Source: Rhina ancylostomus
Taxonomy: Eukaryota
Length of the DNA stretch: 64,000 nt
Assembly: GCA_030265395.1 (NCBI GenBank)
Contig: JARFYF010000001.1
Span: 46,742,427 to 46,806,426 of the forward strand
Direction: 5' to 3'
Positions within the stretch are counted from its first letter, which is position 1; the number at the start of each line of letters is the position of its first letter. Made by a program: the position numbers and the translations under genes. Shown here in pieces: positions 1 to 64,000 of this stretch. The notes under the pieces are model-generated. The model had not been told where the DNA came from, ran no database searches, and saw only the letters and a program-made list of their open reading frames with translations.

Positions 1-7
1 AACTTAC

Positions 8-307
8 ATATTGGATCAATGGCCTTTATAGGTTTTGTTGATTCAATAAAGCTGCTTCTACCATACTGATTTTCAGCAGCCACACGGAACAAATACTGTG
101 TGCCTTCCATTAAGTACTTAGCCATAATGCTGGGCTTTTTGCTTGTGGATGAGATAGGGATCCATTGAGGAGTTGCAACATCTCGTTTTTCAATTATATA
201 GTTAGAGATAACAGCACCACCATTGTCTTCTGGTTCCTTCCATGTCAGATAACATGAATCACTTCTAACTTCACTAATATTCAAGTTACGTGGTGGACCA
301 GGTTTAT
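8..307 (-). CDS. ttn: titin exon, FN3 (~A30)
   Basis: DKPGPPRNLNISEVRSDSCYLTW...; 300 nt, AG/GT. Confidence 0.93.
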
Positions 308-3300
308 CTGAAAATGATTAACAGTTTCCTGTTAATTTAATTACTGAACAAATCAAGTTGATTCAAATTGATACAACTCTCATGTTCCATTCATATTACC
401 TAATACAGTAACAGTACAAGCAGCACTCTTGCTACCAGCTTCATTCTCAACAGTTAATGAATAACATCCACTGTCATCTCTGACAGTATTAAAGATTTCA
501 AGCTTGCTGCTCTTTGGGGTACTTTCAATGTCAGCTTTTTGTGGTACTTCCTTGTCATTCTTTTTCCACATGATCTTTGGAATTGGCATTCCTTTTATGG
601 CTGCACTGAGGGTTAAGATAGTTCCTGCTTTTATGTTTACACATCGAGCCATGTTGGCATCTACAAACAAGTCTGGAGCCTCTGCAAAGGAAATAAGAAA
701 GCTTTACATGTACAGAACCAATTGCACAGAACAAGATTCATTGCAAAACTTTTCAATGTGGAGTGATCCTGTATGTCACTTACCAAGCCTGTCTTTTACT
801 TGGACAGGATCATGAACGTAAGCTGGATCTGATTCACCAGCTTGATTGACTGCGAAAATCCGGAATTTGTAGGTATCACCTTCAGTAAGATCTGCCACCT
901 TAAAATGAAGGTCAGGACAGGACTCTGGTGTTTGATTGGCTTTCTTCCACTCTTCATCACCAACTTTCTGGTATTCCACTAAATATCCCAATATTCTGCC
1001 TCCTCCATCATGACGAGGAGGTTGCCAAGATAANNNNNNNNNNNNNNNNNNNNNNNNNNCTGCTTGAGGAGTAACAGGTGGACTTGGTTTAACTGAATCA
1101 AGAATAAAATAGTGGTCATAACAAATCTTACAAATACATCAGAATTGTTATTTCAAATAAAAGAAAGAAATAGATATAAATTGAATATACCTATTGGATC
1201 TTTTGCAAAGAAGGGTTTAGATGGTGGACTAGGGTCACCAACTCCTATTTCATTTTCTGCGGACACACGGAATTCATATTCACAGCCTTCAAGGAGATCA
1301 GTTACAGTAAACTGGGTATCTGGATAAATTGGCTCTTTGGATACTTTTAACCAGCGATGGGACATTGTTTCTTTCTTTTCCACAATATATTTAAAGATGG
1401 GCTTGCCACCATCCCGTGGTCGATTCCAAACAACCAGAGCAGAATCTTTAGTAATATTTTTTACAACTGGTTGTTCTGGTGCTTCAGGAACCCCTTCAGA
1501 GAAAAGAATTAAAACCAACTAAGTAAAGAAATTAACCAAAATTCCTTACTGCTACACAACAGTTTATAAACCCATTAATAAGAGACAGAACATATTTGCT
1601 ATTGCCATACATAAATAACATCTTATTTTATTATTGAAACAATAATATCTTTAAATGCAATACACTATGAAACTATAAATTGTCATATTCCAGACAATAA
1701 AAGATAGAAAACACACTTGATTTTTAAATTTACTTTTCTCAATATTTCCTTTTATTGACTTCCATCCAATCTGTTAGAAAACTCTGAGGTCTAGCACTTA
1801 CTGTAACGATCTTTGGCTTTAACTTCTTCTGAAAGCAATGGGTCACTGATTCCATACATGTTTTCTGCATAGATACGAATAATATACTCCCGGCCCTCAA
1901 TTAATTTTGGAACTTTGCAAGATGTCTTTGTAGTTGAAGTAGTAACAGGCATCCAGAGCTCTCGGTTTGCATCCCTCTTTTCAACAATATAATTAGTGAT
2001 TACACTGCCTCCATCATCAAGTGGAGGTTTCCAGGAAATATCCATTCTATCTCTGTGAACTTCATTGAAAATAACTGGGCCAACTGGAGGCTGTGGACGA
2101 TCTGAAAAAGGTAACATTTGGTTTCAATCCTGTATTCCAGCTCAATGTTACGAGATCTTAATCTGAAGGAGGTTACAAATAATTAACTTACCAACCACAA
2201 TAACTTCACACAGACCCTTTCGTACTCCTGTGCTGTTTTCCAAAACCACACAGTATTTACCCGAATTAGCACGAACACCTTTCAGAATTATTAGACATAG
2301 TTTTGTTGGAGTTGTGTTTATTTTTATGCAATTTGTCTCTTCAACTGGTTCATCATCCTTAAACCAAGAAACCTTTGGTGTAGGTTTCCCTTTATATCGT
2401 CCTGTCAAGCTGAAGGATTCACCAACACGCACAATAAACTTGTCTCGGAAATCCAGTTCGAGTGATGGTGGTTCTAAAGATAATTACACACAATTATTGC
2501 TATTCTGAAAAAAAATTGAATTTAAAACATAGTTGAAATTAATCTTACCAAGCTGATCCTTGCAAGTTATTGGTTTTGTGCAGAATGATGGTTTCCCTTG
2601 GCCAACCTCATTTACTGCACTGACGCGGTACTCATACGTGTCACCTTCCTTTAAGCCACTATGTGTAAACATCCGATCTAACAATTTCTCTTTAGTAACT
2701 CTGATGAACTTCTCTTTACCAATTAGACGACACTCAAGAACATACATTGTAATATCTGAGCCACCATCATATTTAGGAGGTTTCCATTTCAAGCTAACTG
2801 ATTGCTTTGTAACTGCTGTTACTTCAAGATCTTCAGGACGTTCAGGGACAGCTACAAGTTAGAAAAATAGAAAGATATATGTATTTAGTGGATAAAATAG
2901 ATTTATTTAATATTTAAAAATGGGAAACACTGAATTAGAAACATTACTTACACATTGGCTCTTTAACTATAGTTTCTTGTCTTGTCTGCACCCATGGACC
3001 CATGCCAATGATATTTTCAGCTGCAATTCTAAAGAAATAAGCATTTCCTGGAATCAGACCCTGGACAACGGCATTCTGTCTAGTAACTGTGTAAGTGACA
3101 GGTGACCAGCCACGACGTTCAACTTCACGCTTTTCAATNNNNNNNNNNNNNNNNNNNNNNNNNNNNNNNNNNNNNNNNNNNNNNNNNNNNNNNNNNNNNN
3201 NNNNNNNNNNNNNNNNNNNNNNNNNNNNNNNNNNNNNNTCTGTCTAGTAACTGTGTATGTGACAGGTGACCAGCAACGACGTTCAACTTCACGCTTTTAA

Positions 3301-6300
3301 ATTATATAGTTGGTAATAGCAGAACCACCATCATCTTCTGGAATGAACCATGTTAATCTGCAAGAATCATTTGTCAGGTTTTCACAGCGGAAAGGTTCAC
3401 ATACTGGCCCAGGAACATCTGTAATTAAGAAAAAAATAATTTTACTTGTTCTTGAGAAAAACTGATTGCAAAAATTGTGAAAAAATTGTGCAAAATCAGA
3501 AAATAATATTTACCTAAAACTTCAACAATAATAGTCTTTCTTCTTTCACCTCCTACATTCTTGGCAATAAGGCTGTACACTCCTTGATGCTTTCGCTGAC
3601 AATTCTTTATAACCAGAGCAGAACTGATCACAGTGGTTTCAATTGCAGCTTCTTTTGGTACTGGCTCATCATTCTTTTCCCATGAGATCTCTGGAGCTGG
3701 TTTACCCGATACATATGCCAAGATACGAATTACACCACCAGCATGTACCACAATTCTGTCTCTCACACTGGCATCCAAGTTAATATCTGGAACAACTAGA
3801 ATATAAAAAAAGTTATGTCAGATATTTATTATTGCCAAAGTAATGCATTGAAATAAAACAAAAAAAACATTCTTTTTTTGTCACCTGTTCTATCCTTGAC
3901 TTCAATGGCATCAGAAACCTCTCCTGGATCACCAACTCCAGCAGCATTTACTGCCCTTACCCTGAATCTGTATACATTTCCCTCAATCAATCCTGGAACA
4001 ACAAACTTGGTGCCTCTAATTTCTTTGTCTTTAACCTGTGAATAACCAACAGAAAAGGTGAATATATATATCAAAATAGAGAAATATTTCAATTTGGATG
4101 AAAATATGCAAGCGTCATTCTTCCACAGTAGATAAGTGGCAGATGGGAGGTAAAATCTAACATCTCCGAGCCCTTTTCACATTGCTCTGACATTTCTGAT
4201 TTTGTCTAAAGGGTTAATAAGGCCAGAGGCTATAATAGGTGCAGACTAAACGTGACAATAAGAATGAAATCTCGATACATATGCCAAGATACGAATTACA
4301 CCACCAGCATGGTGGTGTACACACATATGTGTAAAAAGTATAAATCATTACTTTTGAATTTACCTTCTCCCACTCTTCCTTTCCTTCCTCCTTAAATTCA
4401 ACAAAATAGCCAGTGATTCTGGATCCACCATCTTTTGTTGGTGGAGCCCATTCAAGATCTACTGTTGACTTTGTCCAGTCTGTTACCTTAGGAAATGGAG
4501 GACCAGGTGGTGCTGTTTCAAAAAAAAGTAAAGCTATGTGCATCATAAAGCTTAGGTTTCAAAACCGGATTCACAAGAAATGTAGTCTTTAGAATTCTAT
4601 ATTTAGAACATAGAACAACTATGGCACAATTCAGGCCCTTTGGCCCACAAAGCTGTGCCGAACATGTCCCTACCTAGAAATTACTAAGCTTACCTATAGC
4701 TCTCTATTTTACTTAGCTCCATGTACCTATCTAACAGTCTCTTGAAAGACCCTATCGTATCCGCCTCCACCACCATTTNNNNNNNNNNNNNNNNNNNNNN
4801 NNNNNNNNNNNNNNNNNNNNNNNNNNNNNNNNNNNNNNNNNNNNNNNNNNNNNNNNNNNNNNNNNNNNNNNNNNNNNNTACAGACCCCTGAGGTACACCA
4901 CTGGTCACCAACCTCCACTCAGAATACGACCCTTCAACAACCACTCTCTGCCTTCTGTGGGCCAGCCAGTTCTGGATCCACACTGCAATGTCCCCCTGGA
5001 TCCCATGTCTCCTCACCTTCTCCATAAGCCTCACATGGGGCACCTTATCAAATGCCTTACTGAAATCCATATACACTACATCCACTGCTCTCCCCTCATC
5101 CATGTGCTTAGTCACATCCTCAAAAAATTCGATCAGGTTCATAAGACAGGACCTGCCCTTGACAAAGCCAAGTGTTATGTATTTGTTGATGTGTTATTAC
5201 TTCTGCTTTACATTAATAAAAAAACACTGCTTGCATTATAGCGATGCATCTCCAAAGGGCCGCTGACATTACAAAAAGTTAGAATGCATAGAACTGTTTA
5301 AACAGCTGCCAAGTGTGCATCAATCTACAAGAGAAATTGTGCATGTACAAAAATCTCAAAATTCCAACCATGCAAAATGCTCACCTATGGGATCTCTTGC
5401 AACCACTGGGTCGGAAGGTATGCTTGGGGGTCCAACACCTGCTGCATTGATAGCAAACACACGGAATTGATAAAATGAGCCTTCAATAAGGCCAGTTACA
5501 TGATAGGATACTCCAAGTGGCATAATCCTAATTGGATCACGATTTATTCTGTTCCATCTCTTTGCTGAGGTGTCTTTACGCTCTAACCAGTAGCCAGTTA
5601 CTGGAGAGCCACCATCATATTGTGGTTCTTCCCAGTTGACTACCATACTATCATGTTTCACACTACTTACAGTTGGTTTGTCACAAGGTCCAGGTACAGC
5701 TGTAAAAAGAAAATTACCATTTTTAATAAACAAGGTATATTCTTACAGTAATTTTGAATTCAAAGTTTAAAATTTAACATCCTAAGAAATCTTAAAGAAG
5801 TTGGCACAAAAATTCAAATTATTTTGTTATTAAATGCACAGAATTATATACCCTATTTCAATTTTTTCTTAAAAAGTCAACAGAAATACCATTAAGTATG
5901 AACTGAGAACTTCAGATAAATAATTTTATCAGTCCCAGAAATTAGATATTGGATACACATATAATGTCAAAATAAAGAAAATGTGCGAGAAATTTATTTG
6001 AATACATACAAAACAGATTTCTTGCTGTCTCTGGTTCGCTGTCAATAGGTTCACCAATGCCATATTTATTCTGAGCCATAACACGGAATACATATTCGTG
6101 TCCTTCCAATAACTTGGGCACTTCACACATGCATTCTTTAACATCACTGGTAACTTGAATCCAAGTCTTCCTACTTGCTTCTCTCTTTTGAACAACATAG
6201 TTGGTGATCTTAGAGCCACCATCATCTTTTGGAGGTAGCCATGAAAGGGTCATTTTCTCAGCACTAATTCCTTCAAACTTAATAGGACCCACTGGAGGAC

Positions 6301-9300
6301 CAGGAGATCCTAATCAATAGAAAAAGAAAAACATATTTTAAATTATATTTTATAGTATGCATTAACAAAACTAGACATTTAGAGAAATAATAAAAAAAGT
6401 TACCAAGAACATTGAGTCGCATTTCCTTAGAATCAGTGCCCAAGTTGTTTGTTGCAGTGAGAGTGTAAAGACCAGTGTCCTTTCGGAGAGACTGATGAAT
6501 GAGTAGAGTGCAACCATCCTCAGTCACACTTTTGTTGACATGCTGATCATATTCTACTTTAGATTTTTCTTCTGGTTTATGGACAGGTGCTTTGTACCAA
6601 GTCAAAGTTGGGAATGGTGTGCCCTTCACTTTGGCAATAATGTTTATGTCTGTATGTTGTTCTGCCTCTAAGAATTCTTTAAGTTCAATTGCAGGTGCAC
6701 CTAGACGTTAAAATATTCATTGCATTTTAGGAACACTTAAATTTGGAGTTTATGATATTTACATTGGCTAGATATGAGGTAATTGTGCAAATACTTACAT
6801 GTTTGGTCTTTCACAACTATAGGCCCAGCAGAGTTACAAGGTTTACTAGTGCCAGCTTCATTAACAGCTTTTACACGGAATTCATATTCTCCACCCTCAA
6901 TGAGATCTTCTACAGTAAATTTGGTTTCTTCCACATCGCGTCTATTGCATTGTGTCCAGGATTCCTTCCTTTGACCACTGGGATCCAAGGCAAGTCTTTC
7001 AATAATGTAATGCGTTACTGGAGCCCCTCCATCATTCTTTGGTGGCTTCCAGGTAAGTGAAACAGTGTTCTTAGTAACCAAAGCAATTTTGAGTCTCGTT
7101 GGTGGCTCAGGAGGATCTGAAATGTAAAAGCGCATTCATCAAAAAATGGCAAACTGAAGTTGTACGGATATCTGAACTGGGTTAGTAAATTATAAATAAG
7201 AAACTTACGAATTGGATCTCTAGCCCTAGTCCTCTGAATAGTTTCTACTGGTGGGCCAATGCCAAATCGGTTTTCTGCCCGGACACGGAAGAAGTACTCC
7301 TGCCCTTCAATAAGGTCAGGCACAATAAATGATGTGCCGACACAGGAAGCATTAACTTTTACCCAAGCCTTTCCTTCTACAGTCTTTTTCTCCACAACAT
7401 AGCATTTAATTCTGTCTCCACCATCATTGTCTGGAGGCTTCCATGTAAGTCTGCAGGTACTCCTTGTAATGTCACTGACTTTAAGATCTTTTGGTGATCC
7501 TGGCATATCTGTTAAATGTAAAAGATAATTTAAGAGTCATATCAAACTACTGCAATTTATTCTATTTCAAATAAGTTCAAGGAAAAAACTACATACCAAG
7601 AACATTTACTCTGATATGTAATGTCTTTTGACCGGCTTTGTTCTTAGCAGTAATATTGTATCGGCCAGAGTGGTTTCTACTGCATTCTGGAATAACCACA
7701 GCTGTCTTAGTTCCTGCACTTTCAATCTATAAAAGGCAAAAGGAAGAATAATAATTAAGTAAATAAAATGCAAATTCTACTCCTGCAATTCCAAATTTAA
7801 AACACAAATGAAAAAAAATCATAAACTACATTATTACCTGAGCATCAGCTGGCACATTATGCACTTCATCCTATAAAGAATAAAATATCAATTGTTACAT
7901 GTTTTATTCAATTCAAATTTGTTCAGAAGATTCCACCTTAAGCTTGGTCTTCATATTTTTCTGATTATGTCACACTGGATGATGCTAAGTAATTTTTACC
8001 CATGGTTTATATGGCATTATTTCATATTGTCTTGAAGCTGATTTAAACCTAGCTTCAAACATGACACATCCTAACTAGATTTAAAAAGTAAGCCATGAAT
8101 ACCTAGGATGATAGACAAGGGAAATCATAGCTTGTGTAAAAAACTATGAATTACAGAATAATAACTAATCTCCTGCTAGTGAAAAATCTTCATAAACCAA
8201 ACTAATTAGGAATCAACACAAATAGTGGTGACTGGAGATGAATAAGGAGTTCATGTGTTACCTGAATAGAGTAGTCAAAACATTAGCTATGATGCAATTC
8301 TCACTCCTCAGCTACACTGGGGCAGTCTATTCTCATAGTGGCTTTATCCCAAAAAAAATAATTTGCCAACAACTAGGTCAAAAGGTATTATTTCAAGGAA
8401 GGTTTTAAATATGGAAGGCCCAGAGATATTCAGAGATAATGACTATAGAGAAAAAATAGTCTATTACTTGGATATAGTTCTCTTTTGACAGACAACTCAC
8501 TTGCTAGAAGTTTCCAACCATATGTTTATGCATATTGAGCTTCGTGAGCTGCTCAAGAAAAAATATACATATTGTCTTTTCAGAATTTTGTACTGGGTTT
8601 TTCTAACCTGACTGAAGTTACAACTGTGGTGAAGTCAGATACAATCTTTATGTTTAAGATACAGTTAAACAGGCCACTAAATAGGGATGGCATAGAAGGA
8701 TTATGGACTTTATGTGGGCAAATGGAATTTGTGTAGATGGACCGAAAGTCTGGCATGGATGTGGTGGGCTGAAGGGGCCACGTTTCTGTGCTGTACATTT
8801 CTATGAATCTATCCATAACAATTAAATTTCTTTTTAAGATCTATAAGAGAAAAATGCATGACGTTACTGAATGCTATGCACTCAAAAAATGAGTATTGAG
8901 TTAAAAATGGATAGTGGGCAAATTAGCTGTGCCATTGATACCCAAGACTCTTGTGATGCCATATTCATGTAAGGTTCTAAATGAGTTAATGCTCTGGCTA
9001 CCTAGAACAGGGTAAAGCCTGCTTTACTATGCAGACTGGGTTCTTACACCACCCAGCTTTACCAAATATTGAACACTCAACCAAGGAACTGCAGAGAAAA
9101 TTTAAAAAAATCAGCTACTGAAAATTATTGAAGTTATATTTTTTGTGAAGTGCTTCGCAAAATTACTGATGATCGCTGTGAGCCCAGATTAGCTCATGTA
9201 CCTTCATCTCCATTCCCTTTACCTTTCTCTTTGAATTAATATCATTGGAGCCATCTGGATTTCCTGAGCAGCAATGTGCCTTAAAATACTCGATGTAACA

Positions 9301-12300
9301 CTGCATCACCTCATCTATTTAAGTGAAGCCGAATGTTGAATTTGGTTTGGGGTCTCAACCTAGCAAAAATCATCCTAATGATCTGGTTAGCAAGTCAAAT
9401 TTTCTCCTTATGTTTAAGCAGAAAAGAAGCATTTTTGTTAATGTCTTAGGAGAAATGAGAGATATGTATTTTACTCAAGGATACCATTTATTGTTAATTC
9501 TCTTTTAACTGCTCATTCATTCAGGCCCGAATCCTTATTTGGTAAGCTATAGATTTTAATATCCTTTTCAAAAAGTGGAAAATCACACAACATAACATAT
9601 ATTGCAATCATCCATGTTATGGTCAGCGGGTGTCATTATATGGATGTTGGGATACATGAAGTCTGATTGAGGAGATAGTTGGTGATGTTGAATCATAGAG
9701 ACATTCTGAGAGACTTGAGCCAGCCAATCTATGACCTTTCTGGTCAGGAAGATTGTTAATTTAAGACCAATACTTTTCCCAGCCTACCATAAAGTACCCC
9801 TAAATAAACCACAATGACAGATCCACCCAGGAAGGAGTTGAGGTGATATCCTAGAGGACAATGATCTGCTCTGACAGTAAGTAGATTCTATTGAACTGTG
9901 CAACTTGCCTGGGAACCAGTTGGGATTATCCAGTTTGTGGGAAGTGAGAATTTAAGAGCTTTCTGGCTGTCAGAATACCAGCTTGGGACCTTGATTAATT
10001 AGTCTTGCAAATACCAGAAATGGAAATTCTGCATCACTGTTAAGTACATACTACAGAAAGTGACATTTATGAATACTATGAGTTTTAATTAGGGTTAGAA
10101 TTAAGCTGATACTTTGAACATTTAATCTACAATGTTCAAGTCATGTCAAAATGCCACATTAAAGTAAATATTTTTGACTTCTAACTACTTCATACCCATA
10201 AATGTTCGGATGAACTGACACAGGGTGATCAGATAGAAAGTTCTTTGTTCAGAAATGGGTTACTTGCAGAAGATTCCATATGGAGGGGAGGCTTAATTTC
10301 TTGAACACACTTACATAACTATGCAACTTACCTTTTGTTGATCATTAATACCTTTAAATACTGTTGTTGGAAATTCTATAATATTTGGTGTTCTAGCATT
10401 AATCATCTATGCTGGCAAATGAATTTCCCTATCATAATATCGCATATATCCAAGGGATATTGAAATGGGATAACTATGAGTCTATCATGAAGATGTAAGT
10501 GATCGAACTAACATTTAATTCAGACATTTTTATACCTTGATAACTGTTTTAGCTGGTCCTTCAAACTCCCAATTGATCTTGGGAAAAGGACGGCCTGATA
10601 CAATAGCTGGAATTCTCAAAGCTGTTCCTGCATGACAACTGAGGAAATCTTGTGCGCCAACCTCCAATGTAATATCTGGTTCCTCTGCAATCACAAAGAA
10701 AAACATGTTGGCTGTGATCTACAAAATGCAAATACTAGTACTCTTAAATACTGAATCTAGAAGTGTTTACCTAGGGTTTCCTTCACAATTGTTTCTGAAG
10801 TGGATAAACTTGGTTCAGATTCCCCTGCAGCATTAACAGCTTTAATTCGGAACTTGTATTTCTTGAGTGCTTGTAAATTGGGTACCTCATATTCACATTT
10901 AGGAATTAATTTATCTGGCTCTGATGCTCTTTTCCAATCAGATGAACCTTCTTCCTGCATCTCAACAATATAACCTTGGATTGGGCTATGACCATCCTTT
11001 TCTGGGCGTTTCCATGCTAGCTTTATGGTATTCTTGGTTTTATCAGTGACTTCAGGACAGGAGGGAGCACCTGGAGGATCTTGTGGGGGAAAAAAGAACA
11101 TTTAATTCATACGTCAATTTCTCACCATTTTATTGTAGTGTGAGTAAAAACTGTGTGATAGCTTTAATCAGAGCAATTAAAAAAGTTGCATTACCATACA
11201 CCTCACCTTGATTGTTAATTAAAATATCAGTACTGCATTTATGATTGTGTGTGGATTACCTTAGCAATTTTTTATGTAATGAAAAGTTTTAATCAGCTAT
11301 AATTTTTACTTAGGAATTAGAAATGCATAACTGATAAACACAGATTTAATAAAACTTACACTTGGGATCAGATGCCAAAACTGGATCAGAAGGTTCACTT
11401 GGAGGTCCAATTCCAGCAGCATTTATAGCCATCACTCGGAACTGATACTCAACATCTTCTAATAAGCGAAGGACAGTGAAATCTAGGCCTTTCACAGCTG
11501 GCTTTGTCAGAGGAGCTCTATTGACACGTGACCAATACACACCATCTACTTCTCTCTTCTCTATATAATAACCAGTAATTGGAGCACCACCATTGTCCAG
11601 TGGAGGCTTCCAAGATACAAGCATAGAAGACCTTGTAACATCAGACACATTTGGTTTACTCGGTGGTCCTGGAAGGCCGAATGGATCTTTGATTGTCACT
11701 TTTTCAGATAGGCAGCCATCACTAATTCCATATTTGTTCTCTGCTCTAATTCTAAACTGATATTCTCCATCAGTTGTCAGTTTCCATACCTAAAATGGAG
11801 AAAATTTTGATTATATATATATATGTAAAATTTGCTAGATTATTGTAAGAAGTGGTTAAAATATAAATATAATTCAGTAATTAAAAAAGAAACATTACGC
11901 CATATCGTCTTTCAATAATATATTTTGTGATCTCTTCCCATTCGGACTTCTTTGTGCTTGCATCACGCTTGTCAACAATATAATTAGTTATTTCACTCCC
12001 ACCATTGTCTTCAGGGGCATCCCAAGTCAGATAACAGGATTCAGCTTTAACATCAGAAACTTTAAGGTTCCTTGGTGGTGAAGGTTTGTCTATAGTTAAG
12101 AAAAGGTAAAATAAATCAACACTTTAATAATTTTGGGAATTTTTTTATGGAAGTCTCAAAACATTTTCTTGAAATTTTCTTGTGTTTTGTTTCCTTACCT
12201 AGAATATTCACATTCACAGACTGGGATGCTGATCCCAGGCGGTTTGAAACAGTAATAGTGTAAGTATCTGTATCTTTTCTAATGGTTGTAGGAATACTAA

Positions 12301-15300
12301 ACTTAGTTAATGCATTTGTTCTTGACACTGCTTCAGTATCTATCTTCTGTCGGTCAGTTGATTTTTCCACTATATTCTCTCCTTTGCTCCATTCGATTTT
12401 GGGAAAGGGAAGGCCTTCCACCTCAGCTGGAATTTCAACTGGTTCTCCAACTTTAACAGCTATTACATCTTTCTTAACTTTTAGTAGCAGTTTCACAGTA
12501 GGAGGCACTATTGGAAAATAAATGAATCAAAGAACAAAAATGTTAATCAATTAAATTTGGATAAAAATTAACATGAAAATTTTGTTACTGATCAATAGCA
12601 AAGGAAATACTGAATGCATATACCTTCATCATCTTGCACTATGACATTAAGAGTAATTGATGGTTCACTTTCTCCAATTTCATTAACAGCTCTTACACGG
12701 AAGTCATACATGTTTAAGTCTTCGAGATTATCCACCACTAAGGTTGTGTTTGGACAGATCTGTTTGTTAGCTCTTTCAAATTCATGCTGATCATGTCGTT
12801 TCTTTTCCACAAAATATCCTAAAACGGGACGACCACCATCATTTCTTGGAGGTTTCCAGGTGAGTGTGACAGTTGACTTTGTTCTCTCAGAGTACCTAAA
12901 CTTCTCAGGTGAAGTTGGTGGGCCTACAATTAAAGAATATGTTTAATTCAAACATGTAACAGAATGTCCAGAAATTATTTAATAGTCTTGTTTTTCATTT
13001 TTCATACCTAATGGATCAACTGCAGCTATCGGTCCAAGTTCATCGGTGGGGCCACACCCATACTTATTTTTAGCACAAATTCGGAACATATATTCCTGTC
13101 CTTCAAGAAGACCAACAATGTCACATTTGGATTTTTCTGTTTCAATAGGTTGTCTCCAGGAATGCATTTTAGCATCCTTTCTCTCAACAACATAACCGAT
13201 TATATCACTACCACCATCATCTTCAGGTTCCGACCAGTTAAGTAATATCATCTTTCTTGTAACAACTACAGGTTTTAGATCCAGAATAGGCCCAGGAACA
13301 TCTGAAAGAAAAGGTGGCACAAACCATTTAGATTTAATTAAGATTCCAATATAAAACACCAACCTTTTTTTTCAAACTTATAATTTTTTACTATGAGCCT
13401 TACCTACAATATCCACTCGAGTCCATGCAGATTTGCTGCCACTGTTATTTGTAGCAGTAACTATGTATCTGCCAAAATCACTTCTTTTTGAATCCTTTAT
13501 AATTAATTCTGATTTTGTACCAACTGTTTCAATAACAGCAAGTTTTTCATCAAATTTTCCTCCTTCTTCCTTGTTCCATTTAACTTCTGGAGTTGGTCGG
13601 CCTGTAATAATGGCAGGAAGTCTAATGGTTTCTCCAGCCTGTTTTAGGATACCATTTCTTACACTTACATCAAATTCCACTGTTGGAGGTTCTGGAAAGC
13701 AAAATGTATTTTTTGTGAATAGTAATGAAAAATACTGAACAAGATTGAAAAATATAAATCTAAGTATTTTCAGGATTCTTAATACCTTGTGGCTCCTTTA
13801 CGGTTACAACTTCAGTCTGACCAGGAGCTCCTTCTCCAGCATTATTGACTGCCACCACACGAATTATATAATCTGCATCTTCTCTAACTCCAAAGACTGT
13901 GTACTTGAGACCTTTAACTAATTTTTCTGTGCAGCGTGACCATTCCCTTGATCCTATAAGCTGCTTGTCAACGTGATAACCAGTAATGTCCCCTCCACCA
14001 TTGTAGATTGGAGGCTCCCACACTACATCGATTGATGTTGCTGATGTATCATGGATACTTGGTATAGGTGGCCCAGGTGGCACTTAGACAGAAAAGAAAA
14101 AATAATTATAAAATGAATAAGAGCCATATATAATTTTTTGTGATCTCCAAGTGTATCAACTATTGTTAAGCTAATACTTACATATTGGGTCCTGTGCTCT
14201 CTTGGGATCTGATGGCGGACTGAATTTTCCAGGACCAGCTGCATTTTCTGCACAAACCCTGAATAGATATGTTAAACCCTCCATAAGGCCTTCAACTGTT
14301 ACTTTTAGGGCATTTAGTAAGTCTTTATTAACGCGAGTCCAGTGTGTGCTGTTAATTTCTCTTCTTTCAATCCAGTAGCCTAAAATAGGACTACCATTGT
14401 CTTTTGGTTCCTTCCATGTAACAACCATACTATTGCTAGTGGTATCCTCTACTTGAGGTTGATCAGGTGCTTCAGGGGGATCTGAAAAATGAATGATGAG
14501 GATAAGTAAAGAGTAATACTGATAACAATAAACCAATATATGTCAAATAGCAATGGGAAAAATAAGAACATACATTGTATTACTAGGTAATTCTGCAAAG
14601 AATGTTATGACAGTTAATATTTTAATGTAATATTTCACTTTGTGTATGATAGTTTTGAGGAACAAAAGTAAACACTTACCAAATGGATTTTTAGCAACAA
14701 GTGGTTTTGAAACACATGGTGGTCCAGGACCAAATTTATTTTCTGCTGCCACACGGAAAATATATTCTTTTCCTTCAATAAGTTTCAATACATGAAATTT
14801 GCAATGTCTAAGAGTTGTTGTTACAGTAATCCAGCCAATTCCAGGTTTGGAATTATCTTTCTTCTCCAAGATATAGTTAAGAATTTCACTGCCACCATTG
14901 TCCAAAGGAGGATCCCATTTACAGATGACAGAATCATTTCTAACTTCCTCAAATATGAAATTGACAGGTGGGCCAGGTGTGTCTGGAATGCCAAATACAA
15001 ATTGCTTAATTATGTTAAAGGAAACAACTCTAAATATTTACATTTTTTAGCAGCTTCTTCTAAAAATATTGTAACATCAATGAAAGAATTTGTATAACAT
15101 CTCACCTAAAACATTCACATCACAACTTGCACGAGCAACACCATGATCATTTTCTACTTTGATAGTATATTTTCCATAGTCTTTTCTGATGGAATCCCGC
15201 ACTATCATTTGAGACTCCCCTTTTTTGCTGTTGTCAAGAGTTAACCGTTCGGGTAGACTGAGAGAGAAAGGCTCTTCCTCCTCCACAACTTCCTTCTTCC

Positions 15301-18300
15301 TAGCTGGTATTATTTTCTGCACTCTTTTTTTGATCTCTTCAGGTCTGATCACTTCATCATTTCGAAGCCATGTTATAGTTGGATAAGGAGAACCAGAAAT
15401 ACGAGCTAGAAGAGCTATCTCTTCACCTTTTCTGACATTTAATCCAGATGCAACATTCCCACTAAGGGACACCTTTGGTGGGTCTACATAGAAAAACAGA
15501 ATAACTATTAACTGAACATAATTTCTTATTACCTAATTGTTTAACCTTAAATTGCTTCTTCATCTAAAAAAATTACAGAAATAAAGGCATCAAATTTTCT
15601 TGTATTTAATGATTATTTTGAGTGTTATAAAAAAAAACTCACCAATGGGGTCCAAAGCTTTGACTCCTGGAGTTATTCTTGAAGGATCACTAATTCCAGC
15701 AATATTTTCAGCACGTGCGCAGAACTGGTATTCGTTTCCTTCTTCAAGATTCTTTACAGTATAAGATAGAACAGGAACCAAATACTCATTGCATCTCTCC
15801 CATTTGTCACTTCCTTTAGCTATCTTTTCTATGATATAGCCCATGATTTTACAACCACCATCAAAAAGAGGTGGTTTCCATGTGAGTATTACAGATTTTG
15901 ACGTTGGATCATGGACCTCAAGATCAACTGGTGGATCAGGGCGCTCTGAAGGAAAATTACAAACATAAGTTTAATAGTATTTAAAATGTTTTAAGAACGA
16001 AGAGCTAGGTCGACAATATCATTAACTAATATTCATTTTCTGAACTACTTACGCTTTTGGTCTTCTGCAATAACTGGGTTGCGAATCTCAGTGTATTCAC
16101 CACCACCAATTTTATTAACGGCTTTTACTCGGAAGTAGTATTCACTATTTGGAATAAGATCCTTTACTTGCCAGGTCAGTTTATTCTCACCAGACATTAC
16201 TGGTGTGTAAGTTCTTCTACCAGCCTCACGACGTTGTAGAACATAATGTAAAATTGGGCTGCCACCATCATAGTCTGGAGGATCCCAACTTATCTTGCAA
16301 GAACTCTTGGTAACGTCACTTGCTTTCATTTCCTTACACTGACCAGGTAATCCTTAATTAACCCAAAGAAGATTATATGGTCAAAATCATTTGCTTTTAT
16401 TCAGAAAGTGTTTCCATACAAGAAAATAATATTGAAAGAAGTCCCCCTGTCACATTTCAATTTATTACCTATGACTTTGACATTAATGGTGCCTGTCGTT
16501 GAACCCAGTTTATTCTCTAGTGTAATCATGTAGACACCCGCGTCAGCATGAACACAGTTGATAATTTCAATGGATGCGCGGATATAATCACTCTGCTTTG
16601 TCATTCTGTCATCCACTTTGAGCTCTTTTCCATTCTTAAACCAGGAAATAGTTGGCACTGGCACAGCTCTAAAGGGTACGAGGATATTCAACTTCTCACC
16701 CTCCACAACAACTATATCTTGGGTCTGCACTTCAATACTTGGATTACCTATTAAAATAAATATTTTAAATAATATATAAAAAGGTAATGTGTTTAATAGA
16801 ATAATAATATAACTTCTGAGATAGGAAATATTTCAGAAGATTGTTCTTACAGTCAGAATCCTTAGCCACAACATTTTCTGAAATTTCTGACGGATCACTT
16901 GTTCCAATGGCATTAACAGCCTTAACTCTCAGGATATATTCTTTGTCAGGAATAACGCCTTCTTCTGCTTTATATTTCAGATCTTTCACTGGACGAGAAT
17001 TAATTCGCATCCACTTCTCAGTTCCTGCTTCACAAATTTCAACATGATAGCCAATAATAGGGCTACCGCCATTTTTCTCCGGTGCTTTCCATGCAATAGA
17101 AATGTGATCTCTATTTGCATCTGTTACATGTAACTCAAGAGGAGGAGATGGTGGACCTAGACACAAATAACATTAGAATACAACTAGTTCATTTCCAAAA
17201 TTTCAGGAGAATTTCTGTTAATGACATGTTTACTTTCAATTTCTACTCACTAGTTGGATCTTCAATACATAGCATATCAGTAGGTTCACTTGGATGCCCA
17301 CAGCCAGCTTCATTTTCAGCATGGACTTGGAATTGTACTTCAGTGCCCTCAATCACATCAGTAACTTTATAGTTGCATTCTGGTCCAGCAGTCTTGCCAG
17401 CTTTAACCCAGCGAGTTCCTAATTTCTCTTTCTTTTCAATGACATATCTATGGAATTATTCAGTATCATTTTAAGTAGTGAATATACATAAGAAGGAAAG
17501 AATCTCAATGAATGCAGGAGAAAATAGTCATTGTCTTAAAAAGAAAATGTATTCAATAGAAAAGGGACTAAAATAACCTCTGTATTGGTCTTCCGCCATC
17601 GTTCTTGGGAGCCTCCCATTTCAGTTCAACATGTCTCTTGGTTACATCGACGACTGTAAGGGCATAAGGTGGCCCAGGTGTTGCTGGAGAGAAACCATTA
17701 TACATATGTAAGATAAAAATCCAAAGAAGCAATTAATTATTCACTAGGACTAGTAACATAGCAAACAAGCTTACTGAAGGTATCTTTTGCAAGAACCGAG
17801 TCTTCCAGTTCACAATATTCACTCTGACCAACCGCATTTTCTGCAGCAACTCTGAATACATATAGAGAACCTTCTGAAAGAGGAGAAACTGTGGATTTGA
17901 TGTCTTTTACTGTTGTGTCAACAGTTTGCCAGCCCTTTCGCCTTACATCTCTTTTTTCTACAATATAATTTGTAATGGGAGAGCCACCATCTTTTTCTGG
18001 TGGTGTCCATTTAAGATCAGCAGCATTCTTTGTGATATTAACAACTTCAAGCCAACGTGGAGGTGAAGGAGGATCTGTGGAGAAGAAAATGTTGCTCATA
18101 GTAAAAAATGCATGACTTTTGGTATTGACTGTAATGGAAATAGTGTAAAAGATGAGTATAACTTACTCAATCTCTCTTTGCACAACACAGGATCACTGGG
18201 TTCACTAGGTTCACTTTCACCAGCTTTATTAACAGCTCGTATACGGAATGAATATTCTTGTTTTTCCATAAGTCCTTTCAGGAAATATTCAGTTATGGGA

Positions 18301-21300
18301 ACACCTTCAGCTACTCTAACCCAGTCTTCTGTTCCACTTTTCAGCAATTCAATAATATAAGATTCAATCTTTGCTCCTCCGTCATGTTCTGGTTTATTCC
18401 AATTTAAGAAAACAGAAGTCTTCATGACATCTTTAATGTTAGGCTTTCCAGGAGGCCATGGTGGGTCTATAAATTAATTTGTATTAAAAATGGTCAAATC
18501 TTACATAATGATATAGTAAATCCTGTAAAACTTTGTTGCACAGATGTTGCCTTGCAAACAGCCAAAAAGATAAGAAAAATTGCAGTGTTGATTTTTTTTA
18601 AAAATATAGTTTCTGACCACATACCAGAGTCCTCTGGTCATGCAGGGTCCAGCAATATTTCAGCCAAAAACATAAAAAGGTAAGAATTTTCATTGGGTGC
18701 GCATAGTTGTACACATACCAATAGGATCTTTCACCAAGATTGGGTCTGTTTCTATGCTTGGTTTGCCAGGACCAGCTAAATTCTCTGCCAGCACTCGGAA
18801 TTTGTACTTCTTCTTTGGAGTAAGTCCCTTTAATCTGTGTTTGAAAAAACATTAGGTACATGATTATTTGTTGTCAATGATTTAGCTAACTTTTTTCATC
18901 TGAAATGACTGAAACAACCAACTTACTTTTGTACATGATGTCTAGTTAACAATTTGCAGCTATCAACCATCACATTCTACCACTGTCTAAAATAGATTGA
19001 TCCGTTATATTTTGCCTTTTTTTTTCTTCCCTACCATACAGAACTAACTAATCAGAAGTCACAATTCATACATTTAGCCATGAATCAGAAAATTACATTT
19101 CATACAAACAGTTCAATATAGATGTGGGAAAGTTTTTTTTAATTTGCTCCCCATTTTAGACATGTAGTTTCCTATTCCCCCTATGCTTTCTCTCTGTATT
19201 AGCTCTCAAAGCAATTTGATCCCCCCTGCTGAATTGTTGATTTAGATTGGGAATAGTTCATGCCCAAGCACTAATACCTTCAGTACCTGATTGGTAACAA
19301 ACTACTAATCTAAGGATATGCTCATTCCTACACTTGTTTTTTTTGGTAACTTTCAGTCAATACTAGAACATTAACCCCAACCCTATGTGCTCTAATCTCA
19401 CCATCCTCCTGTGTAGGATTTCACTGAAAACATTCTGAAAATCCAAACACATCACATCCATTGGTTCACTCTGGTTTACTCCACTAGATACATTCACAAA
19501 AAAAATTAAATAGATTAATTACATTTTCTTTCATAAATCCACAATGACTCTGCTCAACTATATTATTATTTCAAGTATTGTGATACTACAGCTTTTGTTA
19601 GAAATTCCAGCATTTTCACAAATGCTGATATCAGACTAACAGGTCAGCAGTTCCCTGATTTGTCTCTCACTCCTTTCTTTAAATAGTAGGGTTACATTTG
19701 TTGCCTTGAATTCTGCAGGACCCATTCCAGAATCTACAAGTTTTTGGGAGATGGTAATCAGAGCATCAATTTTCAGTTTCACTAATAGTTTGCATTTTTT
19801 AACATTTTAATTTCTTTCAGTTCCTTATTGGACCCTTGGTTCTCCAGCATTTCTGGCATGTGTTTTGCATCTTCCATAGAGGCAGAAACAATGTTTTAAA
19901 TTGTTTCCGCTGCTATTTCTTTATTTCCCCCAAAAATTCTCTCTTCTCCATCTGTAAGGGACCCAAATTCATCCTCACTGTATTTTTCCCCTTTTTACAT
20001 ACCTACAGAAACATCTACAGTCTGTCTCCATGTTTCTTGCTAATTTACTCGTTAATACAATTTGATATATTTTAATACTCTTTAATACAATTTATACAAT
20101 ATAAAATACAATTTAATATTGTATTTCCCCTTTCTTTGTCAATATCTTGGTCATCCTTTGCTGAATTTCAAAACATTGCCAATCACCAGGCTTACTAGTT
20201 TTTCTAGCAATTTTCTAAGCCTTTTCCTTAGATTTAATGCTATCTTTAATTTCTCCCGTAACCCACAGTTGGTCCACTTTTCCTATTTTTTTGCACCTTA
20301 AAAGGAATGTATATTTCTTGCAAATCATGTTAATTTTCAGTGATTTATATGCAAAGGCATCATGGTGCCCATGAAGACCGACCTTCTAAAATTCCCCACC
20401 ATTTAAAAATATTTTCCTTTTTTAAAATTTTTTTCTACCAAAGTGGGTGACTTCCCATATTTACCATGTTCTTGATCATTTACTTAGCTTATCTATATAC
20501 CCTTGAAAACTCTCTGCATCCTCCCCACAACTCCTACAACCACCCAGCCTCATATCATCAGCAGATCCCCTCATNNNNNNNNNNNNNNNNNNNNNNNNNN
20601 NNNNNNNNNNNNNNNNNNNNNNNNNNNNNNNNNNNNNNNNNNNNNNNNNNNNNNNNNNNNNNNNNNNNNNNNNNNNNNNNNNNNNNTAAAGTAGTTTTTA
20701 ACACTCATACATGACACTGTGTGTTTCTTTTGTTGCTGGTTCATAACACAATCCAATATGCTTTTGTGTAATAACTTCTTGTGTGGAATCATATCAAAAA
20801 CCAAGATAGAGTAGATAGTCAGAATATTTTTCCCATGGTGGGGGTGTCAAAAACTAGAGAGTATAGGTTCAAAGCCAAGGGGAGGAGTTTTAAAAGGGAT
20901 CTGAGGGGTAAGCTTTTTCCACACACAGAGTGGCTACAACCAGAACACACTGTCAGAGGAGTTGGTGAAGGCAGATACAATTACTACGTTTGAGAGGCAC
21001 TTAGATAGGTCCTTGAATAGGCGAGACAGAGAAGGATATGGAATTAATGCAGGCAAATAGGATTAATGTAGGTGGGTAAACAGTTGGCATAGACATGGTG
21101 GGCCAAAAGGACTGTTTCAGAGCTATATGACTCCATAACTCTACGACTCTATGACCTACTGAAACTCCAAATACTCAAGGTATGTAATCTGCTAGTTACA
21201 TCCTGAAAAAAACTGAACATTTGTGGGAAACATGAATTTTCTTTCTAATGGATCTGCCCAATCCTATTATGGGATTGCCTAGGTTATGGGAAACCTGACT

Positions 21301-24300
21301 TAAGGAAATCCAACTTTACACAAATTATCCCACAAAAATTTTTAAAGGATTTTTCAAGACAGTAATAATAATACAATGTTTTGTGGTATTAATACAACAG
21401 GATATAATATACAGTATATTCCATTAGTTTAATTATGGGTAGCGTTTGGGTGAACATATAAGATATCCAATGAAATGAAATTATAGGAAGTGTATGTAGA
21501 ACAATTTGATTTGGGTGGTCACAGAAAACAAATGTTTCTGATTTATGGAAAATTAGTTTATGGACAGTTCATAGGAATGGAACAATTTACATAGCCCGGG
21601 GAGATTGTGGAGGCATTATTTTCCAAGTGCTACATTACCTTAGCAATAGATTCTGGTCTAAAAGCTTGATTTTAGATCCAGATTAAAACTTGACGGCAGC
21701 ACAGATGAGTGCACTTGTGAAGACATTTTGATCCTGATACTTTACTGATGTATTCTTAGGTTAACCAGCTACTTTGAGCAAGTGAAGGAAACTTGGAAGA
21801 GGGAAGCAGTCTGACTGCAATTTTAGTTGGGCTCCCAAATGGGAATATAACAATGGCTTTGCTATCAGGCCAGGCACTTTAGAGGACCAGAAAGGTGAGT
21901 AAGCAAGGCTAATTTTAGATTTTCTTATGGTCCAAAGGATCATAATAGGAATAGAGGTTTACTTTTTTTAGCCAAGAGGAAAGCTTAGGAAGACTAGTCC
22001 TCAGAAAATAATTATGGCTGTCATAATAACCATGGCTTCATCAAAGTTTTTGAAAATTAACCTCATGCATCATAAGTACCTGAAACTTGTATCTTTGACA
22101 GGTATCTTGTTACATCTTTGCCATTTATCAGTGTTGGGATCGTATCTTTCAACAAAATATCCAGTGATTGGGCTGCCACCATCCTCTTCTGGTTCATACC
22201 ATGTCAGTGTCAATGAATCTTTAGCAATATCTGAACCTTTCAGATTTGTTGGAGGACCAGGTGGATCTAATGTACAATTATATATTGATGGATTTAAAAA
22301 AATGTAATCATGTATAATGTATAAATAATGCGACAAATGTTTCAATTCTAATTGACATTATCATACTACATTTTTCCTTACCGAAAGCATACTTCGCTAT
22401 AATTGAAGGATGCTGGGATGGCTCTCCAATACCATACATGTTTTCAGCAAAAACTCTGAATGTATATTCTTTCAGTGGTTTAAGATTTGTTGTCTTGAAT
22501 TTGGTTTCTTTGATTGTGGATGAAAGTTTGTTCCACAGTTCAGTGGTTCCAACCACATATTCCACAATATAATTAGTAATGCGTGAACCACCATCATCTC
22601 TGGGTGGATTCCATGTCAGATTACAGGATTCGTTTGTAATATCAGTGATATCAAATGCAGCTGGTGGTCCAGGTTTGTCTGCAAAACAAAAATCGTCGAT
22701 ACTTGTTTAGATTTTTTTCATACTAAAATTATAGATAGTGTTGCAAATAACATCTTAATAGTTGAATTACCTAGAATATTCACTTCAACAACAGCAGTAG
22801 CACGACCACTAACATTTACTGCTTCAATAATATAGGTGCCACTGTCACTCCTTGTGGTATCTGAGATTGTCACAATGGAATGACCAGGTTTGGTGTCAAT
22901 ATTTATTCTGTTGTCAGGCTTCAGAAGGTGTTCTGCCTTTGTCCAAGTAACTCTAGGATCAGGTTTGCCAGAGACTACAGCTGGGAGCTCAATCTTTGTG
23001 CCAGCCTTCACAGTAATGCCAGCAAGCAACTTAACATCAAGATGAATCTCTGGAGCCACTGTTGTAAACAAAGAAAACATGAATAATTTGGTAAGAATTT
23101 TAAGAAAGAAAATTGTAGGTTAAATTCAGTATTGCCATCGCTAATTGTGGAGACTCACTTGAAAAAAATCATCAATTGGATAATTCCATGTAGGATTCAT
23201 TGTCTTAATGAGCATCCAATCATTAACATGAATTAACTGGGAATTAGAAGCATCAATAAAGCTCTGTGCTAATTACATAGCCCACAAGTTTGTTGCATAG
23301 ATCATCAATTTATCAGTAATACTCAGATGTAACATCATTAATTTTAGTGAAATTTGAGCAATATAGTTAACTATTATTCCTTTCATAATAATTCTTTGAC
23401 AATAAGTGAAATTGCAATTGTGACTTCATTTATCACAATGTGAACATTTGTGAGATAAATCCATCAAAATTTAGTAAGTAATCGGGTTGTATAATTAGGG
23501 GATGGGTTAATTAAAATTATGATTTGGAGAAATACTTTTATATTAGTTAGTAACAATGTACCTTTTGGATCGACAGCTTGTATATCGTCTGTAGGTTTAC
23601 TAGGTCTGCTGGCACCTTGTCTATTCAAAGCTTTAACCCGGTATGAGTACCATTCATTTTCTGTGAGGTTGGTCACTTCCATCCTATTTAACATAATTAT
23701 CATATTAGTGTTATTTTGTACTAACCAAACCAAAGCAAACATTAGAAAATTAGACATATAACATTACTTCAATTCATGAACTGGTTCTCCACATGGATCC
23801 CACTTTTCAGTACCACGTTGACACTTCTCTACTAAATAGCCTTTAATTCTTGAACCTCCATCATATTTTGGTGGTTCCCATGTAAGGAAGATTCCTCTGG
23901 CAGTTGAATCCCTCCATCTGACATTTTCTGGTGGATCTGGAACAGCTGAAAAATATATGGAGGTAAATTAAAATCTTTTGTTCAAAAGTTTCACAAGGAC
24001 AATTATATAATGAAAATTAATTTTCATCATCAGATCTACATCAGTTTAAAACTGGGTACTATTGCAGCTGATATATTCAAAAGCAGAATATATGCAATTT
24101 TCCAAATAACTTGCTGAAATTTGCAGAGATAAGAATGCGTGTGGGGGGGGGGCAAGTCACAACATAGGAAATGAAAAAACAGGACTACTTCTGTTGTGTC
24201 AGAATTCTGGTGGACAGTGACATCAATTTCATCCACCACTCTCATACCCCAAATCAATTTCCCAATTCAGAGTATAGTAGAAAAACCATGGTAGAATTTC

Positions 24301-27300
24301 CATTGATATTAAAGGAGCAAAATCATCTCAAAGGTTGGAATTCTGGAATCCTGGTAGACCTTGGCAGGTAACAATATAAGAATTTGCTGTGCAAATATAT
24401 TGAATATTCAAAATTTGAAGTATATACTAATGAAACAGCAAGCATACATTACATGAGTGATTTAAGAAACATTTTCAGTTTAAATTTTTCATTAACCATT
24501 GATCTTATCTATAAAATGCTTGCTAAATCAGTCTTGAAAAGACTTTAGAATCTTATTTTGTTTCCTTGGATGCTCTTGACATGCAAATAGTAGAATGTAA
24601 TGAAATATATTTAAAAGGTGGACCCGTGCATTGATACATTTAACAAAATTCAGAGTAGACCTATTTGACTGTGTTTAAAAACTAACATCCATACAATTTA
24701 ATATATATGATTGAAAAGCTAAATACTTACTTGCTGGAGCAGATACATTAACAGGTTCATCAATATATGCAGGTTCACTTGGGCCACATTTGTTACAGGC
24801 AGAAACTCTAAACAGGTAGTCTCGGCCTTGGAAGAGGTCAGTGATAGTAAATTCCAAGTCCTGCACTCTCTCAATAACCTGGAAATGACAGAACGTGACA
24901 ATGATAAAACTGGAATCACTCACAAATAGAGTGTAGCTTCTCCTTTAAAACACAGACAAATCCCAGTGCAGCAGACGCCATTGGTGAATAATTGTCACAA
25001 AATCTCCATGCTAAATATCCACCAAGAAGCAAGAAAAGATTTTGGTTTGCGGCCTGATCCTATCAAACCCTTTAATTTGAGTGGGGAGCTCCATGCTAGC
25101 TTTTCAGGCAACTTTCACTCACATAGAAAAGAAAGTGAGCTCAAAAAAAACCTTTTCATCTTTATGCTGATCGAGTCCTGCATATGGCATTAGATGTGTC
25201 TGAAGAACCCCTGAAATACCAAGACAAGTTTAATGGACCTAACAGAGTTGTTGTATTTTTTTTCCTCAGTAGTGCTGTGAGTGTTACCCAACTGTTTTGA
25301 AGAGGATTTGATATAAAAAAAACATAAGATCTTATAAATAAAGCTGAAGATTCTGCATAAGAAAATCTGACAAAATAATTTATGCCTATACTCAAAACCA
25401 TTCAGAATGGTAATGACATAAGATTGACTTCAATATTTAATTGCATCTAGCCAACTTAATAACAATGGAGTTCTGACGAAAAGTTATGGACCTGAAATGT
25501 TAACTTTCTCTGTCTACAGATACTGCCTGACTCATTAAATATCTCCAGCATTTTCTCTTTTGTTTCAGATTTCTGGCATCTGAATTTTGTTGCTCTACAA
25601 ATGATGGAGCTGGGTTGACATCACAATATTTCTATTTCTATTTGTTTCCTTCAGTATTACAGTCTGCATGGATAATTTACAAAAATTCACTTGCTCAGGG
25701 ACGCAGTAATTTCTTATGTTGCTAGTCTAAATGGGTAACTTCAATGATCACGGTGACAACCTTGAGTCACCAGTTTGAAAATAACAGAAATAAATTGAAG
25801 ATCAATATGATTTATCACTTACTTTGACCCACGTTTTGCGGTTAACTTCACGCTTTTCAATGAGATATCCAGTCAATGGACTTCCACCATCATTATCAGG
25901 CTGATCCCATATCAAATGCACTGTATTTCTACTAATGTCTGACACTTTGAGGTCTTTTGGTACACTTGGCCTTGCTGAGAAGTTAAAACAACAAAGGATT
26001 TTAAAAAATTAATAATTTTTCATTCCATTAATTATTTTCCTTGCTACTGATTTCTTCCATCTCCCAGATATTCATTAAGGCCATGCAAAGTCATGGTGCC
26101 CTGTCTGATCAGGAGCTAAGTCTCAAAATGTTTATGACATCATGATCACGAACTGCTACATCTTCAGTACTGCTCATCTTCATGCCAACCTTGCTCCTGG
26201 TGAAATTTTTTTGACAGTTCAACATTCCCTCTAATTCCATTATTTCACTTTTGTCAATTTGTCAATCAGTACCCTGTATAAAGTCTGAATGTCAAATACC
26301 CCACTAGTCAATTCATCCATAGCCTCGTTGAGCTATATTGATTCCAAAACACATTGAATTATAAGTAATGATTCCTTTTTTCAAATTTCTCCAGAGTTTT
26401 GCACATGCAACTTTGCAACTATTACCAGGCTTACAGCACACCTCTCATCATTCTGACGACTTATTCTCGACTTCTGGATTTTCCTTTCCCTTTGGTTCAC
26501 CATTGCTATTAACTTTGGATGGTTTGAGCCCACTCTTTTGAATGTTTACTTTCAATTTCTTTGACATTCTGCTTTATTCTCTATCTTTAAAAACCTCTCC
26601 AAAACCCATTCCTTCAATTAAGTTTTTAGTTGTTTCTAATTTTCATATTGAAAACTCAGCACTTGCCTCTGTAATGGACTCATTTTGCTCTACTCTTTAG
26701 AGTGTCTTGGCAGTTTTCACTGTTATATATGTAGCATTAATATAAGTCATCTTTAACCGATTAAATAAAAATGCTGTTTGTTAAATATATCCAGATTCTT
26801 ACCAATTACATTCACGTCAATTTCGCCTGTGACAGTTGACACTGCATTTTCTAGTGTCAGTTTATAGAGTCCCTTATCTGGACGCTCACTGGGAGAAATA
26901 ACCAATTGTGTATATTTTGCAGTTGTTTCCATTTTCACACGCTCATTGCTTTCGATAGGTTTTTCATCAACAGCCCATTTTGCCAAAGGTATAGGGTAGC
27001 CACTGAAAGGAACACGAATTTTGAGTGGTTCTGGAACAATAACCTCAAGACCATCTTTGAACTCTCTCAGATCAAGAGAAGGAGCCACTGGAAGAGAATG
27101 CATAATTAGTTTTCAAATGATGTACTAATTGTTGAAAAGAAAAATACCTCACTTTTACTGTTTTTAATATACTTTTGTTCACAAAGGTATATGCTTTACC
27201 ATGGGGGTCATCAGCCATCAGTGGGCCAAGAGCATCAGCTGGATCTGATAAGCCTGCTGCATTTTCAGCAGATACCCTGTAATAATACTTCTTTCCTTGT

Positions 27301-30300
27301 TCCAAACCAGATACCTGTCAGAACAAAAACAAAAGTGATTAGCATATTTTTCAAAAAAAAGGAGTCAGTAGCAATTATGTCTCAAATATGGACTTAAAGT
27401 AATATCTATCCATCAGTGTGATCTTAAAATCTATACTTGACTTTACTGAAATTACTGCAGCATTTCCTGAATCCCATCCTTTCCCCAAAAGAAATCAATA
27501 TTCAGAGATATGTTTCTCCATAGTTTTCTCACAGTCTTCAAAATATTGTGATCTGCAGCCCATCTTTGCCAAAGTTCTTCAAAAACATCATTCCATTGAA
27601 CTCCAGTTCCTAAGCAAATTGATTTCAAAACCTTAACTTCATCAAATATTGCGTCTCACTCCTCTTGCATCTGGGAAACTCAGGTGTAGGGTACACATGA
27701 ATCCAGTCCCCAACATTCAACATTGGTCATCAGCTCATAATTTGTTTGTGACTAGATAAGGGACTGCATGTGAATTTCTCTCTTAGTATTAATATCAGGA
27801 GAGCAACTGCTTCCAGATCCTTATAAATCAACACGAATGATTTTAACAAATAAACAAATTAAAGATAGCAACCTTGAATTTTGTTTCAGGAACAAGTCTT
27901 ATATTGCAGGGAATCCATTTATCTGTGCCTTCTTCACATAGCTCAATAACGTAGCCCAGAATTGGGCTTCCTCCATCCTTAAGAGGTGGTTCCCAATTCA
28001 GTTGCACGGATTCTTTAGTCTGGTTTGAAGCAGCTAGTTCAATGGGTGGACTCGGTTTAACTAAAAAAAAGAGAAATCAAAATCAATTAGTGGAAGATCA
28101 ATATTAAGAATGCAAAGCATTGAACATTTTTCTAATCAGATACTAACATATTGGGTTCATAATTTTCACAGGATGAGAAGCTGCACTGGGCTTTCCTACA
28201 CCAGCTTTGTTTTCTGCTCTGACACGGAATATATATTCTCTGTTTTCTACCACATCATTCATCTGAGCAGACAGCTCATCTGCTTCAGTGGTCATAGCTG
28301 GTTCCCATTTAACCGAGGTTCTGTCACGCAGCTCAACAACGTAGTTAGTGATTTCTGCTCCGCCATCATATGCTGGTGGTTCCCATGTAATGGTAGCACC
28401 AAATCTGTTCACATCTTTCACTTGGACATTGAGTGGTGCATCAGGTACATCTGATAGAAAAGATAATACAAATATTATTTTACAATTTCAATACATAGAA
28501 ATCATTTGGGCAATATTTAAAGCTAGTAATTGAACTGTCTCTGATACTTACTAAACTTATTCTTAGCTTGAACAGGTTCATCAGTTTCCACAGGTTCACC
28601 TGTACCTACTCTGTTTCTTGCACTGACACGGAATAGATAATACACTCCTTTTTGGAGACCAGTTACTGTAAATTCAGTATTGTCAGCTCTATCAGTAGCT
28701 AAGGTCCAAGTTTTGCGCTTCACATCACGCCGTTCTACAACATATCCAAGAATTTTGCTACCTCCATCACTTTCGGGCTCATCCCAAGCAAGACTAACTT
28801 CACCATCAGAAGTTTCTATAACTTTCAAATTCTGGATTGGGCCAGGCACATCTGTAAATTGAGAGAAAAAGAAAATATTATTTCCAGAACAGCTTTTAGA
28901 CCCAGCTATCGAATAAAAGTATAACAAAGAATACTTACCAATAACATCCAAATTTATATATCCTTCACCCTTTCCATGTTTATTCTGAATCACAACCTTG
29001 TACCTTCCCTTGTCAGTTCTCTTTGGGTCAAAAAGTCGATAAGAAGTGATTTCTGCAGTTATGTCAATGTTTTGTTTGGGCAGACTGACATATTCGGAAG
29101 TAGTAGAGTCTTCCTTGAACCACTGAGCTTCAGCACGTGGGTAAGCATCATATGGAAGTGTCATTGTGAATGGCTTTCCAGCATCAGTCACAAGATTCAA
29201 ATCAGTCATCTTGATTCTCGGTATCGCTATAAAGCAAAGATTCATAAGTCAGGAAGATATAAATTCTGCAGAACCAATTCATTGTAGCCAGCAAGAGAAA
29301 AGATAATGGTGTTCACTAATATTCCTAAGATTTTACATACTCACCTGCAAGTTCCAGTTTAGCTCTTGCATCTTTATCCTTGGCAATAAACCTATATTCC
29401 CCCTGATCACGTGGTCTTATGCTGCAGATCTGCAATCGGTGAACCTTTCCTTCACTCATCATTTGATGTTTATCACCCTGAACAATTATCATATTATTTC
29501 TTAACCATTTGACTTCAACTTTATCTTTGTTCAGTTCAGCTTCAAAAATAACATCTGATTCTGGAGCTTCAAAAATATCTTGTGGAGGTCTGATGATTTC
29601 AACTGGGATTTCTGAAAGAATAAAAGTAATAATTAAAACTGCATTTTCTCAATTTTCTCAGTTGTTATAATAACTTGTTTTTTCCTCAATCATACTTGCC
29701 TTCAACAAATAATCTAGCCCTTGAACGTCTGTCTTCTACACCACAGGAGTATTCACATTCATCATCTGGTCTACATTCCTTTACAATAAGTCTATGCAAA
29801 CTACCATCTTTTTCAAATTGATACCTAGAAAAAGTCACAAAAACACATATGATACCATTTATAATCTTATGAAACAGTAATAAACACTTCTACAAACAAA
29901 TGGATTAAGCATACTTTTTGTTTTCTCTGAGTTCTCTGCCATTCCGATACCATTTTACAGTCGCTTTCTCTTTAGACAATTGACATGAAAAGATTGCATC
30001 TTCAAACTCAATGACGGTTTGATCTTGAATATGTTCTGTGAAATCTGTTGGTGCCTCTGTGATAATAAGTTCAGCAACTGATTTGTCTTGTCCAGCAATT
30101 ACAGTATATTCTCCTTCATCTTTGAATACACATCCTCTTATTATAAGAGAGTGCTTTTTCTTGTCAATTTTATACAGAATTCGTTTGTCAAATGTAATTT
30201 CCTCTCCATTTTTCATCCATTGTAGAGTGACATTTTCACGGTTCACTTTGCAGCTGAAGGTAACAGATTTCTTTTCCATTGTTTCACAATCATCAAGAGG

Positions 30301-33300
30301 TTCAATGATTTTCAGTTCCTCCTCTGCATAAATTAAAAGGGGTTATGTAAAATACAAGCCATTTTATTTGCATTATGCCAGAATGTTTCGTGTGCTATAG
30401 TTATTTACCTTGCACTTGTAATGATGCTGAACATTGTGCATGTTCTCCCCTGTGATTTGTTAGTGCTATTGTGTACATTCCTTGGTCCTCCATTTGTGAA
30501 TCCCTGATTCTAAGGGTAAAGACTAAATCTTTCTGGATCATGACATATTTTGGACTATCAAAAATAGTTTCATCACTTTTTAGCCATTTAGGTCTGGCAC
30601 CTTCAGTGTTAACTTCACAATTGAATACAATTTCTTGTCCTTCTCGAGCTATCTGGTCCTTGATGGGAGTTATTATCCTAAGATTTTCTGAAAAAAGAAA
30701 CAAAGATTTACTGAAAACAAGTAAAATCATTTAGATCAAGATTTAAATACTTTTAGCACATTGAAACTAACTTGAAGCTAGCATTAATATTTGGGTTGGA
30801 ATCTGCCAATATTTAAATGATGTAACCTGCCTCAAGTATTTATGTAGGCTGCATCGTATTTAACACATAGGGCCTGAAAAACACTTTCTACTCCAAAGAA
30901 AGTAAAAGCACTCTACTAGCATTCCATGTTCCATTTGAAACAAAATTCCCAAATGCAGCTACCAGAAAATGGCAGAAAAGGAATTTAAAAAAAAGTCATT
31001 AAGATCATTACTGTTTGTTCAACAGGTATTAAATGTCATCAGGATCCTGTGGTGGAAACAGTCACAATCATAAATATTTATATTAGCACACAGATTTACA
31101 TAACTGTGACTGTGGCTGATGAAATTAACCAGAACAAGTATCCTGGCCTGAGAAAAATGATGCAAGAGATTACATTTGCTGATCCATCTGCATCTGTCTA
31201 AGTATCCACCGAGTAGAGGGAGTTAAAATATCGTTCCCTATATATTTGACTTTCGTGACATAACTAAGTGTCACTATGACAATGCAATTCTCTCATTACC
31301 TGAAAATTGCCAAAATGTAGTTTACATGACTTACCAATAACTGCAAGTTCTGCTGTTGCTCTTGAGGTACCAATCATAACAGCATAAGTTCCTTCATCTT
31401 TTGGGATGGAATTATTGACAATGAGCACTCGTTTATTGCCATCAGATATGATTTCATATTTATCATTAGATTTAAGTTCTTCATCTCCTTTAAACCATTT
31501 CACTTCGTAAGTGTCTTTTGATAATGAGCAGACAAACTCTGCCTTGCTTCCTTCTAAAACCTCCAGATTTCGTGGTTTAGAAACAAATTCTGCTGCCAGT
31601 TCTATAATAAGAAATAACAAGACATATTAGAGTGGGTAATATTAAAAAGCAACTTGTATCAGAAAAGTAAACTCATATCAGAACAGTACATACCATTAAC
31701 TTGCAGTTGACAAGAAGTCCGAGCACCATTTTGGAGCCTACAATTATATTCACCAGCATCACCTGGATTAGTGTTCTGAATTACCAGAATTCGCTTTCTG
31801 CCTTCTATACGTTGTTCATATCTGCCAACTTCAGGTAACTCCACATCTCCCTTGTACCAAGTTACATCAGCATTTGGTTTGGAAACTTCACAAACCAGTT
31901 TGATTGTCTCTGTTTCAGTAACTTCAGCATTTGCGAGGTTCTTTGTAAAGGTAGCTTCCTCTTCTGCAAAACATGGCAAGTGGAAATGCATCAAGAAAAT
32001 GTAAAACTGGTTTCTAAAAGTTAAAATAATGCACTTGATTTAATCAATTACCTAAAACTGTAAGCAATCCAGAAGTTTTAGCAGTCTTTGCATCGCATTC
32101 ATATTCTGCTTCATCGTCAAAGCTACTTTTGTGGACAATAAGCATCCTCTCCACACCTTTAGCAACAATGTCATACTTCTTGCCTTTTCTTACTTCAACA
32201 CCATCCTTAAACCAACGCACCTGAAATTTTAAGAAATCCATAGTGAGGTGTTCAGAATAATTTCACAAATAATTTCAGAATACAGTGCAACATATTTATA
32301 AAATTCAAGGCACTATTCTCAAAACACACAAAAACAGATTCCTTTTTAGAGTTGTAGTAAATCTATTATTGATGAATTTTACTATAATAATTTGGTGCCT
32401 AGCACCCTGGTAACACCCAAGAGACAAATATTCAAAAAGATCAAAAGTGCCCATGTCCTTAGCATTTCTTTAAAAAATAGCAATTATCATGTTAATAATT
32501 GGATGAGTACATATATAACATCCACAGAGACAAATTTGACCAGGGACTCAGAACTTAACAATATCACAGACCGAAATGCATGTCGTAGGTAGTGTTCCTA
32601 TTAAAAAAAAACATATTCAACTGTAATTATCGAAAGGATGTGAGTTCAAGTCACAAAATAGTGTTAGAATGGAAGTTCAGGAATAGAAAAGAAGAGGTTG
32701 GCCAAGTCTGTGTTTCAAACTTCTAGTTTTTAAACTATTAACAAGATAAGAGACCTTTACATAATGCCTCAGCACCAGGACAAAAAGATAGTAGTCTTAT
32801 TCACAACAGATGGTAAGCATACAAATATATATGTTTCTTCTCTTGCCTTAGAGTAATAAAAGTGCATGTCAAGGTGAAAGCATAATAAACTCAGGATTAC
32901 CAAATGAATGAGAATTGATCAGAAGAATTTGTTTGGATATTCTTGAGAAAGTCAGTACAGGCAGTCCCCCGGTTATGAAAGGACTCCATTCCTGAGAACT
33001 GTCTATATGCTGACTTTTCTGTAAGTCAGGAACAGCCATTTTCTATAGCTACCCATGTCATTGAATAATCATCCTAACACTTCTCATATTTAAACTGATG
33101 GAAAATAATGAATACCATTAAACATTTTATTATTATTACTACTAGTTTGAAAGAGAATTTGTGTAAAGTAGTATTTTAAGTCAGGTCATTTGCAACCCAG
33201 GGAGCACCAATATAAAAGAAAAGGAGGTTTTTGTGGGGCAGGAATTTACAAAAGTAGTTGGAGAGCAAAGTCATCAGCTCTAAGAGCCAACTTGAAGGGA

Positions 33301-36300
33301 AGCAAAAAACAGTTAGGTAATCCAAGGAATATCTATCACATGTGTCAGTCATACTGAAGGGTAGAGAAGGCAAAGTTTCTGAGATTACTAAAACAATATT
33401 AAAAGGACGCTATGAGATATCCAAATAATGGTGAAAATTACTAAAATAAAGTGAAGGAGCCAGCAAAGGATAGTTGGTGGAACTAAGGAATGATGACAGC
33501 TTCTGCTTAGTACTGTTCAGCTTAAGGCAAATCAAAGGACTAATAAGCCCAGCTAGCTGTCTATCTGATCTGGTGCAGTTAATGGTATTTCTGTTTCAGA
33601 TCATATTCTCATTCATGTGTTATAGATGACTTAGGAATAAAGCATTCAGTGGAAATTTCTCAAAATATTATTTTCTGTCAAGTCTCTGGGAACTACCAGT
33701 AAACAAAATTGAATCACTTTTTTTCCTCTAGCATTACCCGGTGATTGTGGAGTCATAGATTATTAGTTTCTTCAGCATCAGAGGCAACCTGATGGGTCCT
33801 GAAGAAGGGTCCTGCCCGAAAAGTTGACTGCCTGCTTTTCTCCACAGATGCTGCCTGGCCTGCTGAGTTCTTCCAGCATCATAGTGTTTTTCATCTAGAT
33901 TCCAGCATCTGCAGTCATTTGTTTCTCTAGCATTCCTGTGAATCTTTTCTGCACTCTCTCTTGTTTAATCACATCCTTCCTATCGAGTGGTGACCGGAAC
34001 TGAACACAGTACTCCAACCGTAGCCGAGGCAAAAATTTGTACAGCTGCAACGTGACAACCCAACTCCTCTACTCAATGTCTTGGCTGATGAAGGCAAGTA
34101 CATCACACACCTTCTTCAACACTATCTACACATGTCTCCACTTTCAGGGATGTATATGTGTTAACACAGCAGCCTCCCTCAACAATAGTTTACAGGTAAA
34201 TTTTCCGAATTCTGCAATTGGATCCAAACACAGTTAGTGCAACAAACGAGGGCCAACTCCAATTCCTAGCCAATGAGTGTATAGTAAGTGCAATTTTTTA
34301 AGGGGTGTGCAGATATTGGAGGTGAACTCTCAAGGTATGACCTTTTAGAATCATTTATTAACAACACTTTATTTTGATGTAAATTCCAATATTTTGAAAT
34401 ATGCAATGAATGTCTATTATTTTTAATAGAATGCTTTCTGTTTGATATTACCCAAAACTCTTCTCAAACTTCAATTGAGAGGAACTAATTCTTTATCTTT
34501 CCATTAGAAGATTCCGTTACCCGAGTAGCAGGAAGTGACAAACTGTTGTGAGATTAAAATTTTGATCAAGGTTACTTGACATCAATGAAGGAATTCACAG
34601 TCAGTCCTACTGACTACAAGACCATTGCATCATTGACTATAGGACCATTACATGTTTGATTACAGAACTACTGCACCATTGATCATAGGACCCTTGATCT
34701 ATGACTACAAGACAATGCACCATTACTATAGTACAAATGCAGAAGAGTAGAAGGTAATACATTCTGCCTGTTCCTTATTTAGACCCTGATTACAATTTGT
34801 TCCCTGAAATACAATTATCAATTGCAGCTTTTTCAGCATTACTCAAGTACCTTTTTCATGAGAACTATACTAACAGCCATTTCCAGATTATTTTACATCA
34901 TTCAGTAAATTAGAACTGGACACTTCTGATTGTGGGTTGTCCTTGCAGCCCCTACACATTTTGTGCATCCAGGCCTCACTTGATAATGTAATGCCATGCT
35001 TAGAGCATTGCAGGGTAACCTGGATGGCATTGCCAAGGGGCATCCATCTTGGTATCACTCCAACAACTCTGACCTGTTTCCTTCTAACACTCAAGTCATT
35101 CCTCATTACCTTATAGTGGTGCATTGACCTCATGGAGGTGTACAAAATCATGAGGGGCATTGATAGGGTGAATGCACACAGTCTGTTTCCCAGGGAAAGG
35201 GAACCAAAAACTAGAGGGCATAGGTTTAAGGTGAGATGGAAAAGATTTTAAAAAAAACTTGAGGGGCAACTTCTTCATGCAGAGAGTGTTGTGTATGTGG
35301 AATGAGCTGCCAGAGGAAGTAGTTGAGGGAGGTACTATAACAACAGTTAAAGGACATTTGGAGAANNNNNNNNNNNNNNNNNNNNNNNNNNNNNNNNNNN
35401 NNNNNNNNNNNNNNNNNNNNNNNNNNNNNNNNNNNNNNNNNNNNNNNNNNNNNNNNNNNNNNNNNGCCTGGCCTGCTGAGTTCTTCCAGCATCATAGTGT
35501 TTTTCATCTAGATTCCAGCATCTGCAGTCCTTTGTTTCTCTAATACAATTTCTTGTTGAAGAATTTCCTCATACCAGAATTAAATTACACTTTGAGCAAT
35601 CTAATCAACAAGTTGACCTCAAAAAATGTGATTTTTTATTCAAAGCTACATGGTCTCATCCATTTATTACATAAATAGAAAATCAAGCTAATCCCCACAA
35701 ACCTAAAGGAAAGAAACTTAATACTTCTATCTAATTTGTCCTACTACATCCTCAGATAATGCTGAGTAAATACTGAAGTTGATATTGAATCTTAGTAGAT
35801 ACGAAGTTGCCTAGAAAACTCTCCATTTGCAAAATAATCATTGCAAAACAAAATACGAGAAAATTAGTACAAAACTATTGTTGTAACTGATTCATCAGGT
35901 CAGAATTAGACTCAGGCAAACTCTGTTGAATGAACAGTAAAAAAAAAATCCTCCTCTTTATCATCTGGGCACTGGAGCAAATAAAATGGTACTATGGAAA
36001 CTGAACAAAGTTCAGACTTAGGGAAGGTCAGATCACTCTCTTGGAAAGTGTACAGGATAATTTATTCTCCATGAAAACTTATTACCTTAAACTGTGATAG
36101 AAATAAAAGTGACAACATACAAGTCTCATACCTGTAAAGACATGTGAATAGAAATTCATCTCTGGTTGATTCTACTGTGTATGTTAATGTGGCAGAGGCA
36201 GTATATTGCACTTGTGTCCAAAATCCAGATGCATAGTGCATTAAATGCTTCTGACCAGGGATGAGTTTCTATGCACTGTTATCTAGTCTTTTGCTGAAAT

Positions 36301-39300
36301 TTAAATTAGTGTCTTCACTTACTAACATTATGAAAAAATGTAAACAAATAAAATGATTTTAAAAAGGGCAAACCTTTGCACTTTCACGGGAAACTTCACA
36401 TACAAATTTTGCTACTTCCTTTTCTTTCACCTCAAGATCAGTCAGAGGTTTTGTGAATTCAACATGAGGAGCTATGAAAGAAACAGAATCTTTTTAGCAG
36501 ATAAGACTGTAATTTATATTGGCATCAGTGCAGATCTAAAGAATGTAGCAAAATAGGAACCAAAGAACAGGAGAATGCCATATCGATCCTACTATTTTCC
36601 TGATATTTCCTGTAGTTCTTGTAATATAATTCCTAGTTCTGACCATCCTACAACCATGTATAAATAAAGGTGCCACACTGAATTTGGGCCTGCATAATTT
36701 ATGTGCTTATGTGGGCCATTAAAGCCAAAACATTTTTATGCTCTAATATTTGAAATATACATCACTTATTTCTTTCTCCAGGTTCTATTACCTAACACCT
36801 TATAGTTTTCCCTTTCCTGTAGTGCCTGAGGGACAATTTCTGAAAATTAGGCAACTCCATTCCCCTTTGGTTGTTTTAAAATTGTTATTATCTCTTTCCC
36901 TGAGTCTTCTCATCGACTTATGACCTCCAATATACACTTTCTACTCATTCCTGATTCTAGCACAATTCAAGCAAAGTCTCAGTGATACAATTCTTCGCAT
37001 TCCAAGTGCTGTTACTGGTGTCCCATGAAAGAGAACTCTCTCTTAGGAACAGAGTTGACGACATAATATTGCTTTGTTTCTACTGAGAAATTTTGGCCCA
37101 GTTTTTCTTTGTTTTTGTTTTATTTTTGTTTGCTTAGTTTATATTGTTTATATTTTTTTATATATTGATTTGGGTTTTTATCTTTTTTTAATGTATATAA
37201 TAAACCTTTTTTCTTTCCTTTCTTGTATACTTCCTTCATTAACTAAGAGATCGTTGGACTTTGTTTTTTCTATATTTTATTGTATGGTTATCTAAGATTT
37301 GAGTGATAACNNNNNNNNNNNNNNNNNNNNNNNNNNNNNNNNNNNNNNNNNNNNNNNNNNNNNNNNNNNNNNNNNNNNNNNNNNNNNNNNNNNNNNNNNN
37401 NNNNNNNNNNAAGATTGAAAAAAAAGAAAGAAACTCTCTTTCTCATAATGCTCTTTCAGTCACATGTTCACTGCCCTAATCTGTTTATCATATGAAGTTA
37501 TACAGCACGGAGATAGGCCCTTCGGCCCAACTGGTCCATGCCAACCAAGATGCCCCATCCAAGCTAGTTCCATTTGCCAGCATTTGGTTCATAACCTTCT
37601 AAACGTTTCCAATCCATGTACCTCTCCAACTGTCTTTTAAAAGTTGTTAGTGTATCTGCATCAGCCACTTCCTCTGTCAGCTTGTTCCACATAGATACCA
37701 CCCTTTGTGTAAAAAGGTTCCCCTCTCACCTTAAGTCTATGACCTCTAGTTCTTGATTCCCCGACCTTGGGAAAAAGACTGAGTGCATTCACCCTATCTA
37801 TGCCCCTCAGGATTTTATCCACAAAATCAACTGACTCATCTATTTATGCTAATTTATATGTGACTCACATAACAATTATAATTAAACACCCAAGATGTAG
37901 TTCTAATAATTTAGCTTTTAGAAATCTCCAAAAAGGACCTCTTCCTTGTATATTGGATAGTCTTCAACTCACAGTCCAACTCAGTGGTTTTGAACTAAGC
38001 TTGGAGACATGTACTGAAAATCTGCTCAAAAAGTGGAATAGCTATCCACAAATTCCCACATCCTGAAATTCAGAGACCCAATCTGTTCAGCCATTACTTT
38101 CTGTATAGTATTTATTTTTCTGGTCAGTAGGAACTTTTTTTCTTTCTTTACACACTAATTTTATTAAACTCTAAAACACCAGGTACATTTTAAACTATTT
38201 ACTCCTTCAAGCTTGCATGAACCACTATATATGAACAGGAGGCAAGTGACAGCACCTTCTCTCCCCCTCTGTATTAAATTCTTCTCTAACCAAATTCTCC
38301 ATTCTGAACATGGTGCATTATAGACTTACGTTCCACTGTGAGAAAACAAGAAGTCNNNNNNNNNNTTCAGGTTTGCAGTCATGGATAATAAGCTTTCGGA
38401 TTCTTCCATCAGCAATGATCTCATGCTTCTTGGTTTTATGAATTTCCTTTCCATCCTTTAACCAAGTAACCTCAGCATTCTCTCTAGACACCTCACACTC
38501 TAGTGTAGCTGTGGCTTCTTCTTCAACTGTTTGGTCCTCCAAAGGTTTTGTAAATTCAGCTGGAGGTTCTGTGAAAGATTTAAGTGAAAATTCATTGCAT
38601 AAATTACCAAATGTACTGTTGTGGAAAAACAATAGTTTGATATCTAGTTAAAGTGTTGCATCACTTACCTTTAACAATGAGCCTGGCAGATGTTGTGAAG
38701 TCTTTAGCAGTGAGTTTAACGTCACCAGCCTCATTTAATTGAACGTCTCTTAGGGTGAAAGTGTGCCTTCTGCCTTCGGCGCGAGTAACAACCTAATCCA
38801 AAATAAGTTTTAAACTGATAGCAACATAACAATACAATTACTTACCACGTTAAAAATATCAAAAATAACTCAAGGTAAACTCTATTTAATGCATTTCACT
38901 CTAAAACAAATTATCTAGTTCAAACTACCACTGCATTTTTGATCCTGATAATCTTTCATAGCTTTCAAAATGTGGGATTTATCAAACAATGCCACTAATA
39001 ATTTTAACTGCTACAAGATATTAAGAAATTATATTAAATTTCCATACATTTTATTTTCTAAATTTCTTAAATATTTCAGCTATCTGTAGTCTTCTGTTTA
39101 TTACATGCTAATATTTTCAAATGAATAATTGAAGCCTTAATCAGTTAATTGTAGATTTTTTTTGTTATTCCACTTTACAATCTCAGTTTTTTAGTACTCC
39201 AAAATTAATACTTAGTATTCCAAATGATAACAAATGATCTATTCATAGCAGCCAACCATGCACATGGAACTGGATGTATTGTTACAAAGTTAGTGCACCA

Positions 39301-42300
39301 TAGTGAAAACCTACTGCCAGTTCAAAATGTAGTGTTAATCTTAATAATACTTTAAATGTTGTTCTAAAGCATCACTAGTATTAAGATTAGGACAAGTAAT
39401 GATGTCCTTGTCCTAGTGATGTATATATTTAATTTTATTTGTTGTCAGACTATTTAAACATTTGCATTTCACTATTTCAGAAATTAATCTCTTGACTATC
39501 CTTTATTTTTCCTATGCCACATTAATGACATATTTTATTGTTTCACTGATAGTCAAATTTCAGATCAGTTCAAATGTAGTTCATTGGGCCATGTAAACCT
39601 GAGCAGAATTCATAGATTGAACTGCTGTATATTAAATCATTTATACAAAAATGGCAAACTAAATTAAGTAAATTTAGGGCATTCAATTTTACAATGATGG
39701 GTCTGTCGATGTTTCTGCAAATTATGGATACTTACATCCAGATAAACACAAATGGAGTTAAAATCATGATGTAAATTTTTCTTATCCATTGTAATAACAT
39801 ATCTCCTTTCATTGTTTTCAGTGAATGTAAAATCATCTTAAAAAACTAGGGATCAAGGGGTAAAATTAAATGTTCTATTTTGAAAAGGAGAACTGCAAAT
39901 TCACTTTAACCCCAGAAAGAATTGTACATATCTATGTACTGTTTCAAAGATAAGCATCTATTCTATTTGATGGAAGGACCTTGTTTTACAAAAGAAAGTA
40001 ATGATTGTTTCTTCTTGAAAAAGTGAAAACATGTTGATGTTAAGAAAATACATTTTTGCAAAATTATGTATAAGCTTCGTAATTGATAACAAAAGAGATA
40101 AGTACTTTTCATTGAAGTTATTTGATTATTCCTTTTCACATCAAGCAATCTTTAGAAGACATTGAGGCCTTACGTGCAAGACAAGAATGAGAGAACATTA
40201 TTGAAACATACAAAATTCTCTTTGGGCTTGACAGGGTAGATGAAGGATGATGTTTTCCTTGGCTGGGATGTTTGGAAGCACTATTCACAACCTCAAAATA
40301 AGATGTCAATCATTCAAGACAAAGATGAGAAGAAATCTCTTCACCTGGATGGTAATTAATCTTTGGATTTCTCAAACCANNNNNNNNNNNNNNNNNNNNN
40401 NNNNNNNNNNNNNNNNNNNNNNNNNNNNNNNNNNNNNNNNNNNNNNNNNNNNNNNNNNNNNNNNNNNNNNNNNNNNNNNCGAATCACTATTCAAAACCTC
40501 AAAATAAGATGTCAATCATTCAATACAAACATTATAAGAAATCTATTCAACTGGATTGTAATTCATCTTTGGATTTCTCAAACCAAGAGGGCTGTGGAGG
40601 CTTAGTCACTGAGTATATGATATTACTGAACATAGGAAGTCTGAGGGGATGAATGAACTTCTACTGCTTCCATTTTCTAATTTTTATGTTCTTAGTACAT
40701 ATTTTTACTGATTTTTAATCCAGTAGAATACAATGAATCAAAAAGTCAGCATTATATTTTAAATACTGCACATCAGCATTTAAGTGATTAAAAATAGCCA
40801 CAGAGGAACATGGCTTATTACATTGAACCCCAGTCAAATGTCTGATGTAGAATTACCATCCACCATAGCCCCTCAGTTCAGTGGATCTGTGGAGCCAGAT
40901 CTCTTGAAAATGTAGACAAAATACCTCTCAAATACTTTTAAGATTCCCATGAATTATAAAAGAATAAAGTAACAGCACAAAATATATATCAACATACTCT
41001 TTCACTGGGCTCAAGTAACTTGTTCTTCAAGAACCATTGGACTTCAATTCCTTCATAGGACAGTTCACAATCAAAAGAAGCCGAATGTCCAGCAGTTACT
41101 GTCACATCCTTAAGGGGCCGGAGTAAGCTGATCACTCGAGCTTAAGATGAAAAAGACATTATATACCTTTTAGTTTCAGAAGAACTGTTCCTTTAATTTA
41201 AAGTTCTCAGGAGACTGCAACCCTTTAACTCTCTGCACTTAAATTTAAAAGCTGTAATGCACATTCTATTTCTTCAAAAGCAATATGCCCAGCAGTAAAT
41301 CTGAGACCTTTGAGGCATCATTTTAACTGCTGATCATAGTTATTCTCATTGCTACTTGAGGCATTACGCCTAAAATTCAGAACTGAATGGTTAAATGACA
41401 GTGGCTTTGACAGCTGCCTGCTTCTGTCCATCAGCCTTACTGGCATTTTCAAAAATTGCAGGTCTGGTAATATATTTGACATCTATATGCAAATTACTAC
41501 TCCCAAGGGTAAAAATAACAAAGCATTGATGAAGGGTCTTGACTCAAAAACTGACTGTCCATTTTCCTCCATAGATGCTGCCTGACCCGCTGAGTTCCTC
41601 CAAGGCCTTGTGTGCTGCTACAAACAAAGCATTGGTTGGTTTTAGGCGGGAAGCTTACAGCTGTTCAGTAAATTCATGCCGCTTTGGATATTCATTAGTC
41701 AAAGCCAAATAAAATGTTGGGAAATCTTAATGGCTTATCAAGTGCAGTTTTTCTTGACTAGTCACAGTATTGGTAATGTAACATTAATCACACATCTACC
41801 TTTGACCCTCAAATGAGCATTGGTTTTGGCGTTAGCAGCCTGGAAATCAACTTCACCAGCTTGATCCATTTGCACGTTGTACAATATAAGAAAATGTTTT
41901 GTGCCTTCCTTTTTGATCTCACAGTCCTGAATTGTAATTAAACAAAGATAAAAGTTTTAAGGAAGGAATAGAGAAAAAAGGTAAAATTTAACCAATTTGC
42001 TAATATTAAAACTCACTGCAGAGGGGCGCAATTTCTCTCCCTTCAGTTTCCAATTGCCATGTACATCATCTTCAGAAATTTCTGTCTCAAAACGAGCAGT
42101 TTCTGTTTCTGTGACTTCAACACTGTACAGTGGACGCAATATCTTAATGTCACGTTCTGAAACAAAATAATAGAAAATGCTATCCTTCAAGAAACATGCC
42201 TTAATCTGTTTAAAATACACTTAATTTACTAAAAATGCAAGTTCTGAGTCATCTCAGTAAACAACTCTAAAAAGACATAGAATAAACAGGTTTTACAGCT

Positions 42301-45300
42301 AATAAGATGGCATGCATTTAGTTTTACCTTCAATGTTTAGTTTGGCTGATGTGTTGTCAGAGCCACAGTCACAAGAATATTGCCCCTGGTCGTTCTTCAT
42401 AGCTCGCTTAATGATCAATATTCGCTTCTTCCCATCTGCTTTAATCTGAATATTCTTTGAAAGAATCAGTTCTTTTCCATCCTTAAACCATCTAACTGGA
42501 GCAGCAGATTTACTGACTTCACACTGGAAGACAACTTCATCTTTTTCTACAGCTGTGTAATCTTGTAGTTTACTGATAAAATATGGTTCACCCTCTAAGA
42601 AAATCAAAAGGTGAGTCAAGTTAGAAACACAAGATTAAATGCAACACCTCAGTTCAAAGCTTGATTAGCAAATTAATTTATGTGTTTACATATTTACCAA
42701 GAACTGTAAGTTTAGCCTCTGAACTTTTGTCCATTGCTTCAATTTTGATGAGGGAAGTATCATCGATGGTCACATCCTTGAATGTAACAGTATGGATCTT
42801 ATTCTCATCTTTCATAGTCACTGATCGACTTGGATGCAGTCGGATGTCATTTTTGTACCATACAACTGGAATGTTCTCGTGTGAAAGCTCAGTTACAAAT
42901 TCTGCAGTTTCACGTTCTTTTACAGTCTGGTCTTCAAGAGGTCTGGTGAATTCAAGTCTTATGCCTGTGAAAAATGAATTTATGAACTTCATGCTACATG
43001 AATAAGAAAACAGTTTTAACTGCTGATGAACTTATCCACTGCAATTTTTACTTGCCTTGGATTACTAGTTTGCCACTTGTCCTCTTATCCTCTGCTTCAA
43101 AAATGTATTTTGCTTCATCATCAAATGCAGCTTCTTTAACTGCCAACACATGTTTTGTCCCTTCTGCCAACATTTCAAATTTATTACTAGGTTTAATTTC
43201 ATCACTTCCTTTTAACCAGCGGAAAGTCTTGGCCTCTCTGGATACTTCACATTCAAACTTTGCTTCATCTTTCTCATACACATTCACATCATTAAGTGGT
43301 ACAATGAAAGTGAGTGGAATTTCTGGAGGGGAATGCAGGAAATAAGAAATTTAGACTGATAATGTTAATTATAAAAATTGTTCATGCCTCTGTTACAAAT
43401 GTACAAGCCTAAACTATAATTATGAAAACTGCAGAATAAAAAATATTCGCAGCTCTTTCAAGTGAATTCAAATTACCTTTGACTTTCAGAGTTGCTGCAG
43501 ATTTAGCATTTGCAGCCTGGAAAGACACTTCTCCAGAATCACTTAACTTGCAATTGTAAAGGGTCAGAATATGTTTTTTGCCATCCTCAATAATCTCACA
43601 GTGCTGTAAGTTATAAGATAATCAAAGATAAATTTGGATGACATTTATATATATTAAAAACTGTGCAATCTTTTTTACCCAAATATATTTAGTTTTCTAT
43701 GTATCACGGAGCATTCATTAAGATCATGATTTTGTCATGAAAGTGGCTAATTAACTAACATAATTCTGAGGTAAAATTATTTATCCCAGAATAATTCCAA
43801 AACCAAGAATGCAAAATTTAATTTCAAACCAAATTAAGAAAACAACGTACAGGTGACATGAGCAAAGTTTCGCCTTTCAGCTTCCACTGGAGATGAACAT
43901 CAGTTTCTGAAATCTCCACTTCAAAACGGGCAGTTTCACCTTCAAAGATTTCTATGCCATGTAATGGGCGCACCACCTTGATGATGCGAGCTGTAATCAC
44001 ATTAGTATTAAAAATTGGAGTTTAAAATTGCACATTTAGAAACTATAACTGATGAAAAATGCATACATACTTATTCATAAAGAATATACCTTCAATATTC
44101 ACAGAGGCTTTTGTCTTGTCAGTTCCACAGTCACATTCATATACACCCTTGTCTTTATCGTCAGCTTTTTTGATTGTCAGAATACAGCGTTTCCCAATAA
44201 CTTTCATTGAAACTCTTTTTGATGCTTTGATTTCATTGCCATCTTTTAGCCATTTAACTGGTACTTCTTTGCTGAGTTCACATTCAAGACTGATCTCATC
44301 TCTCTCTACAGCAGTATAATCTTGTAGTTTCACAGTGAAATAAGGATCAGCCTCTGTGGATGAAAGAAAAACAGTTAATGTTCTGCTTGAAGAAAGGTTG
44401 CTTCTCTGACATACATTTTCAAAACTTCTTGTTAAATATCAATAATAATGTGGTTCTCCTTTTAAATATTTTATCAGTACTATTATGATATGAACTGCAC
44501 ACAACACATGGTGCCATAATTCAAAACAATTGCATTACTCAATCCTCACCTAGGACATTCAGATTACATTTTGTGGAGAGCTGGGCAACTTCTGCCCGTA
44601 TCTGACATGTATCATCAAGAGTTGCTTCTTTAATTTCTAATGTGTGCTTCTTCCCATCACTGGAGACCAAAACAGTTCTGCTTGGATGAATTTTGTTTTC
44701 ATTTTTGTACCAAGTCACTGGGAGATTTTCATGTGACAGCTCAATTTCGAAATGAGCTGTGTTACCTTCTTTGACTGTCTGATCTTTTAGTGGTGTAATG
44801 AACTTCAATCGCATACCTTGAAATATAAAGTCATACATAAGCAGTTAATACTACAGCAATTTAAGATCATGTAATTAATTATTCATTTCATATCTAAATA
44901 TTGAAAGGTGAAATAAATTGCTATTATTTGCCAATCAAATAAAATGCAGATGCTGAAAATATGAAATAGAAACAGAAAATGTTGAAAACACTCAGCAAGT
45001 AAGGCAATATCTATGGGAAGAGAAACCGAGCTAATAGTTTAGGTCAAATACCCTGCATCAGAATTGGGAAAAAGAGAATACCAGTTAGTTTTGTGCTGTA
45101 GAGAGTGCGTGGCAGGATCAAGATAGGATGCAACTCAAGTTGTTGTGAGAGACCAGAGCTCTGTGAAATAGATCAGATGTTATCTGAAGTTGCAGAATTC
45201 AATTTTGAGTCCAGAAGGCTCCAACATGCCTACGTGGAAGAAGAGGTACTGTTCCTCATTAATCTATCAATTGTATAACTTCACCAACAGCCTATCCCCA

Positions 45301-48300
45301 CAGTAACTGTGGTCTCACCCTAATACAGATATTCCTTTCAACCTATCCATCCATCTGCCACCCACTCTGTAACTTAAAACTAACTTGTTTTCCTTTCTTT
45401 TCCACTTCTAATGAAGGGTTTTCGATTTTAAATATTAATTCAGTTTCTCTTTCCACAGATGTTACTGGACCTGCTAAGTGCTTCCACCATTTTTTGTTAC
45501 CATTACTTGGCTCATTGCCCTTTCCTCTGAGCGCCACTCCAGTGATTTCACACATAATTTAAGCAGACACTTGAGTGCATATTTGAGGTACTACAGCTTT
45601 TCAGGAAAAATACTTAAATTGAGGTTCTATATTGCTCCTTAAATTAATTTGAAAGATGGGTTTATTTGAAATAGAGCAAGGGGGGTTTTCCCTAGTCTCA
45701 TGGGCCAATATTTATCATCATTAATGCAATATATTTGGTCATTAGTTCATAGCAGTTTGTGGGAAAATTGTGTTTGTTTTTTTTCTGTAATACTTCTATG
45801 GCTGTACTTCAATAAGTATTTCATTGCAGTCTGAGACATCCAGAGCTAGTGGAAGCAACTAAGAATCCAAACAACTATATGTTTTATAGATTGTTTTCTG
45901 GATTTATGGTAAGGAGCACCAAAAGCCTATTTGGTTATTTAATATACATGACATATTCAGAATAATGAGATTTGCATCTTTACTTTCCTTATATTTTCAA
46001 AAAACTTCCAAACAAGGATGGTTGCATAAAACAATTAACTATTTCATATTTATTGGAATAGGACTTCACAAACATTCTGTTACACAGGCTCAATGTAGAC
46101 AAAAGTGAAAATATTTTAATTAAGTGCTATAGGCACATTCAACCAATTGGTAGTTTAAATATAAATTAGAAAAAAACCTACCAGTCACGGTCAGTTTTGC
46201 AGTTGATTTCTTGCCTTCAATTTCAGCAGTATAATCTCCTTCATCATCAAAGGTTGATTTATTTATAACAAGAATATGCTTCTTCCCATCTGTGACTATA
46301 TCATACTTTTCACCACTCTTAAGTATGTCAGTGCCTTTCATCCACAAAATTTTGGGAACCTCCTTGTTAAGTAGACACTCAAATCGTGCCTGACGTTTCT
46401 CTGGAACAGTCACGTCTTTCAATGGTGTCGCAAAGTCAATTTCTAATTCTGTTAAACATATAACATGTTAGTGAAAGCTAAATTAAGAAAAACTGGACAG
46501 TCCAAATTTTGGGAAAATTCCTTTGTTATTACAAAGAAAACTTCTCTGCATTCATCAGGCATTGTTAATTACCTTTAACTCTCAAATAAGCAATGGATGT
46601 GGCATTGCGTGCCTTGAAGACAACTTCACCAGCTTGATCCAATTTGACATCATGAAGGACCAAGAAACGCTTATTACCTTCTGATTTTATTTAANNNNNN
46701 NNNNTGCAAAATAAAGATCACAATTTATTGTTTCCATAAAAGAACAATGCCCTCAAATTCCACATTTTTCATAATAAAGTTTTAAAATCTGGAGAAAAGC
46801 TTACACGTGATGGGCGCAGAATCTCTCCCTTGAGCTTCCACTCAACCGGAACATCTTGCGAGATCTCCGTTTCAAAGGTGGCTGTTTCTTTCTCATAAAC
46901 TTCCACACTTTGCAGTTCAGTAAGTATGTCTATCTCTCGTTCTATAAATACATTAAATACATTTTTTCATTAAAATATACAGCTAATGACAGACCTGAAA
47001 AATCTAATGCATTTTCATGAGTTCCTGACTTACAGAATCATCATCAAGCTGTATAAGGGGAAATCAAAACAGATAACTAAATACAGGAGACTCATCATAT
47101 GGAGGTGAAGTCTAAATATCTGTGGTAACCACAGCTGAGTTAATATTTGAAGCAAAGACGGCTTTAATATTTCAGAACATGTCAGCTTGTAGGCTGACAA
47201 AGTGAGAACTAATCAAGCACATTGATCAAGGACTATAATTCATGTGGAGAATAAACATTAGCACAGACTTTATACGTTGAATGGCCTGTTTCCAGGTTGT
47301 AATTTCCAGAATTATTTTATTAATAGCAAGAATGATATTGTTGGGCAAGAATATTCATATAGTTAATTCATTACTTCTGCAGAGAAGGTTGAAAATTTTG
47401 GGTGGGATTGTGCTAGTATCACTGCCTGAGATCTCTACTGGCCCACATTCAATTGTTCCAGATGTGGAGGGACAACCTCACCAGCTAGCTACATCTTGGA
47501 GACAAGGTCTTAGCATAACTAAACCTCAGAAAATGCTAATCAGAGGTCCTGCCCCAGAACACCCTTATAGCCTTTGACAAAAGGCAAAGCAGGAGTGAAG
47601 CTTTGACATCTACCAGTCTATAAATGAACTTAACAGTTTTTAAATACATTAGATTAATACTTTTTAAATGTTTTTCATTGTTTAAAGTTAAACAATTAAA
47701 GAAAAATCTTAACTGCCCCAAACTGCAGGTCAATAATTCCTCAATTCCTGAAGTGAAAGGGTTTCAACAGGGTCCCCAGCATCAGGCTGGGGAATCACAG
47801 CAAGATTGGTTTGACTCCTGAAATCCCTTGGAGTGCAGTTATAGATGAAGTGGTGCACATTACACAGTAAGTCTCAAAAGGACTTACAACAGATCTGAAG
47901 GACTAGCTTCACTTCAAACAGCTTACAAAGCAAAGACCAGTGCAGCCTTTAGTTCTGTCATCGGCCTATGACAGAGTTTGAATAGAGGCCTGTTGCTGAA
48001 ACTCGCAANNNNNNNNNNCAAACACTTTCTCTGATATAGATGATGATGGATGATAGGCCGCTATGTGTCTGCCTGAGTGATAAAGTCAGCTCGTTCCAGT
48101 TGCTCAACAATGGACTCCCACAGGGCTCTATACTTGCATCAACATTTTTCAATGTCTTATCAGGAGACATGCTACCGATAGAGTTATGCAAAATTGTATA
48201 TGTGAATAATCTTGTTTTAGCCACACAAGCACCTATCAAAAATGACACAGGGTCCACTCTGAATAGGGACTTAAAGATCATAAAGGATTATTAATGGAAT

Positions 48301-51300
48301 TAGACATTCAAGTCAAAATCCAAGGAAACAATAGTCATTTTGATTACTATCCCACCAATCAAATCTTGAATTCTACAAAAATATGAAAGTTACCCCACTC
48401 TAATTTGTCAGAGAATGATTCTAGACTCTGGGCTAACTTTCAAAGTAAGTAGCTGGAGTGATGAAGACCACTTGGCTCTAAGCATATTCAGTAGCTGTAC
48501 TGTACATTAGTCTGGACCAGATGCTGTCATAACTGCTTTGCCAGTGTCCACACAACAATGTAATGTGGGACATCACTGGAACACTAATACCATAACTGCC
48601 TGATGGGCAACATTACTCTTCCATTCATATGCATGACACTGCATGCCTCTGATAATTAGTGAATTGAGAAAAATGAAGACTTGCCCTCATACAAGTTCCT
48701 CACCAATGCCACTTACTTGAAGTGGCACAACCCCTTTTAGATCCACACACCCCAGGAAAGCAATTACAGCCCTGATGAAGTTTGGAAAGTCATATGGAAC
48801 TCATCAAAAATCACAGACACATCTTGTGATCTCCTCTATAGGTTATGGCCATTTCTAAATTGTATTTGGACAGATCATTGCAAATCAATTGATATATAAA
48901 TGGAAATTGAGAACTTCTGCAATATCTGACCTACATACAAATAAAAATATATTAAAAAATATAGAAATCAACTATCTGGCCCTTTGAGCAAGCTCTGCCA
49001 TTTAGTAAGATCATTGCCTAAACTGTACTTTTCTGCCCAATCATCGTAATTCTTAACTTTCCTGTGGACCACGTCAATTGGAAGCAGACAATGGTACTCC
49101 AAGTTATCCAACATACAATTCATAAATATAAAAAAACATTTACGTTCTGCTCCCTCGGGTGCTGTATTCTAGCTTCAATGTCAGAGTATAAAATTATAGT
49201 TGTTGCTCTTGGCCACATAAGGGCACTATTAGGACAAATGACCAATTATTAGGTCAAAGGTAGTTTAAAGGAGTGTATTAAGGAATAATACAAAGTTTTA
49301 AGGAAACAATTCCAGAGCTGAAACTATAAGCAGTTGTAGAATGCAGAGCATAAAGAAGATAAGAATTGCAAAAGCATAGAGATCTCAGAGAGCTAAAGAA
49401 TGAAGTGGATTATTATAGAGATAAGGAGGGGAATGACCATGGAAGCAATTGAGAGTAAGGATCAAAACAAAGATCTTGCCATTGCAGAAGTCTGTGCAGG
49501 CCTCCACATAATGTGTGATAATTGAATTGATTTGGTGCAAGTTAGATTAAAAGCAAAATAGTTTAGAAGAGCTCAATTTTAAGAAAGGTGTAAGAAAGGA
49601 TATGACCTAGAAGAGTACAGGAATAGTAAAGTCTAAAAGCTTAGACTTAGATTTCAGCATCATATGGATGAAACAGGGGTAGAACTGGCTGATGACAAAT
49701 TAGCCAGCTCCACCCGTCTCATCCATCTGCTGCTGAATTCCTCATTTATGCTTTTAGACTTTACTATTCCTGTTCTATTCAAGATTAGGAGGAAAATTTG
49801 TTAATTCTGTTGATTATTGAGGCACTCTCTCGAGAACATAAGTTTAAGAACAAAGGAAAGTACTGAGGTAATTTCATTTCTGGGGTTGTTAAAAAAGGAA
49901 TGCTCACCTAAATGGCAGGTGGAAGCCATTGTACTTTTGAAACAAAAAGTAGATAAATTTTGAAAAATGTAATTGGTTATGAAGGAAGGAAAGAAATTGG
50001 TCCTAAATAAATGGGACTTATGCCTTACCTCCTTATGTAAACTTGTTTAATTCTAAGTGGGAATATATTGAAATATTCTGTTAAACTTTCCATTTTATGT
50101 TGTTAGACAGCACAGAAATTTTTACATTAAATCAGTGACTTGCCTTTGTTGTTGGCCACAAATAATTTGATGAATATACATATTACTTACATATATCTGC
50201 ATATAAAAATTATATACATAATATTTATATTTTGTAAATAGATAATATAGATCATAGATAATTAGATAGATAATAAATAATTAGGTAAAGATTTTTGAAT
50301 CAAGCCTCAAAAAGCCTCTTGTGGCCTGAGCCTGCGTGTACATTCCTTTAGCCCATATAGTGAAAACGACTTGAACTGCTGTTAGAATTGATGTAGGCAC
50401 TAGATTATATTTGGCAAGTGTGCCTCCAACCCTGCTGCCTTTGCATTGCCTTCGTCCTGAACGATGGATGGTTCTGAACATCTGGTGACTGGCACACAGA
50501 CCAGTTAAGCAACGGTTCAATCTTGCATTGAGTCTCACCCCTACTCTTGACTTTAAGTGAGACCTCCCCCTCGCCCCCATTAACATGCTGGGGCTCACCA
50601 TTCATCTAAAATGTAACTGTATCAGACACATAACTACTGTATCTACAAGAACAATCCAGAAACAAAACATTCTACAGCTGGGTATCCTCATTTCCTGACT
50701 CCAGACATGAATTAGGAGTGCATTGAAACACACTCCACTTGTCTGAATGAGTTCTAACAACAATTCCAACAGTCAAGATCAACCCCATGCAGAATGAAGC
50801 AATTCACTTGGCTGGCACTTCATCCACCATCACCCACATAATGTACTATCTACAGAGTGCACTGCAATAACTCACCGATGCTGCTTGGGCAGCACTTTCC
50901 AATTCTTCAACTTATATCCTCTAGGTTACCATGTCTAGATGATATAACCACTGCAATGTCATCACCTCAGCAAGTTCACTTAAAGTCACACTTTAACTCA
51001 GCTTGGGAAAATACCTTCATCATCTCTGGGTTTAAATTGTGAAATTCCCTACCCCACAACTCTGTATGAGAAGTTTCATGATAACAACTGCAATGGTTTA
51101 GTGTGGTAGTTCACCACCACCTTCTTAAAGGCAGTTAGCGATGGCCAATTAATGCTCGCATTACCAACCATGGCCACATCTATTAGCATCTAGGAAAGAA
51201 ATGCAATTTACAATGTTGACCAAAAACTACAGCAAAATGAATTAAAATTTGTGAACCTACAATTATTATTAATATATGCATAACCAGTACTGGAAGAACA

Positions 51301-54300
51301 AGTGGGATACACATTTCTGCAAGTAACAGAAGACTTACCATCAACTATCAAATTGGCTGTAGAGGCCTGTCCTTCCACTTCCACTGTGTATTCACCAATA
51401 TCTTCTGGAGTTGCATTCTTCACTGTGAGAGTAAGAATTTTGCCCACTTTCTTAATTTCAGTTTTTGCAGTGGGTTCCATTGGAATTTCTTCTTCACCTT
51501 TGAACCATTTGATATTTGGTGTGTCTTTGGCAATTTCACATTCAAAGACAGCAGTTTCTTTTTGTTTGACCCGTTGGTCCCGAACAGGTTTAACAAACCA
51601 TTTCCTGACAATCTCTGGAAGATAAAAAGATACAAACTAAAATCAGTCCTCAAATGGTCATTTCTTGTTGCTTAAGTTATATCAAAACACCCATCTGGTT
51701 GGGTTTTCCAGCATTTCTGCTCTTGTTTCATTCATCTTTACATCTTTACTAACCTTGTACATTAACTTTTCCTTCACATCTTATATTTTCAGTCTCAACA
51801 GAAAACATTCCGGCATCTTCAAAATCAGCACTTGTGATAGTAATGGAACGCTGCAACCCAATGACGCTAATTGCATATCTGCTGTGTGTTTCATCAATTG
51901 GTTCACCATCCTTCTTCCAAATCACAGGCTTGTCTTTTGTCAGCTCACAGGTCAGATATAGGGGCTGTCCTTTGAAGACAGTGATTTCCTCATCCAATGT
52001 TTTAAAGAAGGCCACTGGTAATTCTAAAATAGTTCAGGAAAATAGTAATTAACCAAAAAAATTTGCAAAATCTTCAAAAGCCTTTTATAATGTCTGGTAC
52101 TTTAAATCCAGTGATTTATATTATATTGGCTGTTAAAATGAAACTAATGGAGAAAGTATGTAACTGACTAGATTAGTTTAATAACCATCCTAATTTCACA
52201 GGATTCCTAATTTGCACCTATTATAACGTAATGAACAGTCTTGTTTTTGTTTTGCTTCAGACAGGAATGCAAAGTACCTTTGACAATGAGCTTTGCTGTG
52301 GACATCTTTTCTTGCTTGCCGAGGCGGCCTACACAGGTATATTCACCCGTATCTGAAAGCTGCACATCAATGATATTCAACTTTCTATCCTTGCCATCGG
52401 CGGTGAATTTGTATTTTGGACCTTCTCTTATAGTACTCCCGTCCTTCATCCANNNNNNNNNNTTAATGCCGTAGATGGGGAAATCAAGCATTCGAATATA
52501 GCAGAAGAACCTATTGACTCCGCTTCTTCCAAAACAACATCTTGTAACTCTTTGACAAATTTCAGCTGGACTGCTTTAAGTTGGAACCCTGCAAATGGTG
52601 GTTCCTCTGAAGGTGGCCTCCCTCCACCTGGTTTAAGTGGCTTCTTGTCTCCTTCTCCAGGTGATGGTGTCTTTCTCGCTAGAATTCAGAGATGAACATA
52701 AATAGATTGTATTTTATTGTTTTTATTGCATGCTTCTGAAGAGGATTTTATGTGAACCAATTACTTAGACGCCATGTGTCAGTTTCAGTCAATAAAATTC
52801 AATGATGACATATATAGAGCACTGAAATTGACTACCCGAGAAGAAACCAAACTCTGAAAATTTGGTTTTGTTCCTTCTCTAAGGTAAATTGATGCACGGA
52901 AGCCCACCATTCAAAGTCTATGCATTCCATCATGCGATAATGATTGCAGACGGCAAGATTTGCACCACATTCAGCCATTATAACTTCAGCTTGAGTAGAT
53001 TTGCAATCTTAGTCTTCAGATATAACCAAGTAATTTTGAGCAGCAACAGTTCTGTATAGCCCAAAACATTGCATTTTGCTCATAAACAGAGGAAGACACA
53101 TGCATTAAAGTATCAAATCTAATATTGTGATCACAATCTGATTATGTACATGGAACATAGTAGGAATTTCTCTGCTCACTTTTGCAGCAAGTCTTCCTTA
53201 GCAACATTAATTGCAGAAAATATACAGCAGCAGTATACAAATTGAACTCCACATGTTGCTTTATGAAGCTGCAGGATGTAAAGGACAGCAATACATGCAA
53301 AATTAAACAACAGGATGTTAGCCAGTCTCTGCAGCCATTTTGTAACTGGGAGGCCATACAAATTGATTTGACATTACATCTTAAAATAACTGAAGTATAG
53401 TAGAGCATTTAATTTTGTTTGCTCTAATGTGCATGATATTTGAATAGGATACTTCAGAAAGCAATATAATTTATCCATTTAAATAGATGTAGTACATTGA
53501 GAAAGTATTGCATACTGTATGTGTGCATTTTATGTTCTTTGGTGCGTGAGGATAAAATATTAGTGTTTACAATCAAGCATGGATTTTTACTGTGATTATG
53601 TGCATGATAGCCCTTCTCACCTCTTAATAAGCCTCTACCTTTGCCGGCCTCATCAGCTGGTGCCTTAGCATCTGCAGTGAGATAGTAACATAATCATAAG
53701 CACATCATTACTATCCTGTAAATCAATAAATGTTATAAAGTTTCTGTAACAACCAGTGGGGAAAAAAATGATGAGGCTATAAAGTGTAATTTAAATGAAA
53801 AAATATATTTATGTCTCATACATAATATACATTATACATATTATGTATGAAAATATGTACAAAAATGATGAAAAATGGTACCTTAATTACTTTGATATAC
53901 TAAAAAGGTTTATTCATGCGACCAAAGGAAAATTAACATGAAAAAAGATGTATTAGGTTAGAATGAGTAAAATATATAACCATACAATTTGAATGGTTTA
54001 TAGAAGTCCTTGCCTTATGAAATATAATGAAAAATGATTTTAATTCATTCATAGTTCTGTTAATAGCAACATTAAAGCAATTTAAGACAATTTTTCTTTG
54101 GAAGTCATCGGACTACATGGACCAAACACAAGCAACAAACATGAATTTTAGACCACACTGTTGACTACAATACTTCATGCACACAAATATAACTTGCATT
54201 GCCAGGTGAGACAAGTACACTTAACAAAGATGAACACATACAACATCAAGGAACATTAATCCATTTTCTAAAGCACAAGATATGAACAATCAGTTTGGCA

Positions 54301-57300
54301 GATGTGCAGCAGTCCTCTCACCTCGTCGTTTGAAAGGCTTTGAAGGAGTTTCAACTGCACCTTCATACAGTTCGTCATCATCTTCACACTCCCAATCAAC
54401 CGATGAGCCACCTTCCTCTTCAGTTAGTTCCGATTCCCAATCTTCTTTGTCCCGTAATTCTTCTATTGATATTTCTTCTGATTCCACTTCATAGTCTTCT
54501 GATGATGATACTATTTCAGAAGGAACTTTCTTCATGTGCACCATTTCTTGCTCTTTTTCTGCTATACTCTCTTTGCCAGCTTTAAGGTGTGCAACATCCT
54601 TAGGAGTGAGTACTTTCTTTACAGGTATTTTCTGTGGCTTTTCTTCTGCTACAACTTCCTTTGAGGGAACCTTCTTCAATTCTATGTGATCCTTTTGATC
54701 TTCCAAAACAGGAATTTTTTCCTTCCCAGTTTTATGATATACTGTATCAGTCAAATCTCTAGGAGTCAGTACTTTCTTTATTGGTATTTTCTGTAGCTTT
54801 TCTTCCACAGCGACACCTTTTGAAGAGACCTTCTTCAACTCCTCATGACCTTTTTCTGTTTCTGACACTGGGCCTTTTCCTTTTTCAGTTTTAAGGTGTG
54901 GAACATCAGGTAAATCTCTTGGGGTCAATACTTTCTTCACAGGTATTTTCTGTAGCTTTTCTTCTACCACTATGTCTTCTGATGGGACTTTCTTCAGCTC
55001 CAAATGATCCTTTTGTTCTTCCTGTTCCTGTAAAACTGTGGATTTCTTTTTGTCAATTTTAGTACCTGCAATTGGTTTTTCTTCTTTAGAAACTGCCGTA
55101 AGCTTTTCAGACAGTTTGTCCATCTTTTGTGGTTCTTTTTCACCTAATGCTTTTCCTTTTAAAGGAATATTTTTCGGGAGGACTATTTCTTGTTCTTCTT
55201 TTGGAACAGGAACTTTCCCTTTACTAACCTTTAAAGGAATTTCATCTTTTTTTTCTTCAGAGGGAACCATTTTTTTTTCAGGTAATATCTTAGGAACACC
55301 GATCTCTCCTGCAGTGAATTCAGGAACTCTTTTTGATGGAGTTGTTTCTGAAACAATCTCCCTGGGTACTCCCTCAAATGGAAAAACTTCTATAACTTTG
55401 GATTTTCCTTCTTTAGGAGATAGTTCACTTCTTGGTTTGTGAATAATTTTGGGAAGGTCAGTTTTTGTGAGATAAGGATGTTCTGTTTTCTCCCCAACAG
55501 GCTGAGGAAGTGTACTACTTTTTCTCAATGTCACATAATTTTCTTCTTCTTCCTGTTCTACAGGTAATTTATCAGGCTTTGTCAGTGGAAAGATGTTCTC
55601 CTCCTCTGCACCAGGAACCTTAGCCTGCTTTATTGACTTTTTTTCCTTATCACCTATCTTCATAGGAACTGCTTTTGATTTGGTTACAAACACAGGCTTC
55701 TCCTTATTTTTGTCAGTTTTAGGAACAAGATCAACCTTTTCCACTGTTATTTGTTTCTCTATAATTTTTTCATCGATGTGCATTTCATTAAGTTTCTTTG
55801 ACACACTGTGTTTTTCTTCTAAAGCTTCTCTTTTAGGAATTATCTCAAGCTTTTTGAATTGCACTTTATCTGCTTCTTCCTCTTGTTTGGGGATGTAATC
55901 GAGTTTCTTTAGTGCAACTGGCTCTTTATCCACTTCCTTGGGTGGTACCCTACTATCTATTTTTGGTAATATTTTGCATGTTTCATCCTTTTCAAGGGAG
56001 ATTTTCTCTTTGTCTACTTTAGGAATCTCATCAACCAACTGTAAAACTATATCTCTTTTTGTTTCTATCTCTTCTAACATTATACCTGGTTTCTTTGGCA
56101 ATGTGTAATATTCATCAGTTTCAATTTCTTTAGGGCTTTCAGTAGATTTCCTGAGTTTTAACCCTGTTTCTTTGTCATCTTCTTTATGGGATCTCGCTTC
56201 TTCATCTTTCACTTTCTCAGGAACCTTACTACGTTTCTTCAATATTGAAATTTCTCTATCTTCTATTTCTTTTGGAATTTGGACTGTAGGTTTTAGTTTC
56301 AAAGATGGCTTGGATTGTTCTGCAGCTATAAAGGTTTCATATTCAATTTAGTGACAAATCAACAAAGACTTTTGCAATCCCCTAAAAGAACAGTCTAACA
56401 TCAAAACAAAACAAGTTATAGTCTCCAAACCACATTGGTGTTCACCAAATAAAAGCACACAGTGAAACTTTTCCATAGTCAACATAATTTTAAAATAAAC
56501 ACATTAACAGAAAGAATCACAAGACAAGTTACATAACTTGTAACTATTTTAGTAGACTGAAGAGACAAATTGATACAACTAGAACACAACATTTAGGATC
56601 CAGTGGAAATCTATAAATTTAAATTTCGTGCACAAATCTGAACAGAGAATGTACATTAATATATTACAGATTTAAATATTTTAAAATTTAAGCACAATAG
56701 AATTTGAGAAATTGTACCTTTAACAGGTTTCTTGACTGGCCCTGGTGTAGTGATGGGAAGTGTAGTAATAGGCACTTCTTCAGCTTCTGGCTCTTTGGAA
56801 ATAACATCAAAAGTTGTATTACCATGAAAGTTGAATCTTAAAATGCAATACTATATGGAGGTGTATCCCTTCTATTAACAATAATATTTAAAATATGTTT
56901 ACACTTAATCCAATTGGCTCAGTTACTAGAGTTTTGACAGAACTATTTTGACTTGCACTTCCCTTCTATCATTCCATGATTAGGAATTTAAACATATTGC
57001 ATGGTAGGTCAATTAAAAAGTAACTTTTTAAAAAAATATCCTTGGTCAATTGGAATACTTAATTATTTTCAGCTGTGGAGAAAGAATGACTTTCATTGCG
57101 GCCAGACAGCACAAATAAAAAAATAAAATTGGAAAAGTAAATCAAATTAAAGTCATATAGCTTATTAAATGTCTCCAATAACTAACTACTCCAAATTTTC
57201 AAAGTAGTAATCAAAGAGATTAGGGATTGAATTCCAATGTCAAAGCTATTATATAACATTTCCATTTATTATAAAATTTAATTACAAATTAGACTGTAAA

Positions 57301-59259
57301 AATGACTCCTGATGGTAAAATGAAAATGAGGTACAGTTGAGTTAATGAGTAACATAAAATGAAAAGCAAGCATTGTTAACTGAGCAATGAAATGAGGAAA
57401 TGCGATGAAATGTAGAAAGTTGCATGGATTTTGCACCAGTGACACAAGATGATGAGTGACACTCATTTGTGTACCTTCCTCTGATTCCAAATCTTGTTTC
57501 ACTGGAGCAGTGACTAGATCACCTGTAGGTTCAATCTTCTCAGCAACTGTAGTAACTTCAAAAAATATTTTTGTTCAAATGTTTAGTTTTTGTACAAATG
57601 ATCTAAATCACTGGCAATATTAACTAAAACTAACTGGACATATCTAACACTCAGTTATTAACAATGTTCCAAAAGTATTTTTGGTGCTTTTGGAACATTG
57701 TTAATAAAAGTCATCTGAATGGCCTTTTCTTAATTTTCCTTTAAAGATTTAATAAGCAACATTTGAGTGTTAATTATTTATATATTTTAAATATTCATAG
57801 ACAGGTAAAGATAATAGTTTAAATAATGACAAAGATATAACAACAAAAATTGAAAAATTATCCAAAAGATGACATTAATGTTCAATCTGATCTTAGTTGG
57901 GCAAGAAATAAGAAGCTTTCTGTACAGTCTTACCTCCTATGCAATCTTATCTAAATCTCCAGTCTTGGCCTATGTAAGCCAATGTTTAAATTATACTCTG
58001 GTAGCTGGTAGTATATCTTTACTGAGAGAGACTCTTCACCTAACAATCAGCAACAATTAGATAACTTCTATTTAGATAGTATGGGTTTTGTGAAATATTC
58101 CAAAAAATACTCCAAAAATTTGTAAACTTTTGTACTCCATAACAAATGTCACTAACGTGATGCAAACCAAGACAAGAAAGAACTAGTGTCACTAGAAAAC
58201 ATCTGAAATTTTTTGTTAACATTGTACTTAAAAATATTATAACAAGCGGGGTCTTGTAAAGAACCTTCATATTCATTTTCATTGATTGTGAGATGTAGCA
58301 GTTAATTTTAGACAGAATCTTCTAATAAGTTAACTCTATACCTTTTTGTGTAGTAATTTGCATCTTTATTGGAGGTGTAACTTCAATAAGTTTGTCATGT
58401 GCAATCTTCTTATCAGCATCAATAATTCTGCTGGGTAATATTTTCTTGTCAACTTCAACAGCTTCTTCATGTAAAATTTTCACAGTCGGCTCAACAACTT
58501 CATCATATAAAATTATCTCATCAGCTTCAACAGTTTCATATAAAAGCTCCTCATCAGTTTCAACTATTTCTTCAGGTGAAATTATCTTTTCCATCTGAAC
58601 AGTTTCTTCAAGTAATATCACCTCATCAGGGTCTGCAGTTTCTTCATGTAAAATGGATTCATCAACTTTGACCATTTCTTCAGTTAAAATGTTCTCATCA
58701 GTCTCAACAACCTCCTTGGTTAAAATAGTGTCATCAACTTGATCAGTTCCTTCATATGGAATCGCCTCATCAGACTCAATAATCTCTTCACCATAAATTA
58801 TTTTTTCAACTTCTGCAGTTTCTTCATGTAAAACCTTCTTGAAAGCTTCAGAGTTTGAAGAAAACATTTCATAATTTTAGTTCAAAGTTTAAAAGAATAT
58901 TGTTAAGATGAAAAGAGTATGAAGCAAACAAACCTTACCACATTAAATGAAACAATATTTTATTTTACAAAAATGGTTACAAATATCAAGACACAAAAAT
59001 AGACAAAACTGTCACAAGACAAATAAGAAGACAATAAGAAAGCAAGATCATGATATAAAAGGTTACAGCATGTAAATGGAACACACTGATTAATGGATGA
59101 AGTCCATGGCACATTGAGATTATCAACAGTAATACATGTGGTACGATTATGTAGATGAAGAAACTGTTACTTCAGTACCTTTTACTGCAATAACCTTGGT
59201 TTCTGCAAAGGTGATTGGAGCAACCTTTTCAGGCATGTGTTTCCTGGCAACTTCAGACA
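8..59259 (-). CDS. ttn: Titin (connectin), partial multi-exon gene: C-terminal PEVK, distal I-band Ig, I/A junction, D-zone
   Basis: 84 exons of Ig/FN3/PEVK sequence with GT(GC)-AG boundaries. Domain order Ig-FN3-FN3-Ig-FN3-FN3-FN3 and peptides are colinear with vertebrate titin. The gene extends beyond both window ends. Confidence 0.99.
400..681 (-). CDS. ttn: titin exon, Ig (~A29)
   Basis: 282 nt; DSGCYSLTVENEAG. Confidence 0.93.
784..1092 (-). CDS. ttn: titin exon, FN3 (contains N gap)
   Basis: YKFRIFAVNQAGES; splice sites. Confidence 0.9.
1191..1493 (-). CDS. ttn: titin exon, FN3
   Basis: 303 nt; YEFRVSAENEIG. Confidence 0.92.
1802..2101 (-). CDS. ttn: titin exon, FN3
   Basis: 300 nt; WKPPLDDGGS. 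Confidence 0.93.
2192..2473 (-). CDS. ttn: titin exon, Ig (~A25)
   Basis: 282 nt; GKPTPKVSWFKD. Confidence 0.93.
2549..2851 (-). CDS. ttn: titin exon, FN3
   Basis: 303 nt; WKPPKYDGGS. Confidence 0.93.
2952..3418 (-). CDS. ttn: titin exon, FN3 (assembly gap with duplicated flanks; true length 303 nt)
   Basis: Removing the 164-nt offset between the duplicated flanks gives an in-frame 303-nt exon. Confidence 0.88.
3514..3795 (-). CDS. ttn: titin exon, Ig (~A22)
   Basis: 282 nt; GKPAPEISWEK. Confidence 0.93.
3885..4035 (-). CDS. ttn: titin exon, FN3 C-half
   Basis: 151 nt; with 4364-4512 sums to 300. Confidence 0.9.
4364..4512 (-). CDS. ttn: titin exon, FN3 N-half
   Basis: 149 nt; PPGPPFPKVTDWTK. 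Confidence 0.9.
4604..5170 (-). mobile_element. 5'-truncated CR1 LINE (RT fragment plus 3' tail)
   Basis: YMDFSKAFDKVPH and SGVPQGSV motifs; 3' tail with TTCTA repeats; internal gap. Confidence 0.9.
5385..5699 (-). CDS. ttn: titin exon, FN3
   Basis: 315 nt; YQFRVFAINAAG. Confidence 0.93.
6010..6309 (-). CDS. ttn: titin exon, FN3
   Basis: 300 nt. Confidence 0.93.
6404..6700 (-). CDS. ttn: titin exon, Ig (~A18)
   Basis: 297 nt; DTGLYTLTATNNLG. Confidence 0.93.
6799..7116 (-). CDS. ttn: titin exon, FN3
   Basis: 318 nt. Confidence 0.93.
7209..7508 (-). CDS. ttn: titin exon, FN3
   Basis: 300 nt. Confidence 0.93.
7597..7726 (-). CDS. ttn: titin exon, Ig (~A15) C-part
   Basis: IESAGTKTAVVIPECSRNHSGRYNITAKNKAG. 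Confidence 0.9.
7838..7870 (-). CDS. ttn: titin 33-nt microexon inside Ig ~A15
   Basis: AG|DEVHNVPADAQ|GTAAT, phase 0-0; resembles human DGVHDIPEDAQ. Confidence 0.85.
8625..8812 (+). mobile_element. CR1-type 3' end fragment
   Basis: ggtgggctgaagggg...tctgtgctgtacatttctatg tail shared with the other CR1 ends here. Confidence 0.7.
10536..10684 (-). CDS. ttn: titin exon, Ig (~A15) N-part
   Basis: EPDITLEVGAQDFLSCHAGTALRIPAIVSGRPFPKINW. Confidence 0.9.
10771..11079 (-). CDS. ttn: titin exon, FN3
   Basis: 309 nt. Confidence 0.93.
11360..11789 (-). CDS. ttn: titin exon, FN3 C-part plus FN3
   Basis: 430 nt; in frame with 11899-12089. Confidence 0.92.
11899..12089 (-). CDS. ttn: titin exon, FN3 N-part
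   Basis: DKPSPPRNLKVSDVKAESCYLTW. Confidence 0.9.
12199..12507 (-). CDS. ttn: titin exon, Ig (~A11)
   Basis: 309 nt. Confidence 0.93.
12624..12923 (-). CDS. ttn: titin exon, FN3
   Basis: 300 nt. Confidence 0.93.
13008..13301 (-). CDS. ttn: titin exon, FN3
   Basis: 294 nt. Confidence 0.93.
13404..13691 (-). CDS. ttn: titin exon, Ig (~A8)
   Basis: 288 nt. Confidence 0.93.
13786..14082 (-). CDS. ttn: titin exon, FN3
   Basis: 297 nt. Confidence 0.92.
14182..14481 (-). CDS. ttn: titin exon, FN3
   Basis: 300 nt. Confidence 0.93.
14680..14982 (-). CDS. ttn: titin exon, FN3
   Basis: 303 nt. Confidence 0.93.
15106..15483 (-). CDS. ttn: titin exon, Ig with charged insert (~A4)
   Basis: 378 nt; PEEIKKR...EEEEPFSLSL insert. 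Confidence 0.93.
15643..15945 (-). CDS. ttn: titin exon, FN3
   Basis: 303 nt. Confidence 0.93.
16053..16352 (-). CDS. ttn: titin exon, FN3
   Basis: 300 nt. Confidence 0.92.
16469..16747 (-). CDS. ttn: titin exon, Ig (~A1)
   Basis: 279 nt; VPFRAVPVPTISW. Confidence 0.93.
16851..17156 (-). CDS. ttn: titin exon, FN3 (~I118)
   Basis: 306 nt. Confidence 0.93.
17251..17447 (-). CDS. ttn: titin exon, FN3 C-part
   Basis: 197 nt; with 17578-17683 sums to 303. Confidence 0.9.
17578..17683 (-). CDS. ttn: titin exon, FN3 N-part
   Basis: TPGPPYALTVVDVTKRHVELKW. Confidence 0.9.
17775..18074 (-). CDS. ttn: titin exon, FN3
   Basis: 300 nt. Confidence 0.93.
18167..18466 (-). CDS. ttn: titin exon, FN3
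   Basis: 300 nt. Confidence 0.93.
18719..18834 (-). CDS. ttn: titin exon, FN3 C-part
   Basis: 116 nt; LKGLTPKKKYKFRVLAENLAG. Confidence 0.9.
19215..20340 (-). mobile_element. degenerate CR1 ORF2 relic
   Basis: Decayed PGNYRPVSLTS-, HGF-, DFQKAF- and GVPQG-like motifs. Confidence 0.75.
20400..20804 (-). mobile_element. second CR1 RT relic (with gap)
   Basis: VFDMIPHKKLLHK and ADD-like motifs. Confidence 0.7.
20805..21156 (+). mobile_element. CR1 3' end
   Basis: DRVDSQNIFP...KTREYRFK; tail of ACTCTATG-like repeats. Confidence 0.85.
21270..21608 (-). mobile_element. Tigger-like (TcMar) MITE
   Basis: Both ends match the reverse complement of the element at 32957-33212; decayed TIRs. Confidence 0.55.
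22080..22266 (-). CDS. ttn: titin exon, FN3 N-part
   Basis: 187 nt; with 18719-18834 sums to 303. Confidence 0.9.
22382..22678 (-). CDS. ttn: titin exon, FN3 (~I113)
   Basis: 297 nt. Confidence 0.93.
22771..23058 (-). CDS. ttn: titin exon, Ig (~I112)
   Basis: 288 nt. Confidence 0.93.
23562..23683 (-). CDS. ttn: titin exon, FN3 C-part
   Basis: 122 nt. Confidence 0.9.
23768..23945 (-). CDS. ttn: titin exon, FN3 N-part
   Basis: 178 nt; with 23562-23683 sums to 300. Confidence 0.9.
24731..24878 (-). CDS. ttn: titin exon, FN3 C-part
   Basis: 148 nt. Confidence 0.9.
25469..25585 (+). mobile_element. Penelope-like terminal repeat with hammerhead-like motif
   Basis: agtt-CTGACGA-A-AAGTT/GACCT-GAAAT-GTT-aact followed by the shared cagat(g)ctgcctga... 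tail. Confidence 0.65.
25823..25974 (-). CDS. ttn: titin exon, FN3 N-part
   Basis: 152 nt; with 24731-24878 sums to 300. Confidence 0.9.
26803..27087 (-). CDS. ttn: titin exon, Ig (~I109)
   Basis: 285 nt. Confidence 0.93.
27200..27314 (-). CDS. ttn: titin exon, FN3 C-part
   Basis: 115 nt. Confidence 0.9.
27873..28060 (-). CDS. ttn: titin exon, FN3 N-part
   Basis: 188 nt; with 27200-27314 sums to 303. Confidence 0.9.
28148..28450 (-). CDS. ttn: titin exon, FN3
   Basis: 303 nt. Confidence 0.93.
28552..28851 (-). CDS. ttn: titin exon, FN3 (~I106)
   Basis: 300 nt. Confidence 0.93.
28939..29226 (-). CDS. ttn: titin exon, Ig (~I105)
   Basis: 288 nt; LPYDAYPRAEAQWFK. Confidence 0.92.
29345..29611 (-). 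CDS. ttn: titin exon, Ig (~I104)
   Basis: 267 nt; IPVEIIRPPQDIFEAPESDV. Confidence 0.92.
29700..29824 (-). CDS. ttn: titin exon, Ig C-part (GC donor)
   Basis: 125 nt; with 29915-30323 sums to 534 = 2x267. Confidence 0.88.
29915..30323 (-). CDS. ttn: titin exon, Ig plus Ig N-part (~I102-103)
   Basis: 409 nt. Confidence 0.92.
30409..30687 (-). CDS. ttn: titin exon, Ig (~I101)
   Basis: 279 nt. Confidence 0.93.
31335..31601 (-). CDS. ttn: titin exon, Ig (~I100)
   Basis: 267 nt. Confidence 0.93.
31694..31963 (-). CDS. ttn: titin exon, Ig (~I99)
   Basis: 270 nt. Confidence 0.93.
32052..32220 (-). CDS. ttn: titin exon, Ig (~I98) C-part
   Basis: 169 nt; VRWFKDG. Confidence 0.9.
32957..33212 (+). 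mobile_element. Tigger-like (TcMar) MITE
   Basis: TA-caggcagtcccccggttatg ... gcaacccagggagcacc decayed TIRs; second copy at 21270-21608. Confidence 0.55.
33795..33929 (+). mobile_element. Penelope-like terminal repeat with hammerhead-like motif
   Basis: ggtc-CTGAAGA-A-GGG/CCC-GAAAA-GTT-gact plus shared tail. Confidence 0.7.
33935..34152 (-). mobile_element. CR1 ORF2 fragment
   Basis: LEYCVQF(W/R)SP...RVQKRF motif on the minus strand. Confidence 0.75.
34611..34733. repeat. degenerate 22-23 bp minisatellite
   Basis: About 5.5 units of tgactacaagaccattgcaccat-like sequence. Confidence 0.7.
35120..35365 (+). mobile_element. CR1 3' region
   Basis: DLMEVYKIMRGIDRV...TRGHRFK...WNELPEEVVE. Confidence 0.85.
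35466..35542 (+). mobile_element. Penelope-like repeat tail (5' part lost in gap)
   Basis: Near-identical to the 3' part of 33795-33929. Confidence 0.65.
36374..36471 (-). CDS. ttn: titin exon, Ig (~I98) N-part (absent from ORF track)
   Basis: 98 nt PHVEFTKPLTDLEVKEKEVAKFVCEVSRESAK; 98+169=267. Confidence 0.92.
37070..37431 (+). mobile_element. possible L1/Tx1-type T-rich 3' UTR with A-rich tail
   Basis: T-rich tract ending aagattgaaaaaaaagaaagaa after a gap. Confidence 0.4.
37489..37818 (-). mobile_element. CR1 3' end
   Basis: Reverse complement of the CR1 tail (ggccgaagggcct..gtgctgta). Confidence 0.85.
38330..38568 (-). CDS. ttn: titin exon, Ig (~I97), gap inside
   Basis: PPAEFTKPLEDQTVEEEATATLECEV; expected 267 nt. 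Confidence 0.9.
38669..38792 (-). CDS. ttn: titin exon, Ig (~I96) C-part
   Basis: VVTRAEGRRHTFTLRDVQL; 124 nt. Confidence 0.9.
39736..39789 (-). other. candidate coding part of an internal (Cronos-like) first exon
   Basis: ACAATGG Kozak context, MDKKNLHHDFNSICVYLD, GTAAGT donor in phase 0 with exon 38669-38792. Confidence 0.4.
40185..40690 (+). mobile_element. degenerate CR1 3' region (gap-duplicated)
   Basis: IETYKIL.GLDRVD..MF / HNLKIR..FKTKMRRNLF. Confidence 0.8.
40998..41140 (-). CDS. ttn: titin exon, Ig (~I96) N-part
   Basis: 143 nt; RVISLLRPLKDVTVTAG. Confidence 0.9.
41526..41620 (+). mobile_element. Penelope-like terminal repeat, decayed hammerhead
   Basis: tTGATGA-A-GGGTC/GACTC-caaaa; atagatgctgcctgacccgctgagttcctcc. 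Confidence 0.65.
41800..41926 (-). CDS. ttn: titin exon, Ig (~I95) C-part
   Basis: 127 nt. Confidence 0.9.
42017..42156 (-). CDS. ttn: titin exon, Ig (~I95) N-part
   Basis: 140 nt. Confidence 0.9.
42328..42594 (-). CDS. ttn: titin exon, Ig (~I94)
   Basis: 267 nt. Confidence 0.93.
42698..42964 (-). CDS. ttn: titin exon, Ig (~I93)
   Basis: 267 nt. Confidence 0.93.
43056..43322 (-). CDS. ttn: titin exon, Ig (~I92), GC donor
   Basis: 267 nt only with the G|GCAAGT donor. Confidence 0.9.
43477..43603 (-). CDS. ttn: titin exon, Ig I91 (I27) C-part
   Basis: CEIIEDGKKHILTLYNC...GEVSFQAANAKSAA, the I27 signature. Confidence 0.92.
43851..43990 (-). CDS. ttn: titin exon, Ig I91 (I27) N-part
   Basis: RIIKVVRPLHGIEIFEGETARFEVEISE. 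Confidence 0.92.
44090..44353 (-). CDS. ttn: titin exon, Ig (~I90)
   Basis: 264 nt. Confidence 0.93.
44550..44816 (-). CDS. ttn: titin exon, Ig (~I89)
   Basis: 267 nt. Confidence 0.93.
44944..45257 (-). mobile_element. Penelope-like element relic: ORF C-terminus plus terminal repeat
   Basis: EEQYLFFHVGMLEPSGLKIEFCNFR* (GIY-YIG C-end like), then a CTGATGC...GACCT-AAAC repeat. Confidence 0.7.
45290..45498 (+). mobile_element. Penelope-like terminal repeat, inverted relative to 44944-45257
   Basis: CTAATGAAGGG...ttccacagatgttactggacctgctaagtg. Confidence 0.6.
45515..45860 (+). mobile_element. DeuSINE-like (SacSINE1/AmnSINE1-type) relic
   Basis: gcagacacttgagtgc, gagcaaggggg, ggccaatatttatc, gtttgtggga and acttcaataagtatttcattg blocks colinear with the Deu-domain consensus as recalled. 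Confidence 0.6.
46182..46448 (-). CDS. ttn: titin exon, Ig (~I88)
   Basis: 267 nt. Confidence 0.93.
46573..46700 (-). CDS. ttn: titin exon, Ig (~I87) C-part; acceptor lies in gap
   Basis: KSEGNKRFLVLHDVKLDQAGEV. Confidence 0.85.
46805..46941 (-). CDS. ttn: titin exon, Ig (~I87) N-part
   Basis: 137 nt; REIDILTELQSVEVYEKETATF. Confidence 0.9.
47900..48930 (+). mobile_element. degenerate non-LTR retrotransposon RT, Vingi/Ingi-like
   Basis: LNNGLPQGSILASTFFNV..YVNNLVLATQ; later LAYSVA-like block. Confidence 0.55.
49240..49700 (-). mobile_element. possible L2-type LINE 3' relic
   Basis: Purine-rich tract resembling the reverse complement of an L2 3' region; highly decayed. Confidence 0.35.
50535..51185 (+). 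mobile_element. CR1/L2-group LINE 3' part
   Basis: INMLGLTI..NCIRHITTV motif; tail caccaccaccttcttaaaggcagttagcgatggccaattaatgct. Confidence 0.7.
51339..51614 (-). CDS. ttn: titin exon, Ig (~I86)
   Basis: 276 nt; IAKDTPNIKWFKG. Confidence 0.93.
51754..52023 (-). CDS. ttn: titin exon, Ig (~I85)
   Basis: 270 nt; KGQPLYLTCEL. Confidence 0.93.
52278..52678 (-). CDS. ttn: titin exon, PEVK end plus Ig I84 (small gap)
   Basis: RKTPSP...QLKAVQLKFVKELQD...GSSAIFECLISPSTA. Confidence 0.92.
53621..53671 (-). CDS. ttn: titin 51-nt PEVK exon
   Basis: DAKAPADEAGKGRGLLR, phase 1-1; resembles human EAKAPKEEAAKPKG. Confidence 0.8.
54322..56325 (-). CDS. ttn: titin giant PEVK-like exon (2004 nt)
   Basis: Open K/E/P/V-rich frame, TAG acceptor, G|GTGAG donor, phase 1-1. 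Confidence 0.85.
54510..55020 (-). repeat. 159-bp (53-aa) coding tandem repeat x3 plus partial
   Basis: Equivalent positions at 54613, 54772, 54931. Confidence 0.85.
56718..56792 (-). CDS. ttn: titin 75-nt PEVK exon
   Basis: EPEAEEVPITTLPITTPGPVKKPVK, phase 1-1. Confidence 0.8.
57475..57555 (-). CDS. ttn: titin 81-nt PEVK exon
   Basis: VTTVAEKIEPTGDLVTAPVKQDLESEE, phase 1-1. Confidence 0.75.
57655..57707. repeat. perfect 21-bp inverted repeat
   Basis: ttattaacaatgttccaaaag-N11-cttttggaacattgttaataa. Confidence 0.9.
58342..58845 (-). CDS. ttn: titin acidic (polyE-type) PEVK exon with 12-aa repeats
   Basis: 504 nt, phase 1-1. Confidence 0.8.
59179..59259 (-). CDS. ttn: titin 81-nt PEVK exon
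   Basis: TTTAAAG acceptor; VSEVARKHMPEKVAPITFAETKVIAVK; G|GTAC donor. Confidence 0.78.
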
Positions 59260-59349
59260 CTTTAAAGACATTATTAGAACTGTTGTAAGCTACACTCAAG
59301 AATTTTCTTTTAACAGGAAAACATAACAGTAAAAATATGCCTTCTGAAA

Positions 59350-59880
59350 TTATATAGGAGTCACAAAGCCAAAAGAGGCATTTGGCCCAACACTGCTATT
59401 CTGATCCTTATACCACACACAAGCCTCTCCCTTCCCTAATTCATCTAATTCCATCTGCATATAAATCAATTCCTTTCTCCCTTTACTTAAATAGCTATCC
59501 AAAATACAACATGATTTGTTTCAACCTCTCAATTCAGTAGCAAGTTCTGTATTATGTGACTAAAGATTTTTTTCTTTTGAATATTTTAGTGGATTCATTT
59601 GTGACTCTCTCATATTTGTATCCTATAGGTTTTAATTCTCTTACTATTGTAAATATATTCTCTACGTCAGTCCTATCAAACCTTTAGAAATACCATAAAA
59701 TTTAATTAGGTTACCCATCATTTTTCTCTTCTCTAAAGTCCTTCCCAACAGTTGGAAACCCCTCAGTTCTATTTTCATCCTCCTAAACCTTTCTTGAAAC
59801 TTTGGTACCTCCTTTTATAGTGGAATTATGGACTGTATTCCAAAGGGCAGTCTACCAAAGTTTTTATATAAGCTTAACAA
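59350..59880 (-). mobile_element. highly decayed CR1 3' region
   Basis: gaggcatttggccca tail and cctatcaaaccttt block similar to other CR1 ends. Confidence 0.5.
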
Positions 59881-62814
59881 CACATATCAGATTTTCCATT
59901 TAATTCCACTGAAATAAAAAATTGTGTTTGTTTGCATTTTTGAGGCAATGTTCTGNNNNNNNNNNNNNNNNNNNNNNNNNNNNNNNNNNNNNNNNNNNNN
60001 NNNNNNNNNNNNNNNNNNNNNNNNNNNNNNNNNNNNNNNNNNNNNNNNNNNNNNNNNNNNNNNNNNNCAGTTGGATTTGATCAAAAATGGAATTGACTGT
60101 AATGTAGTGACTATTTCTTAGTAAAAGACATATTTAGTAGATGTTCACACTGATTGCAGTTTGATGCTGATCTGAGTTTCAGGCACATATCTTCTCAATT
60201 ATAACTCAGATTAACTTAATCCACAAAACACTGCCAGTCTCCAACCCAATGTTACACAAACTCTTGTGTATATCTGCACCACCTTCAGACCCATCTATTT
60301 TAAGGCTGTCATTTTTGTCCTCCTATCTTATATCCTCTGCTTTGGATAATTGTGCTGCATGTTTTCTGCTTATACAAAGCCTTATGTAACCAGCATTTCT
60401 TTCCCTGTTGATTTGTATTAATTGGACATTCCAATGCTTTGAACTTAAAATCTAAGCTGTTGAATTTCTCCAAAGCTTCACCAGTTCTTTACTATAACAT
60501 TGATAGAAACTTCACTCATTCACACAATGAACAATTTTCCATTACAATTAAAGCCATGGCTCATAGAATGGTCTGAGAAATTCACCATATACAGTATATT
60601 CCCTCAAAGTACCATAACCAATATTTCTAATTCATTTCAGCTCCATAGTCTCCCAACTGAAGAATAACTTTTTCTTGCATGATTCCTTCAGTTATCTAGA
60701 GCCTACTCTTGGGAATTGACCCCATAAGCTCTCAAACTCCACCTCTTCTAATCACTTTTTCCAACCATCTATGCTCACTACTTTCCCTTATGGGTCAATG
60801 TCTATACTTAATCCAAAATGAAGTGCGGCTTAGGACATCTCCTATTTTAAATCTGTTTACAAATGTATGTTAATGCTCAAACCTACACATTTATATTCAT
60901 TCAATGTTGCACATATATTTACAATGCATGAAGATATTTCCTGAAACACAACACTATAATTGTAATAGACAGGATAAGACATAAAGTACATAACTACAAA
61001 TATAACAGATAAAGTCAAACAAATAAACCAGCATAACACTGGTACTACTAAAAGAACTAAAAGAATATTAATCCAAAGGTGTGAAGTTCCCAGGTAGATC
61101 ATGAAGAGGATTTCTCTCTACAAGAAATAAGTTGTTGCCCTTACTTTAACTGTCTCTCAATCTAATTTTTGGCAGAAATACGAGGTAAAAATTTTCCCGG
61201 GTTAACAGTTAATATAATTCACACCAGCCTTTGTTGACAGAATAAGGTAGTTGTAACTTGATGTCCATATAAAAAGTTTGCAGATTTGGTCATATCATCT
61301 TCAATCACTTTAAAGAATATCAGGCAGAAATTCATTCTCCACTGTTTGTGCTAAAGGGAGAATGTAGTAGGGGTTGCTCATTTAACTGCTTCTCAAAATT
61401 TGGCTCCACTGAAGTCAATGGAAATGAATTTCATAACTGAAATACAATGCACACCTGGATGAATTTCTACCCTGATTTCATTCTCAATCCATACTTCCCA
61501 TAATCAGAAAATAGGTTACACCAAATAACAGGCAAACAATTAGCACAACATATATAAAGCTGCTTTTTCAACCACCATTATATCTTATGGTAAATAATAT
61601 TATGATGGCATTTAAAAAGATTGTATAATGCTTTTAAAAGAAAATCTTATTCAGCATTAATTAAGAAGTGATTAATCAAAAAATTAAATGAATAAATAGT
61701 AAACATCAGAAAAATGACTATAACTTTTAAAATGAGATAGTTTAGCATACTGCAATAATATTTAATAATGCATAATGTTTAAAGAATGCAATGTAGCATT
61801 ATTGTTTGCTATTGTGAACCTATGTAACTAAATATCACTACATTTCTGAAAAATGCCAGAATATTCCATAGGAATAGGAGAAGGCTCCATTACTTCCTTA
61901 AATCTGTTCTGCCAATCAATAAATGTGTGCTGTCTGATTTCAGACCTAACTTCATATTTTTGTTGTCCATAAACTCTAATGAACAAAATCACAATTGGCT
62001 TTGATCAATTACTATTTGCAGACTTTTATCAAGCTCTATGTGTGGAAATGTTCCTGTGTTGAATTTTTTTGTTCCTCGTTTCTTTTCATACAATATTTTG
62101 TAGCTCTTACTATCATTTTCATCTTTTATTGTTTTTGTATCTTTCCCTGTCATTGGCATCTCTGCCTAATTTTGTAATTTTTATGCTTTTTCTTTTATAT
62201 CTATGTGATTCTATGTCCTTTAGAAATCAATTCCTGACATTGTCACTTTGTGATATTAACTGGATCAGTATCACATTAAATTATTATCTGAATATCAATT
62301 ACTCATCTTCTGTTATTTTAGCCATTATCGCTTAAAACTATGTATTCAGCAATATGGTCCTGTTCTGCAACTTACATCTGCTCATTTTGCTGGCTATGGC
62401 ATCCATTCAACTTTGATGGAAACTTATACAACTCATCACTTCATTACACTAATTGAATCCTGATTGGATTTTATTTCAGGCTTGAGTGGAAAACATTTTA
62501 GCCTGTTGTTAGCAGCCTGTAAAATAAAATGTCTCTCAAAGGCAAGTAGAATTCTTTCTTTTGGAGGATCAGACTTCCTCCACTCCACCCAAGTGCCTCT
62601 AAATTAAAAACTGACCTGCTATTTTGTTATTGTTTCACTTTTATGAACGTTAATATAATGGGGTTGTCAGGCAACTGCAGGGATGCATTTTTCAACTTTT
62701 AGTTTTTAGAATTCATTTAAAATTTACATTGTTGAAGAGAATAGCTCTGCTTATATTTAAGCACAAAGCTGTCTCTTGGTGAGATTCATAGCCAATCAGT
62801 ATAAACTAGATTGA

Positions 62815-62948
62815 AAATCAAAAAACACCATATGCTGGAAATCAGATATAAAAACAAAAACGCAAGTAATACTCAGCAAGTCAGGCAGCATTTATTGAGA
62901 GAGAAACAAAGTTAATGTTTCAGGTGGATGATCTTTCATCAGAACAAG
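62815..62948 (-). mobile_element. Penelope-like terminal repeat (inverted)
   Basis: Minus strand gtt-CTGATGA-A-AGATC/CACCT-GAAAC-ATT-aac. Confidence 0.7.
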
Positions 62949-63004
62949 GAAAAGCCATAAATTGAACATGCTCTAAATTGCAGAAAAAGAGGTTGCTTTA
63001 AGTT

Positions 63005-63840
63005 TTCATTCCACTCCGACCTCTCTAGCTGCCTACACTGTTCCAAGGAAGCCCAATGTATGTTCAACGAACAGCATCTGATCCTCCCAACAGATACATT
63101 AAAGCTATCAAGACTCAACAATAAATTCAACCATTTCAAATATATGCCTTGAAATATATGGATGAAAGATCGTTAATCTGTATTGTTAACTCAAGCTTTC
63201 TCTCTCCACAGATGCTGTCAGATCTGCTGAATATTTCCAATACTTTCATTTATTTCACAGCAGTGTTCTGTATTTCACAGCTCCAGCAGTGCTTTTTTTC
63301 CCCAGTCTCCTTTATCCTTTTTCATCTCCATTTATATCAGGGAGATCATTTGCAATTAACAAACTTTCTTCACATTGTTTCAGCCAGCAGCACTACATAT
63401 TTTCTCCTGGTCTCCAGCCTTTCACAAACATGCCCTTTGTTCTCTCCACCTTCCCTCTTTCTCTGAAACTTGTTCAATTTCTATCTTTTCCTAATTCAGA
63501 TGATGAGACAACATAAACCATTACCTCAGTTTCTTTCTCTACAAATGCTGTCTGACCTGCTGAGTATTTCCAACATTTCCTGTATTGATCTGAGATTTGC
63601 AGATACAATATCTTTCAATCTTAGACAAATATTTTATGCCCAGTATGTTGCATTCATAATATATGCTTTTTTCAATGTGAATAGAGATCTTAATACTGAA
63701 ATATTGAGTTACTTGTAGTCCTGATGAAAGGTTGTTGACCTGAAGAAAATAACCCTCGCTTTTCACAGATGCTGTTTGACCTGGTGGGTGTTTCCAGCAA
63801 TTTCTGTTTTTCATCTGAGATTTGCATATCTGCAATATCT
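63005..63840 (+). mobile_element. Penelope-like ORF C-terminus plus three tandem terminal repeats
   Basis: HSDLS..LHCSKEAQ..NEQHLI...RLNNKFNHFK, then repeats near 63160, 63500 and 63716. Confidence 0.7.
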
Positions 63841-64000
63841 TATTTGTGTATGTTTCATGATAATTATTTTCTTAATGATTATAGATTAATTAGTTAATAG
63901 ATTAATATGATTAACTTGATTATAGATCATTTCCATTCTTGGTAAATATTTGTTTCTCAGGCCTTCATATTCAAATACATTTCTTGTGTTCTCTGATTTC

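Follow-up and report, generated by a model that had tools for sequence, protein, structure and literature searches.

Minimal hammerhead ribozymes were described in 2014 across animals in the terminal repeats (pLTRs) of metazoan Penelope-like elements (PLEs), and both this motif class and its place in PLE terminal repeats are therefore already known (Cervera and de la Pena 2014, PMC4209133). According to the parts of that paper drawn on here, these ribozymes occur as scattered solo copies and have weak activity as dimers, and within those parts there is no cartilaginous fish, shark, skate, Callorhinchus, Leucoraja and Squalus all being without mention. A literature search found no paper on elasmobranch PLE hammerheads; Repbase and Dfam, in which the repeat is probably catalogued, lay outside that search. 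The role of the PLE ribozymes is still called unclear in the sections consulted of Craig et al. 2021 (PMC8557442).

The family described here shares with the published PLE ribozymes a short helix I, a U-rich 5′ flank and an occurrence mostly as solo copies or opposite-strand pairs, with few copies in full elements, and the oyster row of the published alignment has a nearly identical layout (PMC4209133, in the portion used). Its coding unit resembles the endonuclease-bearing (EN+) PLEs of the Neptune and Nematis types, which, in the sections drawn on, are given a single ORF with reverse transcriptase (RT) and C-terminal GIY-YIG, a CX2-5CxxC linker and a CCHH motif, partial tandems, an inverted terminal repeat, an optional tail of ~30 bp, and TATA and Inr-like motifs within the repeat (PMC8557442; Arkhipova et al. 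2013, PMC3846280). In contrast to these elements, most copies here are stumps of 100-135 bases with a fixed 5′ edge. The family also recalls Poseidon PAc of Anolis carolinensis, for which the available sections of Frangieh et al. 2024 (PMC11167929) report a tail produced by RT starting at two internal sites, priming on both strands, and a main template of uncut RNA with no reads ending at the cleavage site; PAc, however, belongs to the Poseidon clade and has its ATG inside the ribozyme, whereas the ATG here follows 171 nt after the start of stem I. Metazoan non-LTR retrozymes, reported in the one chondrichthyan sampled, are similar in their type I hammerhead, in the dimer dependence of the vertebrate forms and in a proposed origin from PLE terminal repeats, but as far as the excerpts of these papers go they consist of non-coding repeats in tandem and have canonical ribozymes and circular RNAs, whereas the present family has dispersed copies, a minimal ribozyme and a place in a coding element (PMC7229834; bioRxiv 10.64898/2026.07.22.740005).

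The window analysed is the whole stretch of 64,000 nucleotides from Rhina ancylostomus. At 33795-33829 on its plus strand, a minimal type-I hammerhead motif stands at the front of a 134-bp repeat, and every element of the layout proposed by the first-pass annotation can be read there in the sequence (Table 1). The motif is very probably the terminal-repeat minimal hammerhead of an autonomous EN+ PLE; the stump of 134 bases left here likely derives from the 5′ end of an uncut mRNA and is likely inert.

The motif at 33795 and its surroundings in titin

Table 1. Coordinates of the hammerhead motif, its repeat and the further family members in the window
Feature	Position	Strand	Remark
Stem I, 5′ strand	33795-33798	+	
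CTGAAGA core box	33799-33805	+	
Extra A	33806	+	
Stem II	33807-33817	+	
GAAA	33818-33821	+	
AG	33822-33823	+	
TT	33824-33825	+	Predicted scissile bond after 33825
Stem I, 3′ strand	33826-33829	+	
Rest of terminal repeat and tail	33830-33928	+	Ends at the family's long 3′ end
Possible target-site duplication	33726-33735	+	10-base match to 33925-33934
Tail-only subfamily A fragment	35466-35541	+	Profile match; directly behind N gap 35366-35465
Older subfamily C copy	25469-25590	+	Core intact, stem II mismatched, palindrome CpG-decayed
Subfamily B copy	41522-41612	+	C3 and G12 positions altered
Decayed copy	44940-45065	-	C at position 9, GAAA broken; sense to titin pre-mRNA
Decayed subfamily C copy	45404-45500	+	Core broken
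Subfamily C copy	62826-62950	-	Core intact, two mismatches in stem II, palindrome decayed; sense to titin pre-mRNA
Decayed subfamily C copy	63156-63260	+	Core broken
Decayed subfamily C copy	63494-63610	+	Motif mostly eroded
Decayed subfamily C copy	63717-63845	+	First core half intact; GAAA and triplet broken

Titin is the host gene; it is encoded on the minus strand, and PDB titin chains are the top matches. Pfam I-set and fn3 domains are found in 7 of the 10 ORFs tested in the window, and all 67 Ig/Fn3-like ORF pieces lie on the minus strand, none of them overlapping a repeat copy. The proposed placement of the copies in titin introns agrees with the exon map, as the nine copies named earlier and a tenth fragment all lie outside mapped titin exons; with no exon mapped beyond 52.5 kb, the four copies at 62.8-63.8 kb are "outside mapped exons" in that sense only. 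The 33795 copy is antisense to the titin pre-mRNA, and the window as a whole holds eight antisense and two sense copies, which are too few for a claim of orientation bias. Both the ribozyme front and the tail of the repeat contain words made of a pyrimidine tract plus AG, which could select against sense copies in introns.

Copies in the window were located with a profile built from seven of them, giving ten members in total. Both minus-strand copies, which were not among the seeds, were recovered (E 1e-21 and 1e-20), and the recurrence of the layout at nine named positions is confirmed. The 33795 copy belongs to the young subfamily A. The claim that every copy carries core substitutions is contradicted by three of the nine named copies (33795, 25469 and 62945), which keep 13 of 13 core bases and have their damage in the helices. 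At 33795, the GGG/CCC pairing of stem II is present as noted, but its three pairs reflect a one-base deletion from a family stem II of five pairs. A C-to-A change in the helix III palindrome has also removed the dimer palindrome, the dimer duplex having +3.8 kcal/mol in this copy versus −1.7 kcal/mol for the family-majority ACGU. The probable inactivity of the copies, which the first-pass annotation had tied to their cores, thus stands on other grounds, namely the lost palindrome, broken stems, the lack of a partner and the antisense position of 8 of 10 copies, all judged from sequence. The 33795 copy is predicted to be, and likely is, an inert stump at the titin locus, where it gives no sign of function.

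The 59-base spacer between the possible target-site duplication and the motif matches only itself in the assembly. A spliced-exon origin of this flank was considered and rejected, its single assembly match being itself. The tail-only fragment, 1.6 kb away from the 33795 copy and oriented like it, has the diagnostic bases of that copy, and the 5′ portion of the fragment is hidden.

Searching the window with the covariance models of Rfam 15 gave seven matches at E up to 10, none of them a hammerhead. Folding of single copies against shuffles gave z values of −1.5 to +1.4 in 10 of 10 sequences, none better than the shuffles. Hence, the evidence for a hammerhead is family-level and not per copy. 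The missing Rfam match and the absence of any z below −1.5 are what a chance likeness of a shark repeat to a short RNA motif has in its favor, a reading rendered extremely improbable by the family as a whole, which shows all listed features of the PLE ribozymes (CUGANGA with an extra base, G10.1-C11.1, GAAA, palindromic C-G at 15.1/16.1 and an NUH triplet) and carries the motif in the published position, as given in the parts of PMC4209133 used here.

Other features of the window are observations in their own right. An inverted pair of another repeat (35138-35256 and 37704-37822, 82% complementary) lies in the same intron region and reads like the 3′ part of what we take to be a CR1/L2-type LINE. 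Two E/K-rich frames on the minus strand, 54290-56347 (685 codons) and 58322-58876 (184 codons), contain tandem units of 159 and 36 bases and are probably lineage-specific PEVK-type titin exons. Fold-back elements at 49607-49783 (76-base arms, 79% complementary) and 57648-57721 (a hairpin with weak miRNA-model matches) are probably MITE-like.

Association with a Penelope-like coding unit and genomic abundance

In longer copies, the motif is preceded by a pyrimidine-rich 3′UTR and, further upstream, by an ORF with RT motifs, a CX4CX2C linker and a GIY-YIG domain with the CCHH pattern. The element thus has the order RT, zinc-finger linker, GIY-YIG, 3′UTR, hammerhead and tail; in tandem copies, the tail leads into the next ORF, the counterpart of 33830-33928 continuing into the ORF start. 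The endonuclease end of a full-length relative was reached by 27 HSPs. In 13 of these, the same strand carries the motif 257-641 bases further downstream (10 rows belong to subfamily A, two of them one locus, and 3 to subfamily B), and most of the 14 HSPs without a motif run into a locus end or an N gap. The EN piece is 40% identical to a 955-aa RT+GIY-YIG protein (E 4e-27), and the closest named RT relatives come from rays and sharks (62-75% identity), followed by molluscs, coral and sea cucumber. Two database proteins, named as nicotinamide riboside kinase 1 of a skate (P0002) and chitinase domain-containing protein 1 of a ray (P0035), contain the RT of this PLE, which in them is a matter of exonisation or an annotation artefact.

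A tandem junction is preserved in L304 (G000:C2762:1-3075), which reads through an open EN frame, the 3′UTR, an intact hammerhead, the tail and an open ORF start. The EN frame is open over 212 codons and, from the ATG, 661 codons are open to the contig end; both the RT and EN halves are stop-free, with ~45 codons between them absent from the contig. The Pfam matches of L304 to RVT_1 (E 3.7e-5) and GIY-YIG (E 2.3e-4) fall just under the gathering cut-offs, and all Pfam matches on the genome's own RT/EN pieces lie below these cut-offs; L304 is 49% identical over 677 columns to a protein (P0006) that passes both. The CX2-5CxxC linker and the CCHH motif, as defined in the sections of PMC8557442 consulted, can be read in the translations of L304 and L044. 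The linker points to the Neptune or Nematis type.

L304 is a circularly permuted tandem unit with an intact ribozyme and a CpG o/e of 0.68, versus 0.46-0.47 in decayed copies. Among 40 scored matches, there are no close dispersed relatives; the best other long matches are 76-84% identical, and one match of 94 bases reaches 93%. L304, whose contig is unplaced, may be the master of an old subfamily and may still be competent.

In further loci, too, the motif is followed by the beginning of the ORF; five of them include the upstream repeat and several lack it. A DNA walk 5′ from the RT found no tandem junction in 30 loci, whereas a protein query did find one, and no complete element with two same-strand motifs was seen within one contig. 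Of 184 random copies, 58 have a head-to-head partner, and in 42 such cases a long 3′ end is combined with a short one, the two ends being ~30 nt apart. Partial tandems, an inverted repeat and the ~30 bp tail are thus all present, as in EN+ PLEs. Given that the motif lies 260-640 bases behind an RT and GIY-YIG ORF and that L304 preserves the tandem arrangement, the repeat is assigned to the terminal repeat of an autonomous PLE and not to a retrozyme.

To estimate abundance, three profiles were run on 100 segments, each 10 kb long and placed at round coordinates on large scaffolds (891,083 non-N bases of a 2.2 Gb genome, small contigs falling outside this sample). The segments contain 235 repeat matches, compared with 0 in reversed sequence, which extrapolates to ~5.8e5 copies (bootstrap 4.9-6.7e5) and 2.7% of bases, a count that takes in pieces without the ribozyme and scores inverted pairs twice. 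One intact subfamily A 34-mer has 483 exact occurrences in the genome, and 34-mers with the core variants U4A and A9C have 32 and 36, the reversed patterns giving 0 throughout. These counts set a repeat family apart from chance. Median identity to the subfamily majority is 92% in A (n=9), 84% in B (n=84) and 82% in C (n=98), subfamily A being the youngest and C the oldest, and copy-to-copy variation is mostly CpG decay. At a looser threshold, which yields 241 random copies, 79 are parsable; the core is preserved in 15 and, together with the stems, in 3. Strictly intact motifs, at ~1% of copies, should therefore number several thousand genome-wide, about the Xenopus and coelacanth counts in the part of PMC4209133 consulted, next to a homology count of ~5.8e5.

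Solo stumps far outnumber coding pieces, with 10 RT/EN HSPs in 5 of the 100 random loci against the 235 repeat matches. This excess favors a reading in which the 135-base unit is a non-autonomous SINE-like or retrozyme family of its own, transcribed and mobilized from solo stumps, possibly via circular RNA. Solo repeats that retain the upstream box could indeed be transcribed, and at L293 five motif units of 35 bases stand in tandem. Such an independent family is nevertheless quite improbable: a stump beginning at stem I is missing the upstream box, and the same RNA could not be made from it again, every sampled subfamily extends into coding sequence, canonical hammerhead loop contacts are absent from the family, and RNA reads show CpG-decay variants of many copies on both strands. 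Moreover, the 58 same-strand neighbor pairs include no tandem arrays of 150-450 bp; four, from one locus, are spaced at 35 nt and the few at 160-430 nt are single pairs. What was first proposed as an abundant ribozyme-bearing PLE or retrozyme family is thus retained as an abundant PLE, with RT/GIY-YIG in cis, head-to-head inversions and the ~30-nt tail, while the retrozyme part is given up for a family that is dispersed and belongs to a coding element.

Each unit of the L293 tandem (1390-1570, minus strand; G000:C1 near 120.93 Mb) begins where stem I does and extends to the 3′ strand of that stem; a normal tail follows the units. The tandem is the sole such case among the same-strand pairs and could derive from an RT jump across folded stem I, or from slippage.

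Ribozyme structure and core variants

When copies are clustered by their tails only, all cluster majorities fit the published minimal hammerhead consensus, and CUGANGA and GAAA, whose conservation the ribozyme assignment presupposes, are present in the majorities of subfamilies A, B1, C and L304. The extra base between positions 9 and 10.1 is a nearly invariant A, and the palindromic helix III is ACGU in the family majority. At pair 10.1-11.1, 72 random copies show G-C 26 times, G-U 30 times, A-U 10 times and no pair 6 times, part of the G-U being CpG decay. In the same 72 copies, pair 2.1-1.1 occurs as C-G 26 times and as U-A 23 times, and L304 shows the U-G intermediate of this swap.

Across these 72 copies, 77% of cells are paired, compared with 13-42% with slid partners, and the cells with two-sided change exceed 500 of 500 shuffles. 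Pair-count covariation measures do not beat the shuffles (289/500 and 224/500). The expected stem covariation is therefore borne out only in part, by one clear compensatory swap (C-G/U-A beside the core) and, at the foot of stem II, a G-C/G-U/A-U series, but not by the pair counts, and it represents a handful of evolutionary events among related copies parsed in a way that favored stem bases.

Two subfamilies have amplified while carrying core changes. Of the 31 copies in one cluster defined by tail, 22 have U4A, a variant that stands in cis to the ORF at L104; in another such cluster, 17 of 18 copies have A9C. Neither subfamily appears in the examined part of the PMC4209133 alignment. In the portion of PMC3088659 drawn on, hammerhead core changes mostly cut activity sharply, and some natural variants work; a literature search for cleavage rates of U4A or A9C found none. 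The amplification of both variants, with U4A in cis to an ORF, would suit a motif that is no longer a ribozyme in this lineage but is kept as a promoter, an RT stop or a protein-binding structure, its cleavage being vestigial. In the same direction, hammerhead mutants are reported to have no effect on in vitro insertion of the anole PLE (PMC11167929, in the sections available). Complete loss of the ribozyme is still somewhat unlikely, because subfamilies A and C and the L304 tandem have lost nothing of the core, the extra base or the palindrome and still carry a valid triplet, with stems changed in compensation, and because the A that follows in A9C may take the place of A9.

The 5′ edge of the copies and the insertion template

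For the analysis of 5′ ends, coordinates were counted from the core C as 0 in 184 random copies (191 minus 7 duplicate rows), 50 of the 241 having been dropped for a low score or an adjacent N, and matches picked by a flank-containing query were kept out. Match starts at base 66 of the L304 query, whose upstream sequence is divergent, are not independent evidence for the edge. The 5′ ends concentrate on the base that opens stem I and show no such accumulation at the cleavage site. Among the 104 copies that reach −10 to −1, 44 end there, versus 0 of 45 at −40 to −31 and 1 of 45 at −50 to −41, and with a tail-only query 11 of 29 ends fall at −11 to 0. The match to the family drops to background at −5 (12 of 35), the last retained base being the A that opens stem I. 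A second bump at −100 to −91 (8 of 28) shows that peaks in old copies can be created by alignment limits. In a few copies (L259, L294), an extra G is seen at the junction, as copying of a cap would give, an anecdotal observation.

The start of stem I lies in what we take to be an initiator-like word, and an AT-rich, TATA-like hexamer is found ~31 nt upstream of it in subfamilies A, C and L304, less sharply in B. Among 22 non-inverted copies, 9 have a target duplication adjoining the stem I edge (mean 0.8 and maximum 3 under the null); the other 13, like the 33795 copy, have no adjoining duplication. Fairly likely, the mRNA begins with the base that opens stem I, ~170 nt before the ATG, and is driven by a TATA/initiator promoter within the repeat.

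The same edge can be read as a 3′ splice site instead of a transcription start, the stumps being derived from spliced RNAs. A pyrimidine tract followed by CAG at −5 to −3 ends inside stem I in all three subfamilies, and 35 truncated copies have A13/C12/G6/T4 at −5, A20 at −4 and G24 at −3. These bases presumably also fit the consensus of exon ends. The Penelope intron of D. virilis offers a precedent (PMC4209133, in the part consulted; PMC2377424). Splicing is, however, unlikely to account for the edge: where target duplications adjoin the motif (9 of 22), no room is left for an exon; only 1 of 35 flanks matches element sequence in sense, and that one is a neighboring tail copy; the flank of the 33795 copy has no second match in the assembly; and no GT..AG joint occurs among the RNA-seq joints listed.

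The scissile bond is spanned by 152 of the 184 copies. A fossil of cleavage in the 5′ ends was sought and rejected, as no excess lies at the site, with 9 ends in the 6 nt around the bond compared with 23 in the 16 nt upstream. Given the non-random 5′ edge and the lack of an excess at the cleavage site, an mRNA that starts at the ribozyme and is copied by priming in the tail is the simplest reading. By analogy with the anole element (Frangieh 2024), the RT would prime at two internal tail sites ~30 nt apart. Priming in the cap-proximal tail would yield stumps of 100-135 bases that end at the RNA start, priming in the downstream tail would yield longer 5′-truncated copies, and priming from both target strands would yield head-to-head pairs. 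The ribozyme, to judge from Cervera 2014, would have to dimerize through its 4-base palindrome in order to cut, and its cutting would be weak or assisted by protein; cutting would be dispensable for insertion, and the insertion template would be uncut RNA.

Raw RNA-seq reads of a relative, from fragmented RNA, cover both strands with CpG-decay variants of many copies and without a pile-up of starts or ends; among the joints listed there is no unit-length back-joint, in a library not designed for circles. This pattern fits passive read-through, fragmented reads being no test of cleavage.

A wider proposal, which is put forward tentatively, is that the elasmobranch PLE hammerhead is the first domain of a capped mRNA with a TATA/initiator promoter and that the half-million stumps are a fossil map of its 5′ end, laid down by RT priming near the cap. 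Insertion would proceed from uncut RNA, subfamilies with core variants would still spread, and cleavage might serve as a brake or a translation switch on tandem transcripts instead of being a step of transposition.

What this family adds to the known class is its scale, at ~2.7% of the genome, and material for tests. Its copies record uncut templates, likely the start of the RNA, and core changes tolerated by a spreading element. A unit of the L304 type, with open frames and an intact ribozyme, would offer a second vertebrate PLE for in vitro work, from another clade than the anole element, and the subfamilies and the G000:C2762 tandem with its open frames provide a ready-made natural series in which to test what the PLE hammerhead is for.
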